From NCBI GenBank assembly GCA_039819405.1, contig JBCBSB010000008.1:451-64450 (forward strand): DNA of 64,000 nt. Direction: 5' to 3'. Below the pieces are notes generated by a model. That model was not told where the DNA came from and ran no database searches. It worked only from the letters and a program-made list of their open reading frames with translations. Of this stretch, positions 1 through 64,000 are shown one piece after another (the stretch's first letter is position 1; every line of letters starts with the position of its first letter). The stretch comes from Pseudomonadota bacterium. GTDB taxonomy: Bacteria; Pseudomonadota; Alphaproteobacteria; Caulobacterales; Parvularculaceae. A program made the translations under genes and the position numbers.

Positions 1-198
1 TAAATGCGAATTGCACAGCGATGATCTGGGTTAAAAGGAAGCCCAAGCTTGCACGCGACATCGCCGCTAGTTCCAAGAGATCTGATTCTGACATCGCGCC
101 CCGCTCCTACTAATCATCATGCTCCTTATCATGGATCGCCGACTTCCGCTAAAGAGGACAACCTGTCATTCAAAAGTCTCACCACCACAGGCGGCTAA

Positions 199-326
199 GG
201 GCCAATAGTCGCCTTTGGCCCATGCGAATCAGATTTGTCGCCGCCCCACCCTATCGCTTGCGTTTGTTGAGATGCGCGGGCGACGCGAGCAGGGTTTCGG
301 CGTCTTCTCTGGATAGTCTCACGGCG
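199..326. repeat. 128-bp direct repeat, copy 1 (att-like or gene-3'-end remnant)
   Basis: Near-identical to 1270..1397, with about 5 mismatches by eye. Starts with the hairpin gggccaa-N8-ttggccc. The minus strand reads ...RLSREDAETLLASPAHLNKRKR* with no plausible start codon. Confidence 0.85.
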
Positions 327-457
327 CCCGCCATGATCGCGGAGACGACGATATCCAGAAAGCCGTCGCCGGGCCAGGTCGCGCCGTCTGACTGTTACTC
401 GCCAAAAGCGGACATTCGCAGAACGTGATAATCTCTGTCTGATTCGGAGGAGATCTT

Positions 458-1195
458 ATGCTGCTGCGCCGAGTGATAGAACATGTCAAAGCTCAGAATT
501 GGGCAGCTGTTTTTCTCGACTTCATTATCGTTGTCGTCGGAATTCTGATCGCGTTTCAGATCACCAACTGGAACGCGGCGCTTCAAGATCGCCGCGACGA
601 GCAGCGCTATCTTGCAGAACTTGCCGTCAATCTTGAGGCTGATCTAGCCCAAGTCCGGGCCGGACAGGAGGCTTCGCTACAACGCGTTGCGGCGGCCGAA
701 GCCATTCTGGCCGAAGCCGCGCCAGACTATGAAAGGCCGCGATTCTTTCCGCAGATTGATCGTGATCTGCCGTCTCCTGGGTCGTTTCACGATTATCCTT
801 ACGCCACGCTTACCGCGTACTTCTTCATGGTCAGCTCAAGCAGCACGTTTGAAGAATTGATCCAGACGGGCAACATCAGCGTTATTTCAAACCGGTCGCT
901 GGTGAAAGAGTTGACCGGCTATTATGACCGCCTGGATCGCCAGCGCGGGAACGACAATCTCATGCTGACCCAGGCAGAGGGCATGCTCGATTGGGCGCGC
1001 GAAAATGGTGTCGGCATGGCAGACCGGGCAAGCTTGGAGGACACCATCGACATGGCGAAGGCAGATAAAACGTTTCTCGGTTTCGTGAAAATGGCAAGAT
1101 TTCTCGCCTACTTTCAATACACCCGTCTCCTGGGTGTAGAAACGAACACCAAGACGCTTCTTGCCGCCGTCGAATCAGAACTGGAGGCGCGCTGA
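458..1195 (+). CDS. Membrane-anchored hypothetical protein (DUF6090-like N-terminus)
   Basis: ATG at 458 preceded by ggagga. The N-terminal helix FLDFIIVVVGILIAFQITNWN matches the signature I recall for DUF6090 proteins. Bracketed by the two 128-bp repeats. Confidence 0.6.
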   Translation: MLLRRVIEHVKAQNWAAVFLDFIIVVVGILIAFQITNWNAALQDRRDEQRYLAELAVNLEADLAQVRAGQEASLQRVAAAEAILAEAAPDYERPRFFPQIDRDLPSPGSFHDYPYATLTAYFFMVSSSSTFEELIQTGNISVISNRSLVKELTGYYDRLDRQRGNDNLMLTQAEGMLDWARENGVGMADRASLEDTIDMAKADKTFLGFVKMARFLAYFQYTRLLGVETNTKTLLAAVESELEAR

Positions 1196-1269
1196 CTATC
1201 CTCCGGCAAACCATCGAACATTCCAATACCCAAAACTAAACGCTCGTGTATGCCTCTTGTGACTGATTC

Positions 1270-1397
1270 GGGCCAATAGTCGCCTTTGGCCCATGCGAAT
1301 CAGATTTGTCGCCGCCCCACCCTATCGCTTGCGTTTGTTGAGATGCGCGGGCGACGCCAGCAGGGTTTCGGCGTCTTTGCTGGATAGTCTTGCGGCG
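1270..1397. repeat. 128-bp direct repeat, copy 2
   Basis: Aligns base-for-base with 199..326. The minus strand reads ...RLSSKDAETLLASPAHLNKRKR*. Confidence 0.85.
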
Positions 1398-1543
1398 TTG
1401 GGGAAGCGGCCTTCATAACTGTCTTCATTAAGCAGGACGCATTTTTATAGACGGAAGCAACCAGCCCTTGCGGTTGAAAGAGGTGAATAAAGCAGTGCTA
1501 GCGTAGAAGACGGATTTCTTTGTTTATCCATTAGCATCAATTC

Positions 1544-2188
1544 ATGTCGAGAGGTTTTCTTATGCCAGATAGTCCGTATGGATACACCGACCATGGCGGA
1601 ACACCGCATTGCAATAATTGCGGGTTTCCAATGGGAGCGTGCTCATGTGAGAGCGGCAACAAAACACGTGAGAGCGGCAACAAAATCTGCTTTCCTGCAT
1701 CTGCGGAAGTGCTCACGCCAAATGGAACAAGGCTTATCGCAGAGCTTGTAGCGGGAAATGATGTATATGCTTTTGGTCAAGATGGCCGTATTGGCGTACA
1801 ATCGATTATTCGCCGAAAAGACTACCCCAAGACAAATATTTTAAGCATTCACGCTGATAACGGCGCTCCGGTTCGAGTCACTGCCAGCCACTCTATTCTA
1901 ACTGAGAAAGGATGGAAAAGGGTCGGTAACCTTAAGCCGGGTGACGTGTTTTTCGAATATTATGACGGGACATTGGCGCCCAGAGTCGTAAGACACTTCA
2001 CTCGAGAGGCAACTCCCGAAACCGTCCACAACTTGATTGTGTCTAATTGCTATACTTTTGTGGTACGTGGCTGCATTGCTCATAGCTTTACTTATTTCAG
2101 GAGCCCTCGAATGTTTCTCTCCAGGGTCGTTCAAGCTAGTGCGAAGCTCGTTTCGGCTCAGTCGCAACCAACACAGGCGACAACTTAG
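1544..2188 (+). CDS. Stand-alone Hint (Hedgehog/intein-like, BIL-type) domain protein with Cys-rich leader
   Basis: C49 begins block A (CFPASAEVLTPNG). TASH (T113-H116) is the TxxH block B. The C-terminal blocks are VHNLIVSNCYTFVVRGCIAH|S. The domain is about 132 aa. An alternative ATG at 1562 has a gagagg RBS. Confidence 0.75.
   Translation: MSRGFLMPDSPYGYTDHGGTPHCNNCGFPMGACSCESGNKTRESGNKICFPASAEVLTPNGTRLIAELVAGNDVYAFGQDGRIGVQSIIRRKDYPKTNILSIHADNGAPVRVTASHSILTEKGWKRVGNLKPGDVFFEYYDGTLAPRVVRHFTREATPETVHNLIVSNCYTFVVRGCIAHSFTYFRSPRMFLSRVVQASAKLVSAQSQPTQATT
1647..1688 (+). repeat. Perfect 2 x 21-bp in-frame tandem repeat immediately before the Hint Cys1 codon
   Basis: gtgagagcggcaacaaaa occurs at 1647 and again at 1668. 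It encodes ESGNKTR-ESGNKI and ends at the Cys1 codon (1688). Confidence 0.9.
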
Positions 2189-2287
2189 CCTCCGGGCAAG
2201 CGACACGCCGCTTGCCAGCTATGCGGGATCACTCAGGTTTGTCTCCGGTCAGGCAGGTCGTTTGCGTATCGGGCGCCTCATCTAACC

Positions 2288-2387
2288 GCTCATTCCCGCG
2301 CAGGCGGGAATCCAGATATACATAATAAGCCGAGCTTCGCTCGTCATTTTTCGTTTGATGGATCCCCGCCTGCGCGGGGATGAGCGG
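2288..2387. repeat. REP/MITE-like paired palindromic element (family copy A)
   Basis: gctcattcccgcgcaggcgggaatccag ... tggatccccgcctgcgcggggatgagcgg. Each arm is itself a hairpin, and the two arms are inverted relative to each other. Confidence 0.8.
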
Positions 2388-2413
2388 GGGTAAGATTTAT
2401 GCAACTAGCACCT

Positions 2414-2476
2414 ACCCTATCACCCGCGCTCATTGAGATGCGTTGCGAGCGCAAGCAAGGTTTCGGCGTCTTTTTC
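2414..2476. repeat. Diverged third copy of the distal part of the 128-bp repeat
   Basis: accctatcacccgcgctcattgagatgcgttgcgagcgcaagcaaggtttcggcgtc aligns with 248..310 at roughly three quarters identity by eye. The minus strand reads TEKDAETLLALATHLNERG*. Confidence 0.6.
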
Positions 2477-2478
2477 TG

Positions 2479-2883
2479 TCAGCGTTTTGCCGCAATGGCA
2501 AAGACTGCGCCGCAAAGAATAGCCGCGATCCAGATATTGCGCTGAGGGCTGCGGGGCGCATTGCCAAGTAATTCTTCAATGAAGTCTTCGCAATTATAAG
2601 CGAGGCTATACTGACGCTTCGCCCTCAGCTCATGCGCGCGAAATAACAGTTCATCAACTGAGTAATTAGACCAAGCGCCATGTTCAATGTCAGCTTGCTT
2701 CCCGCAAATTGCATCCGCCAACGGCTCAATAACAATGTTTCTTACAGGGTCCATATGGACGGCCCATACGCCGTTTAGCACCAAAATTTTGTGCTTCACC
2801 ACCCCCTTAAGAACTGAGTAAATCTGACAATATGCAAAATTCATAACTTCTAATACCATGCTTGATTCGTTGAACTTGACCAC
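2479..2883 (-). CDS. LRAT/PLAAT-like (NlpC/P60 superfamily) enzyme with C-terminal membrane anchor
   Basis: H31-x11-H43 (HKILVLNGVWAVH) plus YNCEDF (C98) reproduces the LRAT H-H-C pattern and the NCEHF motif. The C-terminal helix is IWIAAILCGAVFAIA. Start is GTG 2883, or ATG at 2859 or 2844. Confidence 0.6.
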   Translation of the reverse strand: MVKFNESSMVLEVMNFAYCQIYSVLKGVVKHKILVLNGVWAVHMDPVRNIVIEPLADAICGKQADIEHGAWSNYSVDELLFRAHELRAKRQYSLAYNCEDFIEELLGNAPRSPQRNIWIAAILCGAVFAIAAKR

Positions 2884-2887
2884 GATA

Positions 2888-2899
2888 GGTTAATTAACC
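2888..2899. promoter_or_regulatory. Perfect 12-bp palindrome in the 39-bp divergent intergenic region (candidate operator)
   Basis: ggttaattaacc is self-complementary and lies between the LRAT-like gene (-) and the HTH gene (+). Confidence 0.35.
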
Positions 2900-2922
2900 C
2901 ATAATCGCAAGAAAATTCAGAT

Positions 2923-3306
2923 ATGAATGTTGCAAACCCAAGACCCGCCGCCACCTTCTCGATGTTGGTAGCGCAAATCATCGCGCAACACTGCCGCGAT
3001 AAAGGCATCACCATGGCTGATTTTCATAAGAAAACCGGCATCAGCCAGCCGTCATGGTCGCGCCTTACCCGAGGGCAGACCAGCTTCGACATCGAGCATC
3101 TGAAAACAATTGAACAAAAACTCGGCATAAACATGGATAAGGCTCTAGCCAGTGCAAAACGTCTGGAGATCAAAGCTAAAAAGGAGGGAATAAAGATCAT
3201 CCGCCCATATACAACGCAAAAGAAAGACGATCTCGCAAAGCTTGGCGTAAATATCGTCGCCGTTGCTGTGTTGAGTTTCCTCGCTGTACAAATTCTAAAG
3301 AAATAA
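2923..3306 (+). CDS. XRE-type HTH protein with C-terminal transmembrane anchor
   Basis: The HTH is FHKKTGISQPSWSRLTRGQTSFDIEHLKTIEQKLG. The C-terminal helix is VNIVAVAVLSFLAVQIL. ATG at 2923. Confidence 0.6.
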   Translation: MNVANPRPAATFSMLVAQIIAQHCRDKGITMADFHKKTGISQPSWSRLTRGQTSFDIEHLKTIEQKLGINMDKALASAKRLEIKAKKEGIKIIRPYTTQKKDDLAKLGVNIVAVAVLSFLAVQILKK

Positions 3307-3412
3307 ATTTTATCGCGCCCGCCATTTTTCAGTTTATGAACGCTGTATCGCAAACGACAGTTTGTATGTGTCGAAAGTCAAGTGAATCGCACATCGGAAT
3401 AAGTTATTTAAC

Positions 3413-3442
3413 CGCGCATCCCCGCGAAAACGGGGGCCCATC
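3413..3442. repeat. Solo, degenerate arm of the REP family
   Basis: cgcgcatccccgcgaaaacgggggcccatc resembles a single arm of the paired elements. Confidence 0.5.
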
Positions 3443-3635
3443 TAAAGAAAAGCGACTGGCTAGAAATCGCCTGACAAGTGGAAGTTTGACTTCCAAAATT
3501 AGATACCCATTTGCGATTCGGCGTCGTTCATAGTTTGTCAAAAACAACAACAAGCGACTAGAAATGAAAATTATTGGAAAGATATAAGCATGGACTTATG
3601 ATGGTCAGCGTTAAGCAAAAAGATCGGTTCAAAGT

Positions 3636-4832
3636 GTGAATTACCTCAAACCGCATACGATTGACGACATACTTGAAATGCAGCGTCGCGGCGACGAAGA
3701 GGGGGCAACGCTCGAATACAAGTCATCACGCATCTTTAGTCAAAAGAATGAAAAGATTTTTGAATCTCTATCGAGAGAAATTACCGCATTTGCCAATGCG
3801 ATTGGCGGGGTTTTGATCATTGGTGTTGAAGACCAAGAGCGCCGGATCGCAGACATCGTGCCTATTACTGATTCAACAAAGCACGAGTCATGGCTTGAGG
3901 ATGGCTTGCTAGCGTGTATTTCGCCAAGTCTTCAGATTTCGATTGACCGGATTGACGCGGAAAATGGGCACATCCTTGTTATTGATGTGCCTCCTTCACG
4001 AAATGCGCCGCATCAGGCTGCCGATAAGCGCTTTTATGCGCGACGTTTATTTCGTGTTGATCCGCTGCTCACCTATGAAGTGGATGATATCCGGAGAAGA
4101 GTCGCCAGTTCTCCGAACGGAGCAAGCCTCTCAATAATATTTCAGAGCGGCAGCGTATCTTTTTCGATCAAGAATGAGGGAATTGGGCCGATATTTGATG
4201 TTTCAGTTCAGATCGAGGGCGTTGAAAATACCACCATTGCTCAACAATGGACACCAGGGCTGGGCCGACCTTACACTGAACCTTTCAAGATTATTCATTC
4301 TGGCGAGACGAGGTACTTCCTTAGTGCAGGCTTCGAGTTTTTCCAAAAGCACTTGGAAGACCGCATGAATGTTTGCCTTTACTACACTGATGAAGATGAA
4401 AAAAAACATCAGAAGAATTTTACCTACTACCTGCAGGACTTTCATAACACGTTTAGTCCTAATGCTCCTTATAAAGATGTTTTTGAGAAAGGAATAAAAC
4501 AACTGGAAAGAGTCGAGCGGACTATCACCGATTTGGCCAATAATGCGGAATCAATTCAGGATAGTGCTTTTCACCCAACCGGATTGAATTTTTCCAAAAC
4601 GACCCTTGCCGTCTTGTCCAACAGGGCCGAAGTGATGTGGCCAGGAGAATTCCTCTCATACGAAGGCATAGCAGAAGTTCTGGAGATCGATATTGAAACA
4701 GCCCTAAAAATCAAGCGGGAGCTGTTCGGCGCATCACATCATATCGGCGGCGAGAATAAGGCGCTCGAAGAAATCGACTTACCCGATGACATCAAGAAAC
4801 GAATTCGCCAGCGATTGATACTGCCTAACTAG
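3636..4832 (+). CDS. AlbA_2 (Schlafen-like putative nucleic-acid-binding) domain protein with unknown ~250-aa C-terminal region
   Basis: The N-terminus ...GDEEGATLEYKSS...LSREITAFANAIGGVLIIGVED fits the ExxxLEFK...AFAN..GG.L.IGV.D AlbA_2 signature. Start is GTG 3636 or ATG 3678. The gene is AT-rich. Confidence 0.65.
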   Translation: MNYLKPHTIDDILEMQRRGDEEGATLEYKSSRIFSQKNEKIFESLSREITAFANAIGGVLIIGVEDQERRIADIVPITDSTKHESWLEDGLLACISPSLQISIDRIDAENGHILVIDVPPSRNAPHQAADKRFYARRLFRVDPLLTYEVDDIRRRVASSPNGASLSIIFQSGSVSFSIKNEGIGPIFDVSVQIEGVENTTIAQQWTPGLGRPYTEPFKIIHSGETRYFLSAGFEFFQKHLEDRMNVCLYYTDEDEKKHQKNFTYYLQDFHNTFSPNAPYKDVFEKGIKQLERVERTITDLANNAESIQDSAFHPTGLNFSKTTLAVLSNRAEVMWPGEFLSYEGIAEVLEIDIETALKIKRELFGASHHIGGENKALEEIDLPDDIKKRIRQRLILPN

Positions 4833-4911
4833 AGGGCAGGGCTAAACCAAACTGCACCCCACTAGTCTAATCTACACAGAACTAGCAATGTAATCCAGTG
4901 CGCGGCTTCAA

Positions 4912-5163
4912 TCAGCTCGGCTTTCGGTCAAGCAAATCGCCAGCGCTGCATTTGAGCCTTTTGCAAAGGCGCTGCAGCGTATCAATGGTGACGTTCTGGA
5001 TGCCCTGTTCGATTCTATTAATCGTCGCCTGATTGACGCCGACTTTCAGCGCGAAGGCCGTTTGGGTCATCTTACCGCGTCGCGCGCGGATATTTTCAGC
5101 CAGATTTTTTCGAAAGTCAGCCACGAGCCGGAAAATGGCATTGATTGTTATGCACATGTGCAT
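4912..5163 (-). CDS. Small XRE-family HTH regulator (83 aa)
   Basis: Only the last 83 codons of ORF 4912..5661 look real: NIRARRGKMTQTAFALKVGVNQATINRIEQG is a canonical XRE HTH. ATG (MHM...) at 5163. The upstream part of the ORF is antisense to the next gene. Confidence 0.6.
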   Translation of the reverse strand: MHMCITINAIFRLVADFRKNLAENIRARRGKMTQTAFALKVGVNQATINRIEQGIQNVTIDTLQRLCKRLKCSAGDLLDRKPS

Positions 5164-5166
5164 AAT

Positions 5167-6372
5167 ATGCAGTTGCGCATAATCGAGAGGCGGCTTGTGA
5201 CCATCCAGACGCTGACGCAGGAGCGCAAACCCCCGCCCGCCGCAGCGGCGGAGCATTGCGTCATTTATGACGAGGCCAATATCGACCGGCTCGACCGCGC
5301 GGCGATCTGGAACCTGACGGGGCCGCAGATCGCCTATCTCCAGGGGCTTATTAAAAACGGCCCGCGGCGCTACATCGCCAATGCGCCCCGCGATGCCCGC
5401 CAGCGCCTGATCGTTTATCGCGGCTGCGCCCTGCCCTTCACCGTCACGTCCCGTGAGGAACGGGTGTTCTGCGTCTCGCCCAAGACCTGCTGGTTCGATT
5501 ATCCGCGCCTTCTTTATCGCAACAGCGCCGGGCGGGCCCGCGCGCCGGTTTTGAATTTTCTGTTGGGCGCGGCGCGCCGCCTCGCGCGATTTGAAAAGAC
5601 CGTGACGCTCAACAACTGGTGGCTGACCAATAACCCGACGCCGGCATTCTCGCCCGCGCACTTACGCGCCTTCACCGATCATCTGACTGCGCTCTACCCG
5701 GAGCATCTGATCGTTCTCAAAAGCCTCCCCGAAACCGACCCCACCGGCGTCATCGACGCGGTGCGCGCAGCCGGCTATGCGCTGGTCAAGTTCCGCTTCA
5801 TGCATTTTCGCGAGGCCACAGCCAAACGCACCAAGGCGTTCCGTTACGACCAGAAACTGTTGAAGACGACGGGGTTCGCGACGCGCTATCTGACGCACAT
5901 GAGCGGGCGCGAAGCGGAACAATGCGAAGCGCTCTATCAGAACCTTTACATCGGCAAGCACACCGACATGAACACCGCGCTGAACCGGCGCTGGATGGCG
6001 CTTGCGTGCAACACGCGCTTTCTTGATTTTTTCACGATCGAAGACGGCGAGGCGATCAAGGGCTTCGTCGTTTCCTATGCCGACGCCAACGGCGTCAATG
6101 TCGGGACCTGCGGCTATGATCTGTCGGCGCCGCAAGAGGCCGGGCTCTACCGCATGATCGTCGGCTCGGTCTTTCGCAAAGGGCTGGAGGAAGGCAAGAC
6201 CGTCAATCTCAGCACCAGCGTCCCCGATTTCAAACGCCGGCGCGGCTGTCATCGCGTCATCGAATATGAAGCGGTCTACGCCGGGCATCTGCCTTTCGCG
6301 ACGCGGGTGTCCCTTCGCCTGTTCGCGAAATTTTATAACAGCAAGCCCATGGACAGGATGCGCTGCGCGTGA
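5167..6372 (+). CDS. Hypothetical protein, possibly a GNAT-fold/FemAB-like acyltransferase
   Basis: Long ORF with high-GC codon usage. The C-terminal DFKRRRGC...EYEAVY resembles the (E/D)YK.R.G motif of Acetyltransf_6/FemAB-like families. The start is uncertain (ATG 5167 is the first in-frame candidate). Confidence 0.4.
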   Translation: MQLRIIERRLVTIQTLTQERKPPPAAAAEHCVIYDEANIDRLDRAAIWNLTGPQIAYLQGLIKNGPRRYIANAPRDARQRLIVYRGCALPFTVTSREERVFCVSPKTCWFDYPRLLYRNSAGRARAPVLNFLLGAARRLARFEKTVTLNNWWLTNNPTPAFSPAHLRAFTDHLTALYPEHLIVLKSLPETDPTGVIDAVRAAGYALVKFRFMHFREATAKRTKAFRYDQKLLKTTGFATRYLTHMSGREAEQCEALYQNLYIGKHTDMNTALNRRWMALACNTRFLDFFTIEDGEAIKGFVVSYADANGVNVGTCGYDLSAPQEAGLYRMIVGSVFRKGLEEGKTVNLSTSVPDFKRRRGCHRVIEYEAVYAGHLPFATRVSLRLFAKFYNSKPMDRMRCA

Positions 6373-6403
6373 CGCGCGGCGAGGGCCCAAGCTCAATACA
6401 CCG

Positions 6404-7021
6404 TCAGGACCCGGCGGCGTAGGTTTTCAAAAACATCTCGACGGCGCCATTGGCGGCGCGTTCGATCTCGGCCTTGGAGAAATTCTTCTTGATACAGAAC
6501 AGACGCTTGAAAAAAAGATCGCTTCGGCCCAGCTGGATGAACTGGTTCGCCGCCAGGTCGATATCGTCAATGACCAGTTCTCCGCGGGCGACCGCCGCGG
6601 CGAGCAACTGCGACAACCGGCGATGGCCGATATCCGGACCGGAATCGTAAAAGGCGCGCGCCAGTTCCGGAAAACGCTCCGCTTCCGCGACGACAACCCT
6701 GAAAATTCCTTGCATGAAGGGCGAGATCATCAGTTCGATGTAGTTATATGCGATTGCCTGCAGCGCTTCGTCTATATTTTGAGGGGCGGCGTCGACATTG
6801 AAAATAAGCCGCGCCTGTTCCCGGCACTGATCTTCCACAAAGGCGGCGAACAAGGTCCGCTTGTCCGGGAAATAGTTATAGAGCGTGCCTTTCGAGACGC
6901 CGGCGCGGCGCGCGATCGCATCGGTGCTCGCGCCCTCGTAGCCCATCTCAAGAAAGGCGTCCTTCGCGCCATCGAGGATTTGCCGCGCCTTCGGGCCCTC
7001 AAGGTCGATTGTTGCTGACAT
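6404..7021 (-). CDS. TetR/AcrR family transcriptional regulator
   Basis: ILDGAKDAFLEMGYEGASTDAIARRAGVSKGTLYNYFPDK is a canonical TetR N-terminal HTH. ATG (MSATIDL) at 7021. Confidence 0.85.
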   Translation of the reverse strand: MSATIDLEGPKARQILDGAKDAFLEMGYEGASTDAIARRAGVSKGTLYNYFPDKRTLFAAFVEDQCREQARLIFNVDAAPQNIDEALQAIAYNYIELMISPFMQGIFRVVVAEAERFPELARAFYDSGPDIGHRRLSQLLAAAVARGELVIDDIDLAANQFIQLGRSDLFFKRLFCIKKNFSKAEIERAANGAVEMFLKTYAAGS

Positions 7022-7102
7022 TTTTATCAGACTCCATTTTTTCAACAAAACCGTTCGGTCACTATTGACTCCATAAGCCTTGTTTGTCAATTATCTCAAA
7101 AC

Positions 7103-7121
7103 TGACCGAACTGTTCGGTCA
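7103..7121. promoter_or_regulatory. Perfect 9-1-9 palindrome, candidate TetR operator
   Basis: tgaccgaac-t-gttcggtca lies in the tetR/osmC-like divergent intergenic region. A degenerate second copy ending in gttcggtca lies at about 7041..7060. Confidence 0.5.
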
Positions 7122-7260
7122 TTAATAGAAGGAAACGCCCCCGAGCGACGCCGCCGCCCTCCCCAGGCGCTCGCGTCGCCAAAAAGCCGGTCCCGCTGAC
7201 GCCCTGCCCCCCAACAGCGGGACCGGCTGCCTTTCCCAAGCACGCAGGAAGAAAAAGGAG

Positions 7261-7908
7261 ATGACCATGGCTGATATTATCTGGGACATGTCGGAACGCA
7301 CGATCGTCCGGAAGACCGGCGACGAACCGCAACAGGAAACGCTGCCCGATCCGCAGTTGAAAAAGGTCAAGCAAGGCGAGCGGATGCGCTTCGACGCGCA
7401 TGCGAATGTCGTATCGATGCCCGAAGGCATGCATCTTAAAAAAGCGACGATTTTCTCGAACGTGCCAAATGGCGGCGTCTGGGAACTGATCAGCGATGAA
7501 GGAACCGCCGTCGGCGGGCGCGGCACAGCGCCGTCGCCGCTGATGTATTTCGCCGCCGGTCTCGGCTTTTGCCTGATGAGCCATGTTGAGATGCTCAGCA
7601 AGCAAATGGATATCGAGCTGAAAGCGGTGCGCCTTGAACAACGCTCGTCATGGACGACGACCCTCGACTTCGGCGGCATCCATCCATCGGATGTTTTCGG
7701 CAAAGGCGAACGCATGGAGCTTAACCTGCTGGTCGAAAGCGACGAGCCCCAGGACAAGCTGGAAAACTTCGTCGCCTGGTGCCGTCAGGCCTGCATGGCG
7801 CTGCAGACAACCGCCGCCGCGACGCCGTCGCTGACCCGCCTGTTCGTCAATGGAGAAAACATTGGCGACATCGGCGGCGAAAGCGCCTTTGAACAAGCTC
7901 CCGCCTGA
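7261..7908 (+). CDS. OsmC/Ohr family peroxiredoxin-like protein
   Basis: SDEGTAVGGRGTAPSPLMYFAAGLGFCL matches the OsmC core motif (G..APSP.E....ALG.C). Confidence 0.7.
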   Translation: MTMADIIWDMSERTIVRKTGDEPQQETLPDPQLKKVKQGERMRFDAHANVVSMPEGMHLKKATIFSNVPNGGVWELISDEGTAVGGRGTAPSPLMYFAAGLGFCLMSHVEMLSKQMDIELKAVRLEQRSSWTTTLDFGGIHPSDVFGKGERMELNLLVESDEPQDKLENFVAWCRQACMALQTTAAATPSLTRLFVNGENIGDIGGESAFEQAPA

Positions 7909-8013
7909 TAAAACGCCCGCTATTCCGGCGCAGGCGCAAACCATAACCGGCGCGCATTGACCTTGAACACAGACCTCAAGGCAATGCGCGTGACGCGCGC
8001 GGGCGTCAACAAA

Positions 8014-8047
8014 ACAACAAAAAAGAGGCGCCGATCCGCGCCTCTTG
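8014..8047 (-). terminator. Rho-independent terminator (strong on the minus strand)
   Basis: The stem is agaggcgc/gcgcctct. On the minus strand it is followed by ttttttgttgtttt. It lies between convergent genes. Confidence 0.7.
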
Positions 8048-8131
8048 GGTTATCGATGACATCGACCAATTTAGTCTATTCATGATTACAGGCGTTCATC
8101 AACAAATCAGTATTTGCGGTCATTTCCAGTC

Positions 8132-8827
8132 TTATATTTTAAAATTGCCAGGCCCCATCATGTCAGGCAAATTCTCGCTTGCGACCGGGCATGCAACGCA
8201 GGACTTACCGTTCAAACGATAATTATTAGCGTGGTAGCGACTTAACCAATTGAGCTTTGTTTCGATCAATTCGGTGACCGGCTCGTCGGTAATTTCCAAA
8301 AGGATGCGTTTCAGCCGCACGCCACCGCTAAAGCTTCCCGACAGGTTTTGCGGATCGACCTCGCGCACGCTCTTTGGATCGGCGATATCGTCAAAGGTGA
8401 CCAGCATCGGATATTGATCCGGCGCGAGCGTCGCTTTGCGCCCCTGCGCTCTCGACAAGGCGCGAAAACTCTCGACGTCAAATCCGGGTTCGGGTGCAAA
8501 ACCCAGGGCCCAAAATGCTGCACGCCGCGGGTCACCCTTATCGTGAGGTGATTTTAACAATGCGAACAGCGTTTCCTTGCCCGGAATATCGACAAACGCC
8601 GCTTCGCCGCGCATCCAGCTTGCATTGGGACGGCCGGTCATCGAGGCGCCATAAGCTTCCTTCCAAAATACCTTGATGACGCTGGAACCGGTGTAAACCT
8701 CACCCCCCGCCTCCACCTCCAGCGTCAGCTTCTGACGCCATGTGAAAAGCGGCTTCCAACAACCCGGCAGCGCCAGCGCCGCCGGGGCGCATAACGCCGT
8801 CCGTCTCGTCACATGATCAAGCCGCAT
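8132..8827 (-). CDS. Hypothetical lipoprotein
   Basis: Lipobox LALPGC after start MRLDHV (8827). No recognisable domain. Confidence 0.5.
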   Translation of the reverse strand: MRLDHVTRRTALCAPAALALPGCWKPLFTWRQKLTLEVEAGGEVYTGSSVIKVFWKEAYGASMTGRPNASWMRGEAAFVDIPGKETLFALLKSPHDKGDPRRAAFWALGFAPEPGFDVESFRALSRAQGRKATLAPDQYPMLVTFDDIADPKSVREVDPQNLSGSFSGGVRLKRILLEITDEPVTELIETKLNWLSRYHANNYRLNGKSCVACPVASENLPDMMGPGNFKI

Positions 8828-8926
8828 AAGCGCAACTCCTGAAGACAACTTTGTTTTCACCGCCGCAAACAAAAAAGGCGCGCCGAAGCGCGCCTTTATC
8901 AATATACGCCCGACATGAGCCAGGCG

Positions 8927-9661
8927 TTAATTATTTGCGATATTGGAAATCTTGTTTTTCGGCGCCGACTTGTCGGTGACGAAATGGCGGACATGGTCGG
9001 CCATTTCCTCAATGCCCTGCTGGTGCAGTTGAACCGGGTTGGCGGCGATCTCTCTGACGCCGGTGATTTCTTCGCGCGCCATCCGGTTCAGTTTCGACGC
9101 GGCGAGGTCGTCGGCATAACCGTCGAGGCTGACGGTCTGGCTGGCGGATGACAGCTCTTCAGCGAAATAGGCCGTCTGCTGAACGAACACCATCAGCGAC
9201 GTTGCGAGATTACCCCGCGCCATGCCGTAGTCGCTGATCTCATAGCGGCTGATATAAGCCGACCCGGAAGGATCGAGACCGGCGCTGGCGAATGCATATC
9301 GGTAATTGAATGCGTTCACCGTCTGCGGGTTTGCGTTCCCCGCATACGCCGCCAGCATGGACAGGCCAACGCATTTGCTGAAATTCTCTCCGCTGCAGGC
9401 CGTCGGAATAAGCCGGAAATTTACCGCGCCGGCGAAATTCGCATCGATGAAAGGCTGGCCGTTGTCCGCGGTGTAGGACTGCCAGGTCACGCCAAGCTCG
9501 TTCAAAATCGGGCCGACCTTGTCGACGCCGAAATCGCTGATCATGCTGGTCGGATTCGTGACCGGCGCTGTCGCCGCCGGCGCTCCCAGCTGAGTGTTCT
9601 GCGCTGACGCGCCCGATACGCAAACGGCGCCCGCGAGCACCGCCCCAAAAAATCGCTTCAT
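8927..9661 (-). CDS. Hypothetical secreted protein
   Basis: Signal peptide MKRFFGAVLAGAVCVSGASAQ. No family recognised with confidence. Confidence 0.5.
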   Translation of the reverse strand: MKRFFGAVLAGAVCVSGASAQNTQLGAPAATAPVTNPTSMISDFGVDKVGPILNELGVTWQSYTADNGQPFIDANFAGAVNFRLIPTACSGENFSKCVGLSMLAAYAGNANPQTVNAFNYRYAFASAGLDPSGSAYISRYEISDYGMARGNLATSLMVFVQQTAYFAEELSSASQTVSLDGYADDLAASKLNRMAREEITGVREIAANPVQLHQQGIEEMADHVRHFVTDKSAPKNKISNIANN

Positions 9662-9803
9662 GACCCCAAACCTTCCCCTGATTGATCAACTGCACTTTTA
9701 AGTCGGCGAGGAGCTTAATCGAAAAGCGCGGCCCCGGCAAAGCGGGCCGGCAATTGCCTGTTTATGGTGACTTTTGCCCCGGCCCGTGGTTTACGCGGGG
9801 CCC

Positions 9804-11123
9804 ATGAACGCAATTTCTGAAAATCCCGCCCCCACCGGGCTTGAGGCGCGCCGCGCCGCACTCGATATCCTGGAGCGCATCCATGGCGGGGAAACCCTCG
9901 ATGAGGCGCTCGGCGCCTGCCGCTCCTTCGAAGTGCTGGAAGGGCCGGACCGGGGCTTCGCCCGCGCCCTGGCGAGTGCGGTCCTGCGCCGGCGCGGCTC
10001 GCTCGACCATCTCCTCGGCGCCTATATCGACCGGCCGCTGCCGAAAAAAGCGGTGCGGGTGATGGACATCTTGCGGCTAGCCGCCGTGCAGCTTGTCTTT
10101 CTCGGCACGCCCGCCCACGCCGCCGTTTCCACCGCCGTCAATCTAGCCGCCGACCGGCGAGAGACCGCCGGCTATGGCAAGCTGATCAATGCGGTCGCGC
10201 GCAAAATCGCAAAGCTCGGCGAAGGCGCAACGCAAAAGCTGCCGGCCCGCGCCGACACCCCGGCCTGGCTGTGGCGCTCGTGGGAGCGCGCCTATGGCCC
10301 GCAACAAACCCGCGCCATCGCCGACGCGCATACGCGCGAAGCGCCCCTCGATATTCAGTTGAAAAACCCCGATGACGCAAAAGCCTGGGCGGATCGTCTT
10401 GAGGCGGAGGTTTTGCTTGACGGGACTTTGCGCCTGACCGGCGCGCGCGATGTCACGTCTCTCCCCGGATTCGCTGAAGGCGACTGGTGGGTGCAGGATG
10501 TTGCGGCCAGCCTGCCCGCGCGGCTCCTCGGCGACGTTTCGGGAAAGACCGTATACGACCTTTGCGCGGCGCCGGGCGGCAAGACGCTGCAGCTCGCGGC
10601 GCGCGGCGCGCACGTCACGGCGGTTGATATTTCCGCGCCCCGACTTGAGCGGGTGTCGGAAAATCTCAGCCGAACCGGCCTTAAGGCGGATATCGTTGCG
10701 GAAGACGCCTTGCGTTGGAAAGCCCCGGCGCAAGCGGATGCGGCGCTCCTCGATGCGCCCTGTTCCGCAACCGGCACGATCCGGCGCCATCCCGATATCC
10801 CCTGGCTGAAAACCGAAACCGACATTGAAGCGCTCACCAGCCTGCAGGCGAGAATGATCGACCATGCCCTGACAATGGTGAAACCCGGCGGCATGCTGGT
10901 TTATTGCGTCTGCTCGCTGCAGCGTGAAGAGGGCGAGCGCCAGGCCCGTCAGGCGCTGGAACGCCACCCCTCTCTCACGCGCGTTCCCGTGACGAAAGAC
11001 GAGATCGGCGGGCTCTCTCAGGCGATTAACCGCGAGGGCGATCTGCGCACCCTGCCCTCCATGCTGGCGGACAAGGGCGGCATGGACGGTTTCTTCGCCG
11101 CGCGCTTCAGGCTCGCCGATTAG
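9804..11123 (+). CDS. rsmB: 16S rRNA (cytosine-C5)-methyltransferase RsmB/Sun family
   Basis: NusB-like N-terminus plus the SAM motif DLCAAPGGKT, and DAPCSATGTIRRHPD and VYCVCS with the catalytic Cys residues. The start could be 9774 or 9804. Confidence 0.85.
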   Translation: MNAISENPAPTGLEARRAALDILERIHGGETLDEALGACRSFEVLEGPDRGFARALASAVLRRRGSLDHLLGAYIDRPLPKKAVRVMDILRLAAVQLVFLGTPAHAAVSTAVNLAADRRETAGYGKLINAVARKIAKLGEGATQKLPARADTPAWLWRSWERAYGPQQTRAIADAHTREAPLDIQLKNPDDAKAWADRLEAEVLLDGTLRLTGARDVTSLPGFAEGDWWVQDVAASLPARLLGDVSGKTVYDLCAAPGGKTLQLAARGAHVTAVDISAPRLERVSENLSRTGLKADIVAEDALRWKAPAQADAALLDAPCSATGTIRRHPDIPWLKTETDIEALTSLQARMIDHALTMVKPGGMLVYCVCSLQREEGERQARQALERHPSLTRVPVTKDEIGGLSQAINREGDLRTLPSMLADKGGMDGFFAARFRLAD

Positions 11124-11265
11124 GCCCGGTTAATCATTCCTTAACCTTACCAAACCCCCCTGAAATAAGCGGATTTCAGGGCTTTTGCCCCTTGATCCCG
11201 AGCCCGCCGCCCACGATATTAAGGGCCGCTATTTCAACGGGTCGAAACGGAAAGGACGACACCTT

Positions 11266-11991
11266 ATGAATGAACCTCGCAGACAGTTTGGCACGGTCGC
11301 ACAGACTGGCGGTGTCGCGATTGATGAGGGCCTGCGCCAATATATGCTTGGCGTTTACAACTATATGGCGCTCGGTGTTGCTGCGACTGGCTTTATGTCG
11401 ATGTTTATCGCCAGCAACGAAGCAATCGTACGAACAATTATGAGCGGCCCATTTTTTTGGGTCGGCTTCGCCGGCATCCTCGGCCTTGGCTGGTTCGCGC
11501 CGCGCGTCATGATGAACGGCTCGAAGGTCGCCGCCCATGGCATGTTCTGGGCGTACGCCGCCCTTTGGGGCGTAATGATTGCGCCCATGCTTTACATGAC
11601 TCAGCAGGCGGGTGCGGCGCAAGATATCTACCGAGCGTTTTTCATCACTGCGGCCTTGTTCGGCTCTTTGAGCCTGTGGGGCTACACTACAAAACGCGAC
11701 CTCTCAGGTTGGGGCAGCTTTCTCGTCATGGCTTCAGTTGGGCTCTTACTCGCCATTATTGTTAATGCTCTGATCTTTAAGAGCGGCATGATGAGTTTAC
11801 TTACTTCATCTGCAGTTGTGTTGGTGTTTTCCGGTGCAACCGCTTGGCAAACGCAGTCAATTAAATCCTGGTATCGCGAAGGTAGCGCCACCAATGACCG
11901 CGCCGCAATCTTTGGAGCTTTTGCGCTCTATGGCTCGTTCGTTGTCCTGTTCATACACATCCTGAATATCCTCGGAATCATGCGCGAATAG
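11266..11991 (+). CDS. Bax-inhibitor-1/YccA family membrane protein
   Basis: DEGLRQYMLGVYNYMALGVAATG followed by 7 predicted helices. ATG 11266 with a ggaaagga RBS. Confidence 0.8.
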   Translation: MNEPRRQFGTVAQTGGVAIDEGLRQYMLGVYNYMALGVAATGFMSMFIASNEAIVRTIMSGPFFWVGFAGILGLGWFAPRVMMNGSKVAAHGMFWAYAALWGVMIAPMLYMTQQAGAAQDIYRAFFITAALFGSLSLWGYTTKRDLSGWGSFLVMASVGLLLAIIVNALIFKSGMMSLLTSSAVVLVFSGATAWQTQSIKSWYREGSATNDRAAIFGAFALYGSFVVLFIHILNILGIMRE

Positions 11992-12009
11992 CGCTGACAA
12001 CATTCGTTT

Positions 12010-12040
12010 AAAACCCCGCCTTGATGGCGGGGTTTTTTTT
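12010..12040 (+). terminator. Rho-independent terminator
   Basis: aaaaccccgcc-ttgat-ggcggggtttttttt. Confidence 0.85.
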
Positions 12041-12115
12041 GCCTCTGACCGCCCTGTGATCGAATGTCAGCAAAAGGGATTTGCCGGTGACAAACATCGC
12101 TTCTAGTGTCCGCCC

Positions 12116-13342
12116 ATGATTGCAAAAGATTTTTTCGACCTGCCCGTCACCAATGCCGATGCGGACGCCGCCTGCGGCTATGACCGCTATGTCGCCGAGT
12201 TTTTAAGCTACGGTCCGAATTTGCGCGCGCTGTTTGACGTTGCGGACGCTTATCCGAAAGCGCCGCTGTTGAACGCCCATGCCGCCGCCTTGCATATGGC
12301 GTTCGAAGGCGCGGAAGGATGGACCGCCGCTGCGCCTTATCTCGCGCGCATGCGCGAGACCATGCGTTACGGAAACACCCGCGAACAATTGTTCTGCGCG
12401 GCGACCGAGGCCTGGGCTGCGAAGGATTTTTCAAACGCCCTTGATCATCTGGAAGACCTGACCGTACGCTGGCCCGCTGATTTATGCGCGCTTAAATGGG
12501 CGCAATATCACGCGTTCAATCTGGGTGACGCCGCCGCGCTTTTACGTTTTGGCGAGCGCGCCGTCATCGTTCATGAAAACGCGCCGTACGCCCATGGCAT
12601 GACGGCGTTTGGACTGGAGCAAAACCATCGCCTGCGCGAAGCGGAAGAAGCGGGCATGCACGCAAGCGAAATCGCCCTCGACGACGCCTGGGCGCATCAC
12701 GCGGTCGCGCATGTTCTCGAAACGGAAGGCCGCGCAAAGGAAGGCGCGCGCTGGCTCGAGCACTGCGCCCACACATGGGACAATAAAGGCGTTTTCATCC
12801 GCGATCATAACTGGTGGCACGCGGCGCTGTTTCGCCTTGCCCTCGGGCGAGAGGACGAAGCCCTGAAAATTTATGACGAACGTTTGTGGGGCGAATGGCC
12901 GGAATTTCCGCAGGAACAGATCGGCGCCGTTTCCATGCTGTGGCGGCTGGAACTGCGCGGCGTCGATGTCGGCGAACGATGGGCGCCAGTCGTGGAACAG
13001 GCGCGCATGCGCGCCGGCGAACATCTCTTCCCCTTTCACGATCTGCACTATCTTTACGCCCTGGCGCGCGCCGGCGATGACGACGAAGCTGGCAGGTTCC
13101 TGACGTCTATCAAAAACAAAGCCGCCGATGACACTTCAAACGATGTCTGGCGTGAGCAATGTTTTCCCGCCGCAGAGGCGCTTCTCACTTTTGCTTCCGG
13201 CAACCGCGCCGGCGCCGCCGAACGTCTGGCGCCGATATTGAGCGATCTCTATCGCATTGGCGGCAGTCACGCCCAGCGTCATGTGTTTGTGGAAACATTC
13301 GAGGCGTGCCTTGATGGTGAAGAGCGAGTACGCGTCAACTGA
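12116..13342 (+). CDS. TPR-fold protein (TTC38-like family)
   Basis: All-helical repeat protein. The N-terminal region GYDRYVAEFLSYGPNL...APLLNAHAAALHM resembles bacterial TTC38 homologues as I recall them. Confidence 0.55.
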   Translation: MIAKDFFDLPVTNADADAACGYDRYVAEFLSYGPNLRALFDVADAYPKAPLLNAHAAALHMAFEGAEGWTAAAPYLARMRETMRYGNTREQLFCAATEAWAAKDFSNALDHLEDLTVRWPADLCALKWAQYHAFNLGDAAALLRFGERAVIVHENAPYAHGMTAFGLEQNHRLREAEEAGMHASEIALDDAWAHHAVAHVLETEGRAKEGARWLEHCAHTWDNKGVFIRDHNWWHAALFRLALGREDEALKIYDERLWGEWPEFPQEQIGAVSMLWRLELRGVDVGERWAPVVEQARMRAGEHLFPFHDLHYLYALARAGDDDEAGRFLTSIKNKAADDTSNDVWREQCFPAAEALLTFASGNRAGAAERLAPILSDLYRIGGSHAQRHVFVETFEACLDGEERVRVN

Positions 13343-13367
13343 AATGATAGGTTAGACTTTTTTCCGC

Positions 13368-13446
13368 CGCTCATCCCCGCGAAGGCGGGGATCCAGCAGC
13401 ATGCTGATTGTTTTCTATGAATTCCCGCTTTCGCGGGAATGAGCGG
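13368..13446. repeat. REP/MITE-like paired palindromic element (family copy B)
   Basis: cgctcatccccgcgaaggcggggatccag ... atgaattcccgctttcgcgggaatgagcgg. Confidence 0.8.
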
Positions 13447-13459
13447 AAAGAAGGCTCTT

Positions 13460-13801
13460 TCAGGTCGCCAGCTTCAGCTTCTGACGGTCAAAGACACGCA
13501 GCACCTGCGCCAGATCGTGACCGCGTTTCAGGATCGCGCCGCTCATCGAGACGACCAGAAATGCGCCCTGTTTACGCGCCAGCTTCGGGCGCTTCTCAAT
13601 CCGGTAAAGCGGCACTTCCGACGCGCGTCGGTAAATGCTGAAAACCGCCGCTTCCTCAAGGCAATCGATCGCATAGTCCCGCCAGTCGCCTGCGGCGACA
13701 AACTGGCCATAGAGCCCGAGAATACGGGTGAGCTCGGATCGGGTGAAGGCGATGGGGTCAGCCCGGCGGCGGGGCGGCGGCGCGGCGTGTTGGATTCGCA
13801 T
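13460..13801 (-). CDS. DUF2794-like conserved alphaproteobacterial protein
   Basis: FTRSELTRILGLYGQFVAAGDWRDYAID...VPLYRIEKRPKLARKQGAF...ILKRGHDLAQVLRVFD matches my recollection of DUF2794. Confidence 0.65.
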   Translation of the reverse strand: MRIQHAAPPPRRRADPIAFTRSELTRILGLYGQFVAAGDWRDYAIDCLEEAAVFSIYRRASEVPLYRIEKRPKLARKQGAFLVVSMSGAILKRGHDLAQVLRVFDRQKLKLAT

Positions 13802-14109
13802 GAGCTAAGTCTTGCCCGCCACGCCCGGTTGGGCAAGACGTAAAACCCGGTTTTTTCCGCGCAAAACCACAACCGCCAGGGGAAAAACGTTCTTAAAATA
13901 GCCTTAATTGATCCCTTCCACCGCCTAATTCCCCCGCCAATGTCATCTGGCCGGGCAAGCGCGACGGTCCGGAGTTTCCGGTTTTAACCATCGCCCCCAG
14001 CCCCCGGGATTTCAGGCAATAGCGCCTGTCCGGCGCTTTTTGCCTCAACGGCAATGTTCACGCGACTGGCTTGACGAGGCCGGCCAACGGCTCGACACCC
14101 TTGGCCATT

Positions 14110-15042
14110 ATGAACGCTGTCATCACTGTCGCTTTTCCCGTCTTCGCCATCATCGCCGTCGGCCTATTCGCGGGTCGGGCGAAACTGATGAGCGCGGGCG
14201 ACAGTCAGGCGCTGAACAAGTTTGTTTTCCGCTTCGCGATGCCCGCCGCCCTGTTCGGCCTGACGGCGGGAACGCCCCCGCCAGGCGCGCAGGATGTCAC
14301 TATCGCCGTCGCCTATGGCGCCGCCGCATTTGTCGCCCTGTTTGGCGGTTATTTTCTGGCGCAAGTCTTATTTCCCGTGTCCAAACCGGAAGCCGGCGCC
14401 CATGGTTTCGCTTCGACCCTTGGTAACGCCGTTTTTCTCGGCCTGCCCATTGCCTTGACGATTGACGAATGGGCGCGACCCTTTGTCGTCCTTATGCTGA
14501 TCGAAGGGGTTTTCGTCATCGCTATTGGCGCCGCATTGATGGCGCCGCGTAATAAGGAAGGGTCGCTGTTAAAACGACTCAGGGGATATTTCGCCGGTCC
14601 GCTGCGCAATCCGCTGGTGCTGGCCATGGTCGCAGGCTTCGTCTATTCGGCGCTTGGCTTTTCTTTTTCGGGACCGGCCGAGACGTTCTTTTCAATCCTG
14701 GGACGCGCAGCCGGACCGACCGCCCTGTTTTCCCTCGGCTTGTTTCTGGCGACACACCAGTTTCCGGAACTTAAATCCGTCGCCGGCCGGGTCGGCGCCA
14801 TCGCGCTTGTAAAAATGGCGGTGCTTCCCGCAATTGCGCTCGGCGTTGCGCTCGGCTTAGGGCTTGATGACCCTGCTTATCTCGGCGCGCTGGCGCTGTT
14901 CGTGTTCGTCCCCTCCGGCGTCGGGTCGTTCATCATCGCCAGCCAGTATGGCGTTTACACCAGCGAGACGGCGGCGGCGGTGAGTTTCACGACGCTGTTG
15001 TCGCTATTGACCGTCGCGGGCGTGTTGATGGTGTTTGGTTAG
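14110..15042 (+). CDS. AEC (auxin efflux carrier) family transporter
   Basis: MNAVITVAFPVFAIIAVGLFAGR...LNKFVFRFAMPAALF, with about 10 helices. Confidence 0.75.
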   Translation: MNAVITVAFPVFAIIAVGLFAGRAKLMSAGDSQALNKFVFRFAMPAALFGLTAGTPPPGAQDVTIAVAYGAAAFVALFGGYFLAQVLFPVSKPEAGAHGFASTLGNAVFLGLPIALTIDEWARPFVVLMLIEGVFVIAIGAALMAPRNKEGSLLKRLRGYFAGPLRNPLVLAMVAGFVYSALGFSFSGPAETFFSILGRAAGPTALFSLGLFLATHQFPELKSVAGRVGAIALVKMAVLPAIALGVALGLGLDDPAYLGALALFVFVPSGVGSFIIASQYGVYTSETAAAVSFTTLLSLLTVAGVLMVFG

Positions 15043-15176
15043 ATATGCTTTTTGGCGAAGCAGGAAATTAGACCGCACCTCTACAATGAGCGTTTGATCC
15101 TTAAATCAAACGTAGGATTAGAGGCTGTATTACGACCCAAAGCTGAATGCGCCGCACCAATATCGCAAGCCAGCCA

Positions 15177-15728
15177 TCACGGTGCGGGCGGCGGCCCTGG
15201 CGGAACACAACCACCGCGCGCAACCGCATCCTTCATCGAATTGCCGAAACACTGTGCGCCAAAATGCGGCGTATTCTGGAAAGCTTCAATCTTCCAACCA
15301 TCATCTGTATGCCGAATAATGGCAAGTGGATGGGCCTCTGGCGGCGCCTCGGGACGCACCTCGCCGGCACTATAAACCCAGCCGTTGAGACCGACGAGCG
15401 CCACGTCAGCGTCGATGAAACGCAACGACTCGACATCTAGGTCGAAGACGCTGCCAGCGTAAAAACCGTCCCAGATCTGTTGATGACCTTCTGCAATCAT
15501 GTCAGCGCCGCTAAGACGATAGCCGAACCAAGTCGTAAAATTGGCGTCCTCAGTGAATTGCGCGCCCCAAGCAGCACCGTCGGCATTCGCCCAGGCTGTC
15601 TCGAGGCTTTCGAAAATAGCGCTAATCTCGTAAGTGTCTGCGTCGCGTTTTGAGGCGTCACGGTCCACGGCCATCGCGCTGGTTGTCACAAGAAAGGCTG
15701 CTGCGAGCATATTCGTCATTGTCTTCAT
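15177..15728 (-). CDS. SnoaL/SgcJ-like (NTF2 fold) secreted protein
   Basis: Signal peptide MKTMTNMLAAAFLVTTSAMA, then IFESLETAWANADGAAWGAQFTEDA...WKIEAFQNT, which is typical of the SgcJ/EcaC family. Confidence 0.6.
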   Translation of the reverse strand: MKTMTNMLAAAFLVTTSAMAVDRDASKRDADTYEISAIFESLETAWANADGAAWGAQFTEDANFTTWFGYRLSGADMIAEGHQQIWDGFYAGSVFDLDVESLRFIDADVALVGLNGWVYSAGEVRPEAPPEAHPLAIIRHTDDGWKIEAFQNTPHFGAQCFGNSMKDAVARGGCVPPGPPPAP

Positions 15729-16041
15729 GGTCTCTCCGCTGAGCACTGCAAGCCTGAAGATTGCTAAGTCAGATGACAATTACGCATCAGGGGTCAGTGC
15801 GTCAAATCGGTGGGGCGTTACCCCTTTGTCGCTGCGCCACATCCCCCCGCAGGCGAAAGAGCGATTTCTTCTCCGTTGAAAATGTGGCGCTCCACATCTC
15901 GTTGAGGAGACCGAAGCCCTTCATCTTCCGCTTTGACAGCAGTGTGAATCCCGACCCAAGATCTTTAATTTCTTAGATCCGCTTCTAGTACAGAGCAAGA
16001 ATTCGCTCTGATCGTTATCATGTCCACCGACTTGAAAACCT

Positions 16042-17547
16042 TCACACCCGGCGCGCCAAAACCTTCTTCACCGCCTCAACTAATTCACCGCGCTTAACTG
16101 CAAACTGCGCCGGCTGTTCTTCGCGCCATTCGGTATTGTCTTCGATCTTTTTAGATAGCTCGGCGCCAAGCACCAAGTCCTTGATTGTGACCTCATCTGC
16201 TGCGCGTTCATCCTCACCCTGAATGATCGCAACTGGCGCCGCACGTTTATCCGCATATTTCAGTTGCTTGGCGAAGTTCGAGCCGCCGAGATAAACCTCG
16301 GCGCGAATGCCCGCCGCGCGCAGCTCAGCCGCCATCGTCTGGTAGGACGCCATCTGATCTTTTTCGAGCGCCAGCACCACAACCGGCCCGGCCGCTTGCG
16401 CGCCGGCGCCTTTTTGCAATTCAAGCGCCGTAAGCAATCGGGAAATTCCAACCGAGATCCCAACCGCCGGAACCTCGATCCCCTTGAAGCGTTTGACGAG
16501 CCCGTCATAGCGTCCGCCCCCACCGATCGACCCAAGACGCACCGGCCGTCCCTTGTCGTCTTTCGCTTCAAACGTCAGGTCCGCCTCAAACACTGGGCCC
16601 GTATAATATTCAAGCCCGCGAATGATGGAACAATCGAACGTGATCGGGCGATCATCGAAATCCGGCACCGATGCGCGAATGCCATTCAGCTCGTTCAATC
16701 CTTCGTCGCCGCTCTTTGTATCGCCGAGAAGGGCCGCCATAACCGATAGCGGATCAACGTTGGAATTGTCGGCGCCCGATTTCAGGAAATCCAGAACAAC
16801 CTGCGCGTTCTCATCGCTCAGTCCCGCGCCGTCGGTAAAATCGCCCGACTCGTCCTTGCGACCGGCGCCGAGCAGAAGCGCGACACCTTCAAGACCAAAC
16901 TTGTCGAACTTGTCCATGGACCGCATGACCGTCAGGCGGGTTTCAATGTCGCTTTCGCCGTCGAGACCGATTTTTTCAAACAATCCGTCTACGATCTTTC
17001 GGTTGCTGACGCGAATAAGAAAATCATCTTTGTCGATGCCCGCCGCCTCGATCACATCCGCAAAGAGCGCGCACATTTCGGCATCGGCATAGGGCGACGG
17101 CGCGCCAACCGTATCGGCGTCGCACTGCGTGAATTGACGAAAGCGCCCCGGCCCCGGCTTTTCATTGCGCCAGACCGGCCCGACCTGATACCGCCGAAAG
17201 GGCTTTGGCAGGCCGTCATAATTTTCCGCCACGAACCGCGCGAGCGGCGCCGTCAGATCATAACGCAGGCTCATCCATTGCTCGTCGTCATCCTGCAGCG
17301 AGAAGACGCCCTGATTGGGCCGGTCCACATCCGGCAGGAACTTGCCAAGCGCATCGGTATATTCAAACGCCGGCGTTTCCAGCGGATCAAAGCCATGCGC
17401 CTCATAAACCGCACTGATGCGCGCCAGCATCTCACGCTCGGCGACGATCTCTGCGCCCAGCCGGTCGCGAAAGCCGCGCGGGACACGCGCCTTCGGGCGG
17501 AAAGTCTTCGGTTTCTTTTTCTGGTTCTTACTTTGGTTCTGGGCCAT
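16042..17547 (-). CDS. hisS: Histidine--tRNA ligase (long alphaproteobacterial type)
   Basis: PRGFRD, RYQVGPVWRNEKPGPGRFRQFTQCD and GGGGRYDGL are class II HisS motifs. A Lys-rich N-terminal extension is present. Confidence 0.9.
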   Translation of the reverse strand: MAQNQSKNQKKKPKTFRPKARVPRGFRDRLGAEIVAEREMLARISAVYEAHGFDPLETPAFEYTDALGKFLPDVDRPNQGVFSLQDDDEQWMSLRYDLTAPLARFVAENYDGLPKPFRRYQVGPVWRNEKPGPGRFRQFTQCDADTVGAPSPYADAEMCALFADVIEAAGIDKDDFLIRVSNRKIVDGLFEKIGLDGESDIETRLTVMRSMDKFDKFGLEGVALLLGAGRKDESGDFTDGAGLSDENAQVVLDFLKSGADNSNVDPLSVMAALLGDTKSGDEGLNELNGIRASVPDFDDRPITFDCSIIRGLEYYTGPVFEADLTFEAKDDKGRPVRLGSIGGGGRYDGLVKRFKGIEVPAVGISVGISRLLTALELQKGAGAQAAGPVVVLALEKDQMASYQTMAAELRAAGIRAEVYLGGSNFAKQLKYADKRAAPVAIIQGEDERAADEVTIKDLVLGAELSKKIEDNTEWREEQPAQFAVKRGELVEAVKKVLARRV

Positions 17548-17673
17548 GGGGCGCGAGATAGCCGATGTGGCGCTGCGGGGCAATGAGACGGGCTGACCAA
17601 CGGGTGGCGATTGCGTATGGTTGAGACCTCCTCCCCGGCCCCCTATGCTGGTTCGTCAGAAGGGGAGACAAAT

Positions 17674-18144
17674 ATGAAATTTATTCACTGGGCGTGGAGC
17701 ATCATACTGCTCAGCCTTATCGGCTGCGGGTCGCCAGTGCCGTCAGGCATGTATCTGACAATGAGCGTTTCGACATATGACGTCGCTGTCGCCACGGCGC
17801 TCAATGGCGAGCCGAACACTTTCCTGTCGAGCGACAATGGCTCGATGACCGGAAGCATGCCGCTTAACAAATTCATCCATGCGGGCGAAAACGAGATCGC
17901 TTTCGAGCTGACCCCTGTCGATACAGGCGACGACGGGCTGGAGCCGAGCCTGCTTGCAACGCTCGAAATCACGCTCAAAGGCGAGTATGTCGATACTCAG
18001 GCCCCAGGAGAGCGAACGATTTTTAGCCGCGAATTGACAAGCGAAGAAGCAGACACGCTTATCACAGGCGAAACGGTTACAATCATTCAAAGCTTCACTG
18101 TCGACAAAACCAGTCTGGAAACCATCAAGACAAACGCAGATTAA
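17674..18144 (+). CDS. Hypothetical lipoprotein
   Basis: ATG 17674 after a ggggag RBS. Lipobox LSLIGC. Confidence 0.5.
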   Translation: MKFIHWAWSIILLSLIGCGSPVPSGMYLTMSVSTYDVAVATALNGEPNTFLSSDNGSMTGSMPLNKFIHAGENEIAFELTPVDTGDDGLEPSLLATLEITLKGEYVDTQAPGERTIFSRELTSEEADTLITGETVTIIQSFTVDKTSLETIKTNAD

Positions 18145-18200
18145 ACGGTCCTGGCCGGGCGCTATCGGAAACGTTCATTCATCTCACAAGGGACGCCGCC

Positions 18201-19550
18201 ATGAAAATTCGCAACACCCTTCTCACGGTTATGTTGAGCTTGATTACAGCGCCAGCCTTTGCGCAGGAAGTCACCGACCCGGCGACGCCGGAAATCCTTT
18301 CGATGCGCGAGCGGGCGGCGGTGCGCGACGCCTGGCTAATTGAACGTCTGGACACGGTCATCCCGCAGGTTATGCGCCGGGAAGGCGCAGACATGTGGGT
18401 CTTGATCGCCCGTGAATATAATGAAGACCCCGTGGTCAAAACGATGTTGCCCGCGACCTGGTTGCGCGCGCGGCGGCGCACCGTGCTTGTGTTTTTCGAT
18501 ACGGGCGAAGGCCCGGTCGAACGCCTTGCGGTTTCGCGCTACCCCGTGGGCGACGCCTTCCCCGCCGCGTGGACGCCGGAAGAACAGCCAGACCAATGGG
18601 CGCGCCTTGCAGAGATCGTCGCCGAGCGCGACCCGAAACGCATTATCGTCAATGTATCCGAAGAATTCGGCCTGGCGGATGGAACCAGCCATCAGCAATA
18701 TGAGGAATTCATCACCGCCCTGCCGCGCAAATATCGCAGTCGCGTTGACAGCTCGGAGGATCTCGCCATCGGCTGGCTGGAAACGCGCATCCCGGCGGAG
18801 ATGGAGGTCTACCCTTCAATCGTTCGGATCGCCCATTCCATCCTTGCCGAAGCGCTGTCGGAGAACGTCATCACGCCCGACGAGACAACAACGGATGACG
18901 TTTCCTGGTGGTTGCGCGAACGGGTGCGCGATTTAAACATCATTACATGGTTCCATCCGAGCGTTTCCGTTGCGCGTCAGGCCAACGATGATGCGTCAGT
19001 CTCCATGGCCGCTCTCAAAGAGGACAAAGTCATCCGCCGCGGCGATCTTCTGCATGTGGATTTCGGGATCACATATCTCGGCCTCAACACGGACACTCAA
19101 CATCACGCTTATGTTTTGAAGGAAGGCGAGACCGATGCGCCGCAAGGGCTGAAAGACGGCCTCGCCGCCGCCAACCAGGTGCAGGATTTTCTCACTGAGT
19201 CCTATGAGGCGGGCGCGAGCAGCAATGACATCCTGACCGCCACACGCGCCAAATCCATCGCCGCCGGTTTGCGGCCAAGCATTTATTCGCACCCGCTCGG
19301 CTTTCATGGCCACGGCGCCGGCTCGCCCATCGGCTGGTGGGACAATCAGGGCCCTGACCACCCGAAGGGGTATCGCGCCTTACAGCCCGACACCGCCTGG
19401 TCGATTGAGTTGAACGCGACGCATTCAGTACCGGAATGGGACAGTGAGGACGTCATGTTCAAACTTGAAGAAGACGCCTTCTTCGATGGCGAGACGGTCA
19501 CGTATCTCGATGGCCGCCAGACCGAACTTCATCTGATCCCGCGCCAATAG
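18201..19550 (+). CDS. M24 family metallopeptidase (Xaa-Pro peptidase-like), secreted
   Basis: Signal peptide; the pita-bread motifs are GDLLHVDFGITYLGLNTD and HPLGFHGHGAG. Confidence 0.7.
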   Translation: MKIRNTLLTVMLSLITAPAFAQEVTDPATPEILSMRERAAVRDAWLIERLDTVIPQVMRREGADMWVLIAREYNEDPVVKTMLPATWLRARRRTVLVFFDTGEGPVERLAVSRYPVGDAFPAAWTPEEQPDQWARLAEIVAERDPKRIIVNVSEEFGLADGTSHQQYEEFITALPRKYRSRVDSSEDLAIGWLETRIPAEMEVYPSIVRIAHSILAEALSENVITPDETTTDDVSWWLRERVRDLNIITWFHPSVSVARQANDDASVSMAALKEDKVIRRGDLLHVDFGITYLGLNTDTQHHAYVLKEGETDAPQGLKDGLAAANQVQDFLTESYEAGASSNDILTATRAKSIAAGLRPSIYSHPLGFHGHGAGSPIGWWDNQGPDHPKGYRALQPDTAWSIELNATHSVPEWDSEDVMFKLEEDAFFDGETVTYLDGRQTELHLIPRQ

Positions 19551-19575
19551 CTAACCGGGGCGAAAGCAATGAAAC

Positions 19576-20061
19576 ATGCTTGAAGGTTATTCATTCATAA
19601 CGCTGGGCGTTTTCGTCGCCGTCAATTTTCTGGCCGCGTCCAGCGGCGCCATCTTCAAGCCCGGCGATTGGTACAAGTCTCTGACAAAACCGGGATGGAC
19701 GCCCCCCAACTGGGCGTTCCCGGTCGTCTGGACCGCGCTGTTCCTGATGAACGCGGTCGCCGGCTGGCTGGTCTGGGAAGCCGCGCCGTCAAACGCCGGG
19801 CTGATCTTTTCAGCCTACGGCCTCAGCCTCGTCATCAATGCAGGCTGGTCAGCGCTCTTTTTCGGCATGCGGCGCATGGATCTGTCGCTTATTGACGTTT
19901 CCGCGCTGTGGCTCTCCATCGCGCTCGTCATGGCGCTTTTTGCAGGCGTGACCCCACTCGCGAGCATCTTGCTCTTACCTTATCTCGCCTGGGTCAGTCT
20001 GGCGGGCGTCCTCAACTTTCGGATGCTGCAGCTCAATCCGCACCAAAGCAAAGGCGCCTGA
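19576..20061 (+). CDS. tspO: TspO/MBR tryptophan-rich sensory protein
   Basis: GDWYKSLTKPGWTPPNWAFPVVWTALF, with five helices. Confidence 0.85.
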   Translation: MLEGYSFITLGVFVAVNFLAASSGAIFKPGDWYKSLTKPGWTPPNWAFPVVWTALFLMNAVAGWLVWEAAPSNAGLIFSAYGLSLVINAGWSALFFGMRRMDLSLIDVSALWLSIALVMALFAGVTPLASILLLPYLAWVSLAGVLNFRMLQLNPHQSKGA

Positions 20062-20067
20062 GACACC

Positions 20068-20700
20068 CTATTCGACTTCCGGCCATTCAACCGGGTCGAT
20101 CCGGGTAATGAAAATTTTCTCTAACGGCGCTTCCGCACCAAAGGGCCCGCCCGGTCCGGTTTTAACATTTCCAATAGAGTCGGCGACGTCCATTCCGTCA
20201 ACGACGCGCCCGAACACTGCATAACCGTAAATTGGCCCGAGATCGGTAACGCGATGGTCCAGTTCTTCATTGTCGCGCAGATTGATGAACCACTGCGCCT
20301 GCGCGCTGTCGGGACGATCGCCGCGCGCCATGGCGATTGTACCGCGCAAGTTCTTAAGTCCCTTATCACCCTCATAAGGGATCGGGTCGCGCAATACGCG
20401 TTCGGTGTAGAGCGTTGAATAACCGCCTCCCTGAATAACGTAATCTTTGACCACACGATGAATAAGGGTTCGATCATAATGACCGCTTGTGGCGTATTCG
20501 AGAAAGTTCGCGACCGTAATGGGCGCTGCGTCCGGCGCGAGTTCGACAATCACGTCGCCCATGGATGTCTGGATTTTTGCGTGGGTTACTTCTTGCGCGA
20601 CCGCGGCATTAGTCGCGGCGCTAAAAACGAGCGCCAAAGTACAAATAAGTTTTCGTCCTTCAGCAACTGCTCTGCGCCGTCCAACTACTTTTCCGCTCAT
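20068..20700 (-). CDS. Cyclophilin-type peptidyl-prolyl cis-trans isomerase (exported)
   Basis: GDVIVELAPDAAPITVANFLEY...HRVVKDYVIQGGGY...GTIAMAR. The first ATG after the REP-derived codons is at 20700, which lies inside the REP element. Confidence 0.8.
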   Translation of the reverse strand: MSGKVVGRRRAVAEGRKLICTLALVFSAATNAAVAQEVTHAKIQTSMGDVIVELAPDAAPITVANFLEYATSGHYDRTLIHRVVKDYVIQGGGYSTLYTERVLRDPIPYEGDKGLKNLRGTIAMARGDRPDSAQAQWFINLRDNEELDHRVTDLGPIYGYAVFGRVVDGMDVADSIGNVKTGPGGPFGAEAPLEKIFITRIDPVEWPEVE

Positions 20701-20765
20701 TCCCGCGAAGGCGGGAATCCAGAAAGCATTACATATTGGATTCCCGCCTTCGCGGGAATGAGCGG
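20694..20765. repeat. REP/MITE-like paired palindromic element (family copy C)
   Basis: cgctcattcccgcgaaggcgggaatccag ... ttggattcccgccttcgcgggaatgagcgg. The two arms are near-perfect inverted repeats. Confidence 0.85.
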
Positions 20766-20786
20766 GATTGGCGGTTTCGTGATTCA

Positions 20787-22448
20787 TTATGTCATGTCCT
20801 CGCGTCCGCGAATTTCGTTAATCCGGTCGATCAACCCATTTGTCGATGCGTCATGACCTGTCGCAGGCGGCTTTTCGCCGCCAAGTTCCGGCAGAATTGT
20901 TTTGGCCAGAGTTTTACCAAGCTCGACGCCCCACTGATCAAAGGAGTTAATTCCCCAGATTACCCCTTGCACAAAGATTTTGTGCTCGTAGAGCGCGATG
21001 AGAGCGCCCAGCGTTTCAGGCGTTAGCTTATCCATCAGGATTGAATTGGTCGGACGGTCTCCGGGAAATGTCTTGTGGGCGGCCAGCGCATCAATCTCTG
21101 CCTGCGGGTGGCCCTCTGCGGCGAGTTCGGCGCGCGCTTCATCTTCCGTTTTCCCGCGCATCAACGCTTCGGTCTGCGCCAGGAAATTCGACAGGAGTTT
21201 TGGATGATGATCGCCTGACTCATGCTGACTGATCGCCGGGGCGATAAAGTCAGCGGAGATCAGGTCAGTTCCCTGGTGCAAAAGTTGATAGAACGCATGC
21301 TGACCGTTCGTGCCTGGCTCGCCAAAGATCACCGGACCGGTTTTCACCGTAACCGCTTCACCGGCGCTTGTGGCGCGCTTACCGTTTGATTCCATATCCG
21401 CCTGCTGAAGATAAGCGGGCAATCGGTGCAGGTGCTGGTCATACGGCAATATGGCGTGACTGGCCGCGCCCATGAAGTTCCGGTCCCAGACGCCGATCAG
21501 CGCCAGCATGACGGCCATGTTCTCTCGCAAAGGGGCGGTGCGGAAATGCTCGTCCATCGCATGCGCGCCGCGCAGGAGTTTCTCAAAATTCGAAAAACCC
21601 ACCTGCAAGGCGATCGACAACCCGATGACCGACCAGAGGGAATAGCGTCCCCCAACCCAGTCCCAGAACACAAACATGTTTTCCCGGTCGATTCCAAAAC
21701 TCTCAACGGCGTGCGCGTTGGTGGAAAGCGCGACAAAGTGTTTCGCAATATCCGTTTCAAGCGCGCCGCTCGCGAGGAGCCAGGCTTTCGCACTTTGCGC
21801 ATTCGTCATCGTCTCCTGCGTCGTAAAGGTCTTGGAGGCGATAATGAAAAGCGTCGTTTCCAGATTGATCTGCGCCAGCGTGTCAGCGAGATGCTGTCCG
21901 TCGACATTGGAAACGAAAAACGCCCGCCGCCCGTCGAGCCAATAGGGCCGCAACGCTTCGACGACCATCTGCGGACCTAAATCCGAACCGCCAATGCCGA
22001 TATTGACGACTGTGTCGAGCGGTTTACCTGTATAGCCGACGCGTGCGCCAGTATGGATCGACGCGGCGAAGACTTTCATCTTTTCCAGCTCGGCCCGCAC
22101 CGCCGGCGATATATTTTCGCCCCCGACATGGTAATCACGCATGGAAAAATCGCGCAGCGCCGGATGCAGGACAGCCCTGTTCTCAGTCACATTGATCGGC
22201 TCGCCATCGAACATGCGCTTGCGCGCACCTTCAACATCCGACTTGTCCGCCAGCGCGATCAGATGATCGACTGCATCGTCATTGATCTTATTTTTGGAAA
22301 CATCGAGAAATAGCCCCGCAGCCTCGATCCCATAACGCTCAAAACGCGCCGGATCGTCCTCAAACAGACGCCGCATCGTCGTCGCGCCGAGCGCGGCGGC
22401 GTCCTGCTCCAGTATCTTCCAGACTTCAGACAGCGAGATATCGCTCAT
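20787..22448 (-). CDS. pgi: Glucose-6-phosphate isomerase
   Basis: Full-length PGI signature: [23 protein letters not shown] and [18 protein letters not shown]. Confidence 0.92.
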
Positions 22449-22459
22449 AGCGGGGTTCC

Positions 22460-22702
22460 GTGGCTTATCGTCGAATTGATACGGATTTTAACAGTCATCC
22501 TCAACGCGTTTTAAGGATGAACGTTTATTCATTACACATGAGCAACGCTACAACCCCCGCTAAACTTCTTCCCCGAATGCTGACCAGCCTGGCCGCAATC
22601 GCCGCTGTTTCAGCCATTTTCGGCGTGAAAGCGTTTGAGAGCCATAGTGACGGCGTCAGCGCTCAGCATGTAGCGATGACAGAAGCTCGTCAGGCCAAGT
22701 AA
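22460..22702 (+). CDS. Possible small membrane protein
   Basis: ORF with one hydrophobic helix ([16 protein letters not shown]). No other support. Confidence 0.25.
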
Positions 22703-22722
22703 GCAAAAAACGGCGCCCCCGG

Positions 22723-24831
22723 TCAGGATGCGCCCGATAGCGCACTCACCACTATTTTTCGGGAAAGCGCAGGCGGCAAAATCTGCGCCGGCTCGCCTTT
22801 CGGATAAAAGGCATAAAGCGGCACGCCGCTCGCCCCAAAGGCCTGCAGCGCCTCGGTGATCAATGGATCGCGGACGGTCCAGTCGGCGACCATCAGCACC
22901 GTTCCTGTCGCCGCGAAGGCGTCAGCGACCTCATCGCTTTTCAGAACCGTCATCTTGTTGAACTGACAGGTGACGCACCAGGCGGCGGTGAAATCAACAA
23001 AAACCGGGGTTCCTTCCGCGCGATAGGCGGCGAGGCGCTCAGCGCCATACGCCTCTGAAGCAATAGCGCCATAAGCGCCCTGGGGGGGAGCGGCCGCCAC
23101 AGCCGCCGGCTCAATTCTCATCAACGGGAGGACAGCCAGAAGCGCCGCCAGCGCCGATGCGCCGCGCACGCCAATCGCCCATGGGCCATCGCCCTTGCTC
23201 TTTTCAAACAGCCAGGCGGCAAGCGCCAGCAGGACGGCGCCCGCGAGAATAAACGCAAGCCCCGTAGCGCCCGTCTGCCGTGAGAAAACCCAGAGGAAAT
23301 ACGCCGCCGCCGCAAAAACCGGGAACGCCAACACCTGTTTCAAAATCGCCATCCACGGGCCGGGACGCGGCAGGAAACGGCCGGCGGATGGAATAAAAGA
23401 CAAGACGAGATAGGGCGTCGCCAGGCCGAGCCCCATCAGCAAGAAAATCAGCATGCCGATTGCCGCCGGCTGCATCAGCGCGGCGCCCATGGGCGCGGTC
23501 AATAAAGGACCAATGCATGGCGCGGCGACGACCACAGCAAGGGTTCCGGTAAAAAAGGCGCCGGCGGCGCCCCCTTTGCGCGTCAGGCTGTCGCCAGCCC
23601 CTGCGAGGCTTTCAGCGACGTGAAAAAAGCCGAAAAGATTAAGGCCAACCATAAACAAGACGTAAGCCGACAGGGCGACAACGACCGGGGACTGCAGATG
23701 GAAACCCCAGCCGAGCTGTTCGCCGCCAGCCCGCAGGACAAGCAAAAGGCCGCCCATCAACGCAAAGGTCGACAAAACGCCCGCAGTGAACAAAAGGCCA
23801 TGCTCACGCACGGCTTTCTGGTCCGTCCGGGCGCTTTCCATGAAAGATGCCGCTTTAACGAAAATAATCGGAAAGACGCACGGCATGATATTGAGAATGA
23901 CGCCGCCCAGAAACGCCAGCACGAGATACCAGACGATGCCGCCGGTGGAGGCCGCGACCGTCACTTGCGGAGCGTCGCCGTCAAGCGTCATAAGCGGGCC
24001 ATCAACAAGGGCGCTCACGCTCAGTGCGTTTTCTTGCCCGGCGCCGTCCTGATAGGTGATCACCCCTTCGAGAGTTTGCGCGTCATAGCTGTCAACCCAG
24101 CCCGGCTCCATCAAGATCGTCAGCACACCGTCTTTGACGGACGCCTCTTGCGCCGCCGCCGGAGTCGTCAGCCCCTCAACTACCGGGAAAAAGAAAACGT
24201 CATCTGCGCCGCCATCACTCCATGGCTGAACCTGTAATGAGAGCCGCCCTTTATTGCGCGATATCTGCGCCTCCCCGTCATGGGATTTCGGTAGTGCGTT
24301 ACGGGCGCGATCAAACATCGGGCTTGCATCGGCGCGTCGTTCCGCACTCGTCACGACAGGCAACGCAAACTCAAAACGCGCATCCTCTGGCACGCATATC
24401 TGCTCACAGGCCTGCCAGGCCGCATCAATCACGACATCGATCATGTCGCCCGGTGAGGCGCTCAGCGGTGCCGTTACCGAAACCAGAAATACCGGCTCAC
24501 CTTCATGGGCGTAGCTCGCCAGCGGCCCTACGGGAATATATTCCGGCGCCGGATGCAGGATTTCACCGACCTCAAACCCGTCAGGCAAATCCCATTGCGT
24601 GTTGAGCGGAATGCCGGCGTCACCCGGGTTGACCCAGAAGACATGCCAGTGGTCGCGCACTTCCTGACGGATGGCGAACCATGTCGTCTCGCCCGGGGCA
24701 ATCCCGTTAGTCTCAGGAATGATCTCCGTCGTCGTATATTCTGTTACAACACGCGAAGCCGCGTTCGCCGTACCGGCGAGCGCGAGCGCCGTCAGCAAGA
24801 TGACCATCATTTGAGAGAATCGTAAAAACAT
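22723..24831 (-). CDS. DsbD/ScsB-like thiol:disulfide reductase (N-terminal periplasmic domain, DsbD membrane core, C-terminal thioredoxin)
   Basis: Signal peptide; the membrane core contains NIMPCVFPII; the C-terminal thioredoxin motif is AAWCVTCQ. Confidence 0.8.
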   Translation of the reverse strand: MFLRFSQMMVILLTALALAGTANAASRVVTEYTTTEIIPETNGIAPGETTWFAIRQEVRDHWHVFWVNPGDAGIPLNTQWDLPDGFEVGEILHPAPEYIPVGPLASYAHEGEPVFLVSVTAPLSASPGDMIDVVIDAAWQACEQICVPEDARFEFALPVVTSAERRADASPMFDRARNALPKSHDGEAQISRNKGRLSLQVQPWSDGGADDVFFFPVVEGLTTPAAAQEASVKDGVLTILMEPGWVDSYDAQTLEGVITYQDGAGQENALSVSALVDGPLMTLDGDAPQVTVAASTGGIVWYLVLAFLGGVILNIMPCVFPIIFVKAASFMESARTDQKAVREHGLLFTAGVLSTFALMGGLLLVLRAGGEQLGWGFHLQSPVVVALSAYVLFMVGLNLFGFFHVAESLAGAGDSLTRKGGAAGAFFTGTLAVVVAAPCIGPLLTAPMGAALMQPAAIGMLIFLLMGLGLATPYLVLSFIPSAGRFLPRPGPWMAILKQVLAFPVFAAAAYFLWVFSRQTGATGLAFILAGAVLLALAAWLFEKSKGDGPWAIGVRGASALAALLAVLPLMRIEPAAVAAAPPQGAYGAIASEAYGAERLAAYRAEGTPVFVDFTAAWCVTCQFNKMTVLKSDEVADAFAATGTVLMVADWTVRDPLITEALQAFGASGVPLYAFYPKGEPAQILPPALSRKIVVSALSGAS

Positions 24832-24908
24832 CGCGCCTTGTTATCGAAGGCGGGCGGGCGCGCCAATACAATTCAGCGTCGCAGGCCGCCTCCTCAGGCG
24901 AATGTGAT

Positions 24909-24948
24909 AAAAAGAGAGCCCGGGCGCATATTGCGCCGCCGGGCTCCC
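24909..24948 (-). terminator. Rho-independent terminator after the SapC-family gene
   Basis: The minus strand reads gagcccggcggcgcaatatgcgcccgggctc followed by tcttttta. Confidence 0.7.
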
Positions 24949-24965
24949 TGATTCGCATCGATAAT

Positions 24966-25757
24966 TTAGTTAACAGCGCGATCCAGGATTCTGTCTTCGG
25001 TCAGACCGAAACGTTCAGCCCGGCGTTGCAGCATTTTGCGCCAGTTACCCATAGACATGATCAGGGCGTAAATCACCGCGAGAGCGCCTTGTTCGCGCAA
25101 TGAAAGATACTGCTCGTCTGACAGCGCATTCAGCTTGTTTTCATCAATGCCGAAATATTCAGCAAACGTTTTTGGCTCAGTCTCACCCTTTGGGGTGAAA
25201 TGCGCGTTCTGACCCTGGATAATATCAAAAGGCTTCAATCGCGAAACAAATTCATCCGTAAGCATACGGTCCTGCTCGAAAGCCTGACAGAAATCGATTG
25301 TCGACTGCAGCATCTCTGTCGGTTCGCCGTTATTGAAAAAAGGAAATTCACTATCCGGCTTGACGCCGTCAAATGCCGTGTCGACGACAATCGCCATGCG
25401 ATCGCTGCCGGTCTCATTCGCCAACCCAAATGGATATCGGCGGGCGTATCCCGGAATATAACGATTGGCTTCCCAGTTTCCGTTTTCATCTACGAATAAA
25501 TTTACATCGTCAATTAAGCCTACGACGGCCAGGAGAGCAGGGTTATCCATGCCCATGAAAACAATTGGATAGTCCTGAGACGCGGCCGGCACCTCACCCA
25601 CTGTAATCGGGATCGCACGCACCTTGCTGCAAAAGCCAAACCGTTTCGTCGGATTGCTCATGCCAAGCTCACCGTGCTGTTCCTTGTTCAGCAGCTCGGG
25701 GCGCTCGAACAGAAACATCTTACCCGTCAGTTCCGGGGTCCCTTGCGTCTCGCTCAT
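24966..25757 (-). CDS. SapC family protein
   Basis: FERPELLNKEQHGEL...VRAIPITVGEVPAASQDYPIVF fits the SapC N-terminal pattern. ATG (MSETQG) at 25757. Confidence 0.7.
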   Translation of the reverse strand: MSETQGTPELTGKMFLFERPELLNKEQHGELGMSNPTKRFGFCSKVRAIPITVGEVPAASQDYPIVFMGMDNPALLAVVGLIDDVNLFVDENGNWEANRYIPGYARRYPFGLANETGSDRMAIVVDTAFDGVKPDSEFPFFNNGEPTEMLQSTIDFCQAFEQDRMLTDEFVSRLKPFDIIQGQNAHFTPKGETEPKTFAEYFGIDENKLNALSDEQYLSLREQGALAVIYALIMSMGNWRKMLQRRAERFGLTEDRILDRAVN

Positions 25758-25863
25758 CGTAGATCTTCCTATCGTTACGTCGCGCTGGCCTCGCACCGGC
25801 GCGGGGTCTGATGACCATCATTCGGCGGCACGCTTAGCAAAAAGGGGCGCAACGTCCAAGTGC

Positions 25864-26778
25864 TCAGCCCGGTTTTCGTGAAATCACCGAAATTTGGCCC
25901 GCGCCGCGGATAAAATCAGCACACTCGGCAGGGTCCTCCATCGGCGCAAGATGCGAAAGACTTGCCGATTCCGTCAGAGAAACACCCCATCTGAGGCATC
26001 GCCGCCGGGCGCTTTTAAGAACGGTGGTGTTATCCAACCGCCCCGCAAAAACCGATACCGGGACGGCGTGTCCGCGAACGGCGCTGGAGAACTTCGTATC
26101 GAGCGCTGTAAAGGTCGCCGCCTCCCAGTCGGGATGACAGGCGAGCGTAACCCCATCGCCAGCCGCCTCTCCCCGCAAACCATCTTCCAGATAATCTGCA
26201 AGGACACCGTCGGCCCAGTTCGAAAAAACCGCCTTGCCCGCGTAGGATTTCATAACTTCCGCCTGACCTGGCCATTGCGACCGGCGCTGCGCGGCGCGCC
26301 GGGCCATAGGAGAACGCCGGCCAATGAACCTCCAGAAAGGCGCCCGCGCCGCGAGCGCCACCAATGGCGGAATAACGACCGGTTCGATGAGCGCCAGCGC
26401 TGTAATATCTGATCGACGTTTCGCCGCCAGAGCCGCCGCAATGGCGCCCATTGAATGACCGGCGAGGACCCATTTCTGTTTGGGCTGCGTTTCCAGAAAG
26501 GCGACGACATCACTCGCGTAAACTCGCCATGACCGGAGACGGCCCGGGTCCGCCGGCAGGCTTGCGCCGCCATGACCGCGCATATCCAGCGCATAAATGT
26601 CAAACTCATTGCTGAGATGGCGTAGCATTTGTTTGTATGCGGATGCGCAAAAGCCTGTAGCGTGGCAAAACAGTAAAGCGGGCGCATCGCTGTTCTCCCA
26701 GCGCCAGCCCGCCAGATCGCCTTCTTTGAGGGCGACCGAAAAACGAACAGGATTGGAAGGCGAACCAGCGTCAGGCAT
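25864..26778 (-). CDS. Alpha/beta hydrolase
   Basis: Oxyanion-region HATGFC and nucleophile elbow GHSMGA. Confidence 0.75.
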   Translation of the reverse strand: MPDAGSPSNPVRFSVALKEGDLAGWRWENSDAPALLFCHATGFCASAYKQMLRHLSNEFDIYALDMRGHGGASLPADPGRLRSWRVYASDVVAFLETQPKQKWVLAGHSMGAIAAALAAKRRSDITALALIEPVVIPPLVALAARAPFWRFIGRRSPMARRAAQRRSQWPGQAEVMKSYAGKAVFSNWADGVLADYLEDGLRGEAAGDGVTLACHPDWEAATFTALDTKFSSAVRGHAVPVSVFAGRLDNTTVLKSARRRCLRWGVSLTESASLSHLAPMEDPAECADFIRGAGQISVISRKPG

Positions 26779-26818
26779 GCAGCTAATGTGACGGCGTTAC
26801 CGACAAAATCAATTTCAC

Positions 26819-27307
26819 TTAGCAGCCGGTGACGAGTTTATAGATCGCTTTCATATGCAGAACGTCTTCACGCGCGCGATGACGGTGCGGTGTTGTCTGA
26901 GAGGCGCTGGAAATGGCGGCGCTAACCTTTTCCGGTGAGAATTCTCGCAGAAGTTCGCCAAAATCCTTGAGCGGAAAACCCTGCTTTTCATCCGACGCGG
27001 AAAAAAGCCGGTAAAGCCAGAAGGCGTCCCAGTCCGGCGCATCGGAAAAAACATCGGTCCCGGCAAGCGCGTTATTCAGATACCGGCAAACGTCATTGAT
27101 CGGCTCGCCTTTTGTTTGCAGGATTTTTTGCGAAACGCCGTGCAGCGCTTCCGCCTGTTCATCCCAGGCCTCATTCAGCCAGTTTTCAGCCGGCGCAATG
27201 AGAAACGCCTCAGGTTCGCCGCCCGGAAAACACCAGCCGACTTCGATCGGCCAGGACGCAGCGCCAAGGCCGGAAGCCTCCAGATCAATGAATGCAATTT
27301 TCTTCAC
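26819..27307 (-). CDS. DEDD-type 3'-5' exonuclease domain protein
   Basis: KKIAFIDLEASGL is an ExoI motif. The start is uncertain: GTG 27307 avoids overlap with yjbQ, and ATG 27382 would overlap it. Confidence 0.6.
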   Translation of the reverse strand: MKKIAFIDLEASGLGAASWPIEVGWCFPGGEPEAFLIAPAENWLNEAWDEQAEALHGVSQKILQTKGEPINDVCRYLNNALAGTDVFSDAPDWDAFWLYRLFSASDEKQGFPLKDFGELLREFSPEKVSAAISSASQTTPHRHRAREDVLHMKAIYKLVTGC

Positions 27308-27338
27308 ACACGCCACAATTGCGATTAAACCGCCGCCT

Positions 27339-27749
27339 ATGCCACATATCCTGACAATTGACACGCCCGGTCGTGATCTCATTGAAATTACTGGAGAAAT
27401 CCGGAAATTGGTTGGCGGATCCAAGGTCCGCGCCGGTCTTATTCACCTGTTTATGCAGCACACGTCGGCGTCGCTTCTCATTCAGGAAAACGCCGATCCC
27501 GATGTGCGCCTCGATCTTCTCGCCTGTTTTGAAAAACTGGCGCCGGAAAACGCAGGCTATATCCATAACGCTGAAGGCCCTGATGACATGCCGGCCCATA
27601 TCCGGACCGCGTTGACGGCGACCTCGCTGTCGCTGCCGATCTTTGAAGGGGAGTTGGCGCTGGGGACCTGGCAGGGCGTTTATGTGTTTGAACATCGCCG
27701 CGCGGCGCATCGGCGCCGGATTGTGGCGACGATCATCAAAGAAGTTTGA
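27339..27749 (+). CDS. yjbQ: YjbQ/UPF0047 family protein (secondary thiamine-phosphate synthase-like)
   Basis: GLIHLFMQHTSASLLIQENADPDV...GPDDMPAHIRTAL...GELALGTWQGVYVFEHR. ATG 27339. The upstream part of the ORF is antisense to the exonuclease gene. Confidence 0.8.
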   Translation: MPHILTIDTPGRDLIEITGEIRKLVGGSKVRAGLIHLFMQHTSASLLIQENADPDVRLDLLACFEKLAPENAGYIHNAEGPDDMPAHIRTALTATSLSLPIFEGELALGTWQGVYVFEHRRAAHRRRIVATIIKEV

Positions 27750-27754
27750 TCCGG

Positions 27755-27943
27755 TCAGTGTTTGGGTTTGTAAACGCCGCTTTCAGGATCACGTTCATAA
27801 TCAATGATCATATCGCTCGTGCGTTTCGTCTTATCCCTTAGAGCATCTTTCAACTCGCGGGTCTGGCGGTCGACAAAACGGTAAAGCGCAACCGCGCCCG
27901 CTGCAGCAGCGACAGTCGCCACAAGAGTCGTCACTGCGCCCAT
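27755..27943 (-). CDS. Small membrane protein (62 aa)
   Basis: N-terminal helix GAVTTLVATVAAAAGAVALY followed by a charged tail. Tightly packed between neighbouring genes. Confidence 0.45.
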   Translation of the reverse strand: MGAVTTLVATVAAAAGAVALYRFVDRQTRELKDALRDKTKRTSDMIIDYERDPESGVYKPKH

Positions 27944-27972
27944 AATTCCATCCTCTCCTGCATTACGCCGAC

Positions 27973-28848
27973 CTAAAGCCCGAAACGCGCCCAGAGGGCT
28001 CTGCGTTCGGCGGCGTCAAGCAAAGCCTCAGCGTCAAACAAAGCAGGCTTTTCCGTCGCCATTGCGTCGCCGCTGGAAAGCAGACGTTTCAGGAGCGATC
28101 CGCTCTCCGGCGACACGCGTTTGATCTTAACATCTTTTCCGTAGCGCGCACGCAGGAAATCGTCGAGTTGAGCGGTACCGTCGATCAATCCCTTTTCCCG
28201 CGCCTTTGGGCCTGTCCAAACAGCGCCGGAAAAAATCTCAGGGTCATCCGTAATCTTGTCCGGCCGGCGGGATTTCACCAGATCGATAAATTGCGCATGC
28301 AGGTCATCGAGAATTTCACGAAGGCGGGCGACGTCTTCCGCGTCTTCCGGCTTGAACGGGTCGAGCATCGCCTTGTTTTCGCCAGCGGTGTAAACGCGCC
28401 GCTCAATCCCTAAGCGGCTGATCGCTTCCTGAAAGCCGAAACCGCCGGAAATAACGCCAATCGACCCGACAACAGAACTGTCATCGGCGTAAATCTCGTC
28501 TCCGGCGATGGCGAGTATATACCCTCCCGAAGCCCCCACATCTTCAATGAAGGAAAGCACCGGGATATCCTTTTCCTTCGCCAATCTGCGAATCGCACTG
28601 AAGATCAGCCGCGACTGCACCGGTGATCCGCCAGGCGAATTGATCGCCAGCGCCACGGCGTCGAGATCCGCAGGCTTGAACGCTGACTCAATCGCTTTTT
28701 CGAGCTTTTGAAAGGAAAGGCCTTTGCGGCCGGGCCCAGAGACGCCGATAACGCCGGAAAGCTCAATCACAGTGACAAGCGGCTGGGACTTGCCGGTAAA
28801 CGGCAAGGCGCGCCAGATCCTGGTTAAGGGATTTGCAGATGTTGACAT
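27973..28848 (-). CDS. S49 family peptidase (SppA 36K-type)
   Basis: ALAINSPGGSPVQS and DVGASGGYILA...GSIGV motifs. Confidence 0.8.
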   Translation of the reverse strand: MSTSANPLTRIWRALPFTGKSQPLVTVIELSGVIGVSGPGRKGLSFQKLEKAIESAFKPADLDAVALAINSPGGSPVQSRLIFSAIRRLAKEKDIPVLSFIEDVGASGGYILAIAGDEIYADDSSVVGSIGVISGGFGFQEAISRLGIERRVYTAGENKAMLDPFKPEDAEDVARLREILDDLHAQFIDLVKSRRPDKITDDPEIFSGAVWTGPKAREKGLIDGTAQLDDFLRARYGKDVKIKRVSPESGSLLKRLLSSGDAMATEKPALFDAEALLDAAERRALWARFGL

Positions 28849-29014
28849 TTGCGTCAGTTAGGCGCGGCTTCGCCCTTGTTCAATCGATTTTCTTAAAAAT
28901 TACAGGACATTGCTCCCCACGGGGCGCGCTATCGGTCGCGGGGGGCCAAGCTTGACCGCAAGCCGCTCAATGCCCAATCTGAAAAACATTCGCAACAATC
29001 GTGTGAGGATTTGA

Positions 29015-30055
29015 GTGTCCATCGGTCTGGCTGCAAGCGCTGATCACAACACCGCCCCGGAAAGCCAGCAGGGCTTCCTGGGAGCTGTCGCGGTTCTGCG
29101 CGCGCTGACCGACAACGACCTTGAAGCCGTCAATCGTCAGATCCTTGCGCATATGCAGTCCTCCGTCGGATTGATCCCCGACCTTGCGGGGCATCTCGTC
29201 AATGCCGGCGGCAAGCGCATCCGCCCGATGCTGACTTTAGCCGCCGCCCGGGTCTTTGATTATGAAGGCGAGGATCACGTAAAACTCGCCGCCGCCGTTG
29301 AGCTTATTCACGGCGCGACTCTGTTGCACGACGATGTTGTCGATGCGTCGTCATTGCGGCGCGGCGCCCAGACTGCAAATGTCATCTGGGGCAACAAGGA
29401 AAGCGTTCTCGTCGGCGATTATCTGTTCTCGCGCGCGTTTGAACTGATGGTTTCTGCGGGTGATTTGCGCGTCCTGCAAATCCTGTCGCGCGCTTCCGGC
29501 ATTATCGCCGAAGGCGAAGTTTTGCAGCTGGCGACACAGAAAAATATTGAAACGACATTCGAGCAATATCTCGATGTCGTTGATTCCAAAACCGCCGCGC
29601 TATTCGCATCGGCGTCGCAGTCCGGCGCGCTGATCGGCGGCTGTTCAGATACGCAGGAAGAGGCGATGCGGTGTTATGCGCGCAATTTCGGCGTCGCCTA
29701 TCAGCTTATTGACGATGCGCTTGATTATGCAGGCTTTGAGACAAGCCTTGGCAAAACCGTCGGCGATGATTTTCGCGAAGGCAAGATGACGCTGCCGGTG
29801 GTATATGCAATCTCACGCGCAAAACCTGAAGAAAAAGCGTTCTGGCGTCGGACCATTTCAGAGGGTCGCCAGCAATCCGATGATTTTGAAACCGCAAGGA
29901 CGCTGATGGATCGCGATGACGCGATCACCGATACGATCTCTTGCGCACGCCGATATGCGGACAAAGCGCTTAACGATCTGTCGAAAGTCCCGGCTAATGA
30001 CTACACGGCGGCGCTCGCCGATCTGGTCGAAACATCCGTTTCGCGCGCCTCATAA
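29015..30055 (+). CDS. ispB: Polyprenyl diphosphate synthase (IspB-like)
   Basis: First DDxxD in LLHDDVVD and second in LIDDALDY. GTG start at 29015. Confidence 0.8.
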   Translation: MSIGLAASADHNTAPESQQGFLGAVAVLRALTDNDLEAVNRQILAHMQSSVGLIPDLAGHLVNAGGKRIRPMLTLAAARVFDYEGEDHVKLAAAVELIHGATLLHDDVVDASSLRRGAQTANVIWGNKESVLVGDYLFSRAFELMVSAGDLRVLQILSRASGIIAEGEVLQLATQKNIETTFEQYLDVVDSKTAALFASASQSGALIGGCSDTQEEAMRCYARNFGVAYQLIDDALDYAGFETSLGKTVGDDFREGKMTLPVVYAISRAKPEEKAFWRRTISEGRQQSDDFETARTLMDRDDAITDTISCARRYADKALNDLSKVPANDYTAALADLVETSVSRAS

Positions 30056-30077
30056 CAACGCGTTTCACTCATAAGCT

Positions 30078-31193
30078 TTATTCGGCCGCGCGGGTGAGCG
30101 GATCAAGCGCCGGCGCGTCAATCGCAGGCGCGCCTTTTTTGTCATCAAGAAATCCTTGCGCCATCGCCGCGTTGTGAATGCGCATCGCGATGACCGCGAA
30201 AGCCGCACACAAAACCGCCGGGACGGTCCATTGCCATTGCGGCGCTAAAGCCAGCATGATGATCGCCGCTGCTGACGAAAACGCCGTCAGACCCATATAA
30301 ATCATTGCGACGCGAAGATGCGACACCCCAAAGCGCAGCATCAGCTGATAGAGATGTTCGCGATGCGCGGTCACGATGCTCTTTTTGCGGAGCATTCTGT
30401 GGCCCAGCGTCCAGCTGACGTCAAATATAAAGGGGAGAAAAATCACTGGCATAACCAGCGCGCTGACGCGCCCGTCGGTTTCGTTCGCAGCGAACACGCC
30501 AAGCCCGGCAACGATAAAACTGATCGACTGGCTGCCATTGTCCCCCATGAACAACTTTCCGCGCGCGAGATTGACCGGGAGGAATCCAAAGCACGCAAGC
30601 GCCAGCAGAATCGCGGCCCCCGCGACAACCGGCGCGCCCAAAAACGCTGAGATAACGGCGAATACGCACATCCCGACACAAGCAGCGCCGGCGGCGACGC
30701 CGTTCGCGCCATCCATGAAGTTGAAAGCGTTCATAAAACCAACAATCCAGATGACCGTCAGCACCACGCCGGCCGCGCCGAGCGCCACCTCGCCAACGAA
30801 CGGCGCCGGCGCGAGGGCAAGCGGCGCGAACGCCGCGGCGAACAGCGCCGCAACAGCGAGTTGCCCGGCGAATTTCCAATAGGACGACATCGACCAGGCA
30901 TCGTCGGCGTAACCCACCGCGAAGGCGAGAAGCGCAAGCCCCCCAAACGCCAGGGCGACCTGAGCGATCGCCGGCGCGCCGGAAAATGCGGCGAGAATCA
31001 CAACGCCGGCAAACCAGCCGCCGCAGATTGCAAATCCGCCGGCGCGCGACGTCACGCGTTCATGGCTCGACCGGTGATTTGGCTTGTCAGGCAGCACTGC
31101 GGACCGCGAAAGAAGGCGGCCAGCAGCAAGGGTGATCACCAGGGTGACCCACCCGGCAACAATAAGGATCAACGGGTCGTCCAGCGCGTCCAT
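30078..31193 (-). CDS. MraY/WecA-family polyprenyl-phosphate sugar-1-phosphate transferase (GT4)
   Basis: NAFNFMDGANG motif and a multi-helix membrane protein. ATG (MDALDD) at 31193. The longer ORF would overlap ispE. Confidence 0.75.
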   Translation of the reverse strand: MDALDDPLILIVAGWVTLVITLAAGRLLSRSAVLPDKPNHRSSHERVTSRAGGFAICGGWFAGVVILAAFSGAPAIAQVALAFGGLALLAFAVGYADDAWSMSSYWKFAGQLAVAALFAAAFAPLALAPAPFVGEVALGAAGVVLTVIWIVGFMNAFNFMDGANGVAAGAACVGMCVFAVISAFLGAPVVAGAAILLALACFGFLPVNLARGKLFMGDNGSQSISFIVAGLGVFAANETDGRVSALVMPVIFLPFIFDVSWTLGHRMLRKKSIVTAHREHLYQLMLRFGVSHLRVAMIYMGLTAFSSAAAIIMLALAPQWQWTVPAVLCAAFAVIAMRIHNAAMAQGFLDDKKGAPAIDAPALDPLTRAAE

Positions 31194-31221
31194 GGTCAGC
31201 TCTCTATCCGGTGATGGAACT

Positions 31222-32088
31222 CTAGCCGACACAAAGGCTTGAAGCCAATGCCCACCAGCCGCGCGCTCTGGCGCTGACGCTCGCGCGCTTGGCGCCTGCC
31301 GATGACGAAAACAGCGCAAAACAGGTCGCGCCACTGCCCGACATGCGCGCGCCAAGCGCGCCGGGGCGCTTGGCCAGAAAAGCAAGTACGGCTTTGACTT
31401 CAGGCGCGATGGCGCAGGCTATCGGCTCCAGATCGTTGCGGGTCTGTCGAAGCAACTCGGCCGCCGCGTTGCAAGTCGCGCCGGTTATCGTCGCAAGAAC
31501 CGGCGCCGGGGGCGACGGGTTCGCCGTATCGAAAGCCCGAAAAACAGGTCCTGTCGGCATCGCCACGCCTGGATTGACGAGGCATATCCACAATGGCGCG
31601 AGGGCGGGGCCCGGCGATAAAACCTCCCCCGCGCCGGAAACATTCACCGGCGTGCGACTCAGGCAGGCTGGCACATCCGCGCCCAGCCGAAACGCGAGAC
31701 GCGCCAGCGTCTCCTCGGGGATGTCGAGTTTCCAAAGCCGGACCAGCGCCCGCAACGCCGCCGCCGCGTCCGCCGAACCGCCGCCAATGCCCGCCGCCAC
31801 CGGCAGGTTTTTTTCCAGCGTTATCGCCGCGCCGCCAGGAACCGCATATTCGCTTTTCAAAAGCGCCGCCGCTTTCCAGACGAGGTTTTGCTCCGGAGGG
31901 GAATCATTGAGCGCGCCTGCAAACGGGCCCGTCACGTTGAGAGAAAGTTGATCAGCGTTTTCAACGTGAATGATGTCGCCGTCATCGGTGAAAACAAAGA
32001 GGCTTGCGAGATCATGCAGGCCATCGGTGCGCACGGCGCCGATGTGAAGGTAAAGATTGACCTTCGCCGGCGCCGCTTCAGTGATCAT
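31222..32088 (-). CDS. ispE: 4-diphosphocytidyl-2-C-methyl-D-erythritol kinase
   Basis: APAKVNLYLHI at the N-terminus and the GHMP motif PVAAGIGGGSADAAA. Confidence 0.88.
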   Translation of the reverse strand: MITEAAPAKVNLYLHIGAVRTDGLHDLASLFVFTDDGDIIHVENADQLSLNVTGPFAGALNDSPPEQNLVWKAAALLKSEYAVPGGAAITLEKNLPVAAGIGGGSADAAAALRALVRLWKLDIPEETLARLAFRLGADVPACLSRTPVNVSGAGEVLSPGPALAPLWICLVNPGVAMPTGPVFRAFDTANPSPPAPVLATITGATCNAAAELLRQTRNDLEPIACAIAPEVKAVLAFLAKRPGALGARMSGSGATCFALFSSSAGAKRASVSARARGWWALASSLCVG

Positions 32089-33809
32089 TTCTCCAGATCC
32101 GGCATACCGTCTGTAAGCTTTTCATTGATCGCAGCCGCCTGATCATCAGACGGTTCAAGCTCCAGCGCTCGGCGCCATTGATAGCGCGCTTCTGTCTTAC
32201 GGCCCAGCCGCCAGTAGACATCACCGAGATGTTCCGTAACCGTTGGGTCTTCAGGCGCCAGCGAAGCCGCCTGCTCAAGATGGCCAACCGCCTCATCGTA
32301 GTCGCCAAGCTGGAAATGCGCCCAGCCAAGACTGTCTATGATAGCGCCGGAATCAGGTTGCAGCGAGACCGCTTTTTCAATGAGCTCAAACGCCTCTTCG
32401 AGATTGAGTCCCCGCTCCGCCCAGGAATAGCCCAGATAGTTCAACGCCGTCGGCTCTTCCGGCGCGATCTCCACCGCGCGTTCCAGGTCTTTTTCCGCCT
32501 GCGGCCAGTTGTCAAGTTCAAGATGAAAGGCGCCGCGGGCCACAAAATATCGCCAGGCGTCGCTTTCCACATCCTCCGGCAGGCGGGCGATCAGATCATC
32601 AATCATGGTGACCGCCTCACCATAGCGTTCCCTTGAGGCAAGAAGATTCGCCAGCGACAAACGCAGTTCAAGCGTCTCAGGGTCACGGCGCACCGCGTCG
32701 CGCAAGACGGCAATCGCCTGCTCATCTTTTTCCAGCGCCGCGAGGCCGGACGCAATCTCAATGCGCGAGAGTTCGTAATAGGGCGATGACGGCGCAATAT
32801 CGCTCAGCATCGCAATAGCCTGCTGATGATTGCCGTAAGCATTCAGGATGGACCCGGCAAAACGCCGCGCGTCATCAAGAGACGGATCTACATAAAGCGC
32901 AAGCTGGGTCAGAACCAGCGGCAGGTTGTAGTTTATGTCACCCACATTAAAGCCTGCGCGCTCCGCCGCCGCGCGCTGGGTCGATGTCTGCTGCAGAATG
33001 GCGCCGGCCAGCGTATAAAATGCAATGCTGGCGCCTTGCGCCGGCGTAACGTTGGAAAACGCCTGGCTCACCTCACCCGCATCAAGACGCGCCAGTCCTT
33101 GTCGCGCCGTCTGCCGGTCGGGCCCTGCATCCTGGGACAGCAAATCATAATATTCACGCGCCGCCGCGTCGTTACCGCTGCGCTCCAGAAATGCGCCGTA
33201 GGCTGAGCGCCCGACAGAACCGCCATAGGTCACAACGGAAAGCTGATGCGCTGCGAACGCCGCATCAGGTCTGTCGGCTTTCTCGGCAAGAAACGCCATA
33301 TGCAGCGGGTCAAAACCTTTGAACTCACTGGCCGGAGTTTCAGAGAGGATTTGCGCCGCAGCACCCGGTCCTTCAAGCGCCGCCGCCGCCCAGGCGTCGA
33401 TGATTTTCGCCGTGGCGGTGAAATAGCTGGCTGCAACGCCGTCGGCCAGGATATTGCGGGCGGACTGATAACGCCCAAGCTTCATCGCCCGCGCTGAAAG
33501 CACCAGACTGGCAAGCCCGTCATCACTCTCTTTCGGGTTGGCGGCGATCTTTTCCGCTAACGGCAAGGCCGCCTCAAAGTCACCGGAGGCCATATGGAAA
33601 AAGAACGCGTCGCGCATAATTTTCGGGGCGCCCGGCGCCTCAGTCTGCGCCTCGCCGAAAGCGCCAGCCGCCGCAACGACATCATTGGTGCGCGCCGCGA
33701 GACGGCCGGACAAATAATCTCCAACGACCGATTCTTCCGGACCCGGCGTTACACACCCGGCGCAAAAGAGCGAAAGCAACACAAGGCGTTTTGATTTCAT
33801 AAGACGCAA
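32085..33809 (-). CDS. TPR-repeat lipoprotein
   Basis: Lipobox FCAGC and multiple TPR units (e.g. ALNYLGYSWAERG, GDVYWRLGRKTEA). The stop overlaps the ispE start by 4 nt. Confidence 0.7.
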   Translation of the reverse strand: MRLMKSKRLVLLSLFCAGCVTPGPEESVVGDYLSGRLAARTNDVVAAAGAFGEAQTEAPGAPKIMRDAFFFHMASGDFEAALPLAEKIAANPKESDDGLASLVLSARAMKLGRYQSARNILADGVAASYFTATAKIIDAWAAAALEGPGAAAQILSETPASEFKGFDPLHMAFLAEKADRPDAAFAAHQLSVVTYGGSVGRSAYGAFLERSGNDAAAREYYDLLSQDAGPDRQTARQGLARLDAGEVSQAFSNVTPAQGASIAFYTLAGAILQQTSTQRAAAERAGFNVGDINYNLPLVLTQLALYVDPSLDDARRFAGSILNAYGNHQQAIAMLSDIAPSSPYYELSRIEIASGLAALEKDEQAIAVLRDAVRRDPETLELRLSLANLLASRERYGEAVTMIDDLIARLPEDVESDAWRYFVARGAFHLELDNWPQAEKDLERAVEIAPEEPTALNYLGYSWAERGLNLEEAFELIEKAVSLQPDSGAIIDSLGWAHFQLGDYDEAVGHLEQAASLAPEDPTVTEHLGDVYWRLGRKTEARYQWRRALELEPSDDQAAAINEKLTDGMPDLEK

Positions 33810-33820
33810 CTCAGCGCTCC

Positions 33821-35500
33821 TTACATGTTCGGATAATTCGGACCGCCGCCGCCTTCCGGCGTTGTCCAGACGATGTTCTGCGACGGGTCCTTGATGTCGC
33901 AGGTCTTACAGTGAACGCAGTTTTGCGCATTGATCTGAAACCTCGGATCGGCGCCGCCATCTTCCGTCACCACTTCATAAACACCCGCAGGGCAATAACG
34001 CTGCGCAGGCTCCGCATAGGTCGGCAGATTAACGTCGATCGGGATTGACGGATCCTTAAGTTTGAGATGCGCTGGCTGGTCTTCTTCGTGATTGGTGGCG
34101 GAAAACGCCACATTGGTCAGACGATCAAAGCTGGTGACGCCGTCAGGGCGCGGATACTCAATCTTTTTATGCTTCGCCGCAGACTCGGTTGAGGCGGCGT
34201 CCGTCTTCGTGTGATGCAGCGTGCCGAAAACCGAAAAACCCGGAAGAATCGTGTTGGTCCACAAATCAAGCCCGGCGAAGGCGATCCCGCCAAGGAATGT
34301 CCCGAATTTCGTCCAGAGCGGTTTTGCATTGCGCGACCTGTTGAGTTCCGCTTTAACGTCTGAAACGTCGTAAGCTTCCTGATAAGCGACCAACTCGTCA
34401 TTGTGACGGCCCGCCGCCACCGCCTCAAAGGCGGCCTCGGCCGCCATCATGCCCGTGAGCATGGCGTTATGGTTGCCCTTGATACGGGGAACATTAACAA
34501 AGCCCGCCGAGCATCCGATCAGAGCGCCGCCCGGAAACGTCAGCTTGGGAACGGATTGAAATCCGCCCTCGGTAATGGCGCGCGAGCCATAAGCAATGCG
34601 TTTGCCGCCTTCAAGCAGTTCTGCGATCTCGGGATGCGTTTTAAACTTCTGGAACTCCCCATAAGGGTAAAGATAAGGGTTCTTGTAATTCAGATGCACC
34701 ACAAAACCGAGCGCGATGGTGTTGTCGTTATAGTGATAGCAGAACGATCCGCCGCCGGTATCGTTGTTAAGCGGCCAACCGAAAGAGTGCTGCACATGAC
34801 CGGGACGCGACTTCTCCGGTTTGATTTCCCAAAGCTCTTTAAGACCGATGCCGAATTTTTGTGGATCGCTATTCGCCTCAAGGTCAAACTTGTCGATCAG
34901 CTGTTTGGCGAGAGAGCCGCGAACGCCCTCAGCGATCAATACATATTTGCCGACGAGCTCCATGCCGGGCTCATAACTGTCCTTAGGCTGACCATCCTTG
35001 TCGATTCCCATTTCGCCGACGACAACGCCGCGCGCCGACCCGTCACTGTTATAGAGCATCTGGGAAGCAGCCATGCCCGGATAAATTTCAACCCCCATGC
35101 CTTCGGCCTGCTCGGCGAGCCAGCGGCAGACATTGCCCATGGAAACGATGTAACAACCATGGTTCTTCACCATCGGCGGCATTGCGAAAACCGGCAGCCC
35201 CATTGAGCCTGAGGGACCGAAAACCTTGAAGCTCTCGGACGTCACCGGGGTGTCGATTGGCGATCCCATCTCGCGCCAGTCCGGCAGGAGCTTTTCGAGA
35301 CCTGACGGATCGAGCACCGCGCCGGAAAGGATATGCGCGCCGACTTCCGAACCCTTTTCCACAACAACAACGTTGATCTCGCTGCCGCGCTGGGCGGCAA
35401 GCTGTTTCAGCCGGATCGCCGCTGACAGCCCCGCCGGGCCGGCGCCAACAATCACGATGTCAAATTCCATGGCCTCGCGTTCGGGCGCTTCATTCGTCAT
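33821..35500 (-). CDS. Electron-transfer flavoprotein:ubiquinone oxidoreductase
   Basis: FAD motif VIVGAGPAGLSAA and the C-terminal 4Fe-4S region CPAGVYE...CVHCKTCDIKDP. Confidence 0.9.
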   Translation of the reverse strand: MTNEAPEREAMEFDIVIVGAGPAGLSAAIRLKQLAAQRGSEINVVVVEKGSEVGAHILSGAVLDPSGLEKLLPDWREMGSPIDTPVTSESFKVFGPSGSMGLPVFAMPPMVKNHGCYIVSMGNVCRWLAEQAEGMGVEIYPGMAASQMLYNSDGSARGVVVGEMGIDKDGQPKDSYEPGMELVGKYVLIAEGVRGSLAKQLIDKFDLEANSDPQKFGIGLKELWEIKPEKSRPGHVQHSFGWPLNNDTGGGSFCYHYNDNTIALGFVVHLNYKNPYLYPYGEFQKFKTHPEIAELLEGGKRIAYGSRAITEGGFQSVPKLTFPGGALIGCSAGFVNVPRIKGNHNAMLTGMMAAEAAFEAVAAGRHNDELVAYQEAYDVSDVKAELNRSRNAKPLWTKFGTFLGGIAFAGLDLWTNTILPGFSVFGTLHHTKTDAASTESAAKHKKIEYPRPDGVTSFDRLTNVAFSATNHEEDQPAHLKLKDPSIPIDVNLPTYAEPAQRYCPAGVYEVVTEDGGADPRFQINAQNCVHCKTCDIKDPSQNIVWTTPEGGGGPNYPNM

Positions 35501-35624
35501 TTCGTATCTCTTTCAATCGGCTGTGGCTCTGGTACCGGCGGTTTTGGCAAATATTGTGATAAAAAGCCATGTCGCCAGGCGCCTGCGATAAAAAGCGCAG
35601 CAACAAGAGCAAAAAACTGAAGCC

Positions 35625-36269
35625 ATGACTGCAGGGATCATAATAATCATATGTGCGGCGTTGGTGTCTGCGCTTCTCGTCGCCGATCACCGAGGCGATC
35701 AGCAGCTTAAATGGCTGTTCAAACCCGCTGCATCCGTCGCGTTTATCATACTTGCCTTTCATGACGGCGCCCTGGGGACCGACTATGGCCGGTGGATTCT
35801 CGTTGGTCTCGTCCTTTGTCTCGCCGGCGATGTTTTCCTGATCGCCAGAGGGCCAATTGTATTTCTGGCGGGCATGAGCGCCTTTGCGCTCGGTCATCTC
35901 GCCTATATCGGCGCCTTCGCCGTCATCGGCTCGCCGCCCTCATTAATGACGGGAATTACATTGCTCGCAGTGAGCGCGCCGGTGCTTCTGATCCTGCGAT
36001 GGCTGTGGCCGCATCTTGGGGCGTTTCGCTATCCGGTGGCTGTTTACTGCCTGATCATTAGTTTGATGGCGGTCACCAGCTTTGGAACCCGAAGCCCTGA
36101 CGGCGACGGACCCTATTGGCTGGCGGTGGCCGGCGCCGTCAGCTTTGCCATTTCGGATATCTCGGTCGCACGCGACCAGTTTGTGAGGCGGGAATTTTTC
36201 AACAGGCTATGGGGATTGCCGCTTTACTACGCCGCGCAACTCCTCCTGGCGGCTTCTGTTTCCCTATGA
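35625..36269 (+). CDS. YhhN/lysoplasmalogenase family membrane protein
   Basis: Polytopic membrane protein with KPAASVAFI, GDVFL and FAISD, typical of YhhN. Confidence 0.65.
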   Translation: MTAGIIIIICAALVSALLVADHRGDQQLKWLFKPAASVAFIILAFHDGALGTDYGRWILVGLVLCLAGDVFLIARGPIVFLAGMSAFALGHLAYIGAFAVIGSPPSLMTGITLLAVSAPVLLILRWLWPHLGAFRYPVAVYCLIISLMAVTSFGTRSPDGDGPYWLAVAGAVSFAISDISVARDQFVRREFFNRLWGLPLYYAAQLLLAASVSL

Positions 36270-36292
36270 GTTTCTGATAGGCTTGGCCCAAG

Positions 36293-37114
36293 ATGGAAAT
36301 TTCAGAACAACAAGCCGCCGCGGCGCTTTTGCGCTGGTATGCGGATATGGGCGTCGATGAGGCGGTGGGCGGCGCCGCGGCCGATTTATACGCATGGAAG
36401 GCCGTTTCGGAGACCGCCGCCAGGCCCCCCGCTGCTGCGCGAGGGGCGGCGCCCCCCTCACGGCCCACAACGCCTGTCTTTCAAGCCGCTGAGGCCGCCC
36501 CTGCGGCGGATGAGGCCATTGAGGCCGCCCGCAAAAGCGCCGCCGCCTGCCCCAGTTTTGAAGCGCTTCAGGCCGCCGTCACGGCGTTTGAAGGATGCCC
36601 TTTGAAGGCGGGCGCCAAAAACACCGTTTTTGCTGACGGGGTCCCCGGATCGGATCTCCTCGTCATTGGCGAGGCGCCAGGGCGCGACGAGGACCGCATC
36701 GGCAAGCCCTTTGTGGGGCGCGCAGGACAGCTCCTCGACAAGATGCTCGCCGCCATCGGGCGCTCACGCGAGACCGACACGCTGATCTCAAACGTTATCT
36801 ACTGGCGTCCTCCCGGCAACCGCACGCCGACCCAGATTGAGACAGCGACCTGCCGTCCCTTCGTTGAGCGGCTGATCGAGCTGACAGCCCCTAAGATCAT
36901 CGTGCTGGCCGGCGGGGCGCCCATGCAGGCGCTGTTAGAGATTACCGGCATCATGCGCGCCCGCGGCGTCTGGCGCGAGCTGGAGCTGGCGAGCGGCGCA
37001 CGCTTTCCGGTCATGCCGATCTTCCATCCTGCGTTTCTCTTGCGCCAGCCCGCCAACAAACGTCTCGCCTGGGCTGACCTGCAGGCGATTGAGGCGCGCT
37101 TAAGGAAAGGTTAA
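36293..37114 (+). CDS. Family 4 uracil-DNA glycosylase with Ala/Pro-rich N-terminal region
   Basis: GEAPGRDEDRIGKPFVGRAGQLLDKML and HPAFLLR motifs. Confidence 0.8.
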   Translation: MEISEQQAAAALLRWYADMGVDEAVGGAAADLYAWKAVSETAARPPAAARGAAPPSRPTTPVFQAAEAAPAADEAIEAARKSAAACPSFEALQAAVTAFEGCPLKAGAKNTVFADGVPGSDLLVIGEAPGRDEDRIGKPFVGRAGQLLDKMLAAIGRSRETDTLISNVIYWRPPGNRTPTQIETATCRPFVERLIELTAPKIIVLAGGAPMQALLEITGIMRARGVWRELELASGARFPVMPIFHPAFLLRQPANKRLAWADLQAIEARLRKG

Positions 37115-37246
37115 CCGACCTTTCGGTATTATTGAGACCTGAACGATTCGAAATTTGGGGGCCGCGATCAGCCTCATATCCGAGGAATTAACTTGATATC
37201 GTTAGCTTCTCGCGGTGAGATGCATCGCTCCAATCAGGAAATAAGA

Positions 37247-39019
37247 ATGCATTCTGTTTGCGCCGTTGCGTTGTTGTTGTGTTTTTGTCTAACCGCCCAA
37301 GTGAGCGCGCAAGAGACCGCGCCGACCGCTGAAGCGATTATCGATACGCAAGCACCGGAAACGATCGCGGAACCATTCGCCCCAAGTGTTCTCAGCGCCG
37401 AAGACGCCGCGCTCTACCGCGAGATTTTCGAATTACAGGAAGACGGCCGCTGGGGAGAAGCCGACGCCAGGATCAGCGCTCTCGAAAACGATATTCTGCT
37501 CGGCTATGTGCAATTTCAGCGCTACATGCACCCGACGGCGTATCGCTCGAAATATGAAGAGCTGCGGCGATGGATGGCGTATTACGCTGACCACCCGGAA
37601 GCGAAAAAAATCTATGCCCTGGCGCGCAAACGCCGCCCGAGAAACGCCAGCGCGCCGGTTCGCCCGACACCGCGCAAATGGCGGTCTACGCCCGAAAAAG
37701 AACTGCATCCCGATCTTGCCGCTGATTACGCCGAGACCAGCGGACCGCGCCTGCGCCAGATTGAAGGACGGGTTCGGTATCTGGTGAAGCGCGAGCGCGC
37801 GCTGACCGCCCTGAAGGAAATCGACCGCAGGCTGAAACAACAGGTCATCACGGAACGCCAATATGACCGGATGCGTTCGTGGATTGCGGCCAGCCTCTAT
37901 TATCAAGGTTACATTGACCGCGCGCGGGCAATCGCCACCGAGGCTGCGAACCGCAACGGCGATACCGCCGTGATGGCTTACTGGATAGCCGGGCTGATCG
38001 AGTTTCGCGACGGCGATAATGAGGCGGCGCATCAATACTTCACCAGAATGGCGGCTGTTCCGTATCAGGAGGACAGCCTGCGCGCAGCAGCCGGATTCTG
38101 GGCGGCGCGCACAGCGCTCGCCGCTGGACAACCGGCAGATGTGACGCCCAGCCTTGAAGTCGCATCGTCTTTTCCCTTCACTTTTTATGGGCAGCTCGCC
38201 CTCGCCCTTCTCGGTCAGGAATATGAGTACAACTGGCAGGCGCCTGCGCTGACGGCCGAACGGTTTGACGAACTTGTTGATGAACAACCTCGCATCGAAC
38301 GCGCTGTCGCGCTTAAACAAGCGGGCCGGGCGATCGACGCCGATGTTGAGTTGCGCTGGGCCAATGGCTTCATTTCAGATGATCATGACGGCGACTTGCT
38401 GGCGATTGCTAATGCGCTGGACCTGCCGGCGTCGCAAATCGACATTGCGCTCGCCGGCGAGGGTAAGCACCTTGAAGCCGGTTTATTTCCAATTCCGTCT
38501 TACACGCCTCGCGGCGGTTTCAAAGTTGACCGCGCGCTGCTTTATGCGCTGATGCGTCAGGAATCGAAGTTCAAAGTGGAAGCGACAAGCCGTGTTGGCG
38601 CGCGTGGCCTCATGCAACTGATGCCGCGCACCGCAAGCTATGTGGCGAAGGACAGATCCCTCAGACATCGCAGCGGGCGTGACCGCCTTTACGATCCGGC
38701 GTTCAATATGGCGCTTGGTCAGACCTATGTGGATCAGTTGATCAATACGGCGGCGAAGGGCGACCTCTTTCATCTTGCAGCAGCCTATAATGGCGGCCCG
38801 GGAAATTTACGCCGCTGGAAGCGCAAGATGGAAATCGAGGACCCGCTCCTCTTCATCGAAAGCATTCCGAACCCGGAGAGCCGCGACTTCGTCGAACATG
38901 TCCTGACAAATTTCTGGATCTACCGGGCGCGCCTTGGCCAGTCCTCACCGTCACGGGAGAAAGTCGCTGCTGGCGAATTGCCGCTCTATGAAGCCCTGGA
39001 CCAGATCGCCGGAGACTAA
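37247..39019 (+). CDS. Soluble lytic murein transglycosylase (Slt70-like)
   Basis: Signal peptide from ATG 37247. The catalytic region is ALMRQESKFKVEATSRVGARGLMQLMP...AYNGGPG. Confidence 0.8.
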   Translation: MHSVCAVALLLCFCLTAQVSAQETAPTAEAIIDTQAPETIAEPFAPSVLSAEDAALYREIFELQEDGRWGEADARISALENDILLGYVQFQRYMHPTAYRSKYEELRRWMAYYADHPEAKKIYALARKRRPRNASAPVRPTPRKWRSTPEKELHPDLAADYAETSGPRLRQIEGRVRYLVKRERALTALKEIDRRLKQQVITERQYDRMRSWIAASLYYQGYIDRARAIATEAANRNGDTAVMAYWIAGLIEFRDGDNEAAHQYFTRMAAVPYQEDSLRAAAGFWAARTALAAGQPADVTPSLEVASSFPFTFYGQLALALLGQEYEYNWQAPALTAERFDELVDEQPRIERAVALKQAGRAIDADVELRWANGFISDDHDGDLLAIANALDLPASQIDIALAGEGKHLEAGLFPIPSYTPRGGFKVDRALLYALMRQESKFKVEATSRVGARGLMQLMPRTASYVAKDRSLRHRSGRDRLYDPAFNMALGQTYVDQLINTAAKGDLFHLAAAYNGGPGNLRRWKRKMEIEDPLLFIESIPNPESRDFVEHVLTNFWIYRARLGQSSPSREKVAAGELPLYEALDQIAGD

Positions 39020-39130
39020 GTCTTCACGAGAACTGTCAGCGTGCCGGCGACTTAAAACATTCGCGTAACTCAAAATCAGGTTGATGTCCGGCAGGCGGCG
39101 TGTAAGCGCGTTTGACGCAAGCGCTTCAGC

Positions 39131-40102
39131 TTAAAGGCTCATCGCCTGCATGATTGCGGGGCCGAGAATAACGGCGAACAGCACCGGCAGGAAGAAGCCA
39201 ATCATTGGAACGGTAAGCTTTGGCGGCAGGGCGGCGGCTTTTTTCTCCGCTTCCTGCATGCGCATATCGCGGCTTTCCGTCGCCATCACGCGAAGAGACT
39301 GTCCCAAGGGCGTCCCGTATTTCTCCGATTGCACGAGCGCGGTCACGACCGCCTTGACGACGTCAAGCCCGGTGCGTTCGGAGAGATTGATGTAGGCCTG
39401 CTTTCGCTCCTGAAGATAGGAAAGTTCTGCGGTCGTCAGGCCGAGCTCTTCGGCAAGCTCCGGACAGCCTTCGCCAATCTCGTCTCCAACTTTCTGAAAC
39501 GCAGCCTCGATTGACATGCCGGACTCGACACAGATCAGCAGAAGATCGAGCGCGTCAGGCCAGGCAAGCTGAATCTTTTGCTGTCGCTTGCCCACTGCGT
39601 TGGTGACGTAAATATTCGGCAGATAAAATCCAGCCAGGAATCCGGCCATGGTCGCAAGCAGACGGCCAAAACTGTCAAGCTCAAAGCCATCCAGAAAATA
39701 AACATAGACGCCAACCAGAATCGCAACCACAAATGGCAGCCCCAGGCGCGCCGCCATAAACGTAAAGACCGGCCCCTGACCGCGGAAACCCGCCATCATC
39801 AATTTTTTACGCGCAGCTTCCGCATCGAAAACCTCAAGCAATTTGAGACTCTCAACGATTTCCTTGATGGCGCCTTCGGGCGACGTGTTGCGCAAGCCTT
39901 TGTTGGCTTTTTTCGCCAGCATTTCACGTTGCTGCTGGCGCAGCGACTCCCGGTGGGACGTCACCGACTTCATACGCTCTTTCAGCTTATCTTTCTCAAG
40001 CAGCGGCGCAACGACCGTAAAAACGGTTGCAATCGCAGCGAGCGAGACAAGCAACGCGATCTGAAAATTACGATCGGTAACGGCGTTGATAATTGCGTCC
40101 AT
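39131..40102 (-). CDS. tadC: Tad pilus platform protein TadC (T2SS F family)
   Basis: GspF-like membrane protein at the last position of the cpa/tad operon. Confidence 0.85.
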   Translation of the reverse strand: MDAIINAVTDRNFQIALLVSLAAIATVFTVVAPLLEKDKLKERMKSVTSHRESLRQQQREMLAKKANKGLRNTSPEGAIKEIVESLKLLEVFDAEAARKKLMMAGFRGQGPVFTFMAARLGLPFVVAILVGVYVYFLDGFELDSFGRLLATMAGFLAGFYLPNIYVTNAVGKRQQKIQLAWPDALDLLLICVESGMSIEAAFQKVGDEIGEGCPELAEELGLTTAELSYLQERKQAYINLSERTGLDVVKAVVTALVQSEKYGTPLGQSLRVMATESRDMRMQEAEKKAAALPPKLTVPMIGFFLPVLFAVILGPAIMQAMSL

Positions 40103-40112
40103 GCCGGCTTTC

Positions 40113-41105
40113 CTAGACCTTTATCTGTGTCATCTTTTTCATGACGAGAATGCCTGTCAGCATCCAAATGCCAGCGCCAATCAAGATGAAATTTCCTGTT
40201 CGCGTATTGAACAGCGGGTCGAGGTAATCAGGCGAAGACAATTTCACCGACCCCATGACCAGAAACGGCAGCGACCCGATGATGTAGGCGGACGCTTTGG
40301 CTTCCGCCGACAGCGCCTTGATCTTACCTTCCATCAACTTGCGCGAGCGCAGAACAGTTGCAAGATTGCCCAGGGCTTCCGCAAGATTACCACCGGTCTT
40401 CTGCTGGATCATCAGCACAATGCCGAAGAACTTGACCTCTTGCAGCGGCATCCGTTCGTGCATACGGTCAAGCGATTGCTCAAGCGTCATGCCAATTCGA
40501 AGGCCTTCGGTCAGCATATGGAATTCGTCGTTGACCGGGCGCGGCGCCTCGCGGGCGATAATTTTCAAACATTCATTGACCGGCAAACCGGATTTAACAC
40601 CGCGAACGATCACGTCGATAGCGTTCGAGAATTCTGTCACAAACTTCTTCTGGCGGCGTCCGCGCAGAAAATTGACAACCCATCTCGGGAATCCAAAGCC
40701 GCCGACCACTGTCAACAGTCCCGTAATCCAGTATTGCTGGCCGGAGATAAAGCCAATCAGCGCAAAGAAAAGCGCCGTCACCACGGATGCAATATAAAAT
40801 TCCTTGCGTTTGATCGGCAGACCAGCCTGCTCAAGCATCTGATCCATCGACACGCGGCGTTTCTTTTTAAGATTCTTTGTCTTGTCATCAATAGCGTGCA
40901 GGGATTCTTCAAGCTTGCGGCGACGCTCTTTACTTTGCGCTTCTGTTTGTCCCGCTGAGGCGACACGGCGTGCGGATTTCCCCGTCTGAAGGGACGCAAC
41001 GCGTTTTTTCGCCTTATCCTTTTCCGTCGGCGCCATCACCACGAGCGAAAGCCCGCCGATTGCTACGGCGCCGATAAAGATCAGTATCAGGATCTGCTGA
41101 TCCAT
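40113..41105 (-). CDS. tadB: Tad pilus platform protein TadB (T2SS F family)
   Basis: GspF-like membrane protein directly downstream of cpaF. Confidence 0.85.
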   Translation of the reverse strand: MDQQILILIFIGAVAIGGLSLVVMAPTEKDKAKKRVASLQTGKSARRVASAGQTEAQSKERRRKLEESLHAIDDKTKNLKKKRRVSMDQMLEQAGLPIKRKEFYIASVVTALFFALIGFISGQQYWITGLLTVVGGFGFPRWVVNFLRGRRQKKFVTEFSNAIDVIVRGVKSGLPVNECLKIIAREAPRPVNDEFHMLTEGLRIGMTLEQSLDRMHERMPLQEVKFFGIVLMIQQKTGGNLAEALGNLATVLRSRKLMEGKIKALSAEAKASAYIIGSLPFLVMGSVKLSSPDYLDPLFNTRTGNFILIGAGIWMLTGILVMKKMTQIKV

Positions 41106-41111
41106 TTCCGT

Positions 41112-42605
41112 TTACTCCGATGCAGCGTCGAGAGCGCCTGCAAGTTCCGCTTCTTTACCGTAATATTTGGCGCGATCCCAGAATGCCGGCCGCGCAATAC
41201 CTGTGGATTTGTGTTTGCCGATGATCCCGCCATCATCGTCTTCTCCGGTCATGTCATAGACAAAGAGATCTTGCGTAATGATCGTGTCGCCTTCAGTGCC
41301 GAGCACTTCCGTAATATGGGTGATGCGGCGTGAACCATCGCGCAGGCGCGCCGCCTGAATGACGACATCAATAGACCCGACGATCATTTCACGGATGGTT
41401 TTCGATGGCAGATTATAGCCGCCCATGGTGATCATGGATTCAATACGCTGCAAAGCTTCGCGTGGCGAGTTAGCGTGAAGCGTCCCCATGGAGCCATCGT
41501 GACCGGTGTTCATGGCCTGCAGGAGGTCAAACGCCTCCGGGCCACGCACCTCGCCGACGATGATGCGTTCAGGACGCATACGCAGACAGTTTTTGACGAG
41601 ATCGCGCATCGTCACCTCGCCCTGGCCTTCCAGGTTGGGAGGGCGCGTTTCCAGACGAACCGTGTGCGGCTGCTGCAGCTGAAGTTCCGCCGCGTCCTCG
41701 CAGGTGATAATACGTTCATCGTGCTCGATGAAACCGGTCATACAGTTCAGAAGCGTCGTTTTACCTGAGCCCGTACCGCCGGAGATCAACGTATTGATAC
41801 GGCAGTGACCAATGATTTCCAGAACCCTTGCGCCCTCTGGCGAAATGGATCCGAAATTGACAAGATCCTGAACGCGCAGCTTGTCTTTTTTAAACTTACG
41901 AATGGTCAGCGCGGCGCCGTCAATCGCGAGCGGCGGCGCGATCACGTTGACACGCGAACCGTCAGGCAAGCGCGCGTCACAAATCGGGCTGGCTTCGTCG
42001 ACACGGCGGCCGACCTGGCTCACAATCCGCTGACAGATATTCATCAGCTGCGCATTGTCGCGGAAGCGCACATTGGTCAGCTGAATTTTACCGCCGACTT
42101 CGATAAAGACGCGGCTTGATCCATTGACCATGATGTCGGCGATATCGTCACGCGCGAGCAACGGTTCAAGCGGGCCGTAACCGAGAACATCGTTACAGAT
42201 GTCCTGTAAGAGCGCTTCCTGCTCCGCAATCGACATCTGAACGTTTTTGATCGAAATGATCTCGTTGACGATGTCGCGAATTTCTTCCGCCGCTGATTCC
42301 GTATCAAGCTGCGCCAGTTGCGAAAGATCAATCGTGTCAATCAACGCATTGAAGATTGTCGTCTTTGTCTGAAAATATTCATCGCTGCGGCCGCCGATTT
42401 CAACAGCTTGTTGCTCAGCGCTGCTGGCGGCGACCTTGGCGACGCGCGGCGGCGCTTCCGGCGCAGCCTTTGGCGCTGCTGGCGCAGGCTTTTTAGGCGC
42501 GGGCTTGGCCGGCGCCTTTGCTGCGGGGGCGGGCTTTGGCGTATTCGCCGGCTGCTTCGGCGCCGGAGGCGCTTCGGCTGGAGCTGTTCTGCGTCCAAAC
42601 ATCAA
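41112..42605 (-). CDS. cpaF: CpaF/TadA secretion ATPase
   Basis: Walker [12 protein letters not shown] plus Asp and His boxes. The N-terminal ~60 aa are a Pro/Ala/Lys-rich low-complexity region. Confidence 0.92.
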
Positions 42606-42610
42606 TCACG

Positions 42611-44371
42611 TTACCGTTTCTTTTTAAACAATCCGGAGAGGCTGAATTTCGGCTTGGCGATATTCGCGTCGCTTCTGCCGATCAGATCCGCCGACAATTC
42701 CAGAAACGACATCGCCGTTTTCGATTTCGGGCCGACCTCAAGAATCGGGGCTGCATTTGTCGCTGCAGCGCCAAACAATTGCGGCTCCCAATTGAATACC
42801 TGCACCGGCTCAAGCCCAACATGTTCGGCGTATTGGGCTGGCTGAACGGCGGACGCTTTTGGATCGTACTGGTTGATAATCAGTTTCGGCGCGGCGTCGT
42901 TGGGGCGCGCCGCGCTGAGGATATCAACAAGGTTTTTCGTATTGCGGAATGCCGCAAGGTCTGGCGTCGCCGTAACAACAATCTCATCGGCCGTTGTCAG
43001 GATGCGTTTTGACCACGTTGTCCAGACATGCGGCACATCAACGATAATGGTTGGCGCAGTTCCGCGCACCACATCAAGCACCGTTTCAAACGCCTGATCA
43101 TCAAGCTCATAGTCACGGTCGAGCACGCTTGGCGCTGTAAACAAGCTCAAATGATCAGTATGCTTTTGAAGCAGACGATCAAGCAGAACATCGTCAAGGC
43201 GTTCCGGCGAGCTTAGCGCTTCCACGAGACCGGCGGACGCGTCTTCATCGAAGTCAAGGCTCGCGGTCCCGAACGGCAGGTCCAGATCGAGAACGACTGT
43301 GTCGCTCTTAAACTCTTCCGCCGCACACCAGCTTACATTATGTGCGATGGTTGAGGACCCGACACCGCCGCGAGCGCCAACAAAGGCGATCGTTCGTCCG
43401 ATTGGCGGCGCCGACGGGTCAACATAAAGTTCTGCGATAGTTTTGATGATCTGCAGGGGAGATTGCGGGCGAACGATATATTCGCTGATGCCCTGACGGA
43501 TCAACTCGCGGTAGAGAATGATATCATTGACCTGGCCGACAATGACAACTTTTGTCGACGGATCACAAACTTCCGCCAGTTCTCCAAGCTGCGCGAATAT
43601 TTCAGACCCGCTCGCCATTGTTTCAAGGATAATCAGGTTCGGCGTCGATGATGTCTGAAACTGATCGACAGCCTTCGAAACGCCGCCCATATGAATCGTC
43701 AAATGCGCTTTTGACAAGCGCCGATCGACAGCCGCCTTTTCCAGCAACGCAGTCGTCGCCGGCGTTTCGCAAAACGCATGGATGGAAATTCGCGGGACCG
43801 GACGGTGATCAACTTCCTCATCGCCAAGGTCCGTGATCTCTCCGCCATAGCCGGCAGGGTCCATCGGCATCCCGGAAGCGGTGACAAGCGCGCCTGCGCT
43901 TTCAGATAAAGCATCATCCTCCGACTCCGCGACCTCCTCATCGGCGGCGGGCGGCGGCGGCGCGACGGAAGCGGACTGATCGTCAACCTCATAGTCCGTT
44001 GATGACGCAACAGGCTCAGGCGCCGCTTCTTCGGTATCTTCAAACGAGGCGTCAAATGATGCGTCTATTTCATCGTCGTACAGGCCTTCGCCCTCAAGGC
44101 CTTCGACTTCAAGTTCAGCCGCGGCCAGTTCCTCGTCCGTAAACTCCGCATCGTCGAAGTCTTCCTCACCAAGCGCGGCGAGTTCTTCATCAGACAATTC
44201 TTCGTCAAGCCAAGCGTCTTCGTCAGCAATCTCATCAAGATCGCTTTCGATCTCTTCAACATTTTGACCAACGGAGACAAGCGGACCGCCATCGGCGCCG
44301 AGACTGGCGGCGCCGTCGGCGACCCCCTCTTCGTCATCGGGCTGATATGACTTTTCAGCAGCGTTTTTCAT
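42611..44371 (-). CDS. cpaE: CpaE/TadZ ParA-like pilus localisation ATPase with long acidic N-terminal extension
   Basis: Deviant Walker A GARGGVGSSTIA follows a receiver-like region. The first ~190 aa are extremely Asp/Glu-rich. Confidence 0.85.
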   Translation of the reverse strand: MKNAAEKSYQPDDEEGVADGAASLGADGGPLVSVGQNVEEIESDLDEIADEDAWLDEELSDEELAALGEEDFDDAEFTDEELAAAELEVEGLEGEGLYDDEIDASFDASFEDTEEAAPEPVASSTDYEVDDQSASVAPPPPAADEEVAESEDDALSESAGALVTASGMPMDPAGYGGEITDLGDEEVDHRPVPRISIHAFCETPATTALLEKAAVDRRLSKAHLTIHMGGVSKAVDQFQTSSTPNLIILETMASGSEIFAQLGELAEVCDPSTKVVIVGQVNDIILYRELIRQGISEYIVRPQSPLQIIKTIAELYVDPSAPPIGRTIAFVGARGGVGSSTIAHNVSWCAAEEFKSDTVVLDLDLPFGTASLDFDEDASAGLVEALSSPERLDDVLLDRLLQKHTDHLSLFTAPSVLDRDYELDDQAFETVLDVVRGTAPTIIVDVPHVWTTWSKRILTTADEIVVTATPDLAAFRNTKNLVDILSAARPNDAAPKLIINQYDPKASAVQPAQYAEHVGLEPVQVFNWEPQLFGAAATNAAPILEVGPKSKTAMSFLELSADLIGRSDANIAKPKFSLSGLFKKKR

Positions 44372-44410
44372 CTTATTCTCCCTGCGAATCCCCTCAGGCG
44401 TCGCTATTCC

Positions 44411-45097
44411 TTAGTTACTCGAGACTGCGGCATTGATATTGGCGTCAATTGCCGAAGACGTGACTTCGCCTGCGCGATACGCGTCAATCGCACGCACAGT
44501 CGTCGTCGCGTCACGCGGGTCCTGATCAGCCGGCGCAATCAAATCATGTGGGTCGGCAAGAACCGCGGCGACATTATTCTGCGTGGCGCACCCGAAATTC
44601 GGCGTACGCAAATTACGGTAATCGCGCCCGCGAATGCCGTCCCAGATCCCGCACTCGCTCGCTGTTGCAACATAGTGCGTGTAGGAAAGAATCAGCTGGT
44701 CGGCAGCGGCGCTTCCGCCTGTACGATAGGTTGCGCCGGCCAATGCAGACCAGGGAACGCCGGCGTCGTGCAACGCGCCACGGATGTCGGCGGCGGTTTC
44801 CTGACCGTCAAAGTCAGCTGACGTTCCGGAAGGCGCTGTAATCGTCAACGGACCGTGTCCGTTATTCATATAGGCGTCAGCGAAAGCGCGAAGGCGCGCA
44901 CTGTCAACATCAGACAAGTCCGTCGTCGACAAATCATTATCAATCGTCAGCGTGACAACCTGGCTGTCAACCGAAATCGGGTGTTCTTCGGCAACGGTCA
45001 GCGCATGCTGCTGACCATTGAACGGGCCACTGGCGCACGCTGCAAGAGATAATGCCGCCAGAGAGAGGAGCGCGTGGTTCGTTTTTACTGTGAACAT
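44411..45097 (-). CDS. cpaD: CpaD pilus assembly lipoprotein
   Basis: Lipobox LSLAAC. The C-terminal region is PNFGCATQNNVAAVLADPHDL. Confidence 0.8.
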   Translation of the reverse strand: MFTVKTNHALLSLAALSLAACASGPFNGQQHALTVAEEHPISVDSQVVTLTIDNDLSTTDLSDVDSARLRAFADAYMNNGHGPLTITAPSGTSADFDGQETAADIRGALHDAGVPWSALAGATYRTGGSAAADQLILSYTHYVATASECGIWDGIRGRDYRNLRTPNFGCATQNNVAAVLADPHDLIAPADQDPRDATTTVRAIDAYRAGEVTSSAIDANINAAVSSN

Positions 45098-45109
45098 TAT
45101 TCAGTCCTC

Positions 45110-46576
45110 TTAATCTAAAATGAAGCCCATCGGTCCCTGCAGCGAGGCTTGTGTAACGCCAGCGCCCGCCAGGCCGTAGGTTGATATGATTTTGCCCATC
45201 AGGATTGATTCCGCATCGCTTGCAGGCACAAATCCTTTGGTCGGATCCAGCAGTTCTGACTCATGGGCGGGATCAACCAGATATGGCGTTACGATAATGA
45301 CAAGTTCCGTTTCGCTGTTTTGATAGTTGCGGCTTCGGAAAAGCTGGCCCAGCACCGGTACGTCTTTCATACCGGGCACGCCTTCAATCGTAGAACGCAT
45401 GTCTTCCTGTAAAAGGCCCGCCATCACCAGACTGCCGCCGCTTGGCAGTTCCATTGTGGTGTTCGCGCGGCGCACCGAAAGACCCGGGATGGAAAGACCG
45501 GCTGTCGTCGTCAGATTGCCGTCATCATCAACCGTTGTCGCGCCCGGAACAAAGAACGCATTCTCCGTTGTGATTTCACTCACCTCGGTTGAAACTTTCA
45601 AGTTGATGCGGCCTTTGCTCATCACCAGCGGCGTGAAGCCGAGGCCGACACCGAATTCCTTGAATTCAACCGTGATAACGCCGTCATCCTGCCCCACTGG
45701 CACCGGGAATTCGCCACCCGCAAGAAACCGGGCCGATTCGCCGGAAAGCGCTGTCAGGTTTGGCTCCGCCAGAATGCGGATCAGACCATTTGATTCAAAC
45801 GCCTGCAGTGACGCGTCGAGACGCTCCAGATCGCCGGTGTCAAGCTTCGTGCCGCTGAGGCCAAGACCGCCGGTCGCCGCAATCGTATTCGCTGCGCCAA
45901 AATTAAAAACCGAATCGCTGAGCAAAACGGAACCAGTCGTTGATACGCCAAGTTGCTTAAGGAGCTGGCGCTGCATCTCAACAATGCGAACCTTCAGCAT
46001 GACCTGCTCCGGATCACGCACTTTCAACAAATTGATGACTTTTTCCGGGCTATCGATAAACCGCCCCGCCAGCGAACTGGCGTTGGCCGCTTCACCCGGC
46101 GTTTGCACTGTGCCGCGCAAAATCACATTGTCATTGATGGCGTCAATCTCAATCCGGCTATCCGGCATCACCCGGCGCATGAGCTGAGAAAGGGTGTCCA
46201 TATCGCGCTCAACCTGAATTTCAAGATTGAGGATCTGGCGCCCCTGAGCGTCAAAGAAGAAAGCGTTGGTTTGCCCGACCTGCAGGCCCAGCAGATAAAC
46301 CCGTCGCGGCGATCGGACCACGGCGTCAATCACTGTCGGTTGCGAAACCAGAACGTCTGTCGCCGCATAAGGCAATTCAACAATGGCCGCCTTGTTCAAC
46401 GGTAACACGATGCTTTTCGAAACCGCGCTTGTGCCGCCCATGTCAATACGTACAGGCTGGGTGCCGCGCTGCGCCGCTGCAGGCCCGGCCGCAACTGCAC
46501 AAAGCGTAACCGTGGCAAGCGCTGTACGCACCGTCAGGCTGGCGACTTTTTTTAATGCGTTTACTGAGAAATTCAT
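45110..46576 (-). CDS. cpaC: CpaC/RcpA secretin
   Basis: The secretin C-domain is PVLGQLFRS...ELVIIVTPYLV. ATG (MNFSVN) at 46576 avoids overlap with cpaB. Confidence 0.9.
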   Translation of the reverse strand: MNFSVNALKKVASLTVRTALATVTLCAVAAGPAAAQRGTQPVRIDMGGTSAVSKSIVLPLNKAAIVELPYAATDVLVSQPTVIDAVVRSPRRVYLLGLQVGQTNAFFFDAQGRQILNLEIQVERDMDTLSQLMRRVMPDSRIEIDAINDNVILRGTVQTPGEAANASSLAGRFIDSPEKVINLLKVRDPEQVMLKVRIVEMQRQLLKQLGVSTTGSVLLSDSVFNFGAANTIAATGGLGLSGTKLDTGDLERLDASLQAFESNGLIRILAEPNLTALSGESARFLAGGEFPVPVGQDDGVITVEFKEFGVGLGFTPLVMSKGRINLKVSTEVSEITTENAFFVPGATTVDDDGNLTTTAGLSIPGLSVRRANTTMELPSGGSLVMAGLLQEDMRSTIEGVPGMKDVPVLGQLFRSRNYQNSETELVIIVTPYLVDPAHESELLDPTKGFVPASDAESILMGKIISTYGLAGAGVTQASLQGPMGFILD

Positions 46577-46598
46577 TTTCAACACCTGATCAATCTTC

Positions 46599-47336
46599 TT
46601 AAGAGCGGCCATAACGAATGACATTCACATCGGACGAGCGCCGTTCCAACGCCGCCAAATCGCCTTCCGGAGCAAAAATACTGCGCAATACGATGCTGAG
46701 CGAACCGGCCGCCCGCGCCGTCGTAAACGCTTCCGCATCACTTGGCGCCATTTCGAGCGTCACATTGACGCCATCAATGTGTGAAGCTTCGACATTCTCC
46801 GAGTAAACCGTATTCACGGCCAAGACCCGAACCTCCTCGAATAGAACCCTTGTGCGACCGCCGCGAGCGCCGGTATGAAAAACATCAACGCGATCGCCCG
46901 GCAAAATAAATCCGCCCGACGCCGTTTCAGGAGAAACGCGCATCGTCACCGCCCGCATGCCTGGCGAGATGATCGCCGCCATTAAGCCGGAATTACCAGC
47001 TCTGACGACTTTTGCGTCAACAACAGGTTCGCCAGTGACAATCAATGAGCGAGCGACAGCATCAGTCAGCGCGTCACGTCTGTCCGGCGTTTCATCTGTA
47101 ATGAATGTGGGCTGAACAGCCTTTTTGGGCCACGCGATCCAGCGCGTATCTTCAACCATCAGGCGTTCGCCGCGCGTAATGTCACGTGTCGAAACAAGAA
47201 CGCGTACTGTTTCTTCCTTAACCTGCTCAACGATTTGAACCGGCGCTTCTTCCGACGACATCGTCATCACCAGAAAAAACGCTCCGGCGCCTGCAAGCAA
47301 TGCGATTCCCAGACCGGCTATGATTCTTACATTCAT
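46599..47336 (-). CDS. cpaB: CpaB/RcpC Flp pilus assembly protein
   Basis: N-terminal anchor, then a SAF-like region (VLVSTRDITRGERL) and an RcpC domain. Confidence 0.85.
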   Translation of the reverse strand: MNVRIIAGLGIALLAGAGAFFLVMTMSSEEAPVQIVEQVKEETVRVLVSTRDITRGERLMVEDTRWIAWPKKAVQPTFITDETPDRRDALTDAVARSLIVTGEPVVDAKVVRAGNSGLMAAIISPGMRAVTMRVSPETASGGFILPGDRVDVFHTGARGGRTRVLFEEVRVLAVNTVYSENVEASHIDGVNVTLEMAPSDAEAFTTARAAGSLSIVLRSIFAPEGDLAALERRSSDVNVIRYGRS

Positions 47337-47428
47337 CTCTACTCACCCTAACTAATGACGCTGTCCGCATCTGTCGCACCACGGATCAGTGTCAGAGAAA
47401 CTCCTCAAAACTACGTTAACTGATCTTG

Positions 47429-47935
47429 TTAACCGCCAAAGACCAATTGGAAGAAAGGCGTTTGCGAAAAGCTAAGAAGTCCGCCGCTTGCGATAGCAAC
47501 GCCGTAGGGCAAATCCTTTTTGCGCTGGTGCAACTCGATTAACCACGGCGCATGAGAGTAAATGGGCAAGATCGGCATTTTGCGAAACATCATCATCACG
47601 ATGGCCAGACCGAGGCCGGCGACAGCCGTCAGAAAGAGGAACGACCCAAGCGCGCCAGCGCCGAGCCACGGAGCCGTCGCTGCAACCAGCTTTGCGTCTC
47701 CGCCCCCTATGACGCGTCCTGCGTAAAGCCCAAAACCAAGCGCCAATGCGCCAGCGCCGATCAAAATTCCTTCCAGCAGGGTCTCAAGCGACGCGCCGAC
47801 CGCCAGGCCCGCCGCGGGGTAGGTCAATATCAAAATGATGGAGATCCAGTTTGGGATTTTGAATTCGTAAATATCGTTCGCCGCAGCGACAATCAGCGCA
47901 GCAGGAAAAATAGATAACAACAAGTAGGGAACCAC
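47429..47935 (-). CDS. cpaA: A24-family prepilin peptidase CpaA/TadV
   Basis: The two catalytic Asp residues lie in AANDIYEFKIPN and GGGDAKL. Confidence 0.85.
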   Translation of the reverse strand: MVPYLLLSIFPAALIVAAANDIYEFKIPNWISIILILTYPAAGLAVGASLETLLEGILIGAGALALGFGLYAGRVIGGGDAKLVAATAPWLGAGALGSFLFLTAVAGLGLAIVMMMFRKMPILPIYSHAPWLIELHQRKKDLPYGVAIASGGLLSFSQTPFFQLVFGG

Positions 47936-48001
47936 GCGGCGCTCTCCATGAAAACAGAGCGCTGATCGTATGCAGAGTGTTATTAATGTTCAGTTAGACA
48001 T

Positions 48002-48034
48002 AAAAAGAAAAAGGGAGGCTTTACAGCCTCCCCT
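48002..48034 (-). terminator. Rho-independent terminator/attenuator between flp and cpaA
   Basis: The minus strand reads ggggaggc-tgtaa-gcctccc followed by tttttcttttta. Confidence 0.75.
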
Positions 48035-48076
48035 TCAGGTATTCAAACAGCAAAACCTGCTGTGTAACTGAATGTA

Positions 48077-48244
48077 TTATTCAGTAAGGTTCGTATTGAT
48101 TTCCGTGAACGTGTTGTTCAACGTGCCGCCAAGCGACTTAACCGCAGCAATAATAGCAACGGCGATCAATGCAGCGATAAGACCGTATTCAATGGCCGTA
48201 GCACCGTCTTCGTCGGCTTTAAAACGATTGATTAGAGCTTTCAT
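48077..48244 (-). CDS. flp: Flp/Fap family pilin (55 aa), absent from the ORF track
   Basis: Hand translation gives MKALINRFKADEDGATAIEYGLIAALIAVAIIAAVKSLGGTLNNTFTEINTNLTE. The Flp motif G/ATAIEYGLIAALIAV is present, and the gene heads the cpa operon. Confidence 0.9.
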   Translation of the reverse strand: MKALINRFKADEDGATAIEYGLIAALIAVAIIAAVKSLGGTLNNTFTEINTNLTE

Positions 48245-48389
48245 TGTCGACTCCTACTTACTCTTTACTTGCACCACTCAAAGGATTTTCCTTTTAAGCG
48301 ACGTCATCATGAGCAATATGCGTAAACAAATAATAAACCTTCGGTAACTTTTTGCTCTTTATACGTATTATAGTTAATACGCATTAACC

Positions 48390-49112
48390 CTAACTGGCAA
48401 GCTCATTTAACCGGCTGATATCGTTGATCACCATGCCGGGATAATCCCTTTGCGCCACACCTTCCTGAATGAGGCTGGCGACCGCATCCGCAGTGACAAC
48501 CTCTTCGACGCCGGCCTTGTCGGCCAATTCACGGTGCTTTGGCATACGCTCTATCCGCCACTGTCCGGTCATCGCATCGCGTTCAACAAAATGCAAAAGA
48601 GCGGCGTAAACGCGCTGATGGGGCGCTGTTTCCGTATGCTCCGGATCAAACCGAACGGCTGAGAGTTGCTTCGCAACATACGTGGCGATATTGCGCATCA
48701 GCGATGGGCGCTGCGACGCCAGAGCGCGAAACTGTTCCGCATCAATAGCAATCATGGAAAGCGCCTCTTCCGCCGTCGCCGAAAACCGATCGCAAAAATC
48801 AGGCGCCGTTTCGCCAAGAGAGAGTTCAAGACCGAAAATCGTTCCTTCGCCCAGTTCTTCAATAATCATCGCCCCTGTCTCGGCATCGACAAGAGAAAGG
48901 CGCAAACGCCCGCTGAGGATAAGATAAAATTCGCTGGCGTCGAATTGACCGGCGGTAAAGACTGTATGACCTTCGTCATAATTGCGACGATCGCTGCTTT
49001 TGGAAATGACGTCAATGACAGCGTCAGACAGATCCTGAAACACCGAAAATGTAGTTAGAGCGTCAGAAAAATCGCTTTCCTGCGTTGTCGGAATAAGGGG
49101 CGTTGCTGACAT
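48390..49112 (-). CDS. Cyclic-nucleotide-binding domain protein (Crp/Fnr-like, atypical C-terminus)
   Basis: The cNMP-binding beta-barrel pattern is FQDLSD...GHTVFTAGQFDASEFYLILSGRLRL...GTIFGLELSL. No clear C-terminal HTH is visible. Confidence 0.6.
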   Translation of the reverse strand: MSATPLIPTTQESDFSDALTTFSVFQDLSDAVIDVISKSSDRRNYDEGHTVFTAGQFDASEFYLILSGRLRLSLVDAETGAMIIEELGEGTIFGLELSLGETAPDFCDRFSATAEEALSMIAIDAEQFRALASQRPSLMRNIATYVAKQLSAVRFDPEHTETAPHQRVYAALLHFVERDAMTGQWRIERMPKHRELADKAGVEEVVTADAVASLIQEGVAQRDYPGMVINDISRLNELAS

Positions 49113-49274
49113 TAATATCTCCACCGGCCCCGATTGAGTATCATCATCGATTTAAAGCACAGTAAACTGAGAACTTTAAATATACGCAGAAGCCCATAAT
49201 CCACGGGGCTTTTTTAATTAATCATTGACTCATCACTCTTAGTCTGCGGGCAACAGTTTCCAAAGGTACGTCCC

Positions 49275-49724
49275 ATGCGCATGATTTTATCCGCCTTTGC
49301 CGCTCTGATGGCGCTGACAAATACAGCGCACGCTGGCCAGATTTGGCTAACGATGGATCAGGTGCGCCCGCTTAAGCTTGAGAACCCGGCGCAAAGCATC
49401 GTCGTTGGCAACCCGGCCATCGCTGATGTGACAGTACAGGATAATGAAAACATCTTATTGTTCGGGAAAGCGCCTGGCCTTACCAATATTTATATTTTCG
49501 ATGAAAAAGGCGATGCGGTCGAAAATGTGATGATCCGCGTGCGCTCATCCAGCGCAGACATGCTGACGATGCAGCGCGGCCTGGCGCGAACAACTTATAA
49601 CTGCACAAACAATTGCGAGCCGACACTCACGGTTGGCGACGACCAGACCGTATTCACCGGCGTCTCGGCGCAAGTGCAAAACAAGCTGCAGCAGGCGACC
49701 ATGGCGGCGGGCAACGAAAACTGA
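49275..49724 (+). CDS. Pilus-formation N-terminal (secretin-N-like) domain protein, secreted
   Basis: Signal peptide, then IVVGNPAIADVTVQDNENILLFGKAPGLTNIYIFDEKG, typical of the T2SS/T3SS pilus N-terminal domain family. Confidence 0.65.
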   Translation: MRMILSAFAALMALTNTAHAGQIWLTMDQVRPLKLENPAQSIVVGNPAIADVTVQDNENILLFGKAPGLTNIYIFDEKGDAVENVMIRVRSSSADMLTMQRGLARTTYNCTNNCEPTLTVGDDQTVFTGVSAQVQNKLQQATMAAGNEN

Positions 49725-49773
49725 TTACATCAAGGCTGAGGGCCGCTGTTTGACTGTCATTCGGCGCCTTGTC

Positions 49774-50937
49774 TTACTCGCCTGGCGACTTTTCGAAATT
49801 ATAGATCCGCGGCCGTTCCTGCTGGCGAAGTTTCATCCGGCACCAGGCGTCAATTTCCCGTGCGGTTTGATCATTGGGTTGAAATTCCGGCTTCAGCACG
49901 ATGTGCGCAATCAGGCGGTTGACGCCATCGCCGCGTCGTCCCGCCTTAACATGGCACTCCCTGATCCGCGGATGCTCACGCAACGCGTCGGCGACCTGCG
50001 CCGGAAAGACATTAACCGCCCCGATTTGAACTGCGCCGTCACGCCGGCCGCCCAGACTGAACGTACGCTCCCCGGCCCATTCGAGCATATCCATCGCCTC
50101 GACGGGCTTCTCGCGGCCGTCAGGGGTCACGCGTAGCAGATCATCTCCATCGCGCCGCCAGTGATCGAAGAGGACAAACGGCTCTGTCGCGGAATCCCGC
50201 CAGCCGATGAGCCCGGATTCCGTCGACCCGTAAAGCTCGCGCATCACGCCGAACCCGGCCTTGCGCATTTCCGCACTTAATTCGTACGACATGGGCTCGC
50301 CGAACGATACCGCCATGGTGTTGTCGGGCGCCGCCAGCTCCTCGCGCATCATGTAGCGCCACAGGGTCGGCGTCGCGACCATCACATCGCCAAAAAGCAG
50401 GGTGCCGGAAAGCGCTTCAGGCGTCATGCCGCGCGCATCGACCGCTTCAATATGCTGCAAATTTGGCGTGAGCACCGAGAGGACAAATCCGAGAAGGCTG
50501 TGCGGCGCAACAAAAGATAAAAGACGGCGCCGACCGTAAAACAGATTAGCCGCAGCAGCAGCGTCCTGATAAATCTCATCAGCCGGATGAATGCACTGTG
50601 TATCATTATTATTTCGCGTCGCCGCCTTGAAGCCGAAACTTAGCAAATGCTTGTCGGCGCCCGCCGCCAGCGCCGCCGCCCAGTCGGCGATTGTGGCTGA
50701 GGCCTGCCCGTCGAGATAGGCTTCTTCAAACCCGAACAAGGCGGACATCCGTCGCGCGCACACAGCTAACTCCTCATCCGACATGCCGACGCCGCCACGC
50801 TGGAGCGGCGTTTGCGCAGACCAGCCGGCAATGGTCAGGAAATCAAAATGACGATTAAAACGGCGCGACAGCTCATCCGCGGACGCCGCGCCAATGATGC
50901 GCGCAATCTGGTCCTGGCTGATGGAAAATGACTTCAC
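49774..50937 (-). CDS. Short ANL-superfamily-like adenylate-forming enzyme (atypical)
   Basis: YGSTESG (A5-like) and GRRDGAVQIGAVNVFPAQV (A8-like) are present. No SGTTGxPK P-loop is visible. The start overlaps the pabC stop by 4 nt. Confidence 0.55.
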   Translation of the reverse strand: MKSFSISQDQIARIIGAASADELSRRFNRHFDFLTIAGWSAQTPLQRGGVGMSDEELAVCARRMSALFGFEEAYLDGQASATIADWAAALAAGADKHLLSFGFKAATRNNNDTQCIHPADEIYQDAAAAANLFYGRRRLLSFVAPHSLLGFVLSVLTPNLQHIEAVDARGMTPEALSGTLLFGDVMVATPTLWRYMMREELAAPDNTMAVSFGEPMSYELSAEMRKAGFGVMRELYGSTESGLIGWRDSATEPFVLFDHWRRDGDDLLRVTPDGREKPVEAMDMLEWAGERTFSLGGRRDGAVQIGAVNVFPAQVADALREHPRIRECHVKAGRRGDGVNRLIAHIVLKPEFQPNDQTAREIDAWCRMKLRQQERPRIYNFEKSPGE

Positions 50938-51809
50938 TGGGTCGGGGCTTTCAAAGAAAGGCTGTCGAGAAAGGACGCCTCATACCATGATTGCAAACGC
51001 TGCAAAATTTTTAAGGGCGCCGCCGGCCATACGCCCGTTGCGCCCAGCATCGCCGCAGGGCGCACGCCGATGAGGCTGTTGGTGAGGAAAACATGACCGC
51101 CATGCAGGGCCTGAACATCAAGCGGCGCCTCCCGCATCTCCACATCGATCCGGCCAAGCGCGCGCAGCAATACTCCCCTCACAATGCCCGGCAGCGCGCC
51201 CTCCTCAACCGACGGCGTTTGGACTGCGCCCTGATCGTCAATAACAAAGATATTCGCAGACGAAGCGCAGGCCACTCTGTCCTTGCTGTTCAACATAACC
51301 GCCTCATCGGCGCCGGCGCCAAGCGCTTCATTGCGCGCCAGGATGTTATCAAGATAGTTCAGAGTCTTGTGCTGTGTCGTAACGCTGTGTTCGAAACGTC
51401 GATGCTGGCTGGCCATCAGAGAAAGCGGGCTGACAGCCTCAGGCAATGGCTCAGGCGCCGCGCGCACGGTCACAAGCAGCGTTGGCCGCCCCTCTTTTGC
51501 ATCTGGAAACGCCAGGCCCCGCCCTGACGGGCCGCGCGATATCGTAAGGCGCAAGGACGCGTCACCATCTATGCCGTTCTTTTTAATTAATATGCTGATG
51601 ATCTCTTCGAGGTCCGCTGGCGCGCCAGCGGAAATATGCAAGGCGGACAGACCTTTTTGGAGACGCGCCAGATGATCATCCAGAAACGCCGCTGTTCCAT
51701 TCCGGACAAGCACAGTCTCAAAAACGCCGTCACCGAGCAAGAAGCCGCGGTCGGCGATATCAATTGCATGGGCGCCTTGCCGAAATTCTCCATTAAGCCA
51801 GTAAGTCAT
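50934..51809 (-). CDS. pabC: Class IV aminotransferase-fold enzyme, probable aminodeoxychorismate lyase
   Basis: DRGFLLGDGVFET, the fold-type IV motif K..NYL and GALPGIVR. Sits in an operon with pabAB. Confidence 0.7.
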   Translation of the reverse strand: MTYWLNGEFRQGAHAIDIADRGFLLGDGVFETVLVRNGTAAFLDDHLARLQKGLSALHISAGAPADLEEIISILIKKNGIDGDASLRLTISRGPSGRGLAFPDAKEGRPTLLVTVRAAPEPLPEAVSPLSLMASQHRRFEHSVTTQHKTLNYLDNILARNEALGAGADEAVMLNSKDRVACASSANIFVIDDQGAVQTPSVEEGALPGIVRGVLLRALGRIDVEMREAPLDVQALHGGHVFLTNSLIGVRPAAMLGATGVWPAAPLKILQRLQSWYEASFLDSLSLKAPTQ

Positions 51810-52387
51810 GTGGACCTGCGCGCATTACAGAGGGAAAGGAAATTGCGGATTATCGACATACCGTCAGAGGTTAGCAGCGATTCCGGATGAAACTGGATGC
51901 CGAACCACGGATTTTTCACGTGTGAAACCGCCATCACCTCTCCTTCCTCGCTCCAGGCGACCTCTTTCAGCGGCCCATCGGGCAGAGGTTTTGCGATCAG
52001 CGAGTGATACCGGCCCGCCAGCATCGGTGAAGCGATCCCCTCAAACACCCCTTCCCCATTATGCGAAACCTCCCGCGCTTCCCCATGCAGCGGATGCGCC
52101 GCGCGCACCGTATCCCCGCCACCAGCTTCAACAAGGCATTGATGGCCGAGGCACACCCCCAGAAGCGGCATGTCAGGCGGCATCGCGTCGATGAGGGCGA
52201 GGCTGACGCCGGCATCGGCCGGACGCTTCGGGCCCGGCGAAATCACGACCCCGGCGGGGTCAGGCGCAAGGCACTCCGCGACACTGACTGCATCATTGCG
52301 CACAACTTTCGTTTCTGCGCCGCTCTCGCGGACATAGCGCGCCAGATTATGAACAAAGGAATCGTAATTATCAATAATCAGTATCAT
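51806..52387 (-). CDS. pabA: Glutamine amidotransferase component (PabA/TrpG type)
   Basis: MILIIDNYDSFVHNL and GVCLGHQ (catalytic Cys), with GIQFHPES at the C-terminus. The ATG overlaps the pabB TGA (ATGA). Confidence 0.85.
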   Translation of the reverse strand: MILIIDNYDSFVHNLARYVRESGAETKVVRNDAVSVAECLAPDPAGVVISPGPKRPADAGVSLALIDAMPPDMPLLGVCLGHQCLVEAGGGDTVRAAHPLHGEAREVSHNGEGVFEGIASPMLAGRYHSLIAKPLPDGPLKEVAWSEEGEVMAVSHVKNPWFGIQFHPESLLTSDGMSIIRNFLSLCNARRST

Positions 52388-53736
52388 GACAGAAACCGCC
52401 ATGGGTCAATAGCGCCGCCAAGCGCCCCCGCCGCCTTAACCAGCGTTTCTTCATATTCTTTAAGCGGCTGTGAGCGCAGTGTAACGCCCCCGCCCACGGG
52501 TATGCTTAAGCGATTATTTCCGTCACCCGCCATCATCGTTCGGATCGCGACAGCGAAGTCTGCACCGCCGCCATCGTCAATATAGCCGATGGCGCCGCAA
52601 TAAGGACCACGCCCGGCGCCCTCCAGTTCTGCAATCGCGCGCATCGCTTCTATTTTTGGCGCGCCCGTAATAGACCCGCTGGGAAATAGCGCACGCAAAA
52701 TATCGGTCAGAGCGACGCCTTCCTGAAGTTCTCCCGAAATGCGTGAGACAAGGTGGTGGACGCGCGACAAGGTCATCAGTTCACAAATCGCGTCTTCCCG
52801 AATTGAAAAGTCCTTGCAGATTTTTGACAAATCATTACGCATCAAATCTGCAATCATGATGTTTTCGGCGCGGTCTTTTGGGTCGTTTTGCAGTTCGCGG
52901 GCAAGACGGGCGTCCTCATCCGCAGATGCGGCGCGCGGGCGCGTACCCTTTATCGGCTCCGCGACAATACGATTTGCCGCATTTCCCCTGGGCGGGACCT
53001 GGAAAAACCGCTCAGGCGAGTTGGAAAGAATGCCGCCTTGTTCGTATTGCAGAAACGCCCCGAAAAACGAGTCGCTGCCGCCGGCGATAAATCGGAACAA
53101 GTCGAAAGGCGAAAACGGCGCATCGGTTTCAGCGGACAGGCGCTGAGCGATATTCGTTTGATAGAAGTCACCATCGCGAATGCGCGCAATGATATCATCA
53201 ACCGCCGCAACATAGTCGCTTCGGGAAAAATTCGATGTGAGTGACGTGAACGGCGGCGGCGTCACGGGCGGCAGGTCATTGTCTCCGAGCGCCGCCTCCA
53301 ACCGCGCGCATGCCTTTTCGGAACGCCCAACAATCCAGGCCCGACGCTTCTGGCGAGAAAAAACCGCTGTGGCGTCATAGGCGCCGAACACTGCATCGGC
53401 AAAACCATGCGGGCTTGGCGGCAGGTCAAGAGACGGCTCTAGCGCAGCCAACGCCTCATACCCCACATAGCCGACCAGGCCCGACGACAAGGGCGCATCG
53501 CATGGCAAAGCCTCACGCTCAAGCGCGCGCTCATTCAGCTTCGCCTGAAGAGCTTTCAACCACGCGTCACCATCCTGCCCCTCAAGCGGCAGCACTTCTT
53601 CGGGAAATGCGACGATCACCGACCACTGCGCAGCGCTTGAAAGGTCGCCGCCATGCAACAGATGCGCGTGGACCTCTCCGGCAAGAGGGGCGAAGGCGGA
53701 ATACGGACTGCGCCATTTGATTTCCCGGCATATCAT
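52384..53736 (-). CDS. pabB: Aminodeoxychorismate synthase component I
   Basis: Chorismate-binding fold with SPERFF and GSITGAPK. The diagnostic PIKGT (Lys), rather than the PIAGT of anthranilate synthase, is present. ATG (MICREIKW) at 53736. Confidence 0.8.
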   Translation of the reverse strand: MICREIKWRSPYSAFAPLAGEVHAHLLHGGDLSSAAQWSVIVAFPEEVLPLEGQDGDAWLKALQAKLNERALEREALPCDAPLSSGLVGYVGYEALAALEPSLDLPPSPHGFADAVFGAYDATAVFSRQKRRAWIVGRSEKACARLEAALGDNDLPPVTPPPFTSLTSNFSRSDYVAAVDDIIARIRDGDFYQTNIAQRLSAETDAPFSPFDLFRFIAGGSDSFFGAFLQYEQGGILSNSPERFFQVPPRGNAANRIVAEPIKGTRPRAASADEDARLARELQNDPKDRAENIMIADLMRNDLSKICKDFSIREDAICELMTLSRVHHLVSRISGELQEGVALTDILRALFPSGSITGAPKIEAMRAIAELEGAGRGPYCGAIGYIDDGGGADFAVAIRTMMAGDGNNRLSIPVGGGVTLRSQPLKEYEETLVKAAGALGGAIDPWRFLS

Positions 53737-53832
53737 GAGGCTACTCGTAATCGCGTCATCGCCTAATGAAAAGCGCTGGCGAGATGCAGCGAACACCGCT
53801 AGCTGATCAGATTGAAAAAGTCGGAGACATCA

Positions 53833-54960
53833 ATGCCAGATTCAGCGCCACAGGCCGGCATGGCGCGTACATTTTACGGCCTGGCCATCGCCGTTCTGAT
53901 TGGCTTCATCGCCTATATCGGACGCGGTGTCCTGATCCCGTTAGTGGTGGCAGGGTTCCTGTGCTTCCTGATTTTCACACTGAAGGAAAACATCAGACGC
54001 GCGCCGTTTGTGGGCAAATACCTGCCCAACTGGCTCAGCTATCTGTTTGCTTTCGTATTGATCGGTTTCGGCATCATGCTGTTTGTCGAGATCATCAAAT
54101 CGAATGTGGAAAGCCTGCTCGAAACATGGCCGTCCTATGAGGCGCGGTTACGCTCGCTGATCCAGGAAGGTCTCGCATTTGTACGGACGCTGGATTTCCT
54201 GCCCCAGGAGCTGGTTGGCAGCGTTGAACAACTCCAACAGGCGGCAATCGATGTTATTCGACCGCTTTTATCTCAAGCGGCGGGCAGCCTTCGCGCGCTG
54301 ACATCGAATTTCGTCACCTTCATTACAGTTTTTCTGTATCTCGTCTTTATGCTGATCGAGCGGGGAAGGTTTTTCCGAAAAATCAATTTTCTCGGCTCAA
54401 GCGACCGTGAACGCCAGGCGATCAATGAAACGATCTCCGATATCGGCGTTATGGTCCGTCAGTACATCACCGTAAAAACCGTCACCAATTTAATCACAGC
54501 CATCGTCAGCTTTGCGATCATGAGTCTTATCGGCATTCAGTTTGCTGGGTTCTGGGCCCTGTTGATTTTTGTTTTGAACTACATCCCGATTTTCGGCGCC
54601 GCCTCCGCGATTACGCTGCCGGTTCTTCTGGCCCTCGTGCAGCCGGACGGCGGCGGGTTGCGTATGGCGTTGATTGCGCTGGTGTCGCTTGTCGGCTTTG
54701 AGCAAGTGATGAGCAACGGCATTGAACCGCGCATTGTCGGCCGGTCATTGAATTTGAGCCCCCTGGTGATCCTCTTTTCTCTTGGCGTCTGGGGTTCAAT
54801 CTGGGGCTTTGCCGGCCTGCTTTTGAGCGTACCGATCACCGTCACCGTGATGATCGTTCTGTCTCAGTTCAAGTCTACCCGGCCGGTCGCCGTAATGCTG
54901 TCCGATAACGGCCAGATCGCCGAAATCAAACACCCGCCTCTACAAGGCAAGGCGACGTAA
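53833..54960 (+). CDS. AI-2E (PerM/YdiK) family transporter
   Basis: Polytopic protein with NYIPIFG and a PLVILFSLGVWGSIWGFAGLLLSVP region. ATG 53833 has a ggaga RBS. TTG 53812 is an alternative start. Confidence 0.75.
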   Translation: MPDSAPQAGMARTFYGLAIAVLIGFIAYIGRGVLIPLVVAGFLCFLIFTLKENIRRAPFVGKYLPNWLSYLFAFVLIGFGIMLFVEIIKSNVESLLETWPSYEARLRSLIQEGLAFVRTLDFLPQELVGSVEQLQQAAIDVIRPLLSQAAGSLRALTSNFVTFITVFLYLVFMLIERGRFFRKINFLGSSDRERQAINETISDIGVMVRQYITVKTVTNLITAIVSFAIMSLIGIQFAGFWALLIFVLNYIPIFGAASAITLPVLLALVQPDGGGLRMALIALVSLVGFEQVMSNGIEPRIVGRSLNLSPLVILFSLGVWGSIWGFAGLLLSVPITVTVMIVLSQFKSTRPVAVMLSDNGQIAEIKHPPLQGKAT

Positions 54961-54968
54961 ACGTACGT

Positions 54969-55874
54969 CTACGCATTATCGTTCAGCACTTCCTTGATCA
55001 CTGCTGCGATGGCTTGCGCCTCATCGCGACGTCCCGATCCCTTGCGCCATGCGACGCCAATCTTTCGGCGCGGCGCCGGGGCGGCGAAAGGAATGGCGAC
55101 AAGATCAGAATTTTTCGCCAGTCCGCCCTTGATCGCCATTTCCGGCAACAGCGTCGCACCGAGGCCAGACCTGGTCATCTGCGTCAGGGTAAACAGGCTG
55201 GTCCCGCCGAACGCCGCCGGATGCGAGCGGTCGGATAAATCGCACGCATCAACAGCATGCTCTCGCAGGCAGTGCCCGTCTTCAAGCAACAGGATTTCAG
55301 CATTTTTCAAATCGTCCGTCGTCACCTTGGCTTTTGTCGCCATCTCATGCGCGGGATCGCAAGCAAACCAGAAGGGGTCTTCGCCAATCTCTTCGATCTC
55401 AACGCCGGGGATGTCATACGGGAACGCCAGGAGCGCCGCATCGATCAGCCCGGCCGCCAGACGCTCCGCCAACGCGGCGGTTAAGTCCTCACGCAAATAG
55501 AGTTTCAGTTTCGGAAAGGCGGTGTGAAGCCGACTTGTGACTTCAGGCAAAACAAAAGGCGCAATGGTCGGAATGACGCCCAGATAGAATTCCCCCTCCA
55601 GCGGCTTTCGGTCGGTGACCGCCCGGGAAAGGTCCTCCGTCGACGCCAGGATGGCGCCGGCGCGCGCCGCGACCAGCTCACCGGCCGGGGTCAGCGCAAA
55701 AGACCGCGTTGAACGGTCCACCAGCTGCGCGCCAAGCAATCCCTCCATCTCCTTGATGGCCGAGGACAGGGTCGATTGGGAAACAAGACAGTCATCAGCG
55801 GCCTTTGAGAAGGATTCCCGGCGCACCAGCGCCATGAAGAACTGCAATTGTCTGAGGGTCGGCAAGGGGGTCAT
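54969..55874 (-). CDS. oxyR: LysR-family peroxide sensor OxyR
   Basis: LysR HTH LRQLQFFMALVRRESFSKAA. The redox pair lies in LLEDGHCLREHAVDAC. Divergent from ahpC. Confidence 0.8.
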   Translation of the reverse strand: MTPLPTLRQLQFFMALVRRESFSKAADDCLVSQSTLSSAIKEMEGLLGAQLVDRSTRSFALTPAGELVAARAGAILASTEDLSRAVTDRKPLEGEFYLGVIPTIAPFVLPEVTSRLHTAFPKLKLYLREDLTAALAERLAAGLIDAALLAFPYDIPGVEIEEIGEDPFWFACDPAHEMATKAKVTTDDLKNAEILLLEDGHCLREHAVDACDLSDRSHPAAFGGTSLFTLTQMTRSGLGATLLPEMAIKGGLAKNSDLVAIPFAAPAPRRKIGVAWRKGSGRRDEAQAIAAVIKEVLNDNA

Positions 55875-56019
55875 TGAAACTCCATGAAGAATCGATATTT
55901 TCGATCATATGCCGCAATATAATCTATTTGATTAATTCTCCAAGTGGTTTATCTAACCGTCATCGCGTCCCTGCCGGGCGCGAAGACAGTTTTTCATTTC
56001 TGAACCAAAGGAGACACGC
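55875..56019. promoter_or_regulatory. Divergent oxyR/ahpC control region with a LysR-type T-N11-A dyad
   Basis: tcgatattttcga (55892..55904) is a T-N11-A box. The AT-rich ataatctatttgattaat follows. The ahpC RBS is aaaggaga. Confidence 0.3.
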
Positions 56020-56565
56020 ATGTTAGGTGTCGGCGACAAACTTCCCGACTTTTCCGTTGTTGGCGTCAAGCCGAAATTCAACGCGCACGAAGAAAACGGC
56101 GAATCCGCGTTTGAGGACCTCACGCAGGAAAGCTTTTCGGGCAAGTGGAAAATCATCTATTTTTATCCGAAAGATTTCACCTTTGTCTGCCCTACGGAAA
56201 TTGCAGAGTTTGGCCGGCTTGCGGCGGAATTCGAAGATCGCGACGCGATCGTTCTTGGCGGCAGCTCCGACAACGAGTTCTGCAAGCTCGCATGGCGCCG
56301 CGATCACCCGGATCTCGACAAGCACCCGGCGTGGAGCTTCGCCGATACAACCGGCTCTCTAATCGATGGCCTTGGCATCCGCGCGCCGGAAGGCGTCGCA
56401 CTGCGCGCGACATACATTGTTGATCCGCACAATGTTATTCAGCATGTCGCTGTTAACGGGTTGAATGTTGGCCGCAACCCGCAGGAAACGCTGCGCATCC
56501 TCGATGCTCTGCAAACAGATGAGCTTTGCCCTTGCAACCGTGCGGTTGGCGGCGACACGCTCTAA
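56020..56565 (+). CDS. ahpC: Peroxiredoxin AhpC (AhpD-coupled type)
   Basis: The peroxidatic Cys lies in DFTFVCPTEI and the resolving region in ELCPCN. Confidence 0.88.
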   Translation: MLGVGDKLPDFSVVGVKPKFNAHEENGESAFEDLTQESFSGKWKIIYFYPKDFTFVCPTEIAEFGRLAAEFEDRDAIVLGGSSDNEFCKLAWRRDHPDLDKHPAWSFADTTGSLIDGLGIRAPEGVALRATYIVDPHNVIQHVAVNGLNVGRNPQETLRILDALQTDELCPCNRAVGGDTL

Positions 56566-56693
56566 ACCCCATCAAGACGGACGCGAATGGCGGACAGCCG
56601 CCGTTCGCGCCACTTGGTTCATATATTTTTCAATCATCGGCGGCGCAGCCTTCGGGCTGAGGGGCTAACTGCACGCAATATTTGGAGGCGACC

Positions 56694-57224
56694 ATGAGCA
56701 TCAATGAATTACGAGAGAAAATCCCTGATTACGCTAAGGATATCCGACTCAATCTCGGAACGCTGGCAGGCGAACAAACCCTTACAGATCAACAAAAGTG
56801 GGGCGCTTTTTACGCCTCAGCCCTGGCCACCGGACAATCAGATGTCATCGCCGCAGTGGCTGCGGAAGTAGAAGACAAGCTCAGCGACGAAGCAAAAACA
56901 GCCGCTAAGTCAGCGGCCGCGATCATGGCGATGAACAATGTCTATTACCGTGCGACCCATTTGATGGAAGCAAGCGAGTACCAGACATTACCCGCAAAAC
57001 TGCGGATGAATGTGATCGGCAATCCCGGCGTTGAAAAAGTCGACTTTGAATTATGGTCCCTCGCCGTGTCCGCCATCAATGGCTGCGGCATGTGCCTCGA
57101 CTCGCACGAAAAAGTCGTCCGCAAAGCGGGGTTAACGACAGAGCAAGTTCAAACGGCGTTGCGCATCGCCGCTGTTGTCAACGCGGCGGCACGGATCCTC
57201 ATCTCCGAAAATGCTATCGCCTGA
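56694..57224 (+). CDS. ahpD: Alkyl hydroperoxide reductase AhpD (carboxymuconolactone decarboxylase fold)
   Basis: [12 protein letters not shown] at the N-terminus. CxxC active site [13 protein letters not shown]. ggagg RBS. Confidence 0.88.
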
Positions 57225-57254
57225 CCAGTTATCGTAAACTCATTAGACATAAAA

Positions 57255-57285
57255 AAGCGCTGTCGCGAATATCGCGACAGCGCTT
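57255..57285. terminator. Hairpin terminator between convergent ahpD and lipoprotein gene 1
   Basis: aagcgctgtcgcg-aatat-cgcgacagcgctt, with an A-run on the left that becomes a T-run on the minus strand. Confidence 0.7.
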
Positions 57286-57313
57286 GTAACAGAAAATTCT
57301 AACGGTCTAATAG

Positions 57314-57661
57314 TCAGCCGCCTCCGGGCACATCAACCTGAAGGTTTCGCCGCTGACCCTCATCCATAATAGACCGGGTGGCCTCTCTCATCTCACGCCA
57401 TTCGCGCGCGCTCATGCACATCCTCTTCCTTCCAAGACGAGTCGTAGTTGATGCAATGGTTCGCTTGCAAATGATCCGGTCTTCATCAGCTCCAACTGGA
57501 TTGCCCTCAGCATCCACCACCGAACCGTCGGCCATTACATCATACGTCTCAGATTCAGTATACGTCTCAGATTCAGTGTTCGCTGCAGATTGCGTTTGAA
57601 CCGTGGTGCACGCAGATAACAGAACGATTATTGCAGGCGCTACTAACATTCCATATTTCAT
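57314..57661 (-). CDS. Small lipoprotein, paralogue 1 (conserved CKR...GTRxGRKxC...EWREMREA tail)
   Basis: Lipobox LLSAC. The C-terminal 55 aa align with the ORFs at 58131 and 58910. Confidence 0.7.
   Translation of the reverse strand: MKYGMLVAPAIIVLLSACTTVQTQSAANTESETYTESETYDVMADGSVVDAEGNPVGADEDRIICKRTIASTTTRLGRKRMCMSAREWREMREATRSIMDEGQRRNLQVDVPGGG
57543..57578. repeat. 2 x 18-bp in-frame tandem repeat inside lipoprotein gene 1
   Basis: tacgtctcagattcagt(a/g) occurs twice and encodes TESETY-TESETY. Confidence 0.9.
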
Positions 57662-57847
57662 TTTAAGACTCCTTTTCACCAGTAAGCGCCTCAGAGTTAA
57701 ATGGGCGATCTCTATAACATAGCAGAAGCTTGCAGTGAGTTGAATCTAGCCAGTGCTAATATTGCTAATTTAGAGCATAGCATACTCATTTGATATCAAC
57801 AGCTTATCTTACCAGCGTTAGATAGTGCACGCCAAGCGTCACATCAT

Positions 57848-58129
57848 GTGACCGGCAATCCCGGCATTGAAAAAGTTGACTTTGAACTTTGGTCGCTCGC
57901 CGTCTCCGCCATCAATGGCTGCGGCATGTGTCTCGACTCTCACGAAAAAGTCGTCTGCAAAGCGGGGCTGACAACGGAACAAGTTCAAACAGCGCTGCGT
58001 ATCGCTGCTGTCGTCAATGCGGCGGCCAGAAAATACAAGCCGATGAGGCTCTTTAGCGCAAATCTTAAGATATACAAAAAAACCGCCGCACATGATGCGG
58101 CGGTTTTCGATTTTTTGAATTCAGCTTAG
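57848..58129 (+). pseudogene. Duplicated 3' fragment of ahpD
   Basis: 57846..58026 aligns with 57010..57190 at high nucleotide identity and retains [13 protein letters not shown]. It lacks the N-terminal ~105 codons, and the reading frame runs through a terminator hairpin. Confidence 0.7.
58079..58106. terminator. Bidirectional hairpin terminator
   Basis: aaaaccgccgca-catga-tgcggcggtttt, flanked by an A-run and a T-run. Confidence 0.8.
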
Positions 58130-58130
58130 A

Positions 58131-58493
58131 TCAACCGCCGCGAGGCGTATCGACCTGAAGATTACGGCGCTGACCTTCATTCAGGATATCTTGCGTAGCT
58201 TCCCGCATTTCCCGCCATTCACGCCAGGACCGGCATTCTTTTCTACCAAAACGAGTGCCAGTCGGAATAACCCGCTTGCAAATAATCCGGTCGTCACCGA
58301 CTTCAGCCTGAGCCTTAGTAACCTCGCCCTCGCCTTGAGCACCTTCCGCCGCAGCTTCGGCTTCGCTCGCCTCTTGCTGGATAGCAGAAGCTGCCTCCTC
58401 TTCCGTATTCAAAGCAGATTGAAGTTGCGGTGTCGCGCAAGCTCCCAAAGCCAATGAGCCGATAACTACCGCGATTCCTTGAAGTTTCATCAC
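58131..58493 (-). CDS. Small lipoprotein, paralogue 2
   Basis: Lipobox LALGAC. The middle is acidic and Ala-rich. The conserved tail is DRIICKRVIPTGTRFGRKECRSWREWREMREATQDILNEGQRRNLQVDTPRGG. Confidence 0.7.
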   Translation of the reverse strand: MMKLQGIAVVIGSLALGACATPQLQSALNTEEEAASAIQQEASEAEAAAEGAQGEGEVTKAQAEVGDDRIICKRVIPTGTRFGRKECRSWREWREMREATQDILNEGQRRNLQVDTPRGG

Positions 58494-58857
58494 ATCCCCT
58501 CATGAAATAGTACATACTAGAAGACAACGCAAATACAAAACCCCTCAATGCAAAGAGCTGAAAAACTGTGGATGCAAATTCTTAGAATGCAAACTGTCTG
58601 CAAAATGCCCATAAGGCTTGATCAAGCGCCTGATTACGCAAGCACAATACTGCCAAACTGACTTTGAAGAATTTGAGTCTAAGTGTTCGCCTGACGGGGT
58701 CAGGCATCTACCGGCGGCGGTATTTGGTCCGCCCATCACATGCAGCGCCGCTTAGTGCTTTGTTAGCCATGTGAGATATATGATGGTTGCACAAAGACCG
58801 GGCGGGTGAACCTGAATATTGACTGTTGCGTAGCGTCATGGCGCCTTGAATACAAAA

Positions 58858-58883
58858 CGCCGCTGCGATAATCGCAGCGGCGC
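58858..58883 (-). terminator. Rho-independent terminator after lipoprotein gene 3
   Basis: The minus strand reads gccgctgcga-tta-tcgcagcggc followed by gttttgtatt. Confidence 0.7.
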
Positions 58884-58909
58884 ATAATCCTTACAAAGAA
58901 AAGTAGCCG

Positions 58910-59251
58910 CTAGTTGCCTCTCGGCACATCGCTCTGAAGATTGCGACGTTGGCCTTCGTCCATAATAGACTGCACGGCTTCCCGCATCTCACGCCATTCG
59001 CGCGCACTGCGGCATTCCTTTCTTCCAAAACGCGTTCCCGTTGGAATAGTCCGTTTGCAGATGATCCGATCCATATCGGTGCGATCTTCAGCAACATTAG
59101 CCTCCGACGCCCCCTCCGCATTTGCCGTTGACGTCTCGTCAGCAGCAACAGCCGTATCAAGCGCCGTGTTGGCGGCCGATTCTGTCTGAACCGTCGTGCA
59201 GGCGGTCAGCATCGCAATGATTGCTGGCGCCGCTAATACTCCATATTTCAT
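58910..59251 (-). CDS. Small lipoprotein, paralogue 3
   Basis: ATG (MKYGVL) at 59251 and lipobox MLTAC. The tail is DRIICKRTIPTGTRFGRKECRSAREWREMREAVQSIMDEGQRRNLQSDVPRGN. Confidence 0.7.
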   Translation of the reverse strand: MKYGVLAAPAIIAMLTACTTVQTESAANTALDTAVAADETSTANAEGASEANVAEDRTDMDRIICKRTIPTGTRFGRKECRSAREWREMREAVQSIMDEGQRRNLQSDVPRGN

Positions 59252-59470
59252 TTTCCGACCTCGTGTTGTACCTGGTGCCATTTACAGACTGCCCACCCAT
59301 GGCGATCCATCCCGTCAAACTCTTCATTGGCAGCTGCTTGAAGTTTGAATGGAAAGCATAGAACTTGCACCAGAAATATATAGTGAGTCTAGTGCAGAAG
59401 TTGCTAAAATCCTTGGATAATCATTTAGTATCAAATATTTATTGATTGTAGCAAAAGAGCGACGCAAATA

Positions 59471-60625
59471 ATGACGCAGGCGACGGAATTATCGGCAAAT
59501 GGGCTAAGAGCGCTTCAGGCCGGAAATGTTAACGAAGCGTTCTCGCTGCTATCCGCGGCCGTTGAACAAGGCGATAATCGCCCTGAAATATTGCGCGCCG
59601 CCGCGCTTGCGGCCCGGTCTGCCGGTCGCCCGGAAACAAGTCTGGCCGCCGCTGACCGCCTGCTGACGCACAGCCCGGATGATCTCCTCGCAAAGATCAT
59701 AAAGGCGGATGCGCTCGCCGCCATGGGTGAGCAACGCAAGGCGGCCGAGCACTATATCGCTGCAGTGAATTCCGCGCCGCCCCAAGAGCAACTTTCCGGC
59801 CCCCTTGCAGCTGAAGTCAATCGCGCCAGGCAGGAATGCGCCGCGGCAGCCGAACGATATGAGGAGTTCCTGAGATCAAAAGTGCGCGCGCTGGGCTTGT
59901 TTGATGGCTCCGGTCATGCCCGCGGCGAGCAGGCATTGGATATTCTGTTTGGCAGAAAGCAGATTTATTATCAGCAGCCTGATAAATTCTACTTTCCAGA
60001 ACTTCCCCAAATCCAGTTTTACGATCCTTCCGAATTTTCCTGGACAGAAGCATTAGTTGCGCAAACGGACATAATTCAATCAGAACTGGCGGCGGTTTTG
60101 TCAGGCGAAAGTGCATTTGAACCTTATGTCCCGGCCACGCCGGATAAACCGCGCATAAACCAAAACGTACTAACCGGAAATGCAGACTGGGGCGCATTTC
60201 ACCTGTTTAAGGATGGCTCGAGAATTGAAGAAAATGTATCGCGATGCCCCGCGACACTGAATGCTCTAGCTCTTGCGCCGCAACCGAATATGCGCGGCAA
60301 GTCGCCAATCGCCCTGTTCTCGCGGCTGAAACCCGGCACCCACATTCCGCCGCATACCGGTTTGATGAATACACGGATCATTTGCCATCTGCCGCTCATC
60401 ATTCCTGACGGATGTCATTTGCGCGTCGGCAATCAGAAACGGCAATGGCGCAATGGTGAAATGCTGATCTTTGATGATTCAATAGAACATGAAGCGCGCA
60501 ATGCTGGCGCATCCGAGCGCATTATCCTGCTTTTCGATATTTGGCGCCCGGAACTTAGCGAAGATGAACGGGCCTTCGTAAGTGCTGTATTCGACGCAAT
60601 CGAAGACTATGGGGTATTTGCATAA
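59471..60625 (+). CDS. TPR + aspartyl/asparaginyl beta-hydroxylase-family (2OG/Fe) domain protein
   Basis: N-terminal TPR-like helices. The C-terminal region PGTHIPPHTGLMNTRIICHLPLIIP...FDDSIEHEARN carries the H-x...H iron ligands typical of the Asp/Asn beta-hydroxylase/LpxO family. Confidence 0.7.
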   Translation: MTQATELSANGLRALQAGNVNEAFSLLSAAVEQGDNRPEILRAAALAARSAGRPETSLAAADRLLTHSPDDLLAKIIKADALAAMGEQRKAAEHYIAAVNSAPPQEQLSGPLAAEVNRARQECAAAAERYEEFLRSKVRALGLFDGSGHARGEQALDILFGRKQIYYQQPDKFYFPELPQIQFYDPSEFSWTEALVAQTDIIQSELAAVLSGESAFEPYVPATPDKPRINQNVLTGNADWGAFHLFKDGSRIEENVSRCPATLNALALAPQPNMRGKSPIALFSRLKPGTHIPPHTGLMNTRIICHLPLIIPDGCHLRVGNQKRQWRNGEMLIFDDSIEHEARNAGASERIILLFDIWRPELSEDERAFVSAVFDAIEDYGVFA

Positions 60626-60642
60626 CGCAATAAGCGTCTGCG

Positions 60643-61182
60643 CTATTTGATACGCTCCACGCGAATCGACCGCTTATCGCCATTGAGGGAAAGAACGTGT
60701 CCGCCGAAGGATTTGCGCTTGATCGTAACGCCCATGCCTTCCGCTCCGGATTTAGGCACTCTAAGTTTATCGGTATCCGCACTGAGTTGCCGCCAAACCT
60801 GACCGTTATCGAGAATAATAACATATTTCCCGCGGCCATTGCGACCGACATCAACCACTGACGCAGCCAGCGACTTAATCTTCTCGCGTTCCTTGCGCTG
60901 CTTTTCCTTAGTCTCGGGAAGGTCTTCCGCGCCAAAGCGCTCTTCAGGCGTCAGAACGGGCCCCGAAGCAAGCGCCGCCTCGCCATCGGTCGCCTCCACA
61001 GCAATCTTTTCAGCCTCAAGGCCACCGGCCAGACGATCAAAACAGGCCAGGCGATCGGAATCATCGCCAATGCCGCGACATTCAATCAAGCCGGGCGCCA
61101 GGCTTTGTGCAGCAGCACCCCCACAAAATCCGACCGAAACCACCGCGGCTGCCGCTAAGATGGAAAAATGGCAATTTTTCAT
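60643..61182 (-). CDS. Hypothetical secreted protein
   Basis: Signal peptide ...GGAAAQ. No domain recognised. Confidence 0.5.
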   Translation of the reverse strand: MKNCHFSILAAAAVVSVGFCGGAAAQSLAPGLIECRGIGDDSDRLACFDRLAGGLEAEKIAVEATDGEAALASGPVLTPEERFGAEDLPETKEKQRKEREKIKSLAASVVDVGRNGRGKYVIILDNGQVWRQLSADTDKLRVPKSGAEGMGVTIKRKSFGGHVLSLNGDKRSIRVERIK

Positions 61183-61248
61183 ATCCCGCTCCTGTTTTGG
61201 CGCATCCTAATTGAGAATGAAGCCGGATCAAACCCAGCCCAAACAGAA

Positions 61249-61275
61249 AGCGCCGCAGACTTTCGTCTGCGGCGC
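61249..61275 (-). terminator. Hairpin terminator after the TonB-dependent receptor gene
   Basis: gcgccgcagac-tttc-gtctgcggcgc, with T-rich tracts on both strands. Confidence 0.75.
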
Positions 61276-61303
61276 TTCGTTTCTTGTCTCTTTGGTGAGA
61301 GGC

Positions 61304-64000
61304 TTACAGCTGCAAGTTCACGCCAAAGAAGATAAAGCGACCTGCTGGATCGTAAGTGCCCGGGAACGTATCGCCGTTACCAGGAGCCGTACCCGCGACA
61401 GTCGAGAGTTCAGGATCACGCCCGAAGACGTTCTGAACACCAGCCCGCAGCGTCAAGTTCTCACGAACGTAGAACTGAGCGGCGAGGTCCAGATACTCGG
61501 CAGAATCCAGGTTGTCGTCGAGGATGTTGCCTGACGGCACAAACACGCCGCCGGTTTGCTGCCCGGCAGCCAACTGAACACCGGAGAAGTGACGCCACGT
61601 CGCCGTGATGTCGATATTCCATGGTGTCTGCCATGTCGTCAGCAAACGGTGACGATATTCAGGGTTCGGACCGCCGCAACCGCCGCGATAGAGCCCTTTA
61701 CACTCAACCGTTGTCGTCACGCCCGGAACCGGGATTGATGACAGTTCCATCAGGAACGTCGAGACGTAATTGAAGTTCATTGAACCCCAACCGCCAAGAC
61801 CGACATCGGCCATATCGAGGCTGTACGCTGCCGATACGTCGAGACCGCGCGTATCAACCTGCGCGATGTTGACCACCGTCGCCTGAACACCAGCGAACTG
61901 GAACGGCGAGCCTGCCGGTGGAACCGGGCTGGCGAACAGTGAACCGTCACGGTCACGCTGGACCAGGCTACAGAACTGAGGATCACCAGTCTGCACACAC
62001 TGGGTAAGCGTGGTTAGCGGCGGAACGTTCGTAATGGCGTCCTTGATCGAGATGTCGAAGTAATCGACCGAGACCGTCAGACCATCAATCCAACGCGGCT
62101 GCATCACAACACCAAAAGTATAGGTGTTGGATTTTTCCGGGTTGAGGAGCGGGTTACCGCCGGTAACAGCATTTTCCTGCTGCGCCGGGTTAACAGGCAG
62201 CGTGCCGTACTGAGCAGCTGAAAGACCCGTAAACGCACACTGCGCCACCGTTGCTGTTGGAGCCGGAACAGGCGTTGCCGGATTGAGGTCACCCGAGCAC
62301 GGATCAACCGCGTTGAACAGGCCAGTGTTTTGCGCACTGAACAGGTTGAAGACGTTCGGCGCACGCACCGCACGCTGGAACTGACCGCGGAAGCGGAGGT
62401 CAGAAACAGGCGTCCAGCTGACGCCAGCCGAGAAGGTGTGCGTGTCGAAGTCAGTCTGTGCTGTCGCATCCGAATCCGTTGTGTAGTTCGAATAACGGTA
62501 TGCGCCGTTGATGCCGAACTCTTCGAAGAACGGCTGGTTCTCGATAATCGGGATCTGGGTTTCCGCGAAGATTTCCCAAACGCTGACTTCACCCTGAATT
62601 GGAGGGGTGCCGCCGCCGACGCCGGTCAAGCCAAGCCCGCCCGGAATCTGCGAGACATCGTCCGGACGCCGGTCCAGTCGGTCTTCACGATATTCAACAC
62701 CGATGAGGCCCAGAACACCGCTTTCCGCCCATGGGAACTGGAAGCCGGAAGCGCCGAGATCGCCACTGATGGTGCCGCCGAGTACAATCTGCTCGACTGT
62801 ACCGGTAACGAAGCCGTTGCCCTGGATGGACTGCGCCACTTCTGGCGTAATCTGATCAACACCGCCGGGACGCTGGAAGAGGTTGAACGGCAGACAGCCT
62901 GTATTGCCGGAGCGGCAAACCGGATTGCCCATGCCGTCGTCGACAACGAAGAACGCATCCTGAACCCGTGCGAACGACAGGTCGCCGGTCGAATTCGAGT
63001 TGTGACGCGTACGTGAGAACTGACCAAAAACATCCCAATCCCAGTTGTCACCCAACGTGCCGCGGAAGCCGCCGACAGCCCGGAAAGTGCTAAGGCCGGT
63101 GAAGGTGCTGCGCGGATTGCCGTTGACATTCCGGTAGCCTGGGCCTGCGACGCCGCCGAAGTTGACGTCTGTACCAGCCGCAACGTCTGCCGCTGAGCAG
63201 CCAAGACCCGCTTCAGCAAGCGTGCCGCCGCCAGGGACAGCCGCCTGAAGGAACGGGTTGTCGCAGTTGATGGAGAAGTTACGGAAGAAGGTGCCGGAAA
63301 ACGCAATCTGCGAGTCGGTGGTGTTCTCCGTGAAGGTGAGATCCATGAATGCTTCGACGTTGTCGGCCACTTCGTAACGCGCAAACGCCGAAATGTTGAA
63401 GCGCTCATTGTTACGCTGGATGAAGTTATCCGGCGCAAAGTTGAACAGCTGATCCGGCGAGCCTGTGAATGGCACCAGCGTACCGTCTTCATTCAGGAAG
63501 AGACCGGCCGGGAAGTTCGGGTTCGTGTTCGAAAGGCCGATCCGGCGGAAGGTCGATGAACCGCCGCAAGTAACACCGCCAATACCGCGTGGATCTCCAC
63601 CGGAGTTATATGAACAAGCACTGTAATCGCGAGCGCCCTGACGGATTTCGTTCTGATCCTGATACTGGAAGAACGCCGTCACGTTACCGCGACCGTCGGC
63701 CGTGTTCGCGCCCCACGTAGCGGAGACGTTAACGCCGCGACCGTCAAGCTCGCTGCCTGGTCTATCAATGCCGAAATTATCGAGCAATTCGTTAGCGAAG
63801 TCGTCACTATTGCCGTCCTGGAAGAAGCCGACCTGGCCATCCAGCTCAAGACCCTCAAAATCACGGCGCATGATGAAGTTCACAACACCCGCAACAGCGT
63901 CAGAACCGTACAATGCTGACGCACCACCTGACACAACGTCAACGCGCTCGACGAGCTGCGCTGGAATCACGTCCAGGTTGGCTGTGGAAGCGTTACTGGA
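61304..64000 (-). CDS. TonB-dependent outer-membrane receptor (N-terminus lies beyond the window edge)
   Basis: Plug-domain motif ERVDVVSGGASALYGSDAVAGVVNFI near the window end, then a long beta-barrel rich in G/N/Y/F with a terminal ...FFGVNLQL. The ORF stays open to position 64000. Confidence 0.85.
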   Translation of the reverse strand, partial: SSNASTANLDVIPAQLVERVDVVSGGASALYGSDAVAGVVNFIMRRDFEGLELDGQVGFFQDGNSDDFANELLDNFGIDRPGSELDGRGVNVSATWGANTADGRGNVTAFFQYQDQNEIRQGARDYSACSYNSGGDPRGIGGVTCGGSSTFRRIGLSNTNPNFPAGLFLNEDGTLVPFTGSPDQLFNFAPDNFIQRNNERFNISAFARYEVADNVEAFMDLTFTENTTDSQIAFSGTFFRNFSINCDNPFLQAAVPGGGTLAEAGLGCSAADVAAGTDVNFGGVAGPGYRNVNGNPRSTFTGLSTFRAVGGFRGTLGDNWDWDVFGQFSRTRHNSNSTGDLSFARVQDAFFVVDDGMGNPVCRSGNTGCLPFNLFQRPGGVDQITPEVAQSIQGNGFVTGTVEQIVLGGTISGDLGASGFQFPWAESGVLGLIGVEYREDRLDRRPDDVSQIPGGLGLTGVGGGTPPIQGEVSVWEIFAETQIPIIENQPFFEEFGINGAYRYSNYTTDSDATAQTDFDTHTFSAGVSWTPVSDLRFRGQFQRAVRAPNVFNLFSAQNTGLFNAVDPCSGDLNPATPVPAPTATVAQCAFTGLSAAQYGTLPVNPAQQENAVTGGNPLLNPEKSNTYTFGVVMQPRWIDGLTVSVDYFDISIKDAITNVPPLTTLTQCVQTGDPQFCSLVQRDRDGSLFASPVPPAGSPFQFAGVQATVVNIAQVDTRGLDVSAAYSLDMADVGLGGWGSMNFNYVSTFLMELSSIPVPGVTTTVECKGLYRGGCGGPNPEYRHRLLTTWQTPWNIDITATWRHFSGVQLAAGQQTGGVFVPSGNILDDNLDSAEYLDLAAQFYVRENLTLRAGVQNVFGRDPELSTVAGTAPGNGDTFPGTYDPAGRFIFFGVNLQL

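Follow-up and report, generated by a model that had tools for sequence, protein, structure and literature searches.

The window, a 64-kb stretch of DNA from a bacterium of the Parvularculaceae, has near its left end a compositionally foreign accessory stretch (1398-4911), with a G+C content of 47.0% against 57.2% at 5200-64000. Within this islet, 2479-4832 has 45.5% G+C, and the minimum 1-kb value across the 64 kb (44%) is located at 2751-4500; GC3 is 0.46-0.55 in the four islet genes versus 0.655 ± 0.045 in long background open reading frames (ORFs). The four genes encode a stand-alone Hint-domain protein, a tail-anchored enzyme related to LRAT and PLAAT proteins, a tail-anchored helix-turn-helix protein (HTH-TM), and a prokaryotic Schlafen (pSlfn) with an AlbA_2 domain. 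The sequence-only reading of this DNA had described an AT-rich accessory island with these ORFs, and the island is borne out by the low-GC block and the low GC3, and the four ORFs lie at the positions given; the contrast it gave (35-55% against 68%) was too large, the actual difference being about 10 points. The block is bordered on the right by a small Xre-family HTH gene (4912..5190, minus strand; Pfam HTH_3, 46.7 bits) with a GC of 0.51, whose membership of the islet is uncertain; a 249-aa ORF at this position is over-extended, and the overlapping plus frame has a GC3 of 0.77.

The left part of the locus carries a 128-nt direct repeat (chance expectation zero) in two copies that are 96-97% identical. 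Copy 1 (199..326), beyond the coordinates covered earlier, lies upstream of a gene for a DUF6090 protein (458-1195), and copy 2 (1270..1397; no Rfam match) separates that gene from the Hint gene; a partial third copy (2411..2473; 63 nt, 76% identical) adjoins the 3′ end of the LRAT-like gene. The repeats had been called att-like and were thought to cut the island into modules. They exist, but none of the tests applied supports the label: their single-stranded folds are unlike attC (z of -1.4 and -1.25), no tRNA was found, and the low-GC block has no copy at its right end. Nor do they bracket the LRAT/HTH/AlbA_2 block, since they flank the DUF6090 and Hint genes instead. An integron-like or other site-specific recombination cassette array, with the repeats as its sites, could be imagined here (repeat, DUF6090 gene, repeat, Hint gene, REP element, partial repeat): a copy follows each of two genes, 128 nt is within the attC length range, and copy 1 is about 200 nt from the left end of the contig, a place where the assembly would be expected to break if there were more copies. 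Such an array is improbable, however, because the repeat does not fold into the long imperfect hairpin characteristic of attC, R′′/R′ core sites are not visible, the first 8 kb contain no integrase ORF, neither the 64 kb nor any of the fetched loci contain a further copy, and the composition of the DUF6090 gene is host-like.

REP elements had also been assigned to the island. The REP-type long hairpin at 2286..2387 is confirmed by its fold (-38.9 kcal/mol, z -8.7) and consists of two 29-nt palindromic units in inverted orientation. A half unit is found at 3412..3456, within the 329 nt that separate the HTH-TM gene from the Schlafen gene; units related to the hairpin also occur at 13376-13437 and 20702-20756, and therefore the element is not island-specific.

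The Hint protein (1544..2188, plus strand; 214 aa, or 208 aa if translation starts at M7) has an N-terminal CxxC...CxC segment, a Hint domain (Cys49 to His180-Ser181), a conserved FTYFRxPR motif, and a 33-aa tail. It matches Pfam Hint (34.1 bits; cut-off 29.7) and NCBIfam intein_Nterm (26.1 bits, over its cut-off), and its family profile matches the RecA and DnaX mini-inteins and the bacterial intein-like (BIL) domain 2lwy. In common with BIL/Hint domains and the PT-HINT domains of polymorphic toxins, it has the signature of the Hint fold, with Cys1 (C49), block-B T113/H116, and the penultimate His180; unlike them, it has Ser in place of the terminal Asn and Phe at +1, and canonical splicing is therefore not expected. 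The domain is followed by the tail rather than a toxin domain, and there is no secretion or Rhs/CDI context. Only two homologs are known, both distant and about 200 aa long, and none is found across approximately 70 fetched loci; the protein represents a rare orphan family.

The LRAT/PLAAT-like permuted NlpC/P60 enzyme (2479..2844, minus strand) is 121 aa long from the ATG at 2844. The ORF stays open to a GTG at 2883, from which the catalytic residues are numbered; the M14 start is backed by the starts of homologs and by a spacer of 75-106 nt to the divergent neighbor in all loci. Predicted catalytic residues are His31, His43, and Cys98 (in an NCEDF motif); after these come an SPQ motif and, at the C terminus, a transmembrane helix. 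In an alignment of 40 family members His31 and Cys98 are invariant and His43 is at least 90% conserved. The anchor falls at about residues 101-119 by hydropathy, with an AF2 helix at 111-133. The domain calls of the sequence-only reading were correct, with Pfam matches for Hint and HTH above cut-off and for AlbA_2 at 72.6 bits; the LRAT-like protein by itself is sub-threshold (16.4 bits; cut-off 24.3), and its assignment is established only through its family, by profile and structure model. PF04970 is matched by 33 of the 40 relatives, the family profile finds the PLAAT3 structure 4fa0 (E 1e-15) as well as picornavirus 2A H-box/NC proteins, and Foldseek with the AF2 model gives PLAAT3/2/4 and parechovirus 2A as best matches (identity to PLAAT3 17-18% in the structural alignment). 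In PLAAT3, His23 and His35 have the same 12-residue spacing as the two histidines of the islet enzyme. The enzyme shares with PLAAT/H-RAS-like suppressor, LRAT, and picornavirus 2A H-box/NC proteins the permuted NlpC/P60 core, a His-x11-His...NCE(H/D)F Cys triad, a conserved Gln beyond the Cys motif, one membrane anchor at the C terminus, and a size of about 120-160 aa. Unlike these proteins it is bacterial and is paired, in every locus with readable upstream DNA, with the gene of a tail-anchored HTH protein; its family is rare, with a patchy distribution, every member being a metagenomic singleton.

That partner, HTH-TM (2923..3306, plus strand; 127 aa), is above cut-off for Pfam HTH_26/HTH_3 and consists of an HTH with an invariant SQPSWSRLxRGQ, a linker, PYTTQKKDDLAKLG, and a C-terminal transmembrane helix (residues 107-125); the hydrophobic anchors reported earlier for this protein and the LRAT-like protein are thus both present. 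The divergent control region (2845..2928) contains a predicted sigma70-like promoter, TTGACC-18-CATAAT (2876-2905), directed toward the HTH-TM gene, and a 14-bp palindrome, ATTCAGATATGAAT (2915-2928), that spans the HTH-TM start codon and is a candidate operator. The -10 box ATAATCGCAA and the palindrome are also present in L056, L057, L058, and L067. Screening with DefenseFinder/PADLOC had been proposed; PADLOC v2 gave weak matches of HTH-TM to capH (E 0.011) and PDC-M69A (5e-6), no matching model for the AlbA_2 and LRAT-like proteins, and no recognized defence gene among the window neighbors within 10 kb.

A divergent HTH-TM neighbor (121-127 aa) accompanies the LRAT-like gene in all seven loci that have readable sequence upstream of it (the window, L056, L057, L058, L061, L067, and L070; all metagenomic), and the pairing persists down to roughly 30% identity. 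The surroundings are of a mobile or defence type: L061 has BrnTA, PIN_4, and a relaxase, L067 has an nSTAND NTPase, and L056 combines an NTase and a pSlfn with a type II MTase. The earlier view that these two genes belong together is upheld, and no description of the pair was found in the literature; the LRAT-like and HTH-TM genes form a conserved, self-contained, undescribed two-gene module. HTH-TM is much better conserved (72-80%) than the LRAT-like enzyme (54-57%), a difference that a simple toxin/antitoxin picture does not predict. The divergent arrangement, not an operon, is likewise unlike classical type II toxin-antitoxin pairs.

As in ImmR/ImmA, CapH/CapP, and type II toxin-antitoxin systems with Xre antitoxins, a small Xre-family HTH gene is closely linked to an enzyme gene, has an autoregulatory-looking palindrome at its promoter, and is found in mobile-element and defence-island contexts; the resemblance of HTH-TM to capH and PDC-M69A is only weak. 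The pair differs from these systems in that the partner is a papain-like LRAT enzyme rather than a Zn-metallopeptidase or classical toxin, the genes are divergent rather than co-transcribed, and both products are membrane-anchored. The enzyme belongs to a group of permuted, lipid-directed NlpC/P60 proteins that includes Tox-Act1/TseH and LnsA. Tox-Act1, a type VI secretion toxin, illustrates the use of such enzymes as membrane-damaging weapons (PMC12994826), and Staphylococcus LnsA is an LRAT-like acyltransferase for lipoprotein N-acylation (PMC13559823). Tox-Act1/TseH are secreted effectors with immunity proteins in secretion-system contexts and LnsA is exported with the polytopic LnsB as partner, whereas the islet enzyme is tail-anchored, predicted to face the cytoplasm, and partnered by a DNA-binding protein.

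The pair may be a repressor-controlled membrane-lipid effector. Regulated envelope-lipid or lipoprotein acyl-remodelling, comparable to LnsA or YiiX-type lipid enzymes and outside genetic conflict, is a rather unlikely alternative. In its favor, LRAT proteins are lipid-metabolic in eukaryotes, LnsA provides a bacterial precedent, the pair as such has no PADLOC match, and no defence genes neighbor it in L058 and L070. Against this, the family is rare and patchy, its composition here is foreign, relaxase, toxin-antitoxin, and STAND/MTase genes adjoin the pair in several loci, the enzyme evolves fast, and its active site is predicted to be cytoplasmic, whereas LnsA is secreted (signal peptide cleaved).

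The fourth gene (3636..4832, plus strand; 398 aa; Pfam SLFN_AlbA_2 PF04326, 72.6 bits) had been taken as part of an undescribed system; instead, on sequence and modelling grounds, it fits the prokaryotic Schlafens, which work of 2025-26 established as anti-phage tRNases encoded by single genes (PMC13056530, Nat Microbiol 2026). The protein comprises a Slfn/AlbA_2 nuclease domain (residues 1-160), a beta-sandwich (about 161-272), and a helical domain (about 273-398); the Ex4ExK motif (E22, E27, K29) is invariant in 30 homologs. Foldseek with the AF2 model (pLDDT 75) matches the N-terminal domain best to SLFN13/11/5/14 and the SAMD9 tRNase, and the middle domain to Ig-like domains. Identity is higher in the nuclease domain (0.61) than in the beta-sandwich (0.49) and helical (0.47) domains, which fits the effector/sensor pattern of the published pSlfns (PMC13056530). 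A patchy distribution tied to mobile genetic elements (MGEs) is also common to both. The likeness described here to pSlfn5/RorSlfn5, in which a Slfn domain is joined to an Ig-like sensor, is one of architecture: a single gene, an N-terminal PF04326 with Ex4(E/D)xK, and, fused to it, a non-catalytic C-terminal part with a beta-sandwich. The islet protein differs in its additional helical domain of about 125 aa past the beta-sandwich, in having no recognized defence gene within 10 kb, and in its alphaproteobacterial, marine family, the tested pSlfn systems being from Enterobacterales (PMC13056530).

Orthologs of the AlbA_2 protein (47-76% identity) occur in Parvularculaceae, Methylopila, Hyphomicrobiales, Mesorhizobium, and Rhodobacteraceae, the close ones in isolate genomes, metagenome-assembled genomes, and assemblies. 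No Hint, LRAT-like, or HTH-TM homolog was found at L002-L005 (within 10 kb) or L062-L064, and these loci have no common conserved neighbor. In L064 the ortholog is a one-gene insertion amid housekeeping genes, in L062 and L063 it lies beside relaxases and ArdC, and in L002 (closest ortholog, 76%) DNA similarity stops 24 nt upstream and 31 nt downstream of the ORF. L056 is the sole other orthologous locus read that has any of the other three genes; there, as in the window, the pSlfn gene lies next to the pair, with gene order and orientation unchanged (identity 80% for HTH-TM, 74% for pSlfn, and 57% for the LRAT-like protein), and it is possible that this arrangement reflects some functional or transfer linkage. 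The only part not common to the two loci is the 329-nt HTH-TM/Schlafen spacer, which in L056 is filled by an NTase gene.

These distributions speak against the suggestion that all four genes work together. They are contiguous within a single low-GC block and, as had been noted, come from domain families used in genetic conflict, all four of which are known from conflict systems; a cooperating four-gene system is nevertheless largely refuted and very improbable, since the full set occurs in no other locus, AlbA_2 orthologs are mostly found alone, five of the seven pair loci have no AlbA_2, and the fetched loci hold no Hint homolog. Co-occurrence, proposed earlier as a check on three of the genes, links the LRAT-like and HTH-TM genes and leaves out AlbA_2. 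Also improbable is a three-gene system in which the pair would control the Schlafen nuclease encoded downstream, as a repressor together with a papain-like enzyme that inactivates it, in the manner of CapH/CapP or ImmR/ImmA. The LRAT(-) HTH(+) ... pSlfn(+) order and orientation are the same in the window and L056 although the proteins have diverged by 20-45%, HTH-TM has its weak capH and PDC-M69A matches, and NlpC/P60 enzymes are papain-like; yet the pair is absent at L002 and at all other pSlfn orthologs but L056, what follows HTH-TM in L057, L058, L061, L067, and L070 is a different gene, a convergent one, or none, the pSlfn has its own promoter-like sites, and L056 homology breaks precisely between the modules, at the extra NTase gene.

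Modular structure, conservation of the pair, catalytic motifs, folds, and foreign composition together make it probable that the region from 1.4 to 4.9 kb is a mosaic, defence-type accessory islet composed of separately mobile pieces: a single-gene pSlfn, the LRAT-like/HTH-TM module, and an orphan Hint gene. In the mechanism that we infer (biochemical activities, sensing, repression, and defence phenotype alike), the tail-anchored Xre repressor would occupy its own promoter/operator in the divergent spacer of about 80 nt and would hold the PLAAT/LRAT-type Cys-His-His acyl-hydrolase/transferase silent or inactive; once released, the enzyme could attack inner-membrane phospholipids at the cytoplasmic face and bring about abortive infection or an addiction-like effect. 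In the pSlfn, the variable C-terminal half with its beta-sandwich and helical domain may, by homology with RorSlfn5, sense a phage product and activate the N-terminal Ex4ExK nuclease, so that tRNA would be cut and translation stalled. The Hint gene (1544-2188) would be an unrelated, orphan autoprocessing protein amid local copies of the 128-nt repeat. The islet is otherwise an ordinary mosaic, and its novelty lies in one two-gene module, the LRAT-like/HTH-TM pair.

The window derives from a metagenome-assembled 'Pseudomonadota bacterium' contig of 64,574 nt (MEO1243966.1). G+C content is 47.0% at 1398–4911 and 45.5% at 2479–4832, against a window background of ~57%; the 1-kb windows of lowest G+C in all 64 kb (44%) fall within this islet, and GC3 is 0.46–0.55 in its four genes versus 0.655 ± 0.045 in fourteen long background ORFs. 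The AT-rich island described in the sequence-only reading is a real compositional anomaly, but the contrast is ~10 points and not "35–55% against 68%." Four ORFs are present at 1544–4832, and their Pfam families match the domain types first assigned: a Hint gene (1544–2188, plus strand), an LRAT-like gene (2479–2883, minus strand), an Xre-family HTH gene encoding a tail-anchored protein (HTH-TM; 2923–3306, plus strand; Pfam HTH_26/HTH_3, over cut-off), and an AlbA_2 gene (3636–4832, plus strand). The view of the region as accessory and conflict-flavoured is upheld. A blastn search of plasmids with 150–5000 returned no similarity, and exact look-up found the window's own proteins on one 2973-nt Logan contig only.

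Two other patches of the window have mildly low G+C (~49% each) and carry ordinary genes: at 47400–49800, a Crp-family regulator and Flp/Tad pilus genes (for an A24 prepilin peptidase and a protein with a pilus-assembly N-terminal domain), and at 56000–58500, AhpC and AhpD-like CMD proteins. A minus-strand ORF of 249 aa (4912–5661) is over-extended; its coding look is confined to the C-terminal ~90 aa, which form an Xre HTH weakly similar to HipB/Y4mF antitoxins. The plus-strand ORF that overlaps it (up to 5062–6372) has a GC3 of 0.77 and is the real frame; searches of Pfam, NCBIfam, and PADLOC gave no family match for it. At 5149–5183, where the two divergent genes of this region (4912–6372) meet, there is a 17-nt tandem repeat (TATGCACATGCGCATAA, 2.1 copies).

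The sequence-only reading did not recognise the combination as a named system and offered it as a candidate undescribed one; AlbA_2, its most prominent gene, is of a kind published in 2025–26. Prokaryotic Schlafens (pSlfns) have been searched for by a PF04326 Slfn/AlbA_2 domain of >100 aa at E < 0.001, and Schlafen nucleases are defined by the catalytic motif Ex4(E/D)xK (PMC13056530). The 398-aa AlbA_2 protein matches PF04326 (SLFN_AlbA_2) over residues 22–137 (72.6 bits, E 5e-20) and contains the motif E22-GATL-E27-Y-K29, with E22, E27, and K29 invariant in 30 homologues. Its full-length homologues number approximately 50, are roughly 400 aa long, and are mostly alphaproteobacterial; they align end to end, which validates the GTG start of the gene. 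An AlphaFold (AF2) model (pLDDT 75) comprises an N-terminal domain (pLDDT ~80–90), a beta-sandwich (~161–272), and a helical domain (~273–398). Foldseek matches for the N-terminal domain (top 27) are mostly SLFN13/11/5/12/14 and the SAMD9 tRNase, with E down to 4e-6; the beta-sandwich has weak matches to Ig-like domains (the Kir cytoplasmic domain, SoxYZ, and FixG-related; E ~1e-3). Mean pairwise identity is 0.61 in the nuclease domain versus 0.49 in the beta-sandwich and 0.47 in the helical domain.

In pSlfn5, the T5 tail-assembly chaperone is sensed by an Ig-like domain, and tRNA cleavage is thereby activated (PMC13056530). The AlbA_2 protein is like pSlfn5 in that its nuclease part is better conserved than its C-terminal parts, and it differs from the Slfn plus Ig-like arrangement in having an extra helical domain. 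Because of the Ex4(E/D)xK motif, the Schlafen fold, and this effector/sensor pattern of conservation, the gene is filed as a new, stand-alone member of the pSlfn kind encoding a predicted nuclease. The DefenseFinder/PADLOC check proposed in the sequence-only reading would miss it, because PADLOC v2 (2023) has no model for this protein. Bacterial Schlafen defence nucleases would thereby reach a marine alphaproteobacterial clade with an uncharacterised beta-sandwich plus helical putative sensor.

Among the species-representative genomes scanned, pSlfn has close orthologues at 76% identity in a Parvularculaceae MAG, 71% in Mesorhizobium sophorae, 59% in Methylopila henanensis, and 47% in a Hyphomicrobiales MAG. 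Relatives that are more distant but still full-length came from Rhodobacterales, Acidobacteria, and Chloroflexi; viral contigs gave one distant partial match. No homologue of Hint, LRAT-like, or HTH-TM lies within 10 kb of pSlfn in the scanned species-representative loci, and an all-against-all ORF comparison revealed no shared neighbour of any kind among these loci. In the Parvularculaceae MAG the gene is a single-gene insertion amid housekeeping genes. DNA similarity between the Parvularculaceae locus and the window extends only 24 nt beyond the 5′ end of the ORF and 31 nt beyond its 3′ end. The Mesorhizobium gene adjoins a MobA/MobL relaxase. On a Rhodobacteraceae contig (L063, 5996–8200) the orthologue is located immediately 3′ of an ArdC-type antirestriction gene, with a relaxase and a giant NACHT protein nearby; this placement resembles the leading region of a plasmid or ICE and prompts one to ask if certain pSlfns serve the mobile element and not the host.

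The LRAT-like and HTH-TM genes (hereafter the pair) are adjacent to pSlfn, in equal order and orientation, both in the window and on a TARA marine scaffold (L056), with identities of 80% (HTH), 74% (pSlfn), and 57% (LRAT). Homology between the two is lost right at the stop codon of HTH-TM and picks up again 65 nt before the start of pSlfn. In the window the intervening stretch is 263 nt long and includes a REP half-unit; on the scaffold it is filled by an MNT-type nucleotidyltransferase (NTase) gene (8585–9490, 301 aa), which has a weak PADLOC PDC-S09 match and a C-terminus that looks frameshifted. No remnant of this gene was found in the window spacer (3307–3635). Five other pair loci lack pSlfn, and the pair is absent from all other pSlfn loci read, from which we conclude that pair and pSlfn are separable modules that travelled together once. 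A functional link between them is quite improbable.

A search of 5.8 billion proteins gave only two homologues of the Hint protein, both distant (43% and 36% identity, ~200 aa) and on short, uninformative contigs, and none was found near any pSlfn or pair locus. As AlbA_2 orthologues also stand without the other three genes in all loci read but one, the single four-gene conflict system first proposed does not hold. The N-terminal segment of the Hint protein is Cys-rich (one homologue shows a clear CxxC...CxxC zinc ribbon) and is followed by a short Gly/Ser/Asn linker, in which a 21-nt tandem duplication (1644–1685) encodes (C/R)ESGNK(T/I) twice, directly before Hint Cys1. The domain itself (Pfam Hint, 34.1 bits; cut-off 29.7) has Cys1, the block-B Thr/His, and the penultimate His, and its profile matches are mini-inteins and a bacterial intein-like (BIL) domain. 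It ends in ...GCIAH-S181, then F182, aligning with the terminal VVH(N) of the RecA mini-intein; a conserved FTYFRxPR and a variable tail follow. The protein is not a canonical intein, because Ser replaces Asn in the terminal His-Asn and the +1 position, a Cys/Ser/Thr nucleophile in such inteins, is Phe; nor is it a PT-HINT of polymorphic toxins, where the domain immediately precedes a C-terminal toxin domain in a large secreted protein, because this 214-aa protein has a tail of only 33 residues after the domain (PT-HINT, 26.9 bits; cut-off 27.7). It is best described as an orphan, putatively autoprocessing BIL-like protein. From what is generally known of Hint domains, N-terminal cleavage or thioester chemistry would be its likeliest activity.

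The islet had also been described as divided by "att-like" repeats and REP elements. The 128-nt repeats are real (199–326 and 1270–1397, 96–97% identical, with a 63-nt partial copy at 2411–2473), and no further copies occur in the window or the fetched loci. They bracket a DUF6090 gene and the Hint gene, but not the LRAT/HTH/AlbA_2 block, and they lack the fold of attC, a long imperfect hairpin with R''/L'' and L'/R' pairing: the single-stranded DNA fold of 1265–1405 has z-scores of −1.40 and −1.25 on the two strands, with no element-spanning hairpin. They are unlikely to be integron-type sites. Positions 1–8000 show no integrase, no tRNA is found in the window, and the repeat has no Rfam match; an integrase or a continuation of an array could lie off-window, because the contig ends ~200 nt left of the first copy. 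Read on the minus strand, each of the three copies gives ...DAETLLA..HLN..stop, and just 3 of 9 differing codons are synonymous; on this thin evidence, the repeat might be a relic of a gene 3′ end. The DUF6090 gene (458–1195), precisely bracketed by two of the repeats, encodes an N-terminal TM helix and has a host-like GC3 of 0.62. The REP hairpin at 2286–2387 is likewise real and strong (z −8.7), but inverted pairs of its palindromic unit (CCCGCGAAGGCGGGAAT-type) recur at 13376–13437 (13.4 kb) and 20702–20756 (20.7 kb), so it is a dispersed element. A known RNA was rejected, Rfam giving only a spurious mir-789 match on this hairpin.

The window's LRAT-like protein alone scores 16.4 bits against Pfam LRAT (PF04970), under the gathering cut-off of 24.3, and has no PADLOC or NCBIfam match; PF04970 is matched by 33 of 40 family members (best E 3.8e-15). 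The permuted catalytic order is kept, with H31, H43 (12 residues on), and C98 in NCEDF (family motif NCEHF); H31 and C98 never vary across 40 sequences, and conservation of H43 and N97 is at least 90%. Against the PDB, the family profile matches PLAAT3 (4fa0, E 1e-15), as well as PLAAT2/4, an LRAT chimera, and picornavirus 2A H-box/NC. The top Foldseek matches of an AF2 model (pLDDT 77) are PLAAT3/2/4 and parechovirus 2A; the best six are PLAAT3/2/4, with target-normalised TM-scores of 0.46–0.56 but E only ~1e-2. Like PLAAT/LRAT, the protein ends in a membrane helix: residues 101–119 of the 121-aa form are hydrophobic, the modelled helix runs to the C-terminus, and a hydrophobic stretch aligns at the anchor position in most family members. 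The start of the window enzyme is placed at ATG 2844 (121 aa), on the basis of homologue starts and a spacer of 75–106 nt in all loci. Close homologues number three only; an exhaustive profile search yielded 91 cluster representatives at E ≤ 1e-3, mostly of 118–135 aa, and all ten members checked are from metagenome-type collections. Eukaryotic LRAT/PLAAT enzymes transfer a phospholipid acyl chain to the catalytic Cys and then to water or an acceptor. Related bacterial permuted NlpC/P60 proteins are lipid-directed (PMC12994826, PMC13559823).

Each of the three close LRAT-like homologues has a divergent 127-aa neighbour 72–80% identical to the window's HTH-TM. Three further loci (L061, L067, and L070), with LRAT-like proteins 30–36% identical to the window's, each have a divergent tail-anchored HTH as well (127 aa and 55% identity in both L061 and L067; 121 aa and 32–33% in L070). 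This arrangement is seen in 7/7 loci with readable upstream DNA (L068 is too short) and bears out the suggestion that the two genes belong together; the tail anchors predicted for both proteins are also confirmed, each being a hydrophobic stretch at the C-terminal end. HTH-TM/LRAT-like identities to the window are 80/57, 72/55, 73/54, 55/30, and 55/36%; the regulator is much better conserved than the enzyme. A type II toxin-antitoxin operon was considered and rejected, the genes being divergent in all seven loci and the enzyme matching no PADLOC or NCBIfam family. Within the divergent spacer, the HTH gene has a sigma70-like promoter (TTGACC-18-CATAAT, 2876–2905), whose −10 box (ATAATCGCAA) is conserved. 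A 14-bp palindrome, ATTCA(G/T)ATATGAAT, located over the HTH start codon and recurring in several pair loci, is a candidate autoregulatory operator.

Most settings in which the pair occurs are mobile or defence-like. In L061 (2713–7687), the one locus found by a metagenome scan with a narrowed LRAT-like alignment, the pair has a PIN_4 protein on one side and BrnT/BrnA on the other, beyond which lies a MobA/VirD2 relaxase accompanied by a MobC-like gene; in L067 (1–3479) it adjoins an nSTAND NTPase of >1275 aa; and on the TARA scaffold its neighbours are the NTase, pSlfn, and, ~2 kb past the LRAT-like gene, a type II DNA methyltransferase. The two genes might be a regulator/processing pair that governs neighbouring cargo in the manner of CapH/CapP, but the genes downstream of the pair vary. 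They might alternatively provide a regulated function in envelope-lipid remodelling, against which stand the rarity of the LRAT-like family, the foreign composition, and the mobile contexts. Searches with HTH-TM and the LRAT-like protein by tblastn against plasmids and phages, and in viral contig scans, found nothing, nor did an HTH-TM alignment against JGI metagenomes. No description of the pair was found in literature linking LRAT with anti-phage, toxin-antitoxin, or polymorphic toxin themes; with the incomplete coverage of that literature, the evidence for novelty is weak.

With both proteins anchored at the extreme C-terminus, their functional domains would face the cytoplasm at the inner membrane. 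The most economical model is one of repression and release, in which HTH-TM would repress the divergent promoters and may also touch the enzyme via Ala/Gly-rich TM helices and an invariant juxtamembrane segment (PYTTQKKDDLAKLG). Once control is relieved, the LRAT-like enzyme would attack inner-leaflet phospholipids, with an outcome that would be abortive-infection-like or addiction-like. It is possible, although on balance doubtful, that the pair is a new two-gene immunity or addiction module, in which a tail-anchored PLAAT-type acyl-hydrolase is checked at the membrane by a tail-anchored Xre repressor and, once an invader or the loss of the element upsets control, breaks open or remodels the inner membrane.

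The new item is the pair itself, a conserved, mobile-element-linked combination of a PLAAT/LRAT-type membrane enzyme and a membrane-tethered transcription factor, so far from metagenomes only. If the immunity or addiction reading is true, the pair would be the prokaryotic equivalent of the eukaryotic PLAAT enzymes that rupture organelles and of the picornavirus 2A H-box/NC proteins, and possibly their ancestor. Should it act as a membrane-targeting effector module, bacterial conflict systems would gain a lipid-acyl-hydrolase class of effector, and there would be an experimentally tractable bacterial relative of an enzyme family that is both antiviral and proviral in animals.
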